A DNA stretch of 34,836 bases. Origin: a virus (Duplodnaviria > Heunggongvirae > Uroviricota > Caudoviricetes). The position numbers and the translations under genes were made by a program. The notes beneath the pieces were generated by a model. That model ran no database searches. It was not told the DNA's origin and worked only from the letters and a program-made list of their open reading frames with translations. The stretch is taken from positions 1-34,836 of IMG/VR virus record IMGVR_UViG_3300014204_000008, one strand, 5' to 3'. Numbering within the stretch: position 1 is the stretch's first letter; every line of letters begins with the position of its first letter. Below, piece by piece: positions 1-34,836 of the stretch.

Positions 1-92
1 CCACCTCCAATACATTCAACGCTAACCTCAGTCACCCACATTGGACAGACCCATGTATTGCTTCCAGGAGTTGTAAATATTTCGTATGCCAT
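1..92 (-). CDS. Partial CDS (runs off left end), glycine-rich-domain virion/adhesin protein
   Basis: Not in ORF track. ATG at 92-90 reads MAYEIFTTPGSNTWVCPMWVTEVSVECIGG..., similar to the TSSGSFTWTCPAGVTSVDVECWGGGG segment of the 3299..5992 protein; starts just after the stop at 94. Confidence 0.75.
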   Translation of the reverse strand, partial: MAYEIFTTPGSNTWVCPMWVTEVSVECIGG

Positions 93-93
93 A

Positions 94-3000
94 TTAATTC
101 GTTCCCTTGTACTTAATCCTGAATCCTGTAGCCAATTTCTTCATTTTAATTGTACTGATGGCTTGAATTGGAAATGATGGTGAAGGAGATGATGAAGAAG
201 AAGATGATGGTGAGTATGAAGGTGAATTAGATGATGAAGGTGATTGTGATGGAGAATTTGACGAAGATGGTGATAGTGATGAGCTTGGAGAAAGAGATGG
301 ACTGTTTGAAGAAGATGGAGATAGAGACGGCGAGTTCGATGAGCTTACTGATGAACTGTTCGAAGATGAGTTGGACGGCGAGTTACTAGAGCTTGGAGAT
401 AAGGAAGGACTGTTGGAAGGACTGTTTGATGGTGAGTTACTAGAACTTGGAGAAAGAGATGATGAATTCGAAGACGAGGTACTAGATGACTGGCTAGAAC
501 TTGGAGAAATGGATGGGGAATTAGATGAAGATGGCGATTGGCTAGAGCTTTCCGAACTTGATCTACTTGGCGATTCACTTGAACTTGGTGACTGTGATGG
601 TGATTCTGAAGGAGATACGCTTGGTGATTGGCTAGAGCTTGGTGATAAAGAAGGACTGTTTGAAGGGCTATTTGAAGGGCTATTTGATGGAGATACGGAA
701 GACGATGGAGACTGAGATGGTGAGTTCGACGGGCTATTCGATGGACTATTAGAAGAAGATGGAGATAGAGACGGACTGTTTGATGATGATATTGATGACG
801 ATTCACTAGAGCTTGGTGATAGTGATGACGATGCAGAAGATGATGTTGATGACGATTCACTAGAGCTTGGTGAATAGGAAGGACTATTGGAAGGACTATT
901 TGAAGGTGAATTTGAAGACGATGGAGACTGAGAAGGTGAATTAGAAGATGAGTTGGAAGGGCTATTCGAACTTGATGGACTTACAGACGGTGAATTCGAA
1001 GACGAAGCACTAGGAGAATTGCTAGAACTTGGAGATAAAGATGGAGAATTTGAAGATGAGTTACTTGACGATTGACTCGAACTTGGAGAATAGGAAGGTG
1101 AATTTGAAGAAGAAGCGCTCGGAGAATTGCTAGAACTTGGAGATAAGGAAGGACTATTCGACGGGCTGTTTGAAGGTGAATTTGAAGATGATGGAGATAA
1201 CGAAGGGCTATTTGAACTTGAAGGTGAAAGTGAAGGACTTTCTGAGTTTGATGGCTGGACGTTATAAAAGGTTGATGGAGAAGATTGGTTATTATATTCC
1301 GTCGTTATCCAAGCCTGACTGAACTGAGAAGGAACTTTATGAATACGTACCTCATCCATTTCTCCCCAGAAGTTCGCTCCCGTTGGTGCCGTTGCACCTA
1401 TTACAACGTCTGCTCCGAGAAGAACTGGATTTGCATTTGAAGCTGGTGTCGCGGTATTTGCTGTTGTTGCTCTTAAGACACCATTCACATACATCCGTGA
1501 ATCTGTTTTATTGTATACCCAATCAATTTTATAGAACGTTGTAGGGCTTCCTGGAGCATAGGTACCTCCAGCTCCACCATTTAAATATGATCTATATCCA
1601 CCGTTCTGGTTCAAAGCGAATGTACTTGCCTTACCAATAAAAGCATCATATCCAGATCTTCCATGGACGATATAATCAATATATAAATTCGTTGTGTCTG
1701 AGAAATAAACATACACATGAATATCATGACCATTTGGTTCCAAGACATACGGTGAATTCATTCTCTTATCAGCGGCTCCACTTGCAATCTTACTTAAGTT
1801 TCCAGATGACAAAGTTACTCCAGTCGTTTCATCCTTAATTAAGAATGTTCCTGCAACAACAGATGTATTGTCTTGGTAGCCATAAATCGTACAGAATACA
1901 CTTCCATAGTTCGTATTTGTTAAAACGTAATCAACGAGCGTGCCACCCGGTGTATCAATTCCCATTTGCCCTCTTCTATATGTCGTCCAATTGTCTCCAG
2001 TTGATGCACCAGCGATGCTTTCTGCCTGATAGTTCGTCGTTGTCCAGTTTGTTTTATAACTCTTAATCCATAATGAATACGCCAAGCCATTAGCAAAATC
2101 ATTGATGTTTCCTAGACTGATCTGATCGTCTACTCCATCAAATGCATATCCTTTTCCGAGAACAGCATCAACCAATGAAGCACCTGTAACCGTTCCATTG
2201 AAAAGATTCGGAGAACTGTCATTGGCATTTGTTTGAAAGTGACCGACGTATTTATAATCTGACCCCCAGACATTTCTTGATCCATAGGTATCCGCTGCTG
2301 CATAGTCGTTTGCATCAGGATCTCCAAAATAGACATAAACAACCGTATCAGTTGATGATGAAACGGATGGAAGAAGCGTGTAAACTTCACCTGTCTTAGT
2401 TGTGGTATTGCAAGAGACGACCTCACGAGCGCATTCTGTAGAGCCATCAGAAGTCGTTATTCTTATATCTCCTCCACCATTTTTAACATGATCCCAGAAT
2501 TCATTTCCGAGTAATGATAGATCTATGTAGAGAGGATAGTTCGTGAGATTTCCTGCAACCTTTGTATGATCAATTGTAAGAGTTACAAAGTTAGGAAACG
2601 GAATCATCGGACTCGTAGAAGGCGAGTTTGATGGAGAGTTTGATGGACTGTTACTAGGTGAATTTGATGAGGACGGCGATCGTGATGGTGAATTTGAAGA
2701 TGAAGGTGATCTACTAGGACTACTCGAAGGTGAGGAAGACGCAGATGAGGATGGTGATAATGATGATGAAGGAGACCCTGCCGTTCCATATACATAAAAA
2801 CAAACATCATACGGTTGCGCGACAAAGGAAGGTGTTGTCTCAGCACTGGCTACACACATGTTTCCAGCGTGAAGTCCTGTTCCGCTATTTGATCCAACAT
2901 AAATACAGTTGCTTGCATCTCCTCCATTATATACAAGAACTATCGCATATGCCGTTCCTGATGACATCGCATATTGCTGACTACCTGAAAATGAAAACTC

Positions 3001-3294
3001 TACTAACGATAGTGATGTACCGATTGTAGATGCATCAATTGCATCAGATATGGCTAATGCTGGAACTGTAGCAGCAGCAGTAGAACCTAATGTTCCATCA
3101 GTAGCGTATAATTTTACATATACATTACCTGTTGGAGATCCATTTCTTCTTATATAAAATTTTGCACTTGTAAGAAATGCATTTATAGATGCACTAAAAC
3201 ACTGTCCAATGAATAATCTGGTTGAACCAGCATTAGAATTCCAATAGTATCCTGATGTATAATTACTTTCTGAAAATGAATCTATAACAGCCAT
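94..3294 (-). CDS. Large virion/adhesin-like protein: N-terminal beta domain, short Ser/Pro linker, DUF2341-like and LamG/concanavalin-like domains, long Ser/Pro stalk, basic C-terminal tail
   Basis: 1066-aa ORF. TIDHTKVAGNLTNYPLYIDLS...GGDIRITTSDG resembles DUF2341; FDGVDDQI...SLWIK...MYVNG...WGEMDEVRI resembles LamG-like jelly rolls; roughly 360 aa of SPSxSPSSS repeats near the C-terminus. Confidence 0.8.
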   Translation of the reverse strand: MAVIDSFSESNYTSGYYWNSNAGSTRLFIGQCFSASINAFLTSAKFYIRRNGSPTGNVYVKLYATDGTLGSTAAATVPALAISDAIDASTIGTSLSLVEFSFSGSQQYAMSSGTAYAIVLVYNGGDASNCIYVGSNSGTGLHAGNMCVASAETTPSFVAQPYDVCFYVYGTAGSPSSSLSPSSSASSSPSSSPSRSPSSSNSPSRSPSSSNSPSNSPSNSPSNSPSTSPMIPFPNFVTLTIDHTKVAGNLTNYPLYIDLSLLGNEFWDHVKNGGGDIRITTSDGSTECAREVVSCNTTTKTGEVYTLLPSVSSSTDTVVYVYFGDPDANDYAAADTYGSRNVWGSDYKYVGHFQTNANDSSPNLFNGTVTGASLVDAVLGKGYAFDGVDDQISLGNINDFANGLAYSLWIKSYKTNWTTTNYQAESIAGASTGDNWTTYRRGQMGIDTPGGTLVDYVLTNTNYGSVFCTIYGYQDNTSVVAGTFLIKDETTGVTLSSGNLSKIASGAADKRMNSPYVLEPNGHDIHVYVYFSDTTNLYIDYIVHGRSGYDAFIGKASTFALNQNGGYRSYLNGGAGGTYAPGSPTTFYKIDWVYNKTDSRMYVNGVLRATTANTATPASNANPVLLGADVVIGATAPTGANFWGEMDEVRIHKVPSQFSQAWITTEYNNQSSPSTFYNVQPSNSESPSLSPSSSNSPSLSPSSSNSPSNSPSNSPSLSPSSSNSPSASSSNSPSYSPSSSQSSSNSSSNSPSLSPSSSNSPSASSSNSPSVSPSSSNSPSNSSSNSPSQSPSSSNSPSNSPSNSPSYSPSSSESSSTSSSASSSLSPSSSESSSISSSNSPSLSPSSSNSPSNSPSNSPSQSPSSSVSPSNSPSNSPSNSPSLSPSSSQSPSVSPSESPSQSPSSSESPSRSSSESSSQSPSSSNSPSISPSSSQSSSTSSSNSSSLSPSSSNSPSNSPSNSPSLSPSSSNSPSNSSSNSSSVSSSNSPSLSPSSSNSPSLSPSSSLSPSSSNSPSQSPSSSNSPSYSPSSSSSSSPSPSFPIQAISTIKMKKLATGFRIKYKGTN
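168..1257 (-). repeat. Imperfect coding tandem repeat encoding Ser/Pro tract (SPS[L/N/Q/Y]SPSSSN); boundaries approximate
   Basis: Repeated GAAGGA/GATGGA/CTAGAACTTGGAGA units on the + strand; synonymous codons vary between units. Confidence 0.9.
2608..2778 (-). repeat. Short Ser/Pro linker repeat; boundaries approximate
   Basis: GSPSSSLSPSSSASSSPSSSPSRSP...SPSTSP between the N-terminal domain and the DUF2341-like domain. Confidence 0.85.
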
Positions 3295-3298
3295 AGTA

Positions 3299-5992
3299 TT
3301 ATTCGCAACGATACCTTTTAATTCTCATCTTGCTCGCCGTTCGTTTCATGAGAAGATGGAAGATTGCTGGTTGTTGTGGAGATGGAGATGGAGAAGATGA
3401 AGTCGAACTTGATTGACTTTGTGAATTACTAGAACTTGGTGAAAGAGATGGTGAATTCGACGAAGAATTGGAAGAAGAAGAGCTTGGAGATTCACTAGAA
3501 GATGGTGATAATGAAGATGATGCACTAGGTGAATTACTTGAACTCGGACTGATCGAAGAAGATGCACTAGTAGATTGGCTGGAGCTTGGTGAGAGTGAAG
3601 AAGAAGGTGATGATGATGTAGACGAAGATGCTGATGGCGACCGCGAAGAAGACGGTGATAATGAAGGAGAATTTGACGGACTATTCGAAGGTGAATTACT
3701 GGAACTTGGAGAAAGAGATGATGAATTCGAAGACGAAGCACTAGGAGAATTACTAGAGCTTGGAGATAAGGAAGGACTATTTGAAGGACTGTTTGAACTT
3801 GAAGGTGAGAGAGAAGGTGATTCTGAAGCAGACCCAATATTATAACTAATGATGACACGACCTCTTAATCCAGATCCTCCACCTGTAGCGTCACATGTTG
3901 TTCCTCCTCCACCTCCAATAAGTGATCCGTTTGAACCAAAACCACTTACAGCACCATCTCCTCCATTTCCTCCTGATAGGCTTCCACCTGTTCCGCCTGT
4001 TGCTCCACTGGCATTTCCTCCATTTGCAGTAGTTCCAGCACCTCCACCACCTCCACCTGGTGCAGAAGCAGAAGTCATTTTTGCTCCATTTCCTCCAGAG
4101 TATTTTACATCACCAACACCAGCGGAAGCTTGTCCACCTGTCCCACTATTATTTCCAGCGTTACCTCCTTTTGCTAGTACGGTTGAAGTATTTATAAAAT
4201 ATGAATCGCCTCCAGCAAGAGGACCACCAGATCTTGAATAATCTCCTACTCCACCGACACCAACAACAACCGTATAGCCCGTTGAAGGAGTTACGGGAAC
4301 ATTATTTTTCTTTGAATAGGCTCCTCCACCTCCGCCATATTCGTTTTCTCCAGCATCATATCCTCTTGGTGCTCCTCCTCCACCTCCCCAACACTCAACA
4401 TCAACGCTTGTTACTCCTGCCGGGCAAGTCCATGTAAAAGATCCTGAGCTTGTATAAGAATCATGAATCGTTGGAGCTTCTGATGGAGAAACTGACGCAC
4501 TTGTAGATGGTGAACTAGATGACGATGGCGATATAGACGGACTGTTTGAAGGACTATTGCTAGGTGAATTACTAGAGCTTGGAGATAAGGAAGGAGAGTT
4601 TGAAGGGCTATTTGAAGGGCTATTTGATGGAGAGCTTGAACTACTTGGAGATAACGATGGACTGCTTGAAGGAGAATTTGACGGTGAGTTTGATGAAGAC
4701 CCAACGATACCCAAAGTAAGAGAAACGGCTATATATGCAGAGTTATCTACAGCATTATCAAGAACAACATTAATCGTCGCTGCTCCAGCCGATGCTTGTA
4801 CAGCATGATTAGATAGAAATGCTATTTCCGCAGCACCATCCGTTTCACTATTATCAAGTAGCCCATCAAGAAATGCACTCGTCCCTGCGGATATATCTAC
4901 CGTAGATGAAAGAGTAAAAAGGCTAACAACAGGATATGCGTTAGCTGTTGTCGTCGTAACTGTTGTCGCTTTTGGCGAACTGAATGAACCACCTTCACTA
5001 TTATACGCATCAATTGGAGTTGTCTGATCTACATTTTCGTACTGTGCTGCTATTAAATAGATCTTTGTTTGAGATGCTCCATATGTTGCAACGATATCAT
5101 ATGCAGATCCTTGTGATGGATTTACAAGACGATAGCAACACATTCGCATGTTCGCCTGTACGAGAACACTTGTAACAAGCGTCATTCCAACACTATTATA
5201 TGTAACACTTGAAGGCGTATCAGGACCACCACCACTCCTATACTGAGCAACCCAAACAAGCAAAGCAGCATTTGTTACGGAATCACAGTTTAAAGAAACT
5301 GTAGCCGTTGCGCTTGATGCTTGGTACTTCTTAACTTGCTTAACAAGAGCTGGATATGCTGATGTTCCTGATAAGGCTGGTTTGATTGTAACGGCAATAG
5401 CTCCTAAATTTGCATTGCTTCCAGTAGCCGAACAGGTCATCGTATTAGCTCCAGCTGGTGAAATAACCGCACCAGTATCAACGATGGAATGTCCACCAGC
5501 ATCTGTTGTATATCGAACCGTATCTCCAGTCGATGATGTGTACGTTCTTGATCCTTGGTCGTCCTTTAGGAATGTAACCATCCAACAGTTATCTACACTT
5601 GATGTAATATCAGTAGAGATACCCGTACCGGCTGAAACCGTTGACGTATCACTTCCATCAAACTGACTATTTTGTAATGCTCCAGTATAATAAAATCCAC
5701 TTGCACGAATGTTTGTGCTACCAGATGTCGTAACAACAACATTGTTTGCCCCTGTAGACGGTGCAAGCAGATACCAAAGTGTTAATGCTCTATCGCTAGG
5801 TACCTGAACACCAGTAACTTTCGTCATTGGAGTCCCAGCGTATGTCACTCCAGTAATGAGAGATGTCGCACCAGCTTGATCATGACAAGCGACGAGCAAA
5901 AGACGTTCTGATCCTGCCGTTGTAACTGAAAAAGTCAACGATGTGCCAGTCGCTGATTGTCCGTATGTCCCTCCACCATATGCAAGTGCCAT
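3299..5992 (-). CDS. Large virion/adhesin-like protein: two tandem beta-rich domains, Ser/Pro linker, glycine-rich domain, Ser/Pro stalk, basic C-terminal tail
   Basis: ORF track gives 3299..6019 with a GTG start; ATG at 5992 (MALAYGG) after an AT-rich leader fits the other starts better. Contains TCPAGVTSVDVECWGGGGG...GGGGGAYSK glycine-rich domain and two SP tracts. Confidence 0.8.
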   Translation of the reverse strand: MALAYGGGTYGQSATGTSLTFSVTTAGSERLLLVACHDQAGATSLITGVTYAGTPMTKVTGVQVPSDRALTLWYLLAPSTGANNVVVTTSGSTNIRASGFYYTGALQNSQFDGSDTSTVSAGTGISTDITSSVDNCWMVTFLKDDQGSRTYTSSTGDTVRYTTDAGGHSIVDTGAVISPAGANTMTCSATGSNANLGAIAVTIKPALSGTSAYPALVKQVKKYQASSATATVSLNCDSVTNAALLVWVAQYRSGGGPDTPSSVTYNSVGMTLVTSVLVQANMRMCCYRLVNPSQGSAYDIVATYGASQTKIYLIAAQYENVDQTTPIDAYNSEGGSFSSPKATTVTTTTANAYPVVSLFTLSSTVDISAGTSAFLDGLLDNSETDGAAEIAFLSNHAVQASAGAATINVVLDNAVDNSAYIAVSLTLGIVGSSSNSPSNSPSSSPSLSPSSSSSPSNSPSNSPSNSPSLSPSSSNSPSNSPSNSPSISPSSSSSPSTSASVSPSEAPTIHDSYTSSGSFTWTCPAGVTSVDVECWGGGGGAPRGYDAGENEYGGGGGAYSKKNNVPVTPSTGYTVVVGVGGVGDYSRSGGPLAGGDSYFINTSTVLAKGGNAGNNSGTGGQASAGVGDVKYSGGNGAKMTSASAPGGGGGGAGTTANGGNASGATGGTGGSLSGGNGGDGAVSGFGSNGSLIGGGGGTTCDATGGGSGLRGRVIISYNIGSASESPSLSPSSSNSPSNSPSLSPSSSNSPSASSSNSSSLSPSSSNSPSNSPSNSPSLSPSSSRSPSASSSTSSSPSSSLSPSSSQSTSASSSISPSSSNSPSASSSLSPSSSESPSSSSSNSSSNSPSLSPSSSNSQSQSSSTSSSPSPSPQQPAIFHLLMKRTASKMRIKRYRCE
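3368..3828 (-). repeat. Ser/Pro coding repeat tract; boundaries approximate
   Basis: SESPSLSPSSSNSPSNSP... up to SPSPSP. Confidence 0.88.
4460..4700 (-). repeat. Ser/Pro coding linker repeat; boundaries approximate
   Basis: SSSNSPSNSPSSSPSLSPSSS...SASVSPSEAP. Confidence 0.85.
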
Positions 5993-6114
5993 ATTAGATT
6001 CGGACAACAAAAGAAACACTAATAAGTAAAAATACTAGTGTTCTTATGATCTTTTGTTTTATGTTAAGTAATAGGCACATTTTTACGTTTGTTTTTGTTT
6101 TTTTTCTACCTTCC

Positions 6115-6132
6115 TACCTATCTATTATACCA
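6115..6132 (-). promoter_or_regulatory. Extended -10 promoter-like motif TGGTATAATAGATAGGTA
   Basis: Exact TGnTATAAT; matches the motif at 16949..16966 at 17 of 18 positions; upstream of the 3299..5992 gene. Confidence 0.6.
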
Positions 6133-6135
6133 TTT

Positions 6136-6177
6136 TTATTTGATCTTTTCTTCTAGGTTTGTCCATCCAGGTATTTG
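6136..6177 (-). pseudogene. Displaced duplicate of the glycosyltransferase C-terminus (QIPGWTNLEEKIK*)
   Basis: Directly after the HNH stop; aligns with the end of 6651..8411 (KIEGWTDLREKIK*). Confidence 0.75.
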
Positions 6178-6178
6178 A

Positions 6179-6646
6179 TTATTTAATAATTTCTCCTAAG
6201 AATTCTCCAAATAATTCTCTAGCAACCGCTATGTATACTGAAGAAGCTTCTTCAGGTGTATCGTATAGACCTAAGTGCATTTCCTTATCATGATAGTGAA
6301 TCCTGGCTCTCCATTTATTCCTAAGTGAATGCCAAGATACGCCTCTAAATCCACTTTTATTATCATGTTCCATTGATTTATTCCATTGATTTTGAGACGG
6401 TGTCACATATCTAAGATTACAACGTCTATTATCAAACCTATTTCTATTGATATGATCTATCTCAAAACCTTCTTTTTTTGGTAGAATAAAATGATGGAGT
6501 TTCTTTGAATGATTCTTTCCATTTATTCTTTCAGTATGCGTCCTTGGATATTCATTTCCTTTTTGACCAGAAGTGCTCCATGTATATTCATCTAATAAAT
6601 CCATGTATTCTGGATCTAAGATTATTTTTTCATGTACACTTTTCAT
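6179..6646 (-). CDS. HNH homing endonuclease with C-terminal AP2-like DNA-binding domain
   Basis: EIDHINRNRFDNRRCNLR (HNH core) followed by SGFRGVSWH...KWRARI...HLGLYDTPEEA (AP2-like). Confidence 0.9.
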   Translation of the reverse strand: MKSVHEKIILDPEYMDLLDEYTWSTSGQKGNEYPRTHTERINGKNHSKKLHHFILPKKEGFEIDHINRNRFDNRRCNLRYVTPSQNQWNKSMEHDNKSGFRGVSWHSLRNKWRARIHYHDKEMHLGLYDTPEEASSVYIAVARELFGEFLGEIIK

Positions 6647-6650
6647 AGAT

Positions 6651-8411
6651 TTATTTTATTTTTTCACGCAAATCAGTCCAACCTTCTATTTTGTCTACTG
6701 TCGTTTCTTTCCAATTTCTACAACTTCTTAGGCTTTTGAATTCTTCAGGTTTCCACTTTGAACGTGATAAGTTAGAAGAATGCCGTACATCTATATTTGG
6801 AATCTTAGCTTCCCATGTTGAAGATTTATCATCACTGAATCCTCCAAGCCTTAGGCTCCTCGTGCCACATTCGTAGCCACGGGTGAAATGCCTTCCATCA
6901 TCTTCTTCTTCCATTATGTTTACTCTATTTTCATATTCTGGAAGGAGCTTTGATAGATAGGCACACATCTGAGAAAGGCTCTTATGATCATATTTCACAC
7001 TGAATCCATCTTCTTGTCTTACTCTCCATAGATTCGAGTTGTAATAGAAGGCATTCGGATCAGGAGGTAAGAAGTCTGTGTAACCTTCTCCGTAAAGCAC
7101 ATCATGTTCTAAGAAATAGACGATCTCAACACCCATCTTTTCTAACTCTTGAAGCCCTCGAAGGATCTGTCTATGCATCGTGAGTTTACCTCTTTCCAAC
7201 GACATGACGATATTTGTACCAAAACCTTCTAATGGCTTGAGTGATACAGATACGAGTGGTCTATCTCCAATGACTTTTAGGATCTGATTTCGTACCGTAG
7301 TGGCAAGCGGGTCTGGAAGTTCGTTGTCTGTGTAGTAGAGACAGCCGATGAGATGGCTTGATTCAGAATAAGAGAAGCTATTCTTGTCCGTAGAGACCTC
7401 ACCAGAGGCAACAGGAGCCTCTAGGAGAGGTTTTTCTGGCGAAGTGGTATCTTTAGACCTTTGATAGAATTCTTCACCTTTTTGATGCGCCTCATTCATA
7501 TCTTCTTCACTCCAACCTCTTACAGGCGCGAACTTCTCTACAAGCCAAGAAAGTGGACGTATCTGCTTGTTCCATTTGTTATTGAAGAAGAAATCCTTTG
7601 CCATCTTCTTTGCATTCTCTACTTTTTGGAAGTCCTGCTGATAAGGGAACCCGAAATCTTGGCCTTGGGTTCTAAAGCAATGTCCATACCACGTCTTCTT
7701 GTTTATGATTACTCTTCCTCCTGATAACCACGCTTTACACGCTACTTCGATGCCTTGTGACCCCCATGATCCGAATGCTTCATCACAAATCTTATACTCC
7801 CAATACTTATCTCTTGTAATCATGAATGCAGAACCCTGAAGGCTCATTGATTCTACGTAGTCACCTATCTGTTTTTTCTTGTAATCATTGAAATATTGGA
7901 AGTGTGGAGTTGAATCGAAGCAATATGAGGTAGATGTTGGATTTGTCTTTGGAATCCATACAACCTCTTTATCTGTTTTTTCTCCACACTGTGTACATGA
8001 ACCACTTGGACCCTGGTACCTTCTATGTCCATTCTTACAAATCCAGTTGAAGACATGAAGATTACGCATTGCTGGAGCCATCACAACATCATCTCCAAGC
8101 TCTTTAAATGCTTCAAGCATCTTAATGTCAAAACCATCATCAAAGGCACAATGGGCATCAACTTTCATGAGGTACTTAGCACGAGAGAGGGCAGCCGCTT
8201 GATTCGTTGCAGCTCTTTGTCCTCTCGACTCCATGTTTGTAATGATAGTGATGCTTGGATCTGTTGGTATTTCAGGTATATCCGTTTCAAAGCCATCAAG
8301 TACGATGATGATTTCTGTGTTCCCTTGAATATGGCAAAGAAGATCCTCTACAGTTTTTCCAAGCCATTCTTCATTCTTCGCTGGAATAAGTATTGATAGG
8401 TCGTAATTCAT
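6651..8411 (-). CDS. Two-domain GT-A glycosyltransferase; N-terminal domain with polypeptide GalNAc-transferase-like motifs
   Basis: LSILIPAKNE; GQRAATNQAA; KVDAHC (DxH); WGSQGIEVACKAWLSGG...WYGHCFR. Second domain CLYYTDN...VYFLEHDVLY after a low-complexity linker. Confidence 0.85.
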   Translation of the reverse strand: MNYDLSILIPAKNEEWLGKTVEDLLCHIQGNTEIIIVLDGFETDIPEIPTDPSITIITNMESRGQRAATNQAAALSRAKYLMKVDAHCAFDDGFDIKMLEAFKELGDDVVMAPAMRNLHVFNWICKNGHRRYQGPSGSCTQCGEKTDKEVVWIPKTNPTSTSYCFDSTPHFQYFNDYKKKQIGDYVESMSLQGSAFMITRDKYWEYKICDEAFGSWGSQGIEVACKAWLSGGRVIINKKTWYGHCFRTQGQDFGFPYQQDFQKVENAKKMAKDFFFNNKWNKQIRPLSWLVEKFAPVRGWSEEDMNEAHQKGEEFYQRSKDTTSPEKPLLEAPVASGEVSTDKNSFSYSESSHLIGCLYYTDNELPDPLATTVRNQILKVIGDRPLVSVSLKPLEGFGTNIVMSLERGKLTMHRQILRGLQELEKMGVEIVYFLEHDVLYGEGYTDFLPPDPNAFYYNSNLWRVRQEDGFSVKYDHKSLSQMCAYLSKLLPEYENRVNIMEEEDDGRHFTRGYECGTRSLRLGGFSDDKSSTWEAKIPNIDVRHSSNLSRSKWKPEEFKSLRSCRNWKETTVDKIEGWTDLREKIK

Positions 8412-8420
8412 ATATTATTT

Positions 8421-9032
8421 TTATTGCTTGATATAAAACCATGTAGGGCATTTATCTTTCTTCCATACGAACCATGGATAGATATCATATGCCTCACAAT
8501 ATGCTGGTATCAATTCACGAACGCCATATCCAACGTGTCTCCTATCGAATAGATCGTGGCCTGAAACGATTCCGCCTTTCTTCACTTTAGGAACCCATGC
8601 TCTTAGATCATCGGCCAAAAATAGTAGATCATGATTCCCGTCGATAAAGATAGCATCAAGACTCTCATCTTCGAACTGTTTTGCAGCATCTACACTCCAT
8701 TCATTGATAATACTGAATCCATACTTCTCAGCACGATCATAGGCTTCTTTACGTGCGTCAATTTCCAAATCTGTCTTATGGAAGTCTTTGTAACCTCCAT
8801 ATGTAAGGAATTTATCAACGGCTGTTAGATCAAGAAATGGAATCAACTTCATCAATGTAGAAGCATACTGTCCTCTATACGTTCCGATCTCCACCATCGT
8901 CGTCACACCAATATCTTTAAGAAACTCTGGAAATGCATCATGACGAGAAGCTGGTATATTGATGCGTTCTCTCTTTGTGACATCGAGGCTGTACTTATCT
9001 CGTAGGTATTCAATTGGGTTTATGCCGTTCAT
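8421..9032 (-). CDS. Class I SAM-dependent methyltransferase (Methyltransf_24-like)
   Basis: MVEIGTYRGQYA motif I; DAIFIDGNH; VKKGGIVSGHD. Confidence 0.88.
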   Translation of the reverse strand: MNGINPIEYLRDKYSLDVTKRERINIPASRHDAFPEFLKDIGVTTMVEIGTYRGQYASTLMKLIPFLDLTAVDKFLTYGGYKDFHKTDLEIDARKEAYDRAEKYGFSIINEWSVDAAKQFEDESLDAIFIDGNHDLLFLADDLRAWVPKVKKGGIVSGHDLFDRRHVGYGVRELIPAYCEAYDIYPWFVWKKDKCPTWFYIKQ

Positions 9033-9562
9033 ATATTTCGACCTAGAAACTCTTCTAGCTGTTGAAGCGAATTATTTTTACTTCCATAAATTCTATGGAA
9101 TTCTTCATGGGATTCTTTTGACAATGTAATCCCATTATCTATAGCGAAACGAAGTTCTATATGAGATGAGAAATTTTTGATATGATGAGGATGAAGCTTC
9201 CCTCCCTTCACTCCTGTTTTCTGACATATCCAATTATCTCTAGCGAATACAGCTTCGCGCCATAAGCGATATTGGACTGAATCTCTTGCTTTTTCATTTT
9301 CAGTACATCTTCCACCCTTCCACTGGAGATTTTTAGATCCCTTATGAATATCACTTAGAATCTTTTTCACGTGTTCTGGGCACTTATGACCTTTTAAAGC
9401 CTTACTTAACTTCTTTTTAGTATCTTCTTTCACTTTATAACCTAGATGAGCACGTCGAATATTTTCTCTACCTTCTAAAGACATTGGCTTATGCTTTTTC
9501 CCTTTCATTTTTATACTCATCATCCTCTTCCATTCTTCAGAATGTTTTCTACCTTTCTTCAT
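9029..9562 (-). CDS. HNH endonuclease with NUMOD3-like basic N-terminal repeats
   Basis: GRKHSEEWKRMMS / HLGYKVKEDTKKKLSKALKG repeats; WREAVFARDNWICQ...LHPHHIK...RFAIDNGITLSKESH. Confidence 0.88.
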   Translation of the reverse strand: MKKGRKHSEEWKRMMSIKMKGKKHKPMSLEGRENIRRAHLGYKVKEDTKKKLSKALKGHKCPEHVKKILSDIHKGSKNLQWKGGRCTENEKARDSVQYRLWREAVFARDNWICQKTGVKGGKLHPHHIKNFSSHIELRFAIDNGITLSKESHEEFHRIYGSKNNSLQQLEEFLGRNI

Positions 9563-9564
9563 AT

Positions 9565-10431
9565 TTATGTTTTCAGTCTACTAATAAGTTGATTTTTCCA
9601 GTCTACTGGATAATTAGGGAATGGGGCAAATCGTTCGAGTTGCGAAATGAAGAAGTCTTGACGTTCGACTGCCCAGTTGTTCCAGGAATACCTATAACTT
9701 CTGCGTATCTCATCCTTTGATAGATGGTACATTCGTCCATATTTAGATCCCTTGTGTAGATGTGCGTACCACGTCTTCTTATTAACAACGACTTCTCCAC
9801 CCATAAAATACGTTTGGAAGCATACTTCTTCAGCCTCAGAACCCCATCCCTGATAAGCAATATCCATGAAACTACATTTCTTGAACCAATCGCGGCCCAT
9901 GAAAAAAAAACTTCCTTGACATGTAAGAATTTTATCAACCTCTATTTCCATTCGCTCCAAAGTACGTCTATCATTTCGAAAGCCATGCATCTCCTTACTT
10001 TCGATTAAACCCTTCCATAAGAAGTGTTCATAATCAATAGGTGGACGAGCATCCGATTGTTGCTGAAGGCACCAATTCTCAGCATCTAGACGATTGCGCC
10101 TAGGAACCTGAACTCGATTTTCGATATGATCACGAACAAGTACCTCATCGAAGCCTGGCGCGACCATAACGTGACCATCCATCCAACAAACATATTTCCC
10201 AGTAGCGTGTTCATTCACGACCTTATTAATTCCATGGCGTTTCTTCGAATAGTCTGTTTTTTCAAGTCTTACATAATGAACCCGTGGATCGTCCACGAGT
10301 TCACTTTCTAATGGTTCATACCCATCAAGTATCGGAAAAACCTCTATTTCTCCTTTTGCTTTTTCAAGAACATCCAGTATTGTTTTCTGTAAGAAGATCT
10401 CATTCTTGCTTGGTATTGCGATGGAGACCAT
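9565..10431 (-). CDS. GT-A glycosyltransferase, paralog of the N-terminal domain of 6651..8411
   Basis: VSIAIPSKNE; CWMDGH (DxH); WGSEAEEVCFQTYFMGGEVVVNKKTWYAHLHK shares NKKTWY with the other GT. Confidence 0.85.
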   Translation of the reverse strand: MVSIAIPSKNEIFLQKTILDVLEKAKGEIEVFPILDGYEPLESELVDDPRVHYVRLEKTDYSKKRHGINKVVNEHATGKYVCWMDGHVMVAPGFDEVLVRDHIENRVQVPRRNRLDAENWCLQQQSDARPPIDYEHFLWKGLIESKEMHGFRNDRRTLERMEIEVDKILTCQGSFFFMGRDWFKKCSFMDIAYQGWGSEAEEVCFQTYFMGGEVVVNKKTWYAHLHKGSKYGRMYHLSKDEIRRSYRYSWNNWAVERQDFFISQLERFAPFPNYPVDWKNQLISRLKT

Positions 10432-10456
10432 ATATTTTCATAATATGATTTATCAT

Positions 10457-10777
10457 TTATATCTTTTGTACTTTTTGATTTTTCTTCACAAATCTAGGAA
10501 TGAGCTGCTGAAGAAATGCACGTTTTTCTTCTGATGGATCTTCTTCTGCCTTTTTCTCTCGAATCTTGGCTAAAATATCCTTCCTAGATTCTGTTTTATA
10601 TCGTTTCTGAGCTTCTTTCTTTGATAAACTCATCTTACGAACAGCATCTAATCCGCCAGTAGCTTCTTCAGAACCGTCTTTAGCATATTTACCGAACAGA
10701 ACAGTACCTCTAGTCTTCTTTTGAATAGGATTGTTCGTGGTCTCAAACCATGTGACTTCATCAGATTGCTGTTTCAT
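10457..10777 (-). CDS. Hypothetical basic protein
   Basis: 106-aa ORF, co-oriented, tight gene packing. Confidence 0.7.
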   Translation of the reverse strand: MKQQSDEVTWFETTNNPIQKKTRGTVLFGKYAKDGSEEATGGLDAVRKMSLSKKEAQKRYKTESRKDILAKIREKKAEEDPSEEKRAFLQQLIPRFVKKNQKVQKI

Positions 10778-10786
10778 AGAAATATC

Positions 10787-10945
10787 TTAATACTTCTTCG
10801 AAGAAGTAGATTCCTTCATTCGTTTAAAAGCGTCCATAAGATAAGCACGCTTAGCTTTTAAACCCTTTGTCGTTGCTGCCATGTCTCCCTTTGTCTTTGG
10901 AAGAGTCGCTGAAGCAAGATTCTGTAATTTCTTAGGTTCAAACAT
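10787..10945 (-). CDS. Small basic hypothetical protein, 52 aa (MFEPKKLQNL...TSSKKY)
   Basis: Not in ORF track; fills the gap between 10777 and 10950 with an ATG after an AT-rich leader. Confidence 0.65.
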   Translation of the reverse strand: MFEPKKLQNLASATLPKTKGDMAATTKGLKAKRAYLMDAFKRMKESTSSKKY

Positions 10946-10949
10946 ATTA

Positions 10950-11930
10950 TTAGAGTTTTTCTCCTTTTAAGTTGAATAGATCTACTCCTTCTAGATCCTT
11001 GGAGGAAATCGTCCCAGTCTTTGCGATCAAATAACCTTCAGGAGATTTTTTAGATCGCACCATAAATGTACTATTGATAAGACTCGGATCATCTCTTCGC
11101 ATCTTCCCAGCGGCGAAAAGGAGGAATTCACCAGCATGATCACCATCTATCCTTTGATAGAGCATCCCTTCTTCGAATTTCATAGTATTTATTGGTTCTT
11201 CAATTAACTCTTCTACTGTCCATATGTAACAAGTAGAAAAGATGTAATCTTTAGCAAGTCTCTTTGTCCCTGGTTCATTATAATGGTCGAAGATGCCGAA
11301 TGTTCCATCGTCATACTTCTTATAGATCATGAATGCGTGATTTGGATTTGATTCAGATCTTGGATAGATGCCATTCACAGGTTGAGGCCAAGCAAATCCA
11401 CATGTCCAAATAGGAGAATACTTTAGATGTTCACGTATCTTTTCTGCCGTAGGTTCAAAATATTCACGACGAAAAATGAACTTCTTGTATATTTCTTTCC
11501 CTTTCTCGATGAGCGTAACTGGAATTTCTATGTAGAAGTCATCCCAGGATGAAGCCTCATTTGGATAAACGCTTTGTTCAAGAAGCCCAAAATACTTACG
11601 TACAGCTTCAGCGACAGCGAAGAATGTATTACCATCTTTCGATGTTTGGCTCATCTTTGCTGTGTAGCGATCAGAGAAATTCACCCTATAACCATACTTA
11701 CAGAAAATAATAGTCTCCAATACATTCAAAAGCGAGAAACTTACACAGGCCATCGAATCAAAATTCTTTCCATACTGTCTTTCAAAGATAGGAAGGTGAT
11801 CAGAATAGTCACCATCTTCATTGATAACGATTTTCTCTAAGCCAGAAATACCTCCAGCTCTCCATTCGAGAGGCGGAGGATTCTCAATAAGAAGACCAAA
11901 GTTCTTATTTTCAGTAAAGCTCGTATCCAT
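10950..11930 (-). CDS. Papain-fold cysteine peptidase, putative lysin
   Basis: Q...SMACVSFS (catalytic Cys), PNHAF (His), IFDHY; adjacent to holin-like genes. Confidence 0.7.
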   Translation of the reverse strand: MDTSFTENKNFGLLIENPPPLEWRAGGISGLEKIVINEDGDYSDHLPIFERQYGKNFDSMACVSFSLLNVLETIIFCKYGYRVNFSDRYTAKMSQTSKDGNTFFAVAEAVRKYFGLLEQSVYPNEASSWDDFYIEIPVTLIEKGKEIYKKFIFRREYFEPTAEKIREHLKYSPIWTCGFAWPQPVNGIYPRSESNPNHAFMIYKKYDDGTFGIFDHYNEPGTKRLAKDYIFSTCYIWTVEELIEEPINTMKFEEGMLYQRIDGDHAGEFLLFAAGKMRRDDPSLINSTFMVRSKKSPEGYLIAKTGTISSKDLEGVDLFNLKGEKL

Positions 11931-12017
11931 ATCTCTATCTACAAAGAATAGATAGAGGATAGACGCGAATACTACTTCTTCGGTGGCTTCGATTTACACT
12001 TTGAAATGATATACATA

Positions 12018-12311
12018 CTATCGACTATTAATGAATTCTCTAATCTGTGCAGAAAGTGTTGCAATGAGCGAGTTCGTATTTTCCATTTTTACCGTTAATG
12101 CTGTCAAAGCGATAGTTGATTGATTAATTGATTCTGCCTGGGTTTCAATTTGACCATCCTGTTTTGCATTTATACGTTCACACTGGATAGACCTCTCATT
12201 TATCTGAACAATGAATACGATTCCGGTTACAAGAAGACCGACGACCGAAACAACAAGTCCTAGCGGTATAAGTGTCTCTTTAGATATAAGTGTTTGTCGT
12301 TCTCGATCCAT
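12018..12311 (-). CDS. Single-TM coiled-coil membrane protein of the lysis cassette
   Basis: TM LIPLGLVVSVVGLLVTGIVFIV followed by a heptad-rich segment. Confidence 0.65.
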   Translation of the reverse strand: MDRERQTLISKETLIPLGLVVSVVGLLVTGIVFIVQINERSIQCERINAKQDGQIETQAESINQSTIALTALTVKMENTNSLIATLSAQIREFINSR

Positions 12312-12323
12312 AGTACATCTTTA

Positions 12324-12626
12324 TTACGTCTTCTTCTGAGCCTTGTACATGATGTGAGAACCTCCCCAAATAGCTATAAAGGCTAAAATAGACTCTATAA
12401 CACCTTGAAGCGATTCTGGCGTCATTGCACCAGAGGACCAGCCAAGTAACAACACTGAAAGTGCAGAGAGAACTCCAGAAAATGCTCGTATCTTTACAAC
12501 CATTCCTTCCTTCAGCCAAGGAACTTTATTAGAGAACTTTGCTATCTGCGTATAAGCGAATACTGCTGGAGCGGAGATAATGACGACACCGAGCATCGTA
12601 AGTATTTGATCAAAATTGATGTACAT
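12324..12626 (-). CDS. Holin-like protein (about 3 TM segments)
   Basis: 100 aa, three hydrophobic segments, basic C-terminus YKAQKKT, next to the peptidase. Confidence 0.65.
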   Translation of the reverse strand: MYINFDQILTMLGVVIISAPAVFAYTQIAKFSNKVPWLKEGMVVKIRAFSGVLSALSVLLLGWSSGAMTPESLQGVIESILAFIAIWGGSHIMYKAQKKT

Positions 12627-12647
12627 AGATGTATCTAATTGTTAATT

Positions 12648-12672
12648 TCCCCTCTTAGTCTATTCAAGGGGA
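12648..12672 (-). terminator. Stem-loop (TCCCCT/AGGGGA), possible terminator or processing site
   Basis: Inverted repeat in the intergenic gap; no U-tract. Confidence 0.3.
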
Positions 12673-12687
12673 GTAAGTGGAAATGCC

Positions 12688-12864
12688 TTAATCAGTAAGA
12701 CGTTTCGCGAGATCAAGATGTAGATACTCTACTGGTAACCTATCACTTTCAGGAGAAGTTTCTTCCGAAAGGTCTTCGGAGAGTTCAGGACACGGAATTG
12801 TATCTCGTGATATATCTCCTATAGAAAGTTCTACATCAGTTTTAATGTGCTCTTGTTCTTCCAT
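12688..12864 (-). CDS. Small acidic hypothetical protein, 58 aa (MEEQEHIKTD...LAKRLTD)
   Basis: Not in ORF track; preceded by AGGAGG about 5 nt upstream of the ATG. Confidence 0.6.
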   Translation of the reverse strand: MEEQEHIKTDVELSIGDISRDTIPCPELSEDLSEETSPESDRLPVEYLHLDLAKRLTD

Positions 12865-12887
12865 GACTTCCTCCTATCGAGAAAGGA

Positions 12888-13394
12888 CTAGACAGCGTTG
12901 ATTGATGCTCCTTCAGAAAGAGGTCTCCATTCGACAAAGAATTGGATAACACCAGATGTTGGAGTTTGATTCGTCGTATAGACAAATTCGATATCCGTAT
13001 TGGCACTACTCTTCTTTACAAGAACAAACGGAGAGAAGAATGATGTTTCGAGTGTTGTCGGTTCTGAGATAGCACCAGCAGCAGATGATTTAAGAACCAA
13101 AGCATTCGCTGCCAAATCCTTTTTTACGATGATAGACCCAGCAGGAGCTGAAGAAAGTGTCGTTCCAGTACTAACCGTAATATTCACTTGAGCCGTTTGA
13201 TCATTCAAACGCCAATAAGCAGCTGTATTGTTTGAACCAAGAGCGGTTGTAACAACTCCCCAAAGGGCAACAACGTCCACAGCACCAATAATACGAAAAA
13301 TTGGAACTGCCGCAGTCGTATTATTCGCTGAGAGCGTTTTCGATACTGTCTGTACAAACGTTCTCTGAGCGTCTTTAGAGATAAATATGGACAT
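12888..13394 (-). CDS. Putative virion structural protein (beta-rich)
   Basis: 168 aa, Thr/Ala/Val-rich, within the structural block. Confidence 0.65.
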   Translation of the reverse strand: MSIFISKDAQRTFVQTVSKTLSANNTTAAVPIFRIIGAVDVVALWGVVTTALGSNNTAAYWRLNDQTAQVNITVSTGTTLSSAPAGSIIVKKDLAANALVLKSSAAGAISEPTTLETSFFSPFVLVKKSSANTDIEFVYTTNQTPTSGVIQFFVEWRPLSEGASINAV

Positions 13395-13417
13395 TGCTGT
13401 TTGAATTACTTATTAAC

Positions 13418-13801
13418 CTACTCCATTCTAGATGGATCTTGGATCTGCATTAAGACTTCTACAATCGCTTTATCTGTCGAGGACATGAGTGAAATACCAT
13501 CTTTAATCCTTGCTTCAATAACCTCTTTAAGGAACTCTGCCTTTTCATCTGAAAGTTCCAATTTGAGTTCAACATCCGTTATTGCAGTACCCTCATCATC
13601 AACTCCCCAAGCAAGATTACCATTTTCAAGTCTCTTGAAATTAATTGTCTTTTCTTCTTCAGGAGAAAGCTCCAATTGCTCAGTAATCTTTAAACCGCGA
13701 TTGAATTTCGACATATCGTTAATCTTATGACCCTTTAATGCCATGAGAGAAGCGATACGCTGCATCGTGTTGAGATTGAGTTTATACATAGATTTGTTCA
13801 T
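13418..13801 (-). CDS. Hypothetical protein, possible fibre-assembly chaperone
   Basis: 127 aa, charged and helical, directly downstream of the fibre gene. Confidence 0.6.
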   Translation of the reverse strand: MNKSMYKLNLNTMQRIASLMALKGHKINDMSKFNRGLKITEQLELSPEEEKTINFKRLENGNLAWGVDDEGTAITDVELKLELSDEKAEFLKEVIEARIKDGISLMSSTDKAIVEVLMQIQDPSRME

Positions 13802-13809
13802 TCGTTATA

Positions 13810-13833
13810 GGGAGGGGATGTGATACCCCTCCC
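13810..13833. terminator. GC-rich stem-loop GGGAGGGG/CCCCTCCC
   Basis: Perfect 8-bp inverted repeat between 13849 and 13801. Confidence 0.45.
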
Positions 13834-13837
13834 ATCT

Positions 13838-13846
13838 ATTATATCA
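13838..13846 (-). promoter_or_regulatory. Extended -10 motif TGATATAAT (followed by AGATGG)
   Basis: Exact TGnTATAAT starting just after the upstream stop codon. Confidence 0.55.
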
Positions 13847-13848
13847 GA

Positions 13849-15732
13849 TTAGACCATCGCAACCCAAACATTCGTACCCGTGCAGTATTCAGGCTTATTT
13901 GCAGCACCGTTGATGAGAATATCACCAGCTGTAGCTGTAAGAACACCATTTGCACCGTTTCCATTACCAATCCAGATAGTAACACCATTCGCTTCAGCGA
14001 ACTTGAAGTAATTAGTTGTCTGAGCTACTCCAGTCGTCTTAATTGGAGCTGCCGTAGAGTCATTTACGACCTCAAGAGGTGATGTACCAGTGGCTGAGGC
14101 ATGATCATTCTTAATGTAGACGAGCGAACGCGCTGTGGCATCTGCTGAATTCGATACGACATTGATCGCTTTTCCAGTCACCAATGCATCAAGACCACCA
14201 AGATCTAATACTGTAGCCGTTGTCGCAGAAGAAGCGGAGAGATCGAGAACAACACCAGCAGCAAGAGCGGCTGAAGCTGTCACACGAAGGACAACTGTCT
14301 CATCTGTTGCGGCAGAACTAAACTCGTTCAAGACAGCTGAAGTCCCAGTCGTACCAGAATGACTAGATAAGAACAATCTTCCTGTATTTGTAATTGCTGT
14401 AGCAGAAGAAGCAACCTTAATCGCCTGACCTTCTGTAAGAGCATTTACTGTTACAAGGATGACACCAGCAGCCGTTGTAGCAGAAGAAACGATGTTCAAA
14501 GCCTTACCAGCGACAGCAGAATGAGTAACCTTTACACCATCCCCAGTCCCTAGAGAATCCATGACGATCTCGATACCATTCGTCGTATCAGTCACTGTTC
14601 CAGATGTGTTGGTAACAGCATTTTCGACATAGAGAACCGAACCGGCGGCAGACATGGAACCAGCTCCGTTGATAATATCCGTACGGATAATCGAACAAAG
14701 ATCCCAGTCATCAGCAACTGTACCAGTTGTTGTCGTTCGAGAAGAGCTGATCGTGACACCATTACCGATCTTATTTACCGTACCAGTAATAGCTGTTGCC
14801 GTAAGATCGAATGTTGCGACAGTACCAGAAGTGATAGCGCAATTTGCACCAGTATCCTGTACATAGAGAAGCGTACCAGTTGTCTGGGATGCGCCAGCAG
14901 AGATATGAAAACCCTTTCCTTCTGTCAGAGCGGCAAGCGGCTCGTAAACACCAGTACCAGTCGTGAGACCAGACGGTGTAATCGTCATGAAGGAACTTGT
15001 CGTGTTTCCAGTAAATGCTCCATTACCAACAAATACAACGACAGAGGCAGAGGTGGCTGAATTGTTCGTAACCGTCAAAGCAACCGCGTTAGAAGCTCTT
15101 GTGAGGCTCGTAGCACCATTGGTAACGGTGACATTACCAGCAGTAACTGTCGCATTACCTGATGTAAGAACGAGGTGGCCAGAAGTTAGAACAGCATCTC
15201 CAGCAGTGAGGGTCAAAGCTGCTGTTGCGGCAGCAGATCCGGCAATAGTCGTAGCACCATTTTCTGCGATCGTGAACACGGCAGCTGGAGCATCTGTCTG
15301 AACACACTTCAAGAATGCACCACCATTTAAAGCCGATTCATCCAACTGAAGACGGAGGAGATCTCCAGATGTTAACGTATCAGAAGAGATAACGAATACA
15401 CCAGCATCTTCCGTTGTTCCATTTCCGAACGTCGTAACAGTATCGTTCTGTACAATGACGGAAGCAGCAACATTTGAATTATCAGTGATAGCGACCTGGC
15501 CATCAGACACGGTGATGCCTCCAGTCGTGATCGTGACAGCCTCAGCTGCGGTAATCGTGCCAGCAAACGTTGTAGCTGTTCCGGTTGCACCAATCGTAAG
15601 AGGTGTCCCAGTCAAAAACTGGGTAATTGTACATTTCTTAGAACTTGTATCACTCGAATCAACAAGATAGAGCGAGTCGGCAGCCACTGGAGCTGCTTTT
15701 GCGGAAAGATCCGAGACTTTTATGTTTGCCAT
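13849..15732 (-). CDS. Tail fibre/spike-like protein
   Basis: N-terminus MANIKVSDLSAKAAPVAADSLYLVD is of the type seen at phage fibre starts; Thr/Ala/Gly-rich beta repeats (G.LLY..DT, G.AL.I.S). Confidence 0.7.
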   Translation of the reverse strand: MANIKVSDLSAKAAPVAADSLYLVDSSDTSSKKCTITQFLTGTPLTIGATGTATTFAGTITAAEAVTITTGGITVSDGQVAITDNSNVAASVIVQNDTVTTFGNGTTEDAGVFVISSDTLTSGDLLRLQLDESALNGGAFLKCVQTDAPAAVFTIAENGATTIAGSAAATAALTLTAGDAVLTSGHLVLTSGNATVTAGNVTVTNGATSLTRASNAVALTVTNNSATSASVVVFVGNGAFTGNTTSSFMTITPSGLTTGTGVYEPLAALTEGKGFHISAGASQTTGTLLYVQDTGANCAITSGTVATFDLTATAITGTVNKIGNGVTISSSRTTTTGTVADDWDLCSIIRTDIINGAGSMSAAGSVLYVENAVTNTSGTVTDTTNGIEIVMDSLGTGDGVKVTHSAVAGKALNIVSSATTAAGVILVTVNALTEGQAIKVASSATAITNTGRLFLSSHSGTTGTSAVLNEFSSAATDETVVLRVTASAALAAGVVLDLSASSATTATVLDLGGLDALVTGKAINVVSNSADATARSLVYIKNDHASATGTSPLEVVNDSTAAPIKTTGVAQTTNYFKFAEANGVTIWIGNGNGANGVLTATAGDILINGAANKPEYCTGTNVWVAMV

Positions 15733-15750
15733 TTTCGTGTTTGTTAAGTG

Positions 15751-15834
15751 TTATTTCCCATTTGCATGTCGCTTTCTATGACATGAGATACATAAAGTTC
15801 TCCCATTATCTATAGCAAAACGAAGTAATGCCAT
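15751..15834 (-). pseudogene. C-terminal remnant of an HNH endonuclease (MALLRFAIDNGRTLCISCHRKRHANGK)
   Basis: Shares CCCATTATCTATAGC[A/G]AAACGAAGT (+ strand) and LRFAIDNG with the HNH at 9029..9562. Confidence 0.75.
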
Positions 15835-15836
15835 AT

Positions 15837-16841
15837 TTAGTTTTCGATAGCCATCATAGATCCATCTTCGAGAAGAAGAGCATCACCAGTTTCAAGAAGA
15901 ACGTATCCAGAATAGCCACCTCCGACACCATCATAGAAGAGATCGAGAACGAGATCTCCAGCAGTACCAGCCGTATAAGTTGAAAGTGTCGTTGAATTTG
16001 CTACGGTAATTCCATCTGCGAATAATTTTCCATTAGAACCAAATATTTCAGCCCCAACAGACACAGAACTATTCGCAGGAACGGGTACTTTCCAAGCTGC
16101 TGTTTCAGATCCACTAAGCGTCGTTGTTGTGTTGTGGAGCTGAAAATAGCGTTCTGCTCCAGTTGTATTTGTTACTGTAAAACTATAAACACGACCTTCT
16201 ACGCTTTTTACATTAGCTGATTGGAACGAATTGTTCTGAAAAGGAGCATATGCGACACCAGTTCCAGGAAGAGACACCGTTGATACGGTTATTTCACTTG
16301 GGAACCCTGCATCTTCATAAATATGTGCTCCAAGAAGATCATAACCGTAAAAGAGCATCGAATCTGCGTTATCATTTTTGACATAGATGCTCATTGCCTT
16401 ATTCGGAGCATCTTCACCTGTAAAGGTGGCTACACACGAAGAATTGATATAAAATTTCACGAAACTTGCTGAAAATACGATTTGAAATACTGTATGTTCA
16501 GCTACCCAGTCATTATTGAAGACAAGTGTCGTAGAATCGGTGTGACCATTTTCATCTGAAACTTTTGCTGAAAATGTTGTACCGCTTATATCAAAGAGAG
16601 CATAAGAGCCACTAGAAAAGCTCTTAAATCCAAACTGTCTTTCATCCCCAGCTGTTGGAGCAGTAGGAAGAGAGAGTTCGAGACGTAGATCTCCTAGTGA
16701 AACATCTGCCAATTCGAGAATAGAGGCCTGACTCAATAGAATCTGGTCTCCGCTAGCTACTGGTGTCCCACCGACAGTTTTCCATCTCGACGACGAAATG
16801 CCATCTCTCATGGGATCAAAATAACGAGTTTTACGCTCCAT
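15837..16841 (-). CDS. Virion structural protein with lectin/concanavalin-like beta sandwich
   Basis: HTVFQIVFSASFVKFYINSSCVAT-type strands; C-terminal VLLETGDALLLEDG motif, common in phage structural proteins upstream of fibres. Confidence 0.65.
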   Translation of the reverse strand: MERKTRYFDPMRDGISSSRWKTVGGTPVASGDQILLSQASILELADVSLGDLRLELSLPTAPTAGDERQFGFKSFSSGSYALFDISGTTFSAKVSDENGHTDSTTLVFNNDWVAEHTVFQIVFSASFVKFYINSSCVATFTGEDAPNKAMSIYVKNDNADSMLFYGYDLLGAHIYEDAGFPSEITVSTVSLPGTGVAYAPFQNNSFQSANVKSVEGRVYSFTVTNTTGAERYFQLHNTTTTLSGSETAAWKVPVPANSSVSVGAEIFGSNGKLFADGITVANSTTLSTYTAGTAGDLVLDLFYDGVGGGYSGYVLLETGDALLLEDGSMMAIEN

Positions 16842-16888
16842 AGGAGTTTGATGTTTGTTTTAGAACCACAGTGAATTTACTCATATCA

Positions 16889-16931
16889 TCTGGTTAGGTT
16901 GGTCGAACTTTTTTTTCTTCAACCAACCAGA
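16889..16931. other. Intergenic stem-loop
   Basis: TCTGGTT(A)GGTTGGTCGAA...TTCAACCAACCAGA imperfect inverted repeat. Confidence 0.5.
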
Positions 16932-16948
16932 CAGAAGACATCACGAAG

Positions 16949-16966
16949 TACCTATCTATTATAGCA
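16949..16966 (-). promoter_or_regulatory. Extended -10 motif TGCTATAATAGATAGGTA
   Basis: Exact TGnTATAAT; 17 of 18 positions identical to 6115..6132. Confidence 0.6.
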
Positions 16967-16975
16967 GATTTTAGG

Positions 16976-17662
16976 CTATGCAACCATTCCCTTCGCTGGT
17001 CTACCACGACGCTTTTGGGCAATCTGTGGTTCTTCTATTTCTTCACCATCCTCAGCAAAATCATCTTTTATCTTTGTACTCTCTTCGTAAGATAAAGGAG
17101 AAATTGGTTCTGGAATTTCTATATCAGGTTCGGTAGGAAACTGAGTAGCCGTTTGAGAAGAATCAGTTGTTCCAACAGTTTTAGGAAGTTCATCCGTCTT
17201 AACAGGAGTAGACGGGCCTGGCTGAGAAGCTTTGTTAATCAAACCAGAAAGAATCTCTTTCACCTGTTCCTGCGTTCGAGACGCTACAATCTTATTGATA
17301 TAACTCTCAATCTCAGGACTAAACGTAACCTTAGGTTCACTTTTAATACGACCAGTAGCCTGACCAAACTGCATCTCTGTAATGACATGCACTGGTTCAG
17401 ACTCACGTCGTGTTGCTCTATAAGGATCATTGTTTAAGGCTGCATCAGAAGATGTGAAATCTCTATTGAAAGCTGGATGTTTAAGCATCGCTTCAATAAG
17501 TGTCTCTTCTGGAACATCAGCCACTCCGTCTGAGAAACGAACAGAGATCCCCTGTTCTGGAAGTTTGCCAGCAAAGATATTCCCAGGTAGAGACGGTCTA
17601 ATTACGAGCAGATAGTTCGAACTTTTAGAGAAAAAACGCATATATTTCATTTTAAGGGACAA
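16976..17662 (-). CDS. Hypothetical protein with acidic Pro-rich tail ending in an AT-hook-like KRRGRPAK
   Basis: 228-aa ORF in the head block. Confidence 0.75.
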   Translation of the reverse strand: MSLKMKYMRFFSKSSNYLLVIRPSLPGNIFAGKLPEQGISVRFSDGVADVPEETLIEAMLKHPAFNRDFTSSDAALNNDPYRATRRESEPVHVITEMQFGQATGRIKSEPKVTFSPEIESYINKIVASRTQEQVKEILSGLINKASQPGPSTPVKTDELPKTVGTTDSSQTATQFPTEPDIEIPEPISPLSYEESTKIKDDFAEDGEEIEEPQIAQKRRGRPAKGMVA

Positions 17663-17692
17663 GGCCCAATAAGATTATTTTCATGATACAGG

Positions 17693-17724
17693 AAAAAGGG
17701 GAGAGACATGAAGCCACTCCCCTT
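17693..17724 (-). terminator. Probable intrinsic terminator
   Basis: Minus strand GGGGAG-loop-CTCCCC followed by TTTTT, immediately after the stop at 17730. Confidence 0.65.
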
Positions 17725-17729
17725 CTACC

Positions 17730-18443
17730 TTATTCAATTTCACCATCAGCCTGAACGTAGTCAGACGTGGCGTTTGACCAAGTCGTAGCAGCATCCTTAA
17801 CGAGCACAATAATCTGTGCATCGTCTGGTGCGGTCAACTTGCTATTTCCACTACCGAACGTGCGAGAGGTTAAGGTTGTGTCGACAGAAAGTCGACCAAT
17901 CTTCTGCTCTTCTACCGCACCTCGGCGAATCCAAACCTGTTCACAGTTGGCTCCGGCAGCATTGAAATTCGTACTGTATTCGTAGCCAATGAGTGAAACA
18001 CGGTGACCAGATCCTGGACGATCGAATTCTCGATACTTCGGATCAAGACAAACGGCGATGTAGTAACAAGCATCCGTATCAGTCTTCACGTCCCAAACGA
18101 GTTCCCCATCCAAAGTTGAAGAAGCTGTGATAGCTCCATCAACGAACTGCGAGGCTGTTGCGTAAGAACGAAGCGTATCGAGAACAACGCATTCGAAGAT
18201 CTTGTCGGTATTGATTGCATCAGCAAGCGCGCCAACGGTTGTATACGTTGCGAATGCATACGTATCAGTACCACCATCAGAGGTGATCATCACAATATTC
18301 GTAGCAGTCGTCACAGTGATAGAAGTCACTGTACCTGTGCCGATATAGCGAAGACGCAATGCAACACCCGTATCTGTTCGCTTGGTGATCGTTTCACCAC
18401 GAGCGAGCAATTTTCTTGTTTTCAAACCTTCAACACTTGGCAT
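17730..18443 (-). CDS. Putative head decoration/structural protein
   Basis: 237 aa, Thr/Ala-rich, first structural-type gene after the capsid. Confidence 0.65.
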   Translation of the reverse strand: MPSVEGLKTRKLLARGETITKRTDTGVALRLRYIGTGTVTSITVTTATNIVMITSDGGTDTYAFATYTTVGALADAINTDKIFECVVLDTLRSYATASQFVDGAITASSTLDGELVWDVKTDTDACYYIAVCLDPKYREFDRPGSGHRVSLIGYEYSTNFNAAGANCEQVWIRRGAVEEQKIGRLSVDTTLTSRTFGSGNSKLTAPDDAQIIVLVKDAATTWSNATSDYVQADGEIE

Positions 18444-18461
18444 ATTTTTGTGTTTATTTCA

Positions 18462-19345
18462 CTGATTGTTTAGACCAGCTAATGACCCGTAGCTTTTTCG
18501 GAATTGGGATCAAGGTCCCAATAGAGGGGTGATTTTTCGTCCCACCCCTCTGTAGGACTATACCGTCTCAGTGAGAAACGATACTATGAACTATGAACTA
18601 AGATCTGCGATTCGACTATCGAATCTTCTTGCTATCTTCAGACACATGGAAATGAATGCTTCTTCAGATAGAACGAGTTTGGCTTTATTGCACAGAGCAC
18701 AACAGGGTCGAATATTCTCTATAGAGTATGGACCTTCTGAATCTATTCTATCAAGTCCGATTCCTTGTATTTCATCGCCACAATAGTAACATGGTTTGTT
18801 CCAATATTCATTGAATTCTTCAAATGAAAGGAGGAATGGGATGTCTCTAACATTAGCAGAACTCTTATACGTAGAATACCTTTGCCACGGCTTATTCTTG
18901 TTTCCTCTACAACGAGACCTATGGCATTCCTTACATTCATAGGATAGGTTCAATAACCTTCCTGTATGGACTCCATACTCTGTTAATGGCTTTACAACGC
19001 CACAGCCATGACATCTTCGCGTTTGATCTATAACATTTGTCGTATCCGGTTTCTTCGTGTCTGGATGCTTCTTGTGCCAATAAGCAGATTTTGCTTCTTT
19101 GCATAGATCGCATCTACAACCTTTGTCATAAGACCATTTCGTCCCATGTTTTCTTATTGGGCAGTTTTTTCTAAAGTCCGATTTCGCCTTCTTACAAAGA
19201 TCACATCTACAACCTTTGTCATAAGAAGATGTCTTTCCATGAGTGATTCGATCTTCCGAATCACAGATCTTAGTTTTGCTGAAATGAGAGGGGATATTTT
19301 TCATATCCCCAATCATCTCATACTTTCTCTAACAGTACAAGCACC
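18462..19345 (-). other. Structured RNA-like element enclosing the HNH ORF (partial group I-like features)
   Basis: 19-bp long-range inverted repeat (19257..19275 with 18596..18614), several hairpins, S-like GGTATAGTCC at 18555..18564 and end motif AACAATCAG. No clear GACTA P7 partner. Confidence 0.4.
18591..19316 (-). CDS. HNH/His-Me finger endonuclease with N-terminal Zn-finger repeats
   Basis: Two HGxxxSYDKGCRCDLCK repeats; CHGCGVVKP...CKEC; CYYCG...GLDRIDS...YSIENIRPCCALCNKAK. Confidence 0.85.
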   Translation of the reverse strand: MIGDMKNIPSHFSKTKICDSEDRITHGKTSSYDKGCRCDLCKKAKSDFRKNCPIRKHGTKWSYDKGCRCDLCKEAKSAYWHKKHPDTKKPDTTNVIDQTRRCHGCGVVKPLTEYGVHTGRLLNLSYECKECHRSRCRGNKNKPWQRYSTYKSSANVRDIPFLLSFEEFNEYWNKPCYYCGDEIQGIGLDRIDSEGPYSIENIRPCCALCNKAKLVLSEEAFISMCLKIARRFDSRIADLSS

Positions 19346-19351
19346 GAGGTG

Positions 19352-21343
19352 TTATGAGGTGATACCCTTCAAAAGTGCACATCTTGAGGCCTGCATACGC
19401 TGCAAACCACACTCTGTAAGGTATTCATCGACCACACCGTCCTGACCTGGAGTCTCGACATTTGTGCGGAGGACTGTATCTCGACCAGGAATGTAACGAT
19501 AGACGAAACAATTCATGTCGAGCAAGAAGGCATAACCAGCATAAGCACCCTTGAGAACTTCGCTATTGTTAACGATGTTCACGTTACCGAATGCTGTCTG
19601 CCACTGAGAGATCTTCACACCGTACGTCGACTGATCCATGCGTGTCTGGAGCTGACCACGAGCAATTTCATTGATCGCAGAAAGAACAAGACCTCCGCAC
19701 ATGAGGATCTTTGTCGAATCACCGTAGGTGAATCCTTCACGAAGGAAGGTTTCCATGTCAGGAGCAGTCAATGGACCACCCTGGTTCTGAACATAGGAGT
19801 TACCAGCTTCAATGAATTCGAGTACACCACCGGTCGCACGACGTGGATGACCCTGCGTACCTGTCGTATCGAGCTTCTTCTCACCAAGCATGAAGGCTTT
19901 TTCGATATCGAGCACGTGTTCTACTCCAATCTTTGCACGTTGATATGGCAACATTATTGTTACCGTTCAATTGAACGGAAGCGATCATTTCTGTCGCTTT
20001 CTCTATGTCTCCATAGAGATCAGACTATATCATCCCATTTCTGGGTCTAGCGTTTAGTCGTTGAGGATTCTGGTTTAAAACCAGTCTTTCCTGCTGATTG
20101 ACTCTATCCATTGGATTTTTAGTATTTCTACTACCAATGGCCTAACGAGTTATTCCAGCATATGGCTAGATTTTCTTAGATTTTATCTAAGGGACTATTC
20201 ACTTAATCCTTGCCCCCGTATGGGTTCAACGCGGCTTCCGTCCCAGTCACAGCGAGTGTGTGGCGGAAAATTTGGGAGAAGTTCGAATTTCGTGTCGTCT
20301 GCGTCATGTTGGCGTTACGAACACCAGCATTTTCTTCGTTGACGTTACCGATGATGAACAAGTCATCTCCAGCAACACCAGCAGCAGCGGCAGTCGTACC
20401 GAAAGCACGAGCAGCCGTGATGGATGTTGCGCCAGCGATCGACGCGACAAGCATCACTTCACCAGTTCGGGCGTTCTTGATCTGATCTCCAACTGTGAAG
20501 ATGTAACCAGAACTTGAACCGGCACCATACACAGTGATCGTAACAGCGTTGTCAGTAGAGTTATAAGCTGCACCGACTTTTGCATAACGACCACCATGGT
20601 AATCTTCTCTATTATTGTTAACTACATGTCTCCATGTAGATCGGACTATATCATCCCTCATATGCCTATTTAGAGGGGCTAACGTCTAGTCTCTGAGGAT
20701 TCTGGTCTAAGACCAGTCTTTCCTGCTGATTGTCCATAATATCTTCATTTTCAGGGTTCGTTGACCATTCACATGATCAAATCCTAGAAGATACTTATCT
20801 GGAGTTTCCAGCATATGGTTAGCTTTTACTTGGTCAGAAGTTTAACCAAGAGAATTCTGGGTTATTCAAGATCGGGGCCTTTCGAATCCCTGCGCCCTTC
20901 CATGAGTTTCCTTCCGAGTCCTTTTTACCTGGAGTCGTAAGGAGCGTCACGAATGGATGCTTGTTGGTTTCAAGAAGCATGATCTTATCGAACACTTCTA
21001 CTGGCAAACGACCTTCTGTGCTCAACGTTGCTGTGGAGCGAGCGGCGTTACTGCCAGCGATTGCTACAGTTCCCTGCGAATGAGAGGGTTCTGTGTAATT
21101 ACTGTGTTAACTACATGTCTCCATATAGATCGGACTATATCATACTGTTTCCAGTGGGAGCGTATAGTCTCTGAGGATTCTGGTTTAAAACCAGTCTTTC
21201 CTGCTGATTGACTCTATAACTATTATTTTCAGGGGTCGTTGAAAGCTTACGCAATCAAAATCCTAAATAGTTCTTAACAAGTTATTCCAGCATATGGCTC
21301 CCTTTTATATCCGCACTACGAAGCAATACGGATAACTAGGCAT
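19352..21343 (-). CDS. Major capsid protein (DUF5309/SU10-like, HK97-type), 4 exons: 21343-21328, 21099-20844, 20608-20206, 19951-19352; spliced 424 aa
   Basis: Exons join in frame (16+256+403+600=1275 nt), giving MPSYPYYTEPSHSQG...NPEFSWL/EDYHGG...NPYGGKD/LPYQRAK...LLKGITS. Motifs NFSQIFRHT, EKAFMLGE, TGGVLEFI and QTAFGNVNIV are capsid-like, and the gene follows the scaffold. The exon 1/2 junction is less certain than the others. Confidence 0.85.
19952..20205 (-). mobile_element. Group I intron 3 of the capsid gene (254 nt, no ORF, IB-like core)
   Basis: P ATGCTGGAA, Q AATCAGCAGG, R TCAACGACTA, S GATATAGTC. The 5' exon ends in U (GAT) pairing with GTCC; terminal G in AACAATAATG; removal restores GKD/LPYQ. 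Confidence 0.9.
20609..20843 (-). mobile_element. Group I intron 2 of the capsid gene (235 nt, no ORF)
   Basis: P ATGCTGGAAA, Q AATCAGCAGG, R TCAGAGACTA, S GATATAGTCC. P1 CTTGGTT/GACCAAG with U-G; P10 AGAAG/CTTCT; terminal G; restores SWL/EDY. Confidence 0.92.
21100..21327 (-). mobile_element. Group I intron 1 of the capsid gene (228 nt, no ORF; apparently non-G terminus)
   Basis: P ATGCTGGAA, Q AATCAGCAGG, R TCAGAGACTA, S ATATAGTCC. P1 TATCCGT/GCGGATA; P10 ATTAC/GTAGT. Boundary can slide by up to 2 nt because of an AT repeat. Confidence 0.82.
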
Positions 21344-21423
21344 ATTTTATGTTGTTTGAGTTTTCGAATGAACAATCGCCTAAGAACGATCTGTTCTTTT
21401 GTTTTTATTTTTTCTAGAAATCT

Positions 21424-22200
21424 CTAGAAAAGATTCGGATTTGATGTTCCAGCAATCAAGATATCGGCAAGTTTCCCAGCTTCAACTCCTGAAACAGAAC
21501 GCGCACCACCGCCAGCGGCATTTGCTGCAAGACCTTTGGAGGCTTCAGCAATTTCCTCTTCTTGCTGTTTGGCTAGTTTTTCAGAAAGGACTTTACCCTT
21601 CACTGCGTTATAGAGTATTTCAAGATCTACGATACCAGTTTCCTTGCTCAATTCAGCGATCTGATCGGCATATTCAGGAAAGTCTTTCGTCGACCGCATA
21701 AAATCATCAGACTTTTCCTTCCATTCATTCTCCTCTTCTCTCTTCGAAAGATCTTTCTTCAAGTCTTCTTTCATCTTAGACTCAAGTTTAGATAATTCTT
21801 CTGAGATAAGTTTAGAGATTTCTGACGGAGAAGCTTTGAGAATAGCATCTCCAAGTTTTTCTTGGACATTCTTCTGAGCTTCGGTGACATTCTCAGCTTC
21901 CTTTTGGGTAATTTTTCCCTCAAGGAGAGGTTTAACGAGACTGTCGTCGATCTTATCGTGCATGATTGCGTTGATGAGTTCTGGATTTGCATCCAGTTTC
22001 TCTAAGAGAGGGTCGAGAAGTTCGTATTTATCCAAAGCGGACTTAAGATCCCCCAATTGACGACCCTGATCACCGAACTTGCTTTCAAGATTACGGTACA
22101 TGGTCTCAAAATCTGCACTCTTGTTCGGCTCCCCTGCCTGAGCAGGACCGATTTCGTTAGGGCTACCCGCGTTGACGGACCCTGCGATTTCATTTGGCAT
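21424..22200 (-). CDS. Capsid scaffolding protein
   Basis: Acidic, helical/coiled-coil 258-aa protein immediately upstream of the capsid gene. Confidence 0.75.
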   Translation of the reverse strand: MPNEIAGSVNAGSPNEIGPAQAGEPNKSADFETMYRNLESKFGDQGRQLGDLKSALDKYELLDPLLEKLDANPELINAIMHDKIDDSLVKPLLEGKITQKEAENVTEAQKNVQEKLGDAILKASPSEISKLISEELSKLESKMKEDLKKDLSKREEENEWKEKSDDFMRSTKDFPEYADQIAELSKETGIVDLEILYNAVKGKVLSEKLAKQQEEEIAEASKGLAANAAGGGARSVSGVEAGKLADILIAGTSNPNLF

Positions 22201-22294
22201 ATATATTCTTCATTAAGTTAAAACGCTAACGCGTGAACGCTTTAGATTTCTCTAAAGAGTAGGAAACTGATATTTTCATCTTCATTATAGAACT

Positions 22295-22303
22295 ATTATA
22301 ACA
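22295..22303 (-). promoter_or_regulatory. Extended -10 motif TGTTATAAT upstream of the scaffold/capsid unit
   Basis: Exact TGnTATAAT in the intergenic gap. Confidence 0.55.
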
Positions 22304-22320
22304 CATTTTCGAAGAGCAAA

Positions 22321-22611
22321 CTATCGTGTCGCACGATCAAGCCACTTCTTGTATTCAGGAGATTCCGTATCTACCGAATCAACTTCCTTATTTGAGATCG
22401 ACGCTTCTGGTTTCTTGCTCTTCTGTTTGATATAGGCATATTTCATCCCACGATCCTTGAATTGCTGATCTTTTTTCTTCGCTATATCAATACCATACTT
22501 CATCAATGCACCAGTACCTTTCGTAGCGGCATCTGAAACCGTTTTTACCGGATTCATTGCCATTTTGGCTGCCTGAGAAAAGAATTTCTTACGAAATGCT
22601 CCTAAATCCAT
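22321..22611 (-). CDS. Hypothetical protein
   Basis: 96-aa Lys-rich ORF, tight packing. Confidence 0.65.
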   Translation of the reverse strand: MDLGAFRKKFFSQAAKMAMNPVKTVSDAATKGTGALMKYGIDIAKKKDQQFKDRGMKYAYIKQKSKKPEASISNKEVDSVDTESPEYKKWLDRATR

Positions 22612-22617
22612 ACAGTT

Positions 22618-22818
22618 TTACTTTTTCAGCCCCTTAATTTTGGACTTTTTTATTTTCGAAGCTTTTTGAGAGAGTATTTTAGACAAGAAATCTTTTCGAT
22701 TCATCTTTGAAGACTTCTTTTTTTTCGAATTTCCTGAAACATCGTCTTTCATCCTTCCAGAAGCTTTCGAAACGGCTGTAGACATTGTTTCAGCCATTAA
22801 TGCAGGGAAATTTTTCAT
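22618..22818 (-). CDS. Small, highly basic hypothetical protein
   Basis: 66 aa, Lys/Ser-rich. Confidence 0.6.
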   Translation of the reverse strand: MKNFPALMAETMSTAVSKASGRMKDDVSGNSKKKKSSKMNRKDFLSKILSQKASKIKKSKIKGLKK

Positions 22819-22819
22819 A

Positions 22820-23125
22820 CTAGATAAGACCTATTTTACGGATTTCCAGATCAAACGTTTCATTTTTCTTCTGTCCATCCCTATTACTTAATGAATGAGA
22901 GCGTACAAATGCCTCAACAACTAACTTCTTGCTACTTCCAACGTCGACATCATCAAACATTTTATCAATGCCATTTGTCTGTAGATATAGACAAGGATAT
23001 CGCTTCTGAGGTTTTTTAGAATCTTTGACGTTGCAGCAAAGATCTGGGTACTTATCAATGATACCCGCATCAACCATTTTGAGTTTTTTAATGGCCGATT
23101 GGATATAATCTTGTTTTTCAGTCAT
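22820..23125 (-). CDS. Hypothetical protein
   Basis: 101-aa ORF in the portal-scaffold interval. Confidence 0.65.
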   Translation of the reverse strand: MTEKQDYIQSAIKKLKMVDAGIIDKYPDLCCNVKDSKKPQKRYPCLYLQTNGIDKMFDDVDVGSSKKLVVEAFVRSHSLSNRDGQKKNETFDLEIRKIGLI

Positions 23126-23156
23126 ATGTTTGTTTTAGATAAACCTACTTTTGATA

Positions 23157-23489
23157 TTAGCTTGGAACAGAAGTTGCGATTGTTGATTCGTTTTTTTCAC
23201 GCGCCTCGTCTACCAGATTTGTCATGGCATTCGGCAAATCAGTTAACCCATTCAGGTATCCCTGAATTCTCGCGATCTCTGTTGGAGATTTAGAAGGATC
23301 TACCGTCAACAGACCAGCCTGAAGTACCTGAAATCGCATTTGAAAGTAACGAAGAAGAGCTATCCATGTTCTTTCTGTAGACAATTTAAGCAAAATTCCA
23401 TTCATCTCTTCTTCATTCATCGACTGAATTTCTCGTATAGTCGAGCCATTAGAATACCACTGAGTAGCTTCATTATTTTGATTGGACAT
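23157..23489 (-). CDS. Hypothetical helical protein downstream of the portal
   Basis: 110 aa; EIARIQGYLNGLTDLP resembles small proteins that often follow podovirus-type portals. Confidence 0.7.
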   Translation of the reverse strand: MSNQNNEATQWYSNGSTIREIQSMNEEEMNGILLKLSTERTWIALLRYFQMRFQVLQAGLLTVDPSKSPTEIARIQGYLNGLTDLPNAMTNLVDEAREKNESTIATSVPS

Positions 23490-23506
23490 AGATCTGATTA
23501 CTTATC

Positions 23507-23515
23507 ATTATAACA
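23507..23515 (-). promoter_or_regulatory. Extended -10 motif TGTTATAAT
   Basis: Exact match starting just after the portal stop. Confidence 0.55.
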
Positions 23516-23516
23516 T

Positions 23517-25670
23517 TTAACGCTGGATGCTTGAAGCACGAGACATCAATGCAGCCTCAGGATTTGAATTGTTTCCCTGAGATATATTTGTATTCACTTT
23601 TCCAGTTCGATTCAATCCTCTAGGATTCGCCTTAGACTGTCTCGGGACTCCTCTAACCGTAGGAGGTTGAGCAGAAGAAATGTCTATCGGCATTGAAGCT
23701 TCTCCAAACTGGCTCGAAGCATCAAAGCCTCCTTGGCTTGGCATAGATCTGCCAAGAAGCGCAAGAGCTTGAGCAAGAGCTTGAGGATCAAGCGTACCAA
23801 GACTTGGAGCAGCCTGTTGTGATCCACCACCAAGCATTGAACTCATATCCATCAAAGCAGCTGACCCACCTCCCTGTTGTGCCATCTGAGCCATCATATT
23901 CGGGTCCATTCCTTCTGCACCTGGAGGTAAAGCACCTGACTGACCTTCCATGCCAGGCATTGTCGGCTGTTCCTGTTCTTCCTTTTTAACACTATCTAAA
24001 GAGAACGTGAAACCATCAGAAAGAACTTTTGATATTAATTTCTCTGGGTCTACGAATGGTAGATTGATGAGAAGTTGGACAAGATCCATGTTCTGTTTCT
24101 TCTTGATCTCTGCCTGCCCAGCTATAGAAGGTAAGACGGTAGCTTTATAATCAAACGTACCATCAAGATCATCTTTAGATATAACAGGAAAGAGCATCTT
24201 TCCGTCATTCCCGAGTATTCTAATATGCATCTCCTTCGTGAAGAACTGCCTCTGAAGAGACATCCAATATCGCATCACGTCAGCACAAGCATCACCGATA
24301 TGATTTACGAATAATCGGACGCGTTCTAATGTAGACTCACGCAAATGTCTTACCTCTGTGGCAGATGCTCCAGAACCACCTACACCCATCGACGAATCAT
24401 CAATACCAGAAGCATATCTCATATCGGCCTTTAAAAGGTCTTCTTCACGATATGCAGATTGCTTGATATCTGAGAATTGAACCTCTCGAACACTCTCAGA
24501 GCCGCCATTTGAATAGATAATACCGAATGGACGCGTAACAAGTTGTTCTTTAGATATATTAGCAACAGGGTTCACGATCCACATCTTATGGATAGACATT
24601 GTAGCCGCATCCAAACGTTGATTCTTGATCATGTTTAACATGATCTGTGGTTGTTCGAGAATAGCTGGTATCCCATAACCTTCAAACTCATTCGGAATAC
24701 GGAGATACGGGACATCTATGAATGGAGCTTCCTTAAAATCAAATGGAATTGGCATGAAGCCTCCCTTAAAAATAGGCACATCATTTACCATGACAGCATA
24801 TGCATCATCAAACGGTCTCCACCATTCAAAGACTTCATGCTTCAACAATGTCTTATCACCTATTGAATCCTGGTACTTTTCAGAGAAAATATTTCCATAT
24901 GACGTACCGCTCTCAGCTCCTCTGGCGATAGATGAATGTGATGCTTTAACCGTTGTTCTGATAGAAGCATAATCATCTAAAATACCTTGGCTTTTTAAAG
25001 CCATTCCTAAACGTTCTTCATCAGCATGTGGATAGCGTCGTTTAATCGCATCTTCTGACAAGACGAGACGCTTAAACCAATATTGCTTATCTTCTCTTGC
25101 GGTATTGTGCCAATCGTACCAAAGGGAATATGGGTCTACGCTCTCACAGAAAGGAGCATCGTAGAAGATCTTCTTTTTATCTTTCCAGATATATTCTTTA
25201 GAATTTGGATCTTTTGATGTTAAAAACTTCAACTGACGTTCATCCTTCTTCCAACTTACTTGAAGAAACCCTGTACCATAGATCATTGCTGATCGAGAAA
25301 GGTCCTCCATGACGGAATCCATCTTTGCGATCTCCCAGAAATAATCTTGTAATTGCTGTTGCTTCTCAGCTTTAAGTTGATCATCAGAAGATCTCCCCAT
25401 GGCTGTAAAATCAGGTCTAGCGTCCAAAATACGTGGTACGAGTGTTTCAACGACAGCTTGGATATACGGAACGAATATATTTGCTTGCCAAGATTTGATC
25501 TCTTTCTTTCGATCACCTGTATAGGCAATATATAATTTATACCATCTATCCAATCGTGGTCTTATTACATTTTCAAAATACAATTTTGCATCGTCTCGTT
25601 GATTACGAAAAGAGACCATGAGTTCCTTCTCATCAAATTTCTCAGGCGAATACATGTCATTCAATCCCAT
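23517..25670 (-). CDS. Portal protein (P22/SU10-like)
   Basis: 717 aa, follows terminase; RSAMIYGTGFLQVSW, VDPYSLWYD, GSGASATEVR motifs; low-complexity Q/G/M/P C-terminal extension. Confidence 0.85.
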   Translation of the reverse strand: MGLNDMYSPEKFDEKELMVSFRNQRDDAKLYFENVIRPRLDRWYKLYIAYTGDRKKEIKSWQANIFVPYIQAVVETLVPRILDARPDFTAMGRSSDDQLKAEKQQQLQDYFWEIAKMDSVMEDLSRSAMIYGTGFLQVSWKKDERQLKFLTSKDPNSKEYIWKDKKKIFYDAPFCESVDPYSLWYDWHNTAREDKQYWFKRLVLSEDAIKRRYPHADEERLGMALKSQGILDDYASIRTTVKASHSSIARGAESGTSYGNIFSEKYQDSIGDKTLLKHEVFEWWRPFDDAYAVMVNDVPIFKGGFMPIPFDFKEAPFIDVPYLRIPNEFEGYGIPAILEQPQIMLNMIKNQRLDAATMSIHKMWIVNPVANISKEQLVTRPFGIIYSNGGSESVREVQFSDIKQSAYREEDLLKADMRYASGIDDSSMGVGGSGASATEVRHLRESTLERVRLFVNHIGDACADVMRYWMSLQRQFFTKEMHIRILGNDGKMLFPVISKDDLDGTFDYKATVLPSIAGQAEIKKKQNMDLVQLLINLPFVDPEKLISKVLSDGFTFSLDSVKKEEQEQPTMPGMEGQSGALPPGAEGMDPNMMAQMAQQGGGSAALMDMSSMLGGGSQQAAPSLGTLDPQALAQALALLGRSMPSQGGFDASSQFGEASMPIDISSAQPPTVRGVPRQSKANPRGLNRTGKVNTNISQGNNSNPEAALMSRASSIQR

Positions 25671-25703
25671 AATAGAGTGCTCCTTAATAAGGTAACTACA
25701 ATC

Positions 25704-25712
25704 ATTTTACCA
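25704..25712 (-). promoter_or_regulatory. Extended -10-like motif TGGTAAAAT upstream of the portal
   Basis: One mismatch to TGnTATAAT, just after the terL stop. Confidence 0.4.
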
Positions 25713-25720
25713 CATTTTGA

Positions 25721-28510
25721 TTAATAGGAATACGAAGATGGAAGATGCGAGCTGTAATCAACCTGATCAAGTGGCGTACCAGACATCGCTTTAAAACCCT
25801 GGAAAGCGATCGCTGTCGAGAATAGACAGTCATCATGAGATCCTTCACTCGTAACCATATTTCCAGCATCATCATAAATGAACGATAGCATCTCATCGAG
25901 TGTTTCCTCACTATGTATCGTTAACATCCCATCACGTAATCCCTGTGCAAGGTCATCAATCATAAGAGGGCGCGTCAACTTTGTTGTTCTCCAACCCATC
26001 TTATCACTTAATCCAAATCCTAAAGATTCAAACTTCGCTGGTCTGAAATACATGTTTGGATAGAGTGCATTTTTTAAACCAGTTATCGTCGTGAGACCAT
26101 GACCGTTAACCTCTACAACGCAGAGAGCATCTTTAAAGTATCTTCCCCAAATAGAAAGCTTCGTTGCTAAACGATCAGGGGGTATGAAGCCTTTCCAAAA
26201 AGCAACTTCCTCACCAGAACGTCTATTGAAGATCGTTACAACTGAATAGTCTCCACCCTCTACTCCTTCAGAAACATCGACACCAATAACGTATGGTTCG
26301 TCTACCTCAGGTTCACGATAAACGCGCAGTCCATCATACGTTTGAACGGTCTGACCTTTATCATTCTTATCTCCTAATCGAAGGATACCTCCCTTCGCCT
26401 TCATAATCATTTCAGGATCAAAAACAGTACGTCCAGAAGCAAGAAATTCCATTGAATACTCCTGAGCAAACTTTCGCGGATTATTCATCCGCTTTTCAAT
26501 GAGTTTTATTTCCTCTTCTGTATATAACCACCACCAGCCATACTTCTTCTTCTCATAACCATTATCCGCATTCCACATTTGATAGTATAAACCATGGGCC
26601 CCGTTCGGAGTTTGATGACCTACAATCCCGTTATAGGTTACAGTATGTCCATTCTCTACCGTAAAATCATAAACATTCTCTCTAATTGGAGTTATTTCCT
26701 TGATAGAGTCGAAAAAATATCCATCTCTTAAAAGATTCGCAATAGTTTCATAGGCATTTGAACCAGTATTTTTACAAGCATTTAGAACTTTCAAAACCGT
26801 TTCTCTTCTCATACTCCCTTTCGTTTTATCATGATATCCAATGGATTTCAGAGAAAAACCTAACTCTTTTCGATGTTTCTCTATAAAATCACCAATATAT
26901 GGGATCATAATACATCTTGAGTCATTTCCGATAGCCTTACAAATATTATCCTGTTTTCGTTTGATTCGAAAACCAACATCTTCTCCAAACTTCCTTACAA
27001 AGAAAGGCATAATCTCAAGATTAAAGACATGAGACCAGACCTTCACACGTTCTGTAGGATGAACATCCATCTCACTTTTTCTTGTAAGAATTCCAGCATT
27101 AAGAAGTAAGATTTTTACATCATCTATAATTGATTCAGATGTAGATGTAAGAGCAATCCTACCACGAACAGAATCACAGAAACCATCCGTATCGAACAAA
27201 CCGGAAAGAAAAGACATGACATGTTCCTTCTTCCAAGAGAAAATAACCTCTGGTACATACTTCTCCTTCGCTTTTCTTTTTTCCCACCCAATATACCCTG
27301 AAAGGAATTCTACAAATGATTGATTCTTACAGATATAGTGCCACTTATCGGAGCTAGTCGATTGAAGAAATCGTAACCCTAGCGAATTACCTAAAAGAAA
27401 ATCACGTATCTCGTCATCCATCGTCGTTACAACAACTCTGCCTTGTTTAAAATCAACATAACCATCTCCTAGGATGAGTCCTACAAGATAGGCGAGATCA
27501 TCCGTTACCATTTCAGGTCGAAATAATTTGATACGTTGTTTATTGTACCCAGGATAGGGAGTTGGCCTCCATGAAATTATCTCATTTGATCCCCAAGCTT
27601 CTTGACCATACTTCAACGGAACGAAATCCCCTACTTTTAAGTCTTTCGCTTCTACAAATTCCATTTCTAATGTATTTCTTAACACAAAAGTCTTATGAAC
27701 CGATGACATCCCAAGAGACGTTCCACTTCTCGTTTCAATCCTAAATCCATCTCTCTCGCCACTATTATAATAGAGATTCGTTGGTTGAAGACCATAATGA
27801 CCATCAAGATAGATTTCTTTTCCTTTTGAAAAACCAAGATCATGATTATGCCAATCATGTATTTTTCCTACTCTTTGAGGCCCATTATCCGTAAAAACAA
27901 CCGTATCTCCAGTAACGCACGACTCTACAATAATTGTTCCCTTGTGAGCCGCAGCTTCGATCGCCGTCATCTTTGTAGATGCATTATCCCAGAAAGCAAG
28001 TTCACTAGCGAGCACGAGATCGAGTGTAAATCCTCGACCAACTTCTTCTGTAGATGGGAAAACTCGAATTTTTGAACCTTGTTTCGGAAACGTCATCTCA
28101 TATTTCGAATTGTATTCAACCGTTGGACGTATTTCTTCAGGAGTTGTTAAATAGAATGTCTTTACTTTATCCAAAAATTCTTTAGTAAGATCGGAGTTAT
28201 ATCCGATAAGAGCTACTGTAACACCTCGATGTGTAATTGCATAATGATATGCGTATCCAGCTACGGCTGTAGAACACCCTAATTGGCGAGCCTTCAACAC
28301 CATTATACGATTATTTCTTCTTATCGTATTGAAGAGATCTTTCTGAACATCATTTAGAATAAATGGTCGAATTCCACCTCCATTGTGTGGTGTTTTAATT
28401 TTACAGAAGGATTCAAGATAAAACTTAGGATCTTTCATCCTATTGATCATGTCTGATGAAACCTCTTGTGAGATATATTCACCTCTATAGAGATTCGTTT
28501 CTTGATTCAT
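25721..28510 (-). CDS. terL: Terminase large subunit containing an intein
   Basis: Walker A LKARQLGCST, Walker B LVLASELAFW, coupling motif ES/TPNG, nuclease motifs IGVDVSEGVEGGDYS and GSHDDCLFS. Confidence 0.95.
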   Translation of the reverse strand: MNQETNLYRGEYISQEVSSDMINRMKDPKFYLESFCKIKTPHNGGGIRPFILNDVQKDLFNTIRRNNRIMVLKARQLGCSTAVAGYAYHYAITHRGVTVALIGYNSDLTKEFLDKVKTFYLTTPEEIRPTVEYNSKYEMTFPKQGSKIRVFPSTEEVGRGFTLDLVLASELAFWDNASTKMTAIEAAAHKGTIIVESCVTGDTVVFTDNGPQRVGKIHDWHNHDLGFSKGKEIYLDGHYGLQPTNLYYNSGERDGFRIETRSGTSLGMSSVHKTFVLRNTLEMEFVEAKDLKVGDFVPLKYGQEAWGSNEIISWRPTPYPGYNKQRIKLFRPEMVTDDLAYLVGLILGDGYVDFKQGRVVVTTMDDEIRDFLLGNSLGLRFLQSTSSDKWHYICKNQSFVEFLSGYIGWEKRKAKEKYVPEVIFSWKKEHVMSFLSGLFDTDGFCDSVRGRIALTSTSESIIDDVKILLLNAGILTRKSEMDVHPTERVKVWSHVFNLEIMPFFVRKFGEDVGFRIKRKQDNICKAIGNDSRCIMIPYIGDFIEKHRKELGFSLKSIGYHDKTKGSMRRETVLKVLNACKNTGSNAYETIANLLRDGYFFDSIKEITPIRENVYDFTVENGHTVTYNGIVGHQTPNGAHGLYYQMWNADNGYEKKKYGWWWLYTEEEIKLIEKRMNNPRKFAQEYSMEFLASGRTVFDPEMIMKAKGGILRLGDKNDKGQTVQTYDGLRVYREPEVDEPYVIGVDVSEGVEGGDYSVVTIFNRRSGEEVAFWKGFIPPDRLATKLSIWGRYFKDALCVVEVNGHGLTTITGLKNALYPNMYFRPAKFESLGFGLSDKMGWRTTKLTRPLMIDDLAQGLRDGMLTIHSEETLDEMLSFIYDDAGNMVTSEGSHDDCLFSTAIAFQGFKAMSGTPLDQVDYSSHLPSSYSY
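26612..27919 (-). mobile_element. LAGLIDADG intein (436 aa) in terminase, ending in His-Gln
   Basis: Begins CVTGDT, ends VYDFTVENGHTVTYNGIVGHQ, +1 residue Thr; LAGLIDADG blocks LVGLILGDG and FLSGLFDTDG. Confidence 0.93.
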
Positions 28511-29072
28511 AGAGATCCTGAAGTGTAGATAATTCCTCTGTAGATGCTACAGGATTGAATTTCGGCTCTTTTGGTACATTTACCTCATAATCCTGATCAA
28601 TATCAGCACTTTTTCCAGCAGAAAGTGACTTCATTGATGTACTTTGATCATTCTCAATGCTCTTAAGAAGTGTCTCTTCCCATGAAGAAGATGTTGGAGT
28701 GCTCTTTTCATTATACTCATGCATTCCTAAACTCTTTAAAAGAGCACCAAGGGCAACAAGCTTGTCCTTATTCTTACCTGTTTCAATGATCTCCTTATAA
28801 TTCTGGAGAATGAAGCCGAAGTCGATACCAAGTTCTAGCAACTTATTATGATATTCCTTACGAAGAGCTAACTTATCTAATGTTCTATAGACCTCTGAAA
28901 CGGTACGTACGCCAATCATCTTCTTCAACTCGTTCGGATCAGTTGTGATCGCAAGAGACTTCAAAAGAATCATCTGCTGAAGTTTATTATCATGATACAT
29001 TGAAGGCAGACTCTTTCTACTCGCTAGTGAAAAAGAAATAGGTTTGAGTCTAATAGGTTCTTTAATATCCAT
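28485..29072 (-). CDS. Probable terminase small subunit
   Basis: Overlaps the terL start; HTH-like segment (ELKKMIGVRTVSEVYRTL) and KDKLVALGALLK helix. Confidence 0.6.
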   Translation of the reverse strand: MDIKEPIRLKPISFSLASRKSLPSMYHDNKLQQMILLKSLAITTDPNELKKMIGVRTVSEVYRTLDKLALRKEYHNKLLELGIDFGFILQNYKEIIETGKNKDKLVALGALLKSLGMHEYNEKSTPTSSSWEETLLKSIENDQSTSMKSLSAGKSADIDQDYEVNVPKEPKFNPVASTEELSTLQDLYESRNESL

Positions 29073-29074
29073 AT

Positions 29075-29917
29075 CTATTTTTTGCCTTTTTCGTCTTTAG
29101 ACTTTGGAATAGTTTTCCATTCAACGACATGACTGTATTTCGAGATACTCTTTCCTGCATTTACCTTTTCATAGATCTTCACTGATCTCGTATCAAGAAT
29201 ATATGGAATGAACGCCTGACCTTTGAATACGAAACGATATATTTCTTCTCCAGCCTCCTCATTCACTGAGAGAATGTGATTTAGGACATAATCCATAAAA
29301 TCAAACCAACTCATATTCTCTCTTTCGGCGAGATCTATCAGATGTTCTCTATCATTCATCTTATGAACAGTAGTGAGATGCGCGAGCGTGACGTTCTTCC
29401 ATGGATAAGCAAATGCTTCAGGAGACTCGATAGGATTTTTTGTTTCAAAAGTCTCAAGACCTATCGTTGGAAATATCCATGTATAGAGACACTTTTCTGA
29501 AATCTGAATAGATGAATGAATTGGAGCGAGACCTTTAAGGAATTTCAATGTGAGACCGCTAGCATCTGTTTTTACATGAGGAAATACTTTTAGATATTCT
29601 TCAGATGTTCTTCCATAGAGATACGGAAAAAAGATCTTCTGTTTAGAGATCTTATATTTCGTATGGTAGAGATAGTATGCAGAAAGAGTAGCTCGATCCC
29701 ATTCAGCTTCATTCGTTTTACGAAAAACTTCTAAAGCAAGATTTATAGCTTCTTTCCCTTTTTTTCCACCAAAAGTAAACCCTTCACTACCATCGCCGAA
29801 CATCTTTTGAAAAGCATTCTTTGCATAGTTCGAACGGCGTTCGAACATATTTTCATATGTTTTTGGATAGGCTTTGAATGGGGCTGGAGGTTCAATTGTA
29901 TATTTTATTTCTTTCAT
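29075..29917 (-). CDS. Hypothetical protein
   Basis: 280-aa aromatic-rich ORF; no motif recognised. Confidence 0.75.
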   Translation of the reverse strand: MKEIKYTIEPPAPFKAYPKTYENMFERRSNYAKNAFQKMFGDGSEGFTFGGKKGKEAINLALEVFRKTNEAEWDRATLSAYYLYHTKYKISKQKIFFPYLYGRTSEEYLKVFPHVKTDASGLTLKFLKGLAPIHSSIQISEKCLYTWIFPTIGLETFETKNPIESPEAFAYPWKNVTLAHLTTVHKMNDREHLIDLAERENMSWFDFMDYVLNHILSVNEEAGEEIYRFVFKGQAFIPYILDTRSVKIYEKVNAGKSISKYSHVVEWKTIPKSKDEKGKK

Positions 29918-29954
29918 ATTTTTTTTGTTAATTTCAATAAAGACGAATTGATAC

Positions 29955-30359
29955 CTAAGTCATTGGTTGAGGCTCCTGAGGTTCTTGAGGTTCTTGAGAT
30001 TCCTGATCAGAGAATATCATATCTAAGGCATTTCTTGCCATCTCAGCGAGATCTGGACTCTGTTGTTCGAGTTCAGCAAGATATCCTTGTAACGACGCTG
30101 GATCTGCTGGATTAACTCCTGCCGCTTGAAGCAGTTCTATCGCTTTCTTGATTGTCGAAATACGAGCCTGTTCAATGATATTCTTATTTTCAGCACCCTG
30201 TGTATTCATCTGCTGAACCGAGGCGATGAAATTCTGAACGTCTCGATAGGCTGCTTCTTGTGATGCAACTGGATCAGAGGTTTCCTGTGTAAATGATTGT
30301 TCACCGGATAAACCTTTATTTGGATCAAGCGTTTGAAGAAGTTGTTGAGGAATAGGCAT
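29955..30359 (-). CDS. Acidic Gln-rich helical hypothetical protein
   Basis: 134-aa ORF with an EPQ repeat tail. Confidence 0.7.
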   Translation of the reverse strand: MPIPQQLLQTLDPNKGLSGEQSFTQETSDPVASQEAAYRDVQNFIASVQQMNTQGAENKNIIEQARISTIKKAIELLQAAGVNPADPASLQGYLAELEQQSPDLAEMARNALDMIFSDQESQEPQEPQEPQPMT

Positions 30360-30362
30360 AGA

Positions 30363-30713
30363 TTATTTTTTACATAACTTACGGGAGAAGTAGTTCGGAA
30401 TACTGAATGTCTTTCCAAAAATCGTTATCCGATACCTAACAATCTGTAATGCATGGAATCTTGGCCAAGGAAGATCCCACTTAAGCCAGAATCCTTTGTA
30501 ATTATCTTTTGTAAACGCTTTCTCGTGGCCAGGTAACGACGTAAGTTTAAGACATCTGATTTGGAAAACTGGAGCAATGCCATCAAGAGAAACAGGAGTA
30601 GCAAGTTCAATCCCGAATTGCCACCTATTATTAGGTTTTACCTCATCAAGCTTAGGTTTGGAAACATGTCTTTTTACGACAATATACGGAGAGAAATAAC
30701 TTCCAATAATCAT
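30363..30713 (-). CDS. Hypothetical protein
   Basis: 116-aa ORF, tight packing with neighbours. Confidence 0.6.
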   Translation of the reverse strand: MIIGSYFSPYIVVKRHVSKPKLDEVKPNNRWQFGIELATPVSLDGIAPVFQIRCLKLTSLPGHEKAFTKDNYKGFWLKWDLPWPRFHALQIVRYRITIFGKTFSIPNYFSRKLCKK

Positions 30714-30714
30714 A

Positions 30715-33700
30715 TTATTTGGTTTGTTGTGTTAGATCAAGATCTTGATAAGAAATACCTGAAGCCCCTAATATCGCCTGTAACGTCTTCTTTCCTGGAG
30801 CATCTTTCGTCTGTACTCCGATCGAGGATTTTCCTTCTAAGGCATTTGCGATAGAACGGTACCGATAAGATGGAACCCATTCATTGTTCAAACTTGGAGC
30901 AGCGGCAGCCGCAAGTCCAGCATAGCCAGCAACACCAGGGACAAAGCTCTCAGCGAAGTTTCGCGTACTGTAGGCAACCTTTTCTCCAAAGGAAGCTTTC
31001 GTTGGCCAAACCTGTTGTCCAAAATATCCAATTGGAGCCTCTCCCTCTTCAGCAAGAATTGATGGCACAAGAAGATCATCTACAAGAGCTGTCCCGACAG
31101 GATTTTTTAAGAACGGAGATGAATCAACGATCTGCGTAACTGCTCCTTTCCATCCTTCTCCATAGCCACGCTCTGATGGAAGGAACATGTTTAATGTGTA
31201 ATGCGGAAGAGCGTTTGTTAGGTTAAGGTAGTAGGGATGTTTCTGAAAAAAAGGTAATGCACCAAAGGAAACATACCCAGGTTGATTGAGGTATGAATTA
31301 TATTTACTCTCAAGAGCTTTCTTCTCAAGAGGTGTCTTATCTCCAGCCATTTCATTAAAGAGAGATGAGATCGCATTGAACGAAGCGGGGTTCTGCCCAA
31401 GCGTTTTCATGAGCTTCGAAGTCATCGCATAGGGAAAAGACGCAAATGTTGAGCCGAGAATTGGAATAGATCGCATCATCTGAACAGCTCCAGGCATTGC
31501 AGAATAGTTCATGTAGACCTCATTGACCGCATCAAGTGCCGCTTCAGGATTTAAGAGATAACGAACTTCCCCATTCGCTTTCTTCACACCTGAAATACCT
31601 TTCTCAGCGAAACCAGGAATGAGTCGATTAAGAACACGAAGTTCCCTCTCTTTTACACCAGCAGTCACATAATAGTGCCAGGTACTCAATTTATACGTTC
31701 CGTCGATTGAGGAATACCAACTCCCTGGCTTCGTCATTGCCTTATAAATAAAATCGTATGTTCGAGAGGTCTCTGCTTTCTTCTGGATTGTCGCAAGCGT
31801 CTTCCCAAAAGATCCTCCTAAAATCTCTTGAGCAAACCATGTTCCTGGAAGATCAGAAGCTTTAACACCTTCCTCACCAGACTTCTGAAGAAACTCAGCA
31901 ACGGTACCAGGCCACTGAACCTTTCCTTTCTTCTGAATCGTCTCAACAAGTTTCCCTGTGCTTTCAACGTGCTTCTTCTCTTTCGAAGACATGGCCTTGA
32001 TTTCCTTCATGACATTTTCGACTTCTACTAAAGAAAGAGGCTCTCCTTCTTTTTCAGCCATGAGCATTGCATCCTTCGTTAACATTTTTTCTGGCAATGC
32101 CCGAATATCAAATCCGAATGTCTGACGAGCATAGGTCGGCATCTCCTTTAAGGTCGCAGAAACACGTTCAGAAACACCTTTCTGATTGAGAAGTGCCTGA
32201 ACGAAGGCTTCATCGCTCTTTCCTCGATAAACCTTCCATGCTCCAGCGAATGACTTCATCCAAAGCGGATCAAGAAACGAACCACCAGCCATTGTGAGGT
32301 TCACAGCATTTCCAATCGTCGCGTTCACGTAAGCGGGGGCAGAGAGTGGAACTTTCGCGAGAGCAAAGATCTTGTTGAGATTTTCGTTCCAACTAAGAAG
32401 CTTATGGCCAATGCTCACTTCTTTTCCATTTAACTTGATCTTCCAAGCTTGATTGATCTTTTCAATCCCATCATCAAAAGCTTTCCATCCCGTTTTATTT
32501 GGTGACATTTCACGAGCTGCATTTACGAACGTCTTCAAGACATCAACATCACTGCTCGTCGCACCGATCTTATTAAGAAAATCTATGAACTTCTCACCCG
32601 TCTCAGGACTCACATCCATCCCTTGAAGGATGGAAGCTCCTTCTTTCGCAATCTGATCAGCCGTAAGAACCGCCATACGTCCTTCTCCAGGCGTCTTCGA
32701 AAGATCATCAACGATGCTATATGGATCAACTTCCCCATGTTCCTTTGCATAAAGCTTCGCACGCTCCATCGCATCAACAACCACTTCTGCTTTTTTCGCA
32801 GGCAAAGGAAGATACGGAAGAGGAGCAGCCTCATATTCAACTTCACGAAGAACACCGCCCTCAAGGCCAAGCCCTCTATCCTTCATCGCAGAACGAAGTC
32901 GATCGAACTGCTTCGACCGTTCACCGTATTCAAGTGGACTGTACTTGAGGAACTTCACCGCGCCTTCTCCAAGAGTCCCTTTCACAACATTCTCTAACGT
33001 TTCTCCAATACCCTTACCAGTCATTCCTTTCACACCAAGTGTACCCCTCCCAGCATCTGCACGAAGAATGTCATCAATGTTCCTCCCCGTCATCTGATCA
33101 AAACGTTCTCCTGCGCTAATCGCTCGTTCTCCAAGTCGAGCAACCCCAAGACGAGCTTTCAAACCGAGAGGAAGGCTCCTTGCCACGTTCTTCGCCAACT
33201 CCGCCTCCTCAGGTCCAGCATTGATAACAGATTCTATAACCCTTCCAGCATCCCCTTTAGGCATACGGAGGCCAGGAACGAATTTAAGGGCTTTGTAAGC
33301 CGTTCTACTCCCAAACTCTTCCAAAGCAGCACCACCAGCCTTCAAACCACCTTTGTATGTCCCCCAAGCAATCTTCGGAACAACCATCGACGTACCCATC
33401 GTTGCCATCGCCAAAGGATCAAGACCTATATCGAGAGCAAAGCCAAGTGGAGCGGACACAACATTCGGTGCTCCCATCTCACGAAGAAAGCTTCCCCACT
33501 GGGTCCCCTTAGGCCCCATATTCTCATTCACCGTATCAAAAAAACCTTTATCGGATTCACCCGTCGCAGATCGTTTCACGTATTGAGCAGCCCCAACAAC
33601 GGCCTTCGAAGGAGCGAGCAACGCAGAAAAGCCTCTCTGAAGAAGATTCTGTTTAGGAACGGTCTCCTGAACAGGTTGCATCTTGTTCTTCGTCCCATAC

Positions 33701-33861
33701 CACTTCTCTTGAAGCTGCGTTTTCTCAATCCCAGCAATTCGTTTATCTAAAGCCAACTGCCTCTGTTGGAGAGACAGCCCTTTTGACGAAGAAGTCGAAG
33801 CCTTCAACTGAGACTGAAGGTTCTTTCGTTCCTTATAAAGATTTTCTGTACTGTTAGCCAT
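30715..33861 (-). CDS. Large helical protein, probable internal virion/DNA-ejection protein
   Basis: 1048 aa, Ala/Gly/Lys-rich. GFALDIGLDPLAMATMG and YGEGWKGAVTQIVDSSPFL resemble podovirus ejection proteins; no catalytic motif recognised. Confidence 0.55.
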   Translation of the reverse strand: MANSTENLYKERKNLQSQLKASTSSSKGLSLQQRQLALDKRIAGIEKTQLQEKWYGTKNKMQPVQETVPKQNLLQRGFSALLAPSKAVVGAAQYVKRSATGESDKGFFDTVNENMGPKGTQWGSFLREMGAPNVVSAPLGFALDIGLDPLAMATMGTSMVVPKIAWGTYKGGLKAGGAALEEFGSRTAYKALKFVPGLRMPKGDAGRVIESVINAGPEEAELAKNVARSLPLGLKARLGVARLGERAISAGERFDQMTGRNIDDILRADAGRGTLGVKGMTGKGIGETLENVVKGTLGEGAVKFLKYSPLEYGERSKQFDRLRSAMKDRGLGLEGGVLREVEYEAAPLPYLPLPAKKAEVVVDAMERAKLYAKEHGEVDPYSIVDDLSKTPGEGRMAVLTADQIAKEGASILQGMDVSPETGEKFIDFLNKIGATSSDVDVLKTFVNAAREMSPNKTGWKAFDDGIEKINQAWKIKLNGKEVSIGHKLLSWNENLNKIFALAKVPLSAPAYVNATIGNAVNLTMAGGSFLDPLWMKSFAGAWKVYRGKSDEAFVQALLNQKGVSERVSATLKEMPTYARQTFGFDIRALPEKMLTKDAMLMAEKEGEPLSLVEVENVMKEIKAMSSKEKKHVESTGKLVETIQKKGKVQWPGTVAEFLQKSGEEGVKASDLPGTWFAQEILGGSFGKTLATIQKKAETSRTYDFIYKAMTKPGSWYSSIDGTYKLSTWHYYVTAGVKERELRVLNRLIPGFAEKGISGVKKANGEVRYLLNPEAALDAVNEVYMNYSAMPGAVQMMRSIPILGSTFASFPYAMTSKLMKTLGQNPASFNAISSLFNEMAGDKTPLEKKALESKYNSYLNQPGYVSFGALPFFQKHPYYLNLTNALPHYTLNMFLPSERGYGEGWKGAVTQIVDSSPFLKNPVGTALVDDLLVPSILAEEGEAPIGYFGQQVWPTKASFGEKVAYSTRNFAESFVPGVAGYAGLAAAAAPSLNNEWVPSYRYRSIANALEGKSSIGVQTKDAPGKKTLQAILGASGISYQDLDLTQQTK

Positions 33862-33870
33862 TGTTCAAAG

Positions 33871-34275
33871 TTATTTTACCATATTCTTGGAATCGTCGAT
33901 AGCTTCTCCCTTCTCGCCAAACGACGTTCCACCATCAAGAAGTTTAAAATAGGATTTTAATGCAGGACAACATTCAAACTTCACTTGTCTCATCCGTGGA
34001 ATAATCCTACGTCCTCCACCTTGGTACTTAGGAATGTTAAGAACCTTATCCTGACGAAAGACTACCCAGAAGTCTCCAAAGTTCGGAAGGCGTATAACCC
34101 CTTTCTTTCGAAGGACTGTCACAATATATCGGATCATAGAGATGTAGATCCTCTGAACAATCTCCTCATCAATAAAATTTGCTTCTTTCGCAACCCCAGG
34201 AATGAAGTCCTTACCACTTTGGACAAGACGCTTACCCCTCTTCAATGGTTTAAAGGCTTTGTTGGTATATTTCAT
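33871..34275 (-). CDS. HU/IHF-family DNA-binding protein
   Basis: VIRLPNFGDFWV...KVLNIP...IPRMRQVKFECCPALK matches the HU beta-arm pattern. Confidence 0.8.
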   Translation of the reverse strand: MKYTNKAFKPLKRGKRLVQSGKDFIPGVAKEANFIDEEIVQRIYISMIRYIVTVLRKKGVIRLPNFGDFWVVFRQDKVLNIPKYQGGGRRIIPRMRQVKFECCPALKSYFKLLDGGTSFGEKGEAIDDSKNMVK

Positions 34276-34313
34276 ACTTGATGGAAGAGAATGTTTTGTT
34301 GGTATATTTCATA
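34258..34313. repeat. 19-bp perfect direct repeat TTTGTTGGTATATTTCATA (34258..34276 and 34295..34313)
   Basis: Read directly; one copy covers the HU start codon. Confidence 0.9.
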
Positions 34314-34624
34314 GTTAAGTAGAAGTGTACCACGAAACTCTAGAAAATTTTAGAAATTTTTTATAGGCCAGTCAAATAGAAATAGGAAATGAAAGGAAAC
34401 TATGTATGGAGATTAGATCTATAACCACTAGAAGAAAAAATAAAAAAGACCCTAAAACTTATGGACTATCGGAAGAAAAAATAGGTTGGTAACCCTGTAT
34501 CTCTTTCAGATTCCAAGGATTCCAAATCGAACTACTCCCCATACCCCTATTCACTATACCTCAGACCCTCTCTCTTCCTGACATAGGCTTCTTGTGGGTC
34601 ATCATTCACTTCACCCACTCATCT

Positions 34625-34836
34625 ATGTCCTCCTCTAGCAATGTTCTCTTTATCTTCGTAGGTACAGTCACTGAACTACGATTGACGCTCATCCCTGCCA
34701 TAGAACGTAAGGCAAAGGCTGAGACACAAGTTGTCCGTTGTCCTATCTGCTACGCTATTTGCGAAAGCACATTCGAACAACGATGCATCCTCCGAGAGGG
34801 TTGTTGCACTGAATGCTTCGAATCCCCTCGTGAAAT
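34625..34836 (+). CDS. Possible partial Cys-rich (Zn-finger-like) ORF, divergent from the late operon
   Basis: Open to the window end: MSSSSNVLF...RCPICYAIC...RCILREGCCTECFESPRE. Confidence 0.4.
   Translation, partial: MSSSSNVLFIFVGTVTELRLTLIPAIERKAKAETQVVRCPICYAICESTFEQRCILREGCCTECFESPRE

Follow-up and report, generated by a model that had tools for sequence, protein, structure and literature searches.

A putative phage-encoded cassette for cytoplasmic protein O-glycosylation, with GT27-like glycosyltransferases beside serine-repeat fibre genes

Why would a phage carry two glycosyltransferases (GTs) and a methyltransferase directly upstream of fibre genes with long, regular serine tracts, and could these enzymes decorate the very proteins encoded next to them? 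We addressed this question in a window of 34,836 nucleotides, i.e., the whole stretch of DNA that was analysed, from a complete phage genome of 98.8 kb with a terminal repeat of 123 bp. Neither this phage nor any relative has been cultured. All features described in an initial annotation are present on the minus strand where it had placed them, and the order that it gave (GTs and methyltransferase upstream of giant proteins) stands with one addition, two HNH homing-endonuclease genes interleaved inside the cassette. The cassette spans 6179-10431, with the features of the whole finding covering 94-10431, and lies inside the late virion operon, which runs from terminase, portal, capsid and lysis genes through the GT cassette to the fibres. 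Its two GT2-type genes are the only ones in the whole genome:

9565..10431, minus strand: P0004 (288 aa), the small GT27-like GT-A glycosyltransferase with which the cassette begins (Pfam PF00535, E 5.2e-11)
9029..9562, minus strand: HNH/NUMOD3 homing endonuclease between small GT and methyltransferase (Pfam NUMOD3; PHROG HNH endonuclease families, E to 1.4e-11)
8421..9032, minus strand: SAM-dependent methyltransferase P0005 (203 aa, Methyltransf_24; PF13578, E 4.8e-13)
6651..8411, minus strand: large two-domain GT P0003 (586 aa), a GT27-like N-domain plus a second GT-A-like domain
7446..8411, minus strand: N-terminal GT27-like GT-A domain of P0003 (aa 1-322; from PDB phmmer, family profile and VIA Z)
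6654..7358, minus strand: C-terminal domain of P0003 with a second nucleotide-sugar-transferase fold (aa 352-586; from model and fold matches)
6179..6646, minus strand: HNH-AP2 homing endonuclease between large GT and first fibre gene (Pfam HNH_3, AP2; phrog_99, E 9.7e-42)

Both GTs are ppGalNAc-T-like and most resemble the animal enzymes that initiate mucin glycans. The DxH and WGS[Q/E]..GG..WY[G/A]H motifs reported earlier for 6651..8411 and 9565..10431 were all found: P0004 carries DGH (residues 85-87), WGSEAEEV followed by seven residues and GG, WYAH and AHLHKG, and P0003 carries DAH (residues 85-87), WGSQGIEV followed by seven residues and GG, WYGH and GHCFR. In an alignment with GalNAc-T1, these motifs (DxH, WG..E and GH) fall position by position on its DAH, WGGENLE and GHVFR, and family alignments with 22 and 27 homologues show little or no variation at the DxH, WG, E and H residues. 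The best PDB sequence match of both enzymes is GT27, with GalNAc-T1 (1xhb) found at E 2e-6 by P0003 (GT27 making up 16 of its 18 phmmer matches) and as the top match of P0004 at E 2e-3, while a family profile of the P0003-type GT reaches GT27 in the PDB at E 9.8e-11. Predicted AlphaFold models (pLDDT 88-90; 89.8 for P0004) point the same way, since all of the top 50 Foldseek matches of P0004 in the PDB are GT27 (best E 1.8e-15) and all of its top 30 Swiss-Prot matches are ppGalNAc-Ts. An exhaustive structural scan gave VIA Z scores for GT27 of 24.1 and 23.1 with P0004 (next family 18.7) and of 26.4 (rmsd 2.4 A, 264 aa) and 24.5 with the P0003 N-domain (next family 18.4), which places GT27 5-8 Z above all other GT-A folds for both enzymes, with other families at or below 18.7. 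With GT27 leading by PDB sequence, Foldseek, Swiss-Prot and Z score alike, neither enzyme models as an ordinary GT2 protein. We nevertheless class them as GT27-like and not as established members of that family because neither has a lectin domain or membrane anchor; membrane segments are absent from both, with a peak hydropathy (19-residue window) of 0.98 in P0004. The WGGEN motif is only partly retained (Glu is replaced by Gln in P0003, and Asn is gone in both), so that the enzymes may use another donor or chemistry than GT27.

The P0003 N-domain, which has a Cys-rich beta insert at ca. aa 120-165, is a paralogue of P0004 (E 3e-22). A disordered linker (aa 323-351) joins it to the C-domain, and the two appear as separate domains in the predicted model. 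Fold matches of the C-domain include IspD (Z 12.2) and BoGT6a, an enzyme of family GT6 (Z 11.1), and its E-H-D motif is conserved in the family alignment, with E435 and D437 invariant and H436 nearly so. This domain type occurs in 56 of 80 related loci, stands alone (217-290 aa) in viruses and is fused to GT2 plus Methyltransf_24 in bacteria; it is probably a chain-extending transferase that attaches a further sugar. Of 80 related viral loci, 66 have a Methyltransf_24 gene between the two GTs, and other organisms have P0003-type GTs with this domain fused to them. P0005 is probably a methylase of the glycan, which it would O-methylate. The presence of two homing endonucleases indicates that the region also gathers mobile genes; both are mobile passengers, and the one at 9029..9562 is outside the pathway.

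Downstream of the cassette lie three proteins of the fibre type that contain long, strictly alternating (Ser-X)n tracts and that we regard as the presumed clients:

3299..6019, minus strand: client 1, P0002 (906 aa), tail-fibre or minor-tail-like (PF21722, E 3e-13; PHROG tail families 863, 553, 416)
4439..4723, minus strand: (Ser-X)n tract 1 of P0002, aa 433-527
3359..3841, minus strand: (Ser-X)n tract 2 of P0002, aa 727-887
94..3294, minus strand: client 2, P0001 (1066 aa; PF13385, E 2.9e-8; PF10102, E 2.9e-4, under Pfam's cut-off)
2587..2796, minus strand: (Ser-X)n tract 1 of P0001, aa 167-236
145..1263, minus strand: (Ser-X)n tract 2 of P0001, aa 678-1050
1..92, minus strand: first 30 codons of client 3, a terminal-repeat copy (genome scan and translation)

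P0002, whose true start may be the in-frame ATG at 5992, has a glycine-rich domain (aa 523-726) between its two tracts and ends in a short basic tail. P0001 consists of an N-terminal domain, a tract, a module of DUF2341 and a LamG/ConA-like lectin, a tract of 373 residues and a basic C-terminal tail. The two giant proteins of the initial annotation are thus both real, and a third, smaller tract protein joins them across the genome terminus: its gene follows P0001 at genome positions 98805..97645 (386 aa), with its ATG at window position 92 within the 123-bp terminal repeat, and it combines a glycine-rich domain, a (Ser-X)n tract of ca. 145 aa and a basic C-terminal tail like those of P0001 and P0002. 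The SPSxSPSSS repeats described before do extend over hundreds of residues, though they are better described as a strict (Ser-X)n array. In tract 2 of P0001, Ser occupies 96% of alternate positions across the 373 residues, X is P in 33%, S in 23% and N in 19% of cases, and all six Ser codons are in use with little repeat identity at the DNA level. Polypeptide GalNAc-transferases prefer Pro at positions -1, +1 and +3 of the acceptor, which is what an S-P-S-x-S-P register supplies. Even so, the tracts could be plain flexible linkers or bear another modification.

If enzymes and tracts belong together, they should travel together. Among 80 IMG/VR loci, the gene order is small GT, methyltransferase, large GT and then the tract protein. 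An alternate-Ser tract of at least 100 aa is present in 59 of 80 cassette loci but in only 4 of 80 background loci (Fisher p 1.3e-20, from counts that are not phylogenetically independent), and three of these four background loci also carry the cassette. Where the cassette is full and at least 2.5 kb of downstream sequence is available, a tract protein stands beside it in 34 of 37 viral loci, in 25 of them as the very next ORF (median gap 132 bp); the other three had no tract at the thresholds used, and two of them (L025 and L057) passed a separate filter. When compared by their non-tract parts, the 91 tract proteins form 38 clusters that are unrelated to one another. Conversely, a Ser tract is missing from the proteins most similar to the P0001 LamG module (50% identity), and the cassette is absent from the 10-kb surroundings of two phages with such tract-less LamG fibres as well as from the whole 98.8-kb record of one of these phages.

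The same pairing is found on chromosomes of Patescibacteria (CPR bacteria), which are ultra-small cells. All five CPR loci centred on the large GT have a tract ORF of 828-2752 aa no more than 2.5 kb downstream; four of the five lie on contigs of 135-955 kb, and four have cellular genes in view. In loci from MAGs centred on the small GT, a tract is visible in only 20 of 55, the cassette being longer there and the large GT often at the locus edge. Small GT, Methyltransf_24 enzyme and large GT of the CPR loci (L084, L086/L087, L267, L268) are homologous to those of the phage at ca. 50-56% identity and stand in the same order with a giant (Ser-X)n ORF downstream. However, the CPR version is 7-12 kb long with extra GT and methyltransferase paralogues and sugar-nucleotide enzymes (neighbouring genes include DegT, CTP_transf_3 and an epimerase) and adjoins TatA/TatC, whereas the phage has only a minimal core of three genes. 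We found no publication on a conserved CPR glycosylation locus beside giant Ser/Pro-repeat proteins. As the cassette is common to CPR chromosomes and lies beside giant (Ser-X)n proteins there, CPR bacteria are likely the hosts of this phage and the source of the cassette genes.

Co-occurrence of the GTs with Ser-repeat genes therefore holds in both directions, in phages and on CPR chromosomes, and because it recurs so widely the phage probably sugar-coats its own fibres. We put the probability that the phage encodes a cassette for O-glycosylation of proteins in the cytoplasm, and expresses it together with its late virion genes, at roughly 0.7; no paper describing this phage system was found. 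P0004 and the P0003 N-domain would act as soluble, Mn-dependent GT-A enzymes (through DxH and His) that move a sugar from the host nucleotide-sugar pool onto serine hydroxyls of the tracts; the phage genome encodes no Epimerase (PF01370). If the three transferase domains and the methylase share the work as proposed above, the products would be extended “bottle-brush” spacers with dense glycans between and after the globular modules of the fibres (LamG lectin-like or glycine-rich), and such stalks may be stiff, protease-resistant or a shield. The reading of the initial annotation, that the phage glycosylates its Ser stalks, gains support from the GT27-like fold and the co-occurrence, from which we infer sugar attachment itself.

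The strongest competing explanation is that the cassette comprises auxiliary genes that remodel a polymer of the host surface (wall glycopolymer, capsule or surface protein) for superinfection block or as an aid to CPR host attachment, while the Ser tracts are unmodified linkers that merely share the same accessory region. Papers on Patescibacteria phages do interpret genes for glycans and ConA-like lectins as AMGs that act on the host surface (PMC12911398), the chromosomal CPR cassette lies beside sugar-nucleotide genes, and the homing endonucleases mark the region as plastic. However, we consider this unlikely: the GTs have no membrane segment, no flippase or polyprenyl-type enzyme is encoded within 6179-10431, and in both sequence and fold the enzymes come closest to polypeptide transferases and not to polysaccharide synthases. 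Furthermore, the cassette lies within the late virion operon, tracks tracts on 38 unrelated scaffolds and is missing where homologous fibres lack them. Less probable still is that the GTs glycosylate different proteins of the virion, e.g., those of the capsid or the tail tube, with the Ser-tract proteins not serving as acceptors. Such self-glycosylation is established for the mycobacteriophages Che8 (gp108-110), Corndog and Myrna (Freeman et al. 2023, Cell Host Microbe, as cited in PMC12363180, where Che8 gp110 is named essential), and Che8 gp108 likewise pairs a GT2-type with a Methyltransf_24 domain. Yet the Che8 GTs have no specific similarity to the family described here (hhalign probability at most 55%; gp110 is a GT25), GenBank phages contain no homologue of our GTs even at E <=1, the conserved neighbour across loci is a tract protein and not capsid or tube, and CPR chromosomes, which encode no capsid, still have the tract protein. 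Hypermodification of phage DNA to evade restriction (e.g., glycosylated hydroxymethyl-pyrimidines) is very improbable because, although DNA-glycosylating phage GT-A/GT2-like enzymes are known (10.1101/2023.12.21.572611 and PMC13326640) and the nearest PHROG methyltransferase family of P0005, phrog_2675, is labelled “DNA methyltransferase”, the genome has no thymidylate-synthase-like hydroxymethylase, the cassette sits in the late structural operon and not in a replication module, the fold neighbours are polypeptide transferases, and DNA modification would give no reason for a CPR version of the cassette on chromosomes beside giant tract proteins.

Glycosylation of its own fibres by the phage would share features with known systems. 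Eukaryotic GT27 enzymes (mouse GalNAc-T1, 8v9q/1xhb; human GalNAc-T2, 4d0z; Toxoplasma GalNAc-T3, 8uhv) have the GT-A fold in common with the phage GTs and score best among solved families (rmsd 2.4-2.9 A over ca. 260 residues), with the same DxH metal motif, WG..E “Gal/GalNAc-T” loop and GH..FR third metal ligand and with Ser in Pro-rich repeats as presumed acceptors. However, identity is just 18-21%, the phage-type enzymes occur in phages and in CPR bacteria, they lack the ricin-type lectin domain, signal anchor and stem, their setting is cytoplasmic instead of the Golgi, and their presumed clients have Ser-only tracts in place of Thr-rich mucin repeats.

Mycobacteriophages provide the precedent of phage GTs acting on the phage’s own virion proteins, the scheme that we propose here. 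Capsid and tail tube of Che8 have no Ser-repeat tract, whereas the presumed clients here are of the fibre type and carry tracts that extend over hundreds of residues.

In streptococcal serine-rich repeat proteins (SRRPs) and staphylococcal SD-repeat proteins, the (Ser-X)n tracts receive O-linked glycans in the cytoplasm from soluble, dedicated GTs whose genes adjoin that of the client, which results in a stalk projecting binding domains. Long dipeptide (Ser-X)n arrays are thus also the clients of GtfA/GtfB (Fap1, GspB, PsrP) and SdgA/SdgB (see also PMC3794999). The initiators of those systems are GT4 enzymes of the GT-B fold, while the phage GTs are GT-A and GT27-like, and Pfam matches to GT-B/GT4 families are absent from all seven proteins encoded within 94-10431. 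Their clients are bacterial adhesins in which X is Ala, Val, Glu or Asp, whereas here they would be parts of a phage virion in which X is mostly Pro, Ser or Asn.

The record IMGVR_UViG_3300014204_000008, of which the window forms the first 34.8 kb, is a complete phage genome of 98,836 bp with direct terminal repeats of 123 bp. All long genes of the window lie on the minus strand. The basic observation of the initial annotation, two glycosyltransferases and a methyltransferase directly upstream of giant serine-rich proteins, is confirmed, and every motif quoted for it was found exactly where it had been placed.

Features in order of transcription
25721-28510, minus strand: large terminase, first in transcription order
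23517-25670, minus strand: portal, after the large terminase
about 19352-21343, minus strand: capsid gene in pieces, after the portal
12324-12626 and 12018-12311, minus strand: two small membrane proteins, together with unassigned genes between capsid and cassette
10950-11930, minus strand: 326-aa protein, last gene before the cassette region
9565-10431, minus strand: P0004, small glycosyltransferase of 288 aa, first gene of the region in question
9029-9562, minus strand: HNH/NUMOD3 homing endonuclease, between P0004 and P0005
8421-9032, minus strand: P0005, Methyltransf_24 enzyme, between the two glycosyltransferases
6651-8411, minus strand: P0003, large glycosyltransferase of 586 aa, after P0005
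6179-6646, minus strand: HNH-AP2 homing endonuclease, between P0003 and P0002
3299-6019, minus strand: P0002, 906-aa protein with two serine tracts
94-3294, minus strand: P0001, 1066-aa protein with two serine tracts
starting at window position 92 in the terminal repeat and complete at genome positions 98805..97645: third tract protein, 386 aa

The two homing endonucleases are of different types and sit between cassette genes that they leave intact; they are mostly missing in related loci. The terminase ORF (929 aa) matches ATPase families at aa 18-208 and nuclease families at aa 626-910; between the two regions lies an insert of ca. 400 aa with a match to a PHROG labelled helicase, which may be an intein or inserted domain. 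Matches to the major capsid protein are divided over two ORFs (20203-20661 and 19352-19954, within window positions 18591-21343), directly downstream of which follows an endonuclease VII/HNH ORF (18591-19316). No megablast match to 20 kb of the window was found among 50,697 GenBank phage records.

The proteins downstream of the enzymes indeed carry the serine-rich tracts described in the initial annotation, though the repeat unit is better given as a strict (Ser-X)n array than as SPSxSPSSS. Over the 373 residues of P0001 aa 678-1050, serine occupies 96% of one alternating register with zero slips, while the X positions are filled by proline (33%), serine (23%) and asparagine (19%), followed by leucine, glutamine and glutamate. 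The tracts draw on all six serine codons and Tandem Repeats Finder reports only short and weak repeats in their DNA, which argues that the pattern is maintained at the protein level and does not stem from recent slippage. P0001 consists of an N-terminal domain, a first tract, a DUF2341 and LamG/ConA-like module, the 373-residue tract and a short basic tail. P0002 has matches to PHROGs of tail fibers and minor tail proteins, and two tracts flank its glycine-rich domain. In the third protein a tract comes after a glycine-rich domain. PHROGs contain no family for P0001, P0003 or P0004. In each of the three tract proteins, "...SPSP" gives way to a C-terminal basic tail of ca. 25 residues; the tails are similar, with a pattern of roughly I-x3-MKK-x-A-x-KM-x-IK (window positions 94-170 and 3299-3375, genome positions 97645-97720). 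Tract proteins of other phages likewise have short, conserved C-terminal tails or simply stop at "SPSPSFP". Such conserved tails may serve as attachment or assembly signals.

The only Pfam family assigned to either glycosyltransferase is PF00535 (Glycos_transf_2; 52.6 and 43.2 bits against a gathering cut-off of 23.3), which covers the catalytic domains of GT2 and of GT27, the eukaryotic polypeptide GalNAc-transferases (ppGalNAc-Ts), alike. Their nearest neighbors are ppGalNAc-Ts. Sequence searches of the PDB returned 1xhb as the best match of P0003 (E 2e-6; GT27 in 16 of 18 matches) and a ppGalNAc-T as that of P0004 (E 2e-3), and a 27-sequence family profile found a polypeptide GalNAc-transferase at E 9.8e-11. 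With AlphaFold models of good confidence (pLDDT 89.8 for P0004 and 87.9 for P0003), Foldseek returned ppGalNAc-Ts at each of the first 50 ranks in the PDB (best E 1.8e-15) and at each of the first 30 among 550,129 Swiss-Prot models. Exhaustive structural alignment to 48,161 representative chains gave GT27 Z-scores of 24.1 and 23.1 for P0004 versus 18.7 for the best other family, and of 26.4 (rmsd 2.4 Å over 264 residues) and 24.5 for the P0003 N-terminal domain versus 18.4; the families ranking next (K4CP, SpsA, WrtF and others) reached 18.7 or less. The enzymes thus do not model as ordinary GT2 transferases; had they done so, this would have spoken against the earlier proposal.

In alignments to GalNAc-T1, the motifs DAH, WG..E, GG and GH.FR lie opposite DAH, WGGENLE, GG and GHVFR, with DAH/DGH at residues 85-87 and GHCFR/AHLHK aligned to DAH and GHVFR of 1xhb. 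D85, H87 and the third-ligand histidine at the GHxFR position are invariant in both families. Within WGGENxE, the tryptophan, glycine and last glutamate align in both enzymes, the middle glutamate persists in the P0004 family (WGQEAEE), glutamine takes its place in P0003 (WGSQGIE), and the asparagine is lost in both. P0004 ends with its catalytic domain and has no C-terminal ricin-type (CBM13) lectin domain. In P0003, a disordered linker (aa 323-351) leads to a second domain (aa 352-586) that is predicted, from the full-length model and an Atlas model, to adopt a nucleotide-sugar-transferase fold without beta-trefoil (IspD, Z 12.2; GT6 enzyme BoGT6a, Z 11.1) and carries an E-H-D motif with invariant E435 and D437 and nearly invariant H436. 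P0003, P0004 and P0005 all lack a membrane segment, and the glycosyltransferases have no hydrophobic stretch that could act as a type II anchor (maximal 19-residue hydropathy of 0.94-0.98); instead of a lumenal location, their setting is a prokaryotic or phage one. As far as sequence and predicted fold can tell, P0003 and P0004 are like GT27; given the missing lectin domain and anchor, the partly kept WGGEN motif and an identity of 18-21% to GT27 enzymes, we file them as GT27-like rather than as members of this family.

Homologues of the P0003 C-terminal domain occur as standalone proteins in viruses and fused to GT2 and Methyltransf_24 domains in bacteria. Several P0003 homologues are fused to the PF13578 domain that is here encoded by a separate gene, and this connects the methyltransferase with the pathway of P0003. 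A phmmer search of the PDB with P0005 gave no match at E of 0.1 or less. The genomic pairing of the enzymes with serine tracts speaks for a polypeptide as the predicted acceptor.

This pairing is widespread. Single-protein queries (P0004; P0001 aa 237-680) retrieved no relatives, so that an alignment query was needed; it found 219 relatives of P0004 in IMG/VR, of which 80 loci (37-59% identity) were retained. All 80 encode the small glycosyltransferase, 66 the methyltransferase and 56 the C-terminal domain of the large glycosyltransferase, in a conserved same-strand order of small glycosyltransferase, methyltransferase, extra genes, large glycosyltransferase and then a big tract ORF (tract composition of about 56% serine and 20% proline). 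Co-occurrence with serine-repeat genes, proposed initially as a check, holds for 34 of the 37 loci in which the cassette is complete and is followed by no less than 2.5 kb of sequence; in 25 of these 34 the tract protein is the immediately next ORF (median gap 132 bp), and nearly all tract-free loci end right after the enzymes. An alternate-serine tract of at least 100 aa is present in 59/80 cassette loci versus 4/80 background loci (Fisher p 1.3e-20). The latter were 80 further IMG/VR loci selected by the DNA pattern SPSxSPSxSPS, mostly chance or out-of-frame hits; they are already skewed towards serine- and proline-rich DNA, which makes them a conservative background. Three of the four tract-bearing background loci (L097, L113 and L123) carry the cassette themselves, and the fourth, a giant-virus contig, is the only one with a long phage-type tract among the 77 cassette-free loci.

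Clustering of the 91 tract proteins with their tracts masked gives 38 unrelated groups, indicating that the enzymes travel with the tract and not with a particular fiber family. The biggest cluster carries LamG domains. Another comprises proteins of 200-330 aa in which an N-terminal domain of ca. 110 aa precedes an extended (Ser-X)n tail; they are encoded immediately before the small glycosyltransferase in at least 16 phages (L006, L021, L043, L044, L047, L048, L049, L054, L063, L067, L068 and others) and have no Pfam or PHROG match; in the window, lysis-type genes occupy this place.

The reciprocal view comes from fibers without a tract. The nearest homologues of the P0001 LamG/DUF2341 module show up to 50% identity over 99% of the module, and none of 92 such homologues has an alternate-serine tract. 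In the 10-kb regions around two of them, P0248 and P0249, there are no relatives of either glycosyltransferase or the methyltransferase, and for P0248 the complete record of 98.8 kb is free of P0004-family genes. The spacer of P0248 is a different, beta-strand-like repeat ("SxK..I"). This phage (L269) encodes GT4/GT1-type glycosyltransferases and a Methyltransf_23 enzyme between capsid and fiber and may possess another set of virion-glycosylation genes.

Among 185,579 species genomes, P0004 relatives were found at only 55 loci, all in metagenome-assembled genomes (MAGs) and about half labelled Patescibacteria (CPR; Collier-, Woese-, Pacei-, Zambryski-, Saccharibacteria and others). Several are phage contigs binned into MAGs, while others are clearly chromosomal (on contigs of 135-955 kb that also encode RecG, RNR, TatAC and the like) and have a longer cassette of 7-12 kb with extra glycosyltransferase and methyltransferase paralogues and sugar-nucleotide enzymes. 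Centered on the small glycosyltransferase, 20/55 loci include a tract, which does not give a rate because the region beyond the large glycosyltransferase is under-sampled and views of chromosomal loci frequently end at this gene. At all five loci centered on the large glycosyltransferase (L084, L086, L087, L267 and L268), a mostly-(Ser-X)n ORF of 828-2752 aa starts no more than 2.5 kb downstream. The gene caller had placed small antisense genes over this giant ORF in all five cases (e.g., L084 14554-18711, L086 12343-14826, L267 13536-21791 and L268 12083-16249), so such CPR proteins are largely absent from protein databases. Genes for TatA and TatC stand directly beside the cassette in all cellular loci examined (L084, L086, L087, L267, L268 and the P0171 contig), with TatA alone at L267 and the P0171 contig, where the loci are cut; glycosylated serine-repeat proteins may be exported folded or modified via the Tat pathway. 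Chromosomal cassettes beside giant tract ORFs make CPR bacteria the likely hosts of these phages, and the cassette probably stems from them.

At the level accessible to sequence analysis, structure prediction and genome comparison, the earlier interpretation that the phage would glycosylate its own tracts is supported. We give a probability of about one half to a broader reading in which a true mucin-type O-glycosylation of prokaryotes is common to phages and CPR bacteria: its soluble GT27-like enzymes would directly glycosylate hundreds of tract serines and build bottle-brush stalks on virions and cells, in the latter perhaps coupled to export of the completed glycoprotein through Tat. These would be the first polypeptide-glycosylating GT27 relatives outside eukaryotes and possibly a sister of the eukaryotic pathway or the lineage from which it arose. 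The CPR-phage literature usually assumes that genes like these remodel the host surface, which we consider unlikely here because it leaves both the soluble, polypeptide-transferase-like nature of the enzymes and their linkage to tracts unexplained. Less probable still is glycosylation of the capsid or tail tube instead of the tracts, for which neither the gene neighborhood nor the cellular loci offer support. DNA hypermodification is very improbable, with the precursor enzyme missing and the genomic setting wrong.

If mucin-type glycosylation of the tracts is true, many environmental phages, probably those of uncultured CPR bacteria, would display mucin-like glycoprotein fibers, with consequences for how particles adsorb, resist proteases and stay stable. 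The same material would then make up part of the CPR cell surface, and the polypeptide-glycosylating function of the GT27 fold would be older than its use in eukaryotes or run parallel to it. The system is small, comprising three soluble enzymes and an acceptor built of simple repeats, and is therefore directly testable in E. coli and potentially useful for producing defined O-glycoprotein polymers.

Our literature search returned no account of phage or CPR-bacterial GT27-like enzymes, nor of their pairing with (Ser-X)n proteins. For the clients, the closest analogy is with bacterial serine-rich-repeat and SD-repeat adhesins (GtfA/B and SdgA/B systems), where a long (Ser-X)n protein is likewise encoded beside glycosyltransferases, as are three downstream of the enzymes here. 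However, the initiating transferases of these adhesins are GT-B fold GT4 enzymes, whereas both glycosyltransferases of the phage are predicted to be GT-A, and no GT-B family in Pfam matches any of the seven proteins of 94-10431. To our knowledge, phage self-glycosylation is experimentally established only for a few mycobacteriophages, with enzymes unrelated to the cassette. Phage Che8 resembles our phage in pairing a GT2-type domain with Methyltransf_24, fused in gp108 (PF00535 and PF13578) and encoded separately here, next to a weakly GT2-like gp109 and the GT25 enzyme gp110. Yet hhalign comparison of the P0004 family gave probabilities of only 0.4% for gp110 and 0.2% for gp109, with 55% for the generic GT-A N-terminus of gp108; tblastn with both glycosyltransferases had no match in the 50,697 GenBank phage records (for P0004 even at E of 1 or less), and, unlike the clients here, neither the capsid nor the tail-tube protein of Che8 carries a serine array. 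That a phage glycosylates its own particle is therefore a known idea, but the initiating enzymes and the type of client differ. The cassette is also much more widespread, as a single scan of IMG/VR matched 219 viral contigs and metagenomic homologues number in the thousands, and it pairs enzymes whose nearest neighbors are animal mucin-initiating transferases with clients in which serine stands at alternate residues over hundreds of positions.

Follow-up and report, generated by a model that had tools for sequence, protein, structure and literature searches.

How does a phage obtain an intact major capsid protein from a gene that falls into pieces when its open reading frames (ORFs) are called? 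This question is raised by positions 21343..19352, minus strand, of a 34,836-nucleotide stretch of viral DNA (positions 1 to 34,836 of IMG/VR record IMGVR_UViG_3300014204_000008; hereafter the window). ORF calls on the minus strand give two large pieces, 19954..19352 (200 aa) and 20661..20203 (152 aa), plus one small one. A preliminary description had interpreted the locus as one capsid gene split by three ORF-less group I introns of 228-254 nt, and had named a mismatch with intron-less homologs at the predicted junctions as a result that would refute this interpretation. Our analysis shows that the arrangement is real, but already known in kind. Its odd detail is the first intron, which appears to end in A, and this end is a more interesting lead than the arrangement itself.

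Results

A single capsid gene in four exons

Once the three inserts are removed, 1275 nt remain that read as one ORF of 424 aa, the length given in the preliminary description, with a single stop at its end. The locus is a single major capsid gene with four exons of 16, 256, 403 and 600 nt. Consecutive parts of the Pfam profile SU10_MCP (PF17236) match the two large exon ORFs, positions 16-102 in exon 3 and 105-292 in exon 4 (E 2.7e-30 for exon 4), and the gene is assigned to the SU10 family of major capsid genes (SU10/DUF5309-type, HK97-like). The virus record, 98,836 bp in full and terminally repeated, has no other capsid locus. GC content is 0.38-0.39 in the introns vs 0.50 in the exons.

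Exon 1 (21328..21343, minus strand; 16 nt) reads ATG CCT AGT TAT CCG T, codes for MPSYP and ends with the first position of the Tyr6 codon. It fits the homolog N-terminal consensus M-P-S-[YF]-P-[YF]-Y-T-E-P(-T-H), and its last 7 nt are at the same time the exon strand of the P1 helix of intron 1. Exon 2 (20844..21099, minus strand; 256 nt) covers residues ~6-91, and homolog residues 7-89 align to 21097-20843 in tblastn. Exon 3 (20206..20608, minus strand; 403 nt) covers residues 91-225, with homolog residues 90-221 aligning to 20607-20206. Exon 4 (19352..19951, minus strand; 600 nt including the stop codon TAA at 19354-19352) encodes residues 226-424.

A protein search returned 412 homologs of the capsid protein. 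The best 120 of these 412 are 63-72% identical to exon 4, nearly all of them uninterrupted and 417-424 aa long. When five homologs (P0001, P0004, P0006, P0010 and P0041) were aligned to the window DNA by tblastn, contiguous homolog residues were recovered on both sides of each gap, with exon ends at 20206^19951 and 20843^20607 (the caret marks a junction here and below). Conversely, the spliced protein matches uninterrupted genes at more than 20 related loci in single tblastn segments spanning residues 1-424. The homolog alignment named beforehand as the refuting test thus gave an end-to-end match to uninterrupted homologs, and a MAFFT alignment of 111 full-length homologs has 0 gaps at junctions 2 and 3. 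The restored 424-aa frame is colinear with intron-less alleles. Junction 2 reads ...FSW(L)^EDYHGG..., its WL^ED being colinear with WF^ED in the homologs, and junction 3 reads ...YGGKD^LPYQRAK..., likewise without a gap in the homologs. In local conservation, sites 2 and 3 rank at the 92nd and 81st percentile and site 1 at the 61st.

Three small group I introns

All three inserts are group I introns. On the minus strand, the Rfam model RF00028 (Intron_gpI) matches 20215-20001 with 70.7 bits (E 3.5e-16; intron 3) and 20868-20622 with 61.4 bits (E 2.1e-13; intron 2). With relaxed filters it also matches 21335-21111 with 47.4 bits (E 3.6e-10; intron 1), just below the gathering score of 50 that introns 2 and 3 exceed. 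The ends of these matches are not splice sites; intron ends were set by homolog alignment together with P1/P10 pairing. Measured in this way the introns are 228, 235 and 254 nt long, in agreement with the range first given. Searches of the 98,836-bp record with Rfam and with family model R1 gave only these three group I hits, all in the capsid gene.

Intron 1 (21100..21327, minus strand; 228 nt) scores 264.7 bits with R1 over 21336-21100. Intron 2 (20609..20843, minus strand; 235 nt; 256.7 bits with R1) is canonical: U20844 forms the U.G pair in a 7-bp P1 (CUUGGUU/GACCAAG), a 5-bp P10 (AGAAG/CUUCU) is present, the terminal base is G20609, and codon 91 is split (TT^A). Intron 3 (19952..20205, minus strand; 254 nt) separates codons 225 and 226 (D^L), with its 5' site after U20206 and terminal G19952. 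Its RF00028 match covers 20215-20001 only; the intron has a P2 and a P9.1/P9.2 3' extension that ends in GTAACAATAATG at the junction, 49 nt beyond the point where the Rfam match stops. No open stretch in the three introns, on either strand, exceeds 44 codons, so the introns are ORF-less, as had been proposed, and no homing endonuclease of their own is encoded in any of the three. An intein reading of the inserts was ruled out because they carry stops in all frames.

The core fold (P3-P9 with the P/Q/R/S motifs) was recovered by covariance model in each intron. Applied to the three copies, RNAalifold gave 47 consensus pairs, 19 of them with compensatory double changes (in P3, P5/P5a, P8 and P9). 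P3, for instance, occurs as GGGAGC/GCUCCC, GCUAAC/GUUAGC and UCUAGC/GCUAGA. Such pair-keeping double changes imply that all three copies, intron 1 included, have been kept foldable. P3 and P7 cross in the folded copies, which is the usual group I pseudoknot. The strands of P4, P6/P6a, P7 and P9 are almost identical across the copies, P4, P6 and P7 being invariant in the consensus, and divergence is concentrated in P1, P3, the P5 extension, P8 and the tails. The three introns are paralogs. A U.G wobble pair stands at the 5' splice site of each (U21328.G21314, U20844.G and U20206.G). The terminal guanosine is found in introns 2 and 3 and, at the junction that yields the conserved protein, is lacking in intron 1, whose membership in group I rests on the core fold.

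Some related phages carry introns of the same family at the same sites

Among 29 related IMG/VR loci the capsid gene is uninterrupted in 24 and carries introns in five: L014, L025, L030, L033 (the same as L027/L028) and L044 (the same as L031). Including the window, capsid introns are present in six of 30 related genomes. The intron-bearing relatives have one to five introns each; these belong to the family of the window introns and occupy at least nine different sites. The same site can be occupied in one genome and empty in another, the presence/absence polymorphism of mobile introns. The sites of the window recur as well, site 1 in L030 and L033, site 2 (WF^ED) in L014 and site 3 (D^L) in L033, and at all three the orthologous introns of L030, L014 and L033 have compensated P1 helices. 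At site 2, for example, AGUGGUU/GACCACU in L014 stands against CUUGGUU/GACCAAG in the window. At site 3 the L033 ortholog agrees with intron 3 in P1, in the P9.1 loop and in the tail. Rfam found nothing at E 0.01 in L030, L012, L004 and L006; family model R1 then detected the ORF-bearing intron of L030.

These same-site orthologs are 650-1100 nt long and contain endonuclease-sized ORFs, LAGLIDADG-like where inspected; the ORF of the L033 site-1 intron apparently lies on the opposite strand. Since the relatives' introns carry a homing-endonuclease ORF in the P6 loop, the copies in the window are most likely endonuclease-less derivatives or passengers. A short P6a hairpin is the same in all three window copies, and other ORF-less members of the family lack it. 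The window introns are thus probably endonuclease-less copies of a recent common source, or else core sequence has been exchanged within the gene.

Genomic neighbourhood

Large terminase, portal, small ORFs, a probable scaffold of 258 aa, capsid and an HNH gene follow one another in this order. An intein that includes a LAGLIDADG domain is present in the large terminase, and the portal belongs to the P22/SU10 type. The HNH gene (18591..19316, minus strand; 241 aa) is free-standing and endonuclease VII-like (PHROG 1035, E 3.6e-23, plus several HNH PHROGs). It begins 35 nt past the capsid stop, outside the split gene, and is present in a single copy in the genome. Around it, neither Rfam at E 10 nor R1 matched a fourth, degenerate intron. 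Bonocora and Shub are said to have described, in 2009, collaborative homing between an ORF-less intron and a neighbouring free-standing endonuclease that cleaves alleles lacking the intron. In the clade studied here the HNH gene does not co-occur with the capsid introns: in L004, L006 and L012 it comes after a capsid gene that is uninterrupted, and it is absent in about 20 relatives and is missing beside the interrupted capsid gene of L014. A helper role in homing is therefore unsupported, and the HNH gene was dropped as candidate trans-acting homing enzyme of the introns. Its distribution marks it as an insert that members of this phage clade may have or lack.

In a tblastn search of 50,697 phage records, exon 4 obtained five weak hits at 24-30% identity, e.g. 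Caulobacter phage Kuura and Microcystis phage Mel-JY34. Only the capsid protein was used for this comparison, and no crAss-like capsid was matched among these records. Because the best capsid matches include no crAss phage, the label crAss-like was dropped for the window phage. Judged by its capsid, no named phage is close to it. A megablast of the region against phage records gave no match.

The 3' end of intron 1

In the window, ATG CCT AGT TAT CCG TAT starts at 21343 and ...TAC ACA GAA CCC continues from 21097. We enumerated all combinations of 5' and 3' sites. The consensus MPSYPYYTEP is obtained only where the last intron base is A or U, i.e. at 21328^21099 or at junctions slid from it by 1 or 2 nt, with no change in the mRNA. 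By homology the last base is thus A21100 (U21098 if slid by 2 nt), and the nearest G, G21102, lies 2 nt upstream. Pairing points to the same position. P1 is UAUCCGU/GCGGAUA with U21328.G21314, in the same register as in the orthologous introns of L030 and L033, and a 7-bp P1 followed by UAAAA is common to introns 1 and 2 and to introns in L014 and L033. A 5-bp P10, AUUAC (21099-21095) with GUAGU (21319-21315), begins exactly at A21099. Homology, P1 and P10 together place the 3' splice site after A21100.

The site-1 introns of relatives differ in this respect. In L030 the consensus is obtained with canonical U and G, and its P1 (UAUCCAU/GUGGAUA) differs from that of the window by one compensated pair. 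The 3' ends align as ...CACAATG^ATTACACAG in L030 vs ...CACAGTA^ATTACACAG in the window. In L033 a junction after C is needed for MPNVYPYYTEP, and this sequence is identical in contig L038 from a second sample. Intron 1 shares the guanosine-binding strands of P7 with introns 2 and 3, and no obvious compensation for the missing terminal G is seen.

A terminal G is near-universal among group I introns (PMC8146996). The ND5-717 intron of sea anemones nevertheless ends in A and is spliced exactly according to RNA-seq junction reads (PMC8146996). Tolerance of a non-G intron end is not addressed in a paper on trans-excision splicing (PMC2532722). Ligation of the exons after A21100, favoured here for intron 1, is predicted from the sequence, and a partly defective intron is a less likely alternative. 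Ligation at a terminal A, as in ND5-717, would here presumably be guided by the 5-bp P10. Taken further, intron 1 and the C-ending site-1 intron of an unrelated lineage (L033/L038) might both be working ribozymes without a terminal guanosine, in which a normal pocket binds the guanosine of the first step and the 5-bp P10 alone picks the 3' site. Lack of the G would then recur, and be tolerated, in a mobile family inserted 16-19 nt past the start codon of the late gene expressed most strongly. We offer this extension tentatively and consider it less likely than not.

Searched across metagenomes, a pattern spanning the 3' junction of intron 1 returned six chance matches in unrelated sequence, and among viral contigs the same pattern returned L050 (the L030 contig) and L060, a chance match in unrelated sequence. 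Two further site-1 patterns recovered only L030, L033 and the unrelated family member L065.

Three ways of producing the protein without excision of intron 1 were rejected. Translational bypass of the 228 nt has no matching take-off and landing codons that would give the consensus. Initiation inside the intron 1 tail meets an in-frame UAA at 21109-21107, with no start codon before 21025. Recoding of an in-frame TAG was also considered and rejected.

Alternative explanations

Dead insertions, a repeat-induced misassembly or a pseudogene would leave the inserts unspliced. We regard this as scarcely credible, even though public assemblies do break inside the intron cores. Logan contigs of run SRR6484787 are 100% identical to the window over 25200-21188, 21201-20078 and 20091-14591, and a JGI contig is 99.95% identical over 19973-16234. 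All four public contigs terminate inside intron cores, which indicates that the repeats break assemblies. One independent contig (L061), identical to the window, nevertheless runs from the 3' end of intron 1 through to the 5' end of intron 3, and the inserts are not an assembly artefact. Dead insertions are moreover at odds with the covariance-model matches, the compensatory pairs and the exact in-frame restoration, and the genome has no other capsid gene that could take over.

The remaining alternatives concern the 3' end of intron 1, where every canonical combination has its price: a frameshift, an immediate stop, or a protein from an upstream TTG with an unrelated N-terminus. Intron 1 may be damaged, its terminal G having changed to A, so that it splices poorly or mis-splices at G21102 and the full-length mRNA is minor or the allele defective. 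Such damage is unlikely, though a terminal G is near-universal (PMC8146996) and is retained in the L030 ortholog, against which the window shows G-to-A at -1 and A-to-G at -3. U21328 with G21102 leads to a 17-codon frameshifted ORF, and U21326 with G21102 to MPSYPY followed by a stop. However, the genome is complete and terminally repeated, its abundance sufficed for assembly, and it has no second capsid gene. All core pairings of intron 1 are retained with compensatory changes, and the N-terminal codons of exon 2 are still conserved and open. A second lineage (L033, and L038 in a second sample) also has a non-G, here C, at the same junction, and the precedent of ND5-717 (PMC8146996) demonstrates that an intron ending in A can be spliced exactly in vivo.

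Could intron 1 instead be canonical, at the expense of the usual protein start? With the 5' site after U21326 and terminal G21102, the capsid protein would begin at an upstream TTG (21375) and carry an unrelated 17-residue N-terminus (MFIRKLKQHKICLVIRI-NYTEP...). No other combination unites a U.G pair and a terminal G with a start codon and an open frame, and U21326.G21316 is indeed a wobble pair in the extended P1 hairpin. It is nonetheless quite improbable. It gives up ATG-MPSYPY, a 6/6 match to the family consensus, it cuts at the 9th and not at the 7th P1 base pair, unlike intron 2 and the introns of L014, L030 and L033, and it leaves a P10 of only 2 bp vs 5 bp in the homologous register; an open frame of 17 codons, moreover, is not unlikely by chance. 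Even less convincing is a shift of both intron 1 sites by 2 nt (5' site after C21330, terminal G21102), which would give MPSYP-N-YTEP. The frame and the terminal G would be kept, and the intron tail would resemble the tail TTAACACAAG of a family member in L033. The cut, however, would then follow a C that pairs with G as the 5th base pair of P1, though the orthologous 7th pair is a U.G. P10 would be absent, and Asn would replace the Tyr/Phe found in 58 of 58 full-length homolog N-termini among the matches listed. Exon ligation after A21100 therefore stays the favoured reading of intron 1.

Discussion

A model for expression of the split gene

We propose that one capsid gene is expressed by predicted splicing, in which three ORF-less group I ribozymes remove themselves and a 424-aa protein results; we put the probability of this whole reading at roughly 0.8. 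A precursor of ~2 kb would be transcribed from the single gene. Each of the three small ribozymes would find its own 5' exon by means of a short guide (P1, with U.G at the cut site) and would use a catalytic core (P3-P4-P6-P7-P9) that is almost identical in the three introns. We infer that splicing occurs and that it is efficient. Exon skipping could arise from three near-identical cores within 1.4 kb, and has reportedly been described in phage Twort. As for their origin, the introns would be paralogs of one mobile family that has colonised at least nine conserved capsid-gene sites across related phages, the endonuclease-less copies of the window most likely being now fixed in the lineage.

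The consequences for annotation are practical. Gene callers fragment the capsid and assemblers break contigs in the repeated intron cores. As a result, capsid-based classification, host-linking and marker surveys will under-count or mis-annotate this ~99-kb clade. The expectation that automated pipelines would miss the capsid was borne out, the public gene calls on the matching contigs being capsid fragments of 200 and 152 aa only; look-ups of 63-aa and 84-aa ORFs across the junction found none on record. About one in five sampled clade members has one to five capsid introns. In the window phage, three ribozyme reactions per mRNA would be required for the most abundant late protein. If ligation does take place after A here and after C in the relative, phages would offer a tractable bacterial system for a second splicing step without a supposedly essential nucleotide.

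Comparison with known systems

That three self-splicing steps in the most abundant virion protein would be unusual, as had been suggested, is overstated in view of phage LittleE (PMC3706429), crAss-like phages (PMC7886860) and Jug phages (PMC12880540). Our results are a further indication that uncultured phages commonly have, and tolerate, group I introns in their structural genes. In mycobacteriophage LittleE, splicing of a group I intron in the capsid gene was proven by RT-PCR and by N-terminal protein sequencing across the junction (PMC3706429), which establishes that capsid expression tolerates an intron. Lactococcal phage Tuc2009 also has a capsid-gene group I intron, according to its citation in PMC3706429. 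The LittleE intron is similar in that it is of group I type and sits in the major capsid gene. Unlike the window introns it is single, is 819 bp long, contains an antisense LAGLIDADG gene, has a canonical U and terminal G, and belongs to an unrelated capsid family.

Closer in architecture are the Delta and Zeta crAss-like phages, where capsid genes with up to four group I inserts, and also terminase inteins, were described by Yutin et al. 2021 (PMC7886860). These, too, are uncultured phages of the ~100-kb class whose capsid gene is split by several group I introns (one lies in five fragments), and they share the large terminase intein with the window phage. Their introns, however, were found via endonuclease ORFs whereas the three described here are ORF-less, and the window phage is not detectably crAss-like.

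Several small introns within one essential phage gene are also known. A Jug (jumbo gut) phage genome contains on average 18.5 group I introns; these are ORF-less, ~206 nt long and located in essential genes, and RNA reads support their splicing (PMC12880540). Twort has a gene with three introns (Landthaler and Shub 1999, as cited in PMC11878797), and polymerase and terminase genes of Bastillevirinae have two to three (PMC11878797). Many of these introns likewise lack endonuclease genes, but their host genes are terminase, nrdD, DNA polymerase and orf142 and not the capsid gene. The Jug phages differ further in number, with 18.5 introns per genome on average vs exactly three, in one gene, in the window phage.

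For the end of intron 1 the best parallel comes from outside the phages. ND5-717 has A instead of G as last nucleotide and is ligated exactly in RNA-seq, which parallels the homology-defined end of intron 1 (PMC8146996). In contrast to intron 1 it is organellar, vertically inherited and very large and carries host genes in its P8, and nothing suggests common descent of the two.

Results and Discussion

The capsid gene of an 86.5-kb related phage contig, L033 (~7066-13085, reverse complement), comprises six exons, one of them just 45 nt long, and five introns of the same family as those of the window. These introns are located at site 1 (the position of the window's intron 1, near the capsid start) and between P51 and N52, 201 and 202, D224 and L225, and D239 and I240. 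Several of them carry LAGLIDADG-like ORFs, and the site-1 intron has C as its last base at the homology-defined junction. In a second relative, L030, the site-1 intron (2452-3362) also bears an ORF; it has no match to the Rfam group I intron model RF00028 at E 0.01, and both of its halves are matched by the family-specific model R1 (52.2 and 26.2 bits). Screens that use Rfam only will miss some endonuclease-ORF-carrying introns of this family, and counts based on them will be too low.

All four public contigs of this genome that cover the window's capsid locus (L051, L052, L053 and L061) stop within the repeated intron cores, at window positions ~20091, 19973, 21188, and 21201/20078. Short-read assemblies, like gene calls, are thus broken up by the paralogous introns.

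Most of the free-standing HNH ORF that follows the capsid gene lies inside a 19-nt inverted repeat (18596-18614 and 19257-19275), the arms of which are 95% complementary and 642 nt apart. Downstream of this repeat, at ~18555-18564, the sequence GGTATAGTCC is similar to the P7 3' strand of the window's introns and precedes a hairpin that folds strongly (z-score -4.3). No intron around these elements was matched by Rfam at E 10 or by R1. The next gene after the capsid (or HNH) gene (17730-18443) encodes 237 aa, has no match in Pfam or PHROG, and is tandemly duplicated in two relatives (L014, 4759-6380; L018, 4719-6258). A role for its product as a minor head protein or a decoration protein is possible.

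The large terminase ORF (929 aa; 25721-28510, minus strand) is interrupted by an intein that includes a LAGLIDADG endonuclease domain (E 1.4e-15 for Pfam LAGLIDADG_3). Matches to Intein_splicing and Hom_end fall within residues ~256-632, with terminase PHROG matches on both sides. With this intein, three kinds of selfish element are found in the packaging and head genes of this genome.

The intron family also extends beyond these relatives. L036, a 177.7-kb viral contig of an unrelated large phage, holds three copies within 1.4 kb (170-1367; R1 scores of 123.9, 90.3 and 62.9 bits), and L037, L039, L041, L042 and L043 hold two copies each. The family is widespread, apparently often with several copies per gene.

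What the first reader, a model, noticed from the sequence alone, without database searches (positions are those of the whole stretch)
21095..21343. Intron 1 appears to end in A (or U) instead of the canonical omega-G, and sits only 16 nt after the start codon
Seen: with the ATG at 21343, P1 (TATCCGT/GCGGATA with U-G) and P10 (ATTAC/GTAGT) point to the junction CCGT/ATTAC, so the intron ends ...AACACAGTA. The 2-nt-slid alternative ends in U. Nearby G candidates give a stop or frameshift, except with an unlikely upstream TTG start. P7 looks canonical. Established: omega-G is near-universal, and omega-A is known from some hexacoral mitochondrial nad5 introns. Unspliced mRNA gives only MPSYPYCFVVRI*, so slow second-step splicing could act as a gate on capsid production.
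Basis: partly seen in the sequence, partly recalled or inferred. Interest (0 to 1): 0.78.

Follow-up and report, generated by a model that had tools for sequence, protein, structure and literature searches.

The report
Phage capsid intron ending in A
The first of three self-splicing (group I) introns in this phage's only capsid gene ends in A instead of the near-universal G, and related phages carry introns at the same spot that end in A, C or G, so these ribozymes seem to join exons without the nucleotide that textbooks call essential.

Summary
Observation confirmed. The single SU10-type capsid gene (minus strand, 21343 to 19352) is split by three paralogous ORF-less group I introns. Intron-less homologs begin M-x-x-[YF]-P-[YF]-Y-x-E-P-x-H, which fixes the exon 1/2 product as MPSYPYYTEPSH. 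Only four registers give it, and they end the intron in A, A, U or U. The same mapping gives canonical U.G and terminal G for introns 2 and 3.

An independent groundwater metagenome has identical DNA at both junctions, so this is not an assembly error.

New here: five other phage lineages carry an intron at exactly this site (CCN U|AY UAY). Their unambiguous junctions fix the register CCGU|...CAGUA|AUUAC, so omega is A21100. Omega is G in two lineages, A in two and C in one. One more capsid intron at another site also ends in A. In all, 5 of 23 mapped introns of this family lack omega-G, all with an unchanged G-binding P7 and a 5-6 bp P10.

No RNA data exist, so splicing is inferred. The "gate on capsid production" idea is untested.

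Earlier AI notes of this scan report G-less capsid or terminase introns on other DNA. Published omega-A precedents: Coxiella Cbu.L1917 and hexacoral ND5-717.

The parts
21328..21343 (-). Exon 1 of the capsid gene (ATGCCTAGTTATCCGT: M P S Y P plus the first base of Tyr). Its last 7 nt (21334-21328) form the 5' strand of P1.
   Evidence: The N-terminus matches intron-less homologs that start MPSYPYY.
21100..21327 (-). Intron 1: a 228-nt ORF-less group I intron ending in A21100 (omega-A). G21102 lies 2 nt upstream and is not the splice site.
   Evidence: Rfam RF00028 hit at 21111-21335, 47.4 bits, E 2.7e-10. All core helices verified. Register fixed by orthologs.
21308..21319 (-). Internal guide sequence: GUAGU (21319-21315, pairs with the 3' exon as P10), wobble G21314, then CGGAUA (P1 3' strand). 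It is followed by J1/3 UAAAA, which holds the in-frame stop UAA at 21307-21305.
21133..21169 (-). P7 (GACUA 21169-21165 / UAGUC 21137-21133), enclosing P3' and P8. The G-binding pair G21169-C21133 is canonical. The flanking strings are identical to those of intron 2, which ends in G.
21095..21099 (-). First 5 nt of exon 2 (AUUAC), the exon strand of P10.
20844..21099 (-). Exon 2 (YTEPSHSQG...NPEFSW-L).
20609..20843 (-). Intron 2: 235 nt, with a canonical U.G 5' splice site (CUUGGUU|) and terminal G20609. P10 is AGAAG/CUUCU. Serves as an internal control.
20206..20608 (-). Exon 3.
19952..20205 (-). Intron 3: 254 nt, with a canonical U.G 5' splice site (AAGGAU|) and terminal G19952. Serves as an internal control.
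19352..19951 (-). Exon 4, with stop TAA at 19354-19352. The spliced ORF is 424 aa.

Best explanation
Intron 1 is a working group I ribozyme that is removed at CCGU(21328)|A(21327)...A(21100)|AUUAC(21099), so its last nucleotide is A, not G. Shown: the junction, the intact core, the unchanged G-binding site, and the same DNA in two samples. Inferred: exogenous G attacks after the U.G pair of a 7-bp P1, as usual. In the second step, a 5-bp P10 lying directly beside P1 on the guide sequence aligns the 3' splice site. Exon 1 then attacks the phosphate after A21100, although A fits the G pocket poorly. This is not a one-off. In this family of phage capsid-gene introns the terminal G has been lost repeatedly (A or C), above all at this site just behind the start codon. 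The ribozymes therefore appear to tolerate a non-G omega when P10 is strong.
For: (1) About 110 full-length intron-less homologs begin M-x(1-4)-[YF]-P-[YF]-Y-x-E-P-x-H, and several begin exactly MPSYPYYTEPTHDQG. The spliced 424-aa product aligns end to end with them at about 65% identity, with no gap at any junction. (2) Only four registers give this product, and omega is A, A, U or U. (3) The same mapping gives U(-1).G and a terminal G for introns 2 and 3, and U(-1) with a terminal G at 11 of 13 other capsid-gene junctions in relatives; the twelfth G-ending junction has C(-1) (L005) and the thirteenth (L121 site 198) ends in A. It also does so at 4 junctions in another gene. (4) Five other phage lineages carry an intron at the identical site. 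L084 (...ACACAAUG|AUUACACAGAACC) and L107 end in G, with an unambiguous register that matches register (a) here. L139 and L130/L128 end in A, and L130 has no G in its last 29 nt. L112/L113 end in C. (5) All share one geometry: a P1 of 7-8 bp ending in U.G, followed at once by (U)AAAA. P10 has 5 pairs within the first 6 exon positions, starting at +1 or at +2. Exon and guide covary: CCA/UGG in L084, UUUCC/GGAAG in L139, and +2 U or C with A/G or G. (6) The core helices P3-P9 of intron 1 are intact, with compensatory differences from introns 2 and 3. (7) There is only one capsid gene in a complete 98.8-kb genome with terminal repeats. (8) An independent metagenome has identical junction DNA. (9) Published precedents for omega-A exist: ND5-717 and Coxiella Cbu.L1917 (title).
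Against: There is no RNA evidence of any kind: no ligated-exon or excised-intron reads. The G-binding pocket is unchanged, so by Tetrahymena biochemistry (my own knowledge) the second step with A or C should be very slow. The CM alignment places the 5' splice site 2 nt further on, which is register (c) with omega-U, although that alignment is demonstrably wrong for intron 2. X2 depth is only about 3. The Rfam score of intron 1 is just under the gathering threshold. Same-site lineages are few, and L130 and L112 are sisters, so the enrichment at this site rests on small numbers (Fisher p 0.008, or 0.02 with the sisters merged).
Confidence: 0.8

Rival explanations
1. Same spliced mRNA but another register: 5' splice site after CCGUAU (U21326.G21316), with the intron ending in U21098, or ending in U21097 with a U-A pair at the 5' splice site. 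Omega would be U.
For: The Rfam CM aligns its consensus splice-site U to U21326. The distance from P9 to U21098 equals the distance from P9 to the terminal G in intron 2.
Against: Orthologs with unambiguous junctions (L084, L112, L107) cut after the first base of the Tyr codon. In all same-site introns and in intron 2 the wobble G sits 6-7 nt before (U)AAAA, and only register (a) keeps that spacing. P10 would shrink to 3 bp. The CM's P1 alignment is wrong for intron 2.
Confidence: 0.08
2. Canonical terminal G is kept at G21102, with a C-G pair instead of U.G at the 5' splice site (UAUCC|G). The N-terminus would be MPSYPNYTEP.
For: It is in frame. C at -1 occurs naturally: L005 site 49 has C:G, and a tRNA-intron survey scores C(-1).
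Against: It puts Asn at a position that is Tyr or Phe in every full-length homolog. P10 would be displaced by 2 nt from P1. It breaks the P1 to J1/3 spacing shared by all relatives. It cannot explain L130 (no G within 29 nt), L139 or L112.
Confidence: 0.03
3. Fully canonical splicing from U21326 to G21077 or G21074. The capsid would start MPSYPY|QGTV..., and YTEPSHS would be intronic.
For: These are the only in-frame pairs that keep all of MPSYPY with U(-1) paired to G and a terminal G.
Against: It deletes the conserved Y-x-E-P-x-H block, which is present in frame and without stops (7 of 9 residues match the consensus). There is no P10. The tail would be 34 nt with no family counterpart.
Confidence: 0.02
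4. The terminal G was lost by a recent mutation or an error. The intron cannot complete splicing, and this genome is defective or depends on a helper.
For: Family tails usually end ...UAAUG|, while intron 1 reads ...GUAAU. The pocket is unchanged.
Against: The sequence is identical in a second sample, from another study, year and habitat, with no variant contig. The genome is complete with terminal repeats. The same state recurs in four further introns of other lineages, whose exon 1 and guide sequences are still co-adapted.
Confidence: 0.04

Closest known systems
Cbu.L1917, a group I intron in the Coxiella burnetii 23S rRNA gene (Raghavan et al. 2007, J Bacteriol 189:6572)
   Same: A group I intron from the bacterial world that 'lacks the canonical omegaG' (title). 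From my own knowledge, it ends in A and still self-splices in vitro and in vivo.
   Different: It sits in an rRNA gene, belongs to another subgroup, and is a single conserved lineage. Here the intron is in a phage protein-coding late gene 16 nt after the start codon, and the loss recurs in several lineages, including one that ends in C.
ND5-717, the mitochondrial group I intron of hexacorals (PMC8146996, PMC6545197)
   Same: It ends in A in place of the 'universally conserved' G while keeping a compact canonical core. The ligated mRNA is observed.
   Different: It is organellar, obligatory and vertically inherited, with whole genes inserted in P8. [quoted passage not shown] Nothing is known on that point for the phage introns.
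Group I introns in the capsid genes of crAss-like phages (Yutin et al. 2021, PMC7886860)
   Same: Capsid genes split into several fragments by group I introns in large phage genomes assembled from metagenomes.
   Different: Those introns were recognised by their endonuclease domains. Splice sites and the terminal nucleotide were not mapped. Here the introns have no ORF and are mapped to the nucleotide.
Classical phage group I introns (T4 td, nrdB and sunY; Twort)
   Same: Phage-borne, with a P1-P10 architecture, a U.G 5' splice site and an early in-frame stop in the intron (my own knowledge).
   Different: All of them end in G.

Membership tests
Group I intron (Rfam RF00028) | Conserved core P3-P9 recognised by the covariance model | tested here: inconclusive
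   Intron 1 scores 47.4 bits, E 2.7e-10, under the gathering score of 50. Its paralogs score 61.4 and 70.7, and the same-site ortholog L139 scores 71.6. All helices were verified by hand.
Group I intron (Rfam RF00028) | 5' splice site after a U paired with G at the end of P1, formed with an internal guide sequence | tested here: met
   UAUCCGU/GCGGAUA with U21328.G21314.
Group I intron (Rfam RF00028) | G-binding site: a G-C pair in P7 next to a bulged nucleotide | tested here: met
   GACUA/UAGUC, with flanks identical to those of intron 2, which ends in G.
Group I intron (Rfam RF00028) | Terminal guanosine (omega-G) at the 3' splice site | tested here: not met
   All four registers that give the conserved protein end in A or U. 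Orthologs fix A21100.
Group I intron (Rfam RF00028) | P10 pairing of the guide sequence with the start of the 3' exon | tested here: met
   AUUAC/GUAGU, 5 bp, contiguous with P1. The chance expectation is about 0.007.
Group I intron (Rfam RF00028) | Self-splicing with guanosine | not testable with these tools
   No RNA run holds the stretch.
Natural omega-A group I introns (Cbu.L1917, ND5-717) | Last intron nucleotide is A, by exact exon mapping | tested here: met
   Mapped by protein homology, orthologous introns and P1/P10 geometry, not by cDNA.
Natural omega-A group I introns (Cbu.L1917, ND5-717) | Ligated exons demonstrated at the RNA level | not testable with these tools
   No RNA data.

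The most novel reading that the evidence does not exclude
In this family of phage capsid-gene ribozymes, exon ligation no longer depends on omega-G. P1 and P10 alone set the 3' splice site, and A or C is accepted in an unchanged G pocket. The loss is favoured at the site 13-19 nt behind the start codon for a specific reason. Initiating ribosomes cover P1 there. With a terminal G in the pocket, 3' splice-site hydrolysis, which does not need P1, would destroy the transcript before the first step could occur.
Probability: 0.3. Interest if true: 0.85.

Novelty: new variant of a known kind. Interest (0 to 1): 0.68.

Why it matters
Omega-G is treated as an invariant of group I catalysis, and annotation tools use it to place 3' splice sites. 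Here an essential, highly expressed phage gene depends on an intron without it. The same state recurs (A, A, A, C) in related phages, with no change in the G-binding site.

If these introns splice as inferred, they offer small natural substrates for asking how the second step can proceed without G. Intron 1 is 228 nt and L139 is 283 nt, and neither carries an ORF.

The finding also has a practical side. Gene callers and the Rfam threshold miss this intron, so databases record truncated capsid N-termini.

Tried and rejected
- blastn of the gene against the phage GenBank set found no match.
- A single-protein search for related loci found none.
- Four DNA patterns aimed at orthologs found nothing or only chance hits:
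  - P9 loop or P7' plus Y-x-E-P-x-H;
  - the P4'-P6 core;
  - tail plus exon in metagenomes, which gave 3 chance hits that are not capsid genes.
- No RNA holder was listed for the stretch, so expression and splicing could not be examined.
- A search for short proteins like exon 2 gave only one fragment (P0123). It has an intact N-terminus and an intron at the intron-2 site.
- Rfam did not detect the endonuclease-containing same-site introns at E 0.001. I mapped them by exons and P1/P10 instead.
- I tested whether a U in J7/3 (GACUAUACG) marks the G-less introns. I rejected this, because G-ending introns L121-221 and L005-236 have it too.
- I tested whether G-less introns have a stronger P10. 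All five have 5-6 of 6 positions paired, but so do 10 of 18 G-ending ones, so this is only a trend.
- I considered a leaderless or internal start in exon 2. I rejected it, because there is no in-frame start before the conserved residues.
- I considered a second capsid gene. There is none.

Full report
**What is there.** The window belongs to a complete 98,836-bp phage record with direct terminal repeats. On the minus strand, 21343 to 19352 holds its only major capsid gene (Pfam PF17236, SU10-type). A P22/SU10-type portal gene lies upstream at 23517-25670.

Rfam finds three group I introns in the capsid gene:
- 20001-20215, 70.7 bits;
- 20622-20868, 61.4 bits;
- 21111-21335, 47.4 bits, E 2.7e-10, just under the gathering score.

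Aligned, the three are clear paralogs with nearly identical P4-P7 and P9 blocks.

**Mapping the exons.** More than 400 relatives matched, and the 120 best, mostly intron-less and about 419 aa long, were listed. Their N-termini are strikingly uniform: M-x(1-4)-[YF]-P-[YF]-Y-x-E-P-x-H-x-x-G. Several start MPSYPYYTEPTHDQG.

The window encodes MPSYPY just before intron 1 and YTEPSHSQG just after it. The four exons are 21343-21328, 21099-20844, 20608-20206 and 19951-19352. Joined, they give a 424-aa protein that aligns end to end with homologs at about 65% identity, with no gap at any junction.

For introns 2 and 3 this mapping gives textbook sites. Intron 2 is CUUGGUU|...AAUAAUAG|AGAAG, with a 7-bp P1 ending in U.G, a terminal G and a 5-bp P10. 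Intron 3 is AAGGAU|...AAUAAUG|UUGCC. The method therefore recovers canonical sites where they exist.

**The observation.** I enumerated every pair of 5' splice site (21341-21311) and 3' splice site (21125-21061) that stays in frame.
- The conserved N-terminus arises only from four registers, created by a 3-nt AUU repeat at both junctions. They end the intron in A21100, A21099, U21098 or U21097.
- The only pairs with U(-1) in the P1 5' strand and a terminal G use G21077 or G21074, and they delete at least the conserved YTEPSHS.
- G21102 is usable only with a non-U exon end. It puts Asn where all homologs have Tyr or Phe.

**Is it real DNA?** Logan contigs of the probable source run (landfill) match without a single difference across both junctions. 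So do contigs of an independent groundwater metagenome from another study, covering 20930-21201 and 21289-21641, although at a depth of only about 3. No RNA run holds the stretch.

**Orthologs settle the register.** A profile of the exon-2 peptide found 62 capsid loci in IMG/VR. In a few of them YTEP is not preceded by the start of the gene. With a second pattern built on the P1-J1/3-P4 region, I found five further phage lineages with an intron at exactly the same place, after the first base of the first Tyr codon (CCN U|AY UAY):

| Lineage | 3' junction | Omega | Note |
|---|---|---|---|
| L084/L119 | ...ACACAAUG\|AUUACACAGAACC | G | register unambiguous |
| L107/L120 | ...AAUAAUAGG\|ACUAC | G | register unambiguous |
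| L139 | ...AACACAUCA\|ACUAC | A | ORF-less, 283 nt, RF00028 71.6 bits |
| L130/L128 | ...AUAUAAUCA\|AUUAC | A | no G in the last 29 nt |
| L112/L113 | ...AUAUCAAUC\|ACUAC | C | identical in two records; register unambiguous |

The 3' exon of L084 is identical to the window's. Its tail (ACACAAUG) aligns with the window's (ACACAGUA).

All six introns share one geometry:
- a P1 of 7-8 bp ending in U.G;
- (U)AAAA immediately after P1;
- a P10 with 5 pairs within the first 6 exon positions, starting at +1 or at +2.

Exon and guide sequences covary: CCA with UGG in L084, UUUCC with GGAAG in L139, and exon +2 U or C with guide A/G or G. This shows that these pairings are under selection in the G-less introns too.

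The intron is therefore 21327-21100 and omega is A21100.

**How common is it?** I mapped 23 introns of this family by exon homology plus P1/P10. Six are at the start-proximal site, 13 are at other capsid-gene sites and 4 are in another gene.
- Five lack omega-G: four at the start-proximal site, plus L121 site 198.
- L121 site 198 has P1 ACUACACU/GGUGUAGU, a perfect 6-bp P10 CAGAUU/AAUCUG and the tail ...GAUUGUAA|.
- Enrichment at the start-proximal site is 4 of 6 against 1 of 17 (Fisher p 0.008, or 0.02 if the sisters L130 and L112 count once).

A tree of the ribozyme cores puts intron 1 with its gene-mates, introns 2 and 3 (71% and 69% identity). L107 (G) is sister to L130 (A) plus L112 (C), and L139 stands alone. 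The G was therefore lost at least three times.

**No compensation in the pocket.** J6/7-P7 and J8/7-P7' are the same in G-less and G-ending introns. The strings in intron 1 are identical to those in intron 2. A candidate marker, U in J7/3, failed. All G-less introns have a strong P10, but many G-ending ones do as well.

**Mechanism.** Shown: the junction, the intact ribozyme core, the co-adapted P1 and P10, the single essential host gene, and the recurrence in other lineages. Inferred: the first step is normal, and the second step runs with A in the G pocket, positioned by P10.

Two published cases show this is possible. The hexacoral ND5-717 intron ends in A and yields ligated mRNA. Coxiella Cbu.L1917 'lacks the canonical omegaG' (title) and, from my own knowledge, ends in A and self-splices.

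The authors of the ND5-717 work propose that omega-A suppresses 3' splice-site hydrolysis and circularisation. That idea might explain the enrichment at a site whose P1 lies within the footprint of an initiating ribosome. This is speculation.

**Known or new?** Multi-intron capsid genes in crAss-like phages are published, and omega-A is published in two non-phage lineages. I found no paper on G-less group I introns in phages.

Earlier AI notes of this scan report the same kind of thing on other DNA. They describe a groundwater phage whose capsid introns end in C and A, a soil phage capsid intron ending in A, a giant-virus capsid intron ending in A, and a terminase intron without a final G. I treat these notes as leads only. 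My independent mapping of L112/L121 agrees with the first of them.

Noticed in passing
L121 (IMGVR_UViG_3300000571_000003, reverse strand; same as L112/L113/L133): This capsid gene has five introns. The first (start-proximal site) ends in C. The third (between homolog residues 198 and 199) ends in A, with a perfect 8-bp P1 and a 6-bp P10. The other three end in G.
   Followed up: yes
L139:6385-6700 (IMGVR_UViG_3300009320_000569): A 14-nt micro-exon (ACUACACAGAGCCU, encoding YYTEP) lies between two group I introns. The first intron ends in A. The second sits at the EP|TH site also used in L105/L106.
   Followed up: partly
L005 (IMGVR_UViG_3300033145_002224), junction at homolog residues 49/51: The intron appears to follow a C paired with G (C:G) rather than a U.G wobble at the 5' splice site. 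Its terminal G is canonical.
   Followed up: partly
window 20843-20870 and 21111-21335: The Rfam model aligns P1 of intron 2 to an exon hairpin rather than to the real P1 (CUUGGUU/GACCAAG). It scores intron 1 below its gathering threshold. Standard annotation would therefore miss intron 1 and misplace intron 2.
   Followed up: yes
window 19952-21327: The ribozyme core of intron 1 is closest to its gene-mates, introns 2 and 3 (71% and 69%). It is more distant from introns at the same site in other phages (57-59%). This suggests spread within the gene or homogenisation of the cores.
   Followed up: partly
L122, L123, L124, L127, L134 (IMG/VR contigs up to 219 kb): The same intron family, with a nearly identical guide sequence (pairing with AUCCGU), sits in another gene after ...AQAMANPIR. 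All four that were mapped end in G. The target TATCCGT resembles the capsid site, which hints at ectopic spread between similar sequences.
   Followed up: partly
L051 (ENA contig k141_1228670, 556 nt): A capsid fragment (P0123) with an uninterrupted MPDYPYYTEP start reads into an intron right after NPEFKWF. That is the insertion site of the window's intron 2.
   Followed up: no
window 21160-21214 and 20642-20735: Sediment and freshwater metagenomes (X3, X4) hold many contigs that match only the conserved P4'-P7 block of these introns, with several differences and small gaps over about 50 nt. The intron family is therefore widespread in other genomes.
   Followed up: no
window 18591-19316 (minus strand): A 241-aa ORF lies 36 nt after the capsid stop. 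Another first-reader note calls it HNH, but it gave no Pfam match at E 0.001.
   Followed up: partly
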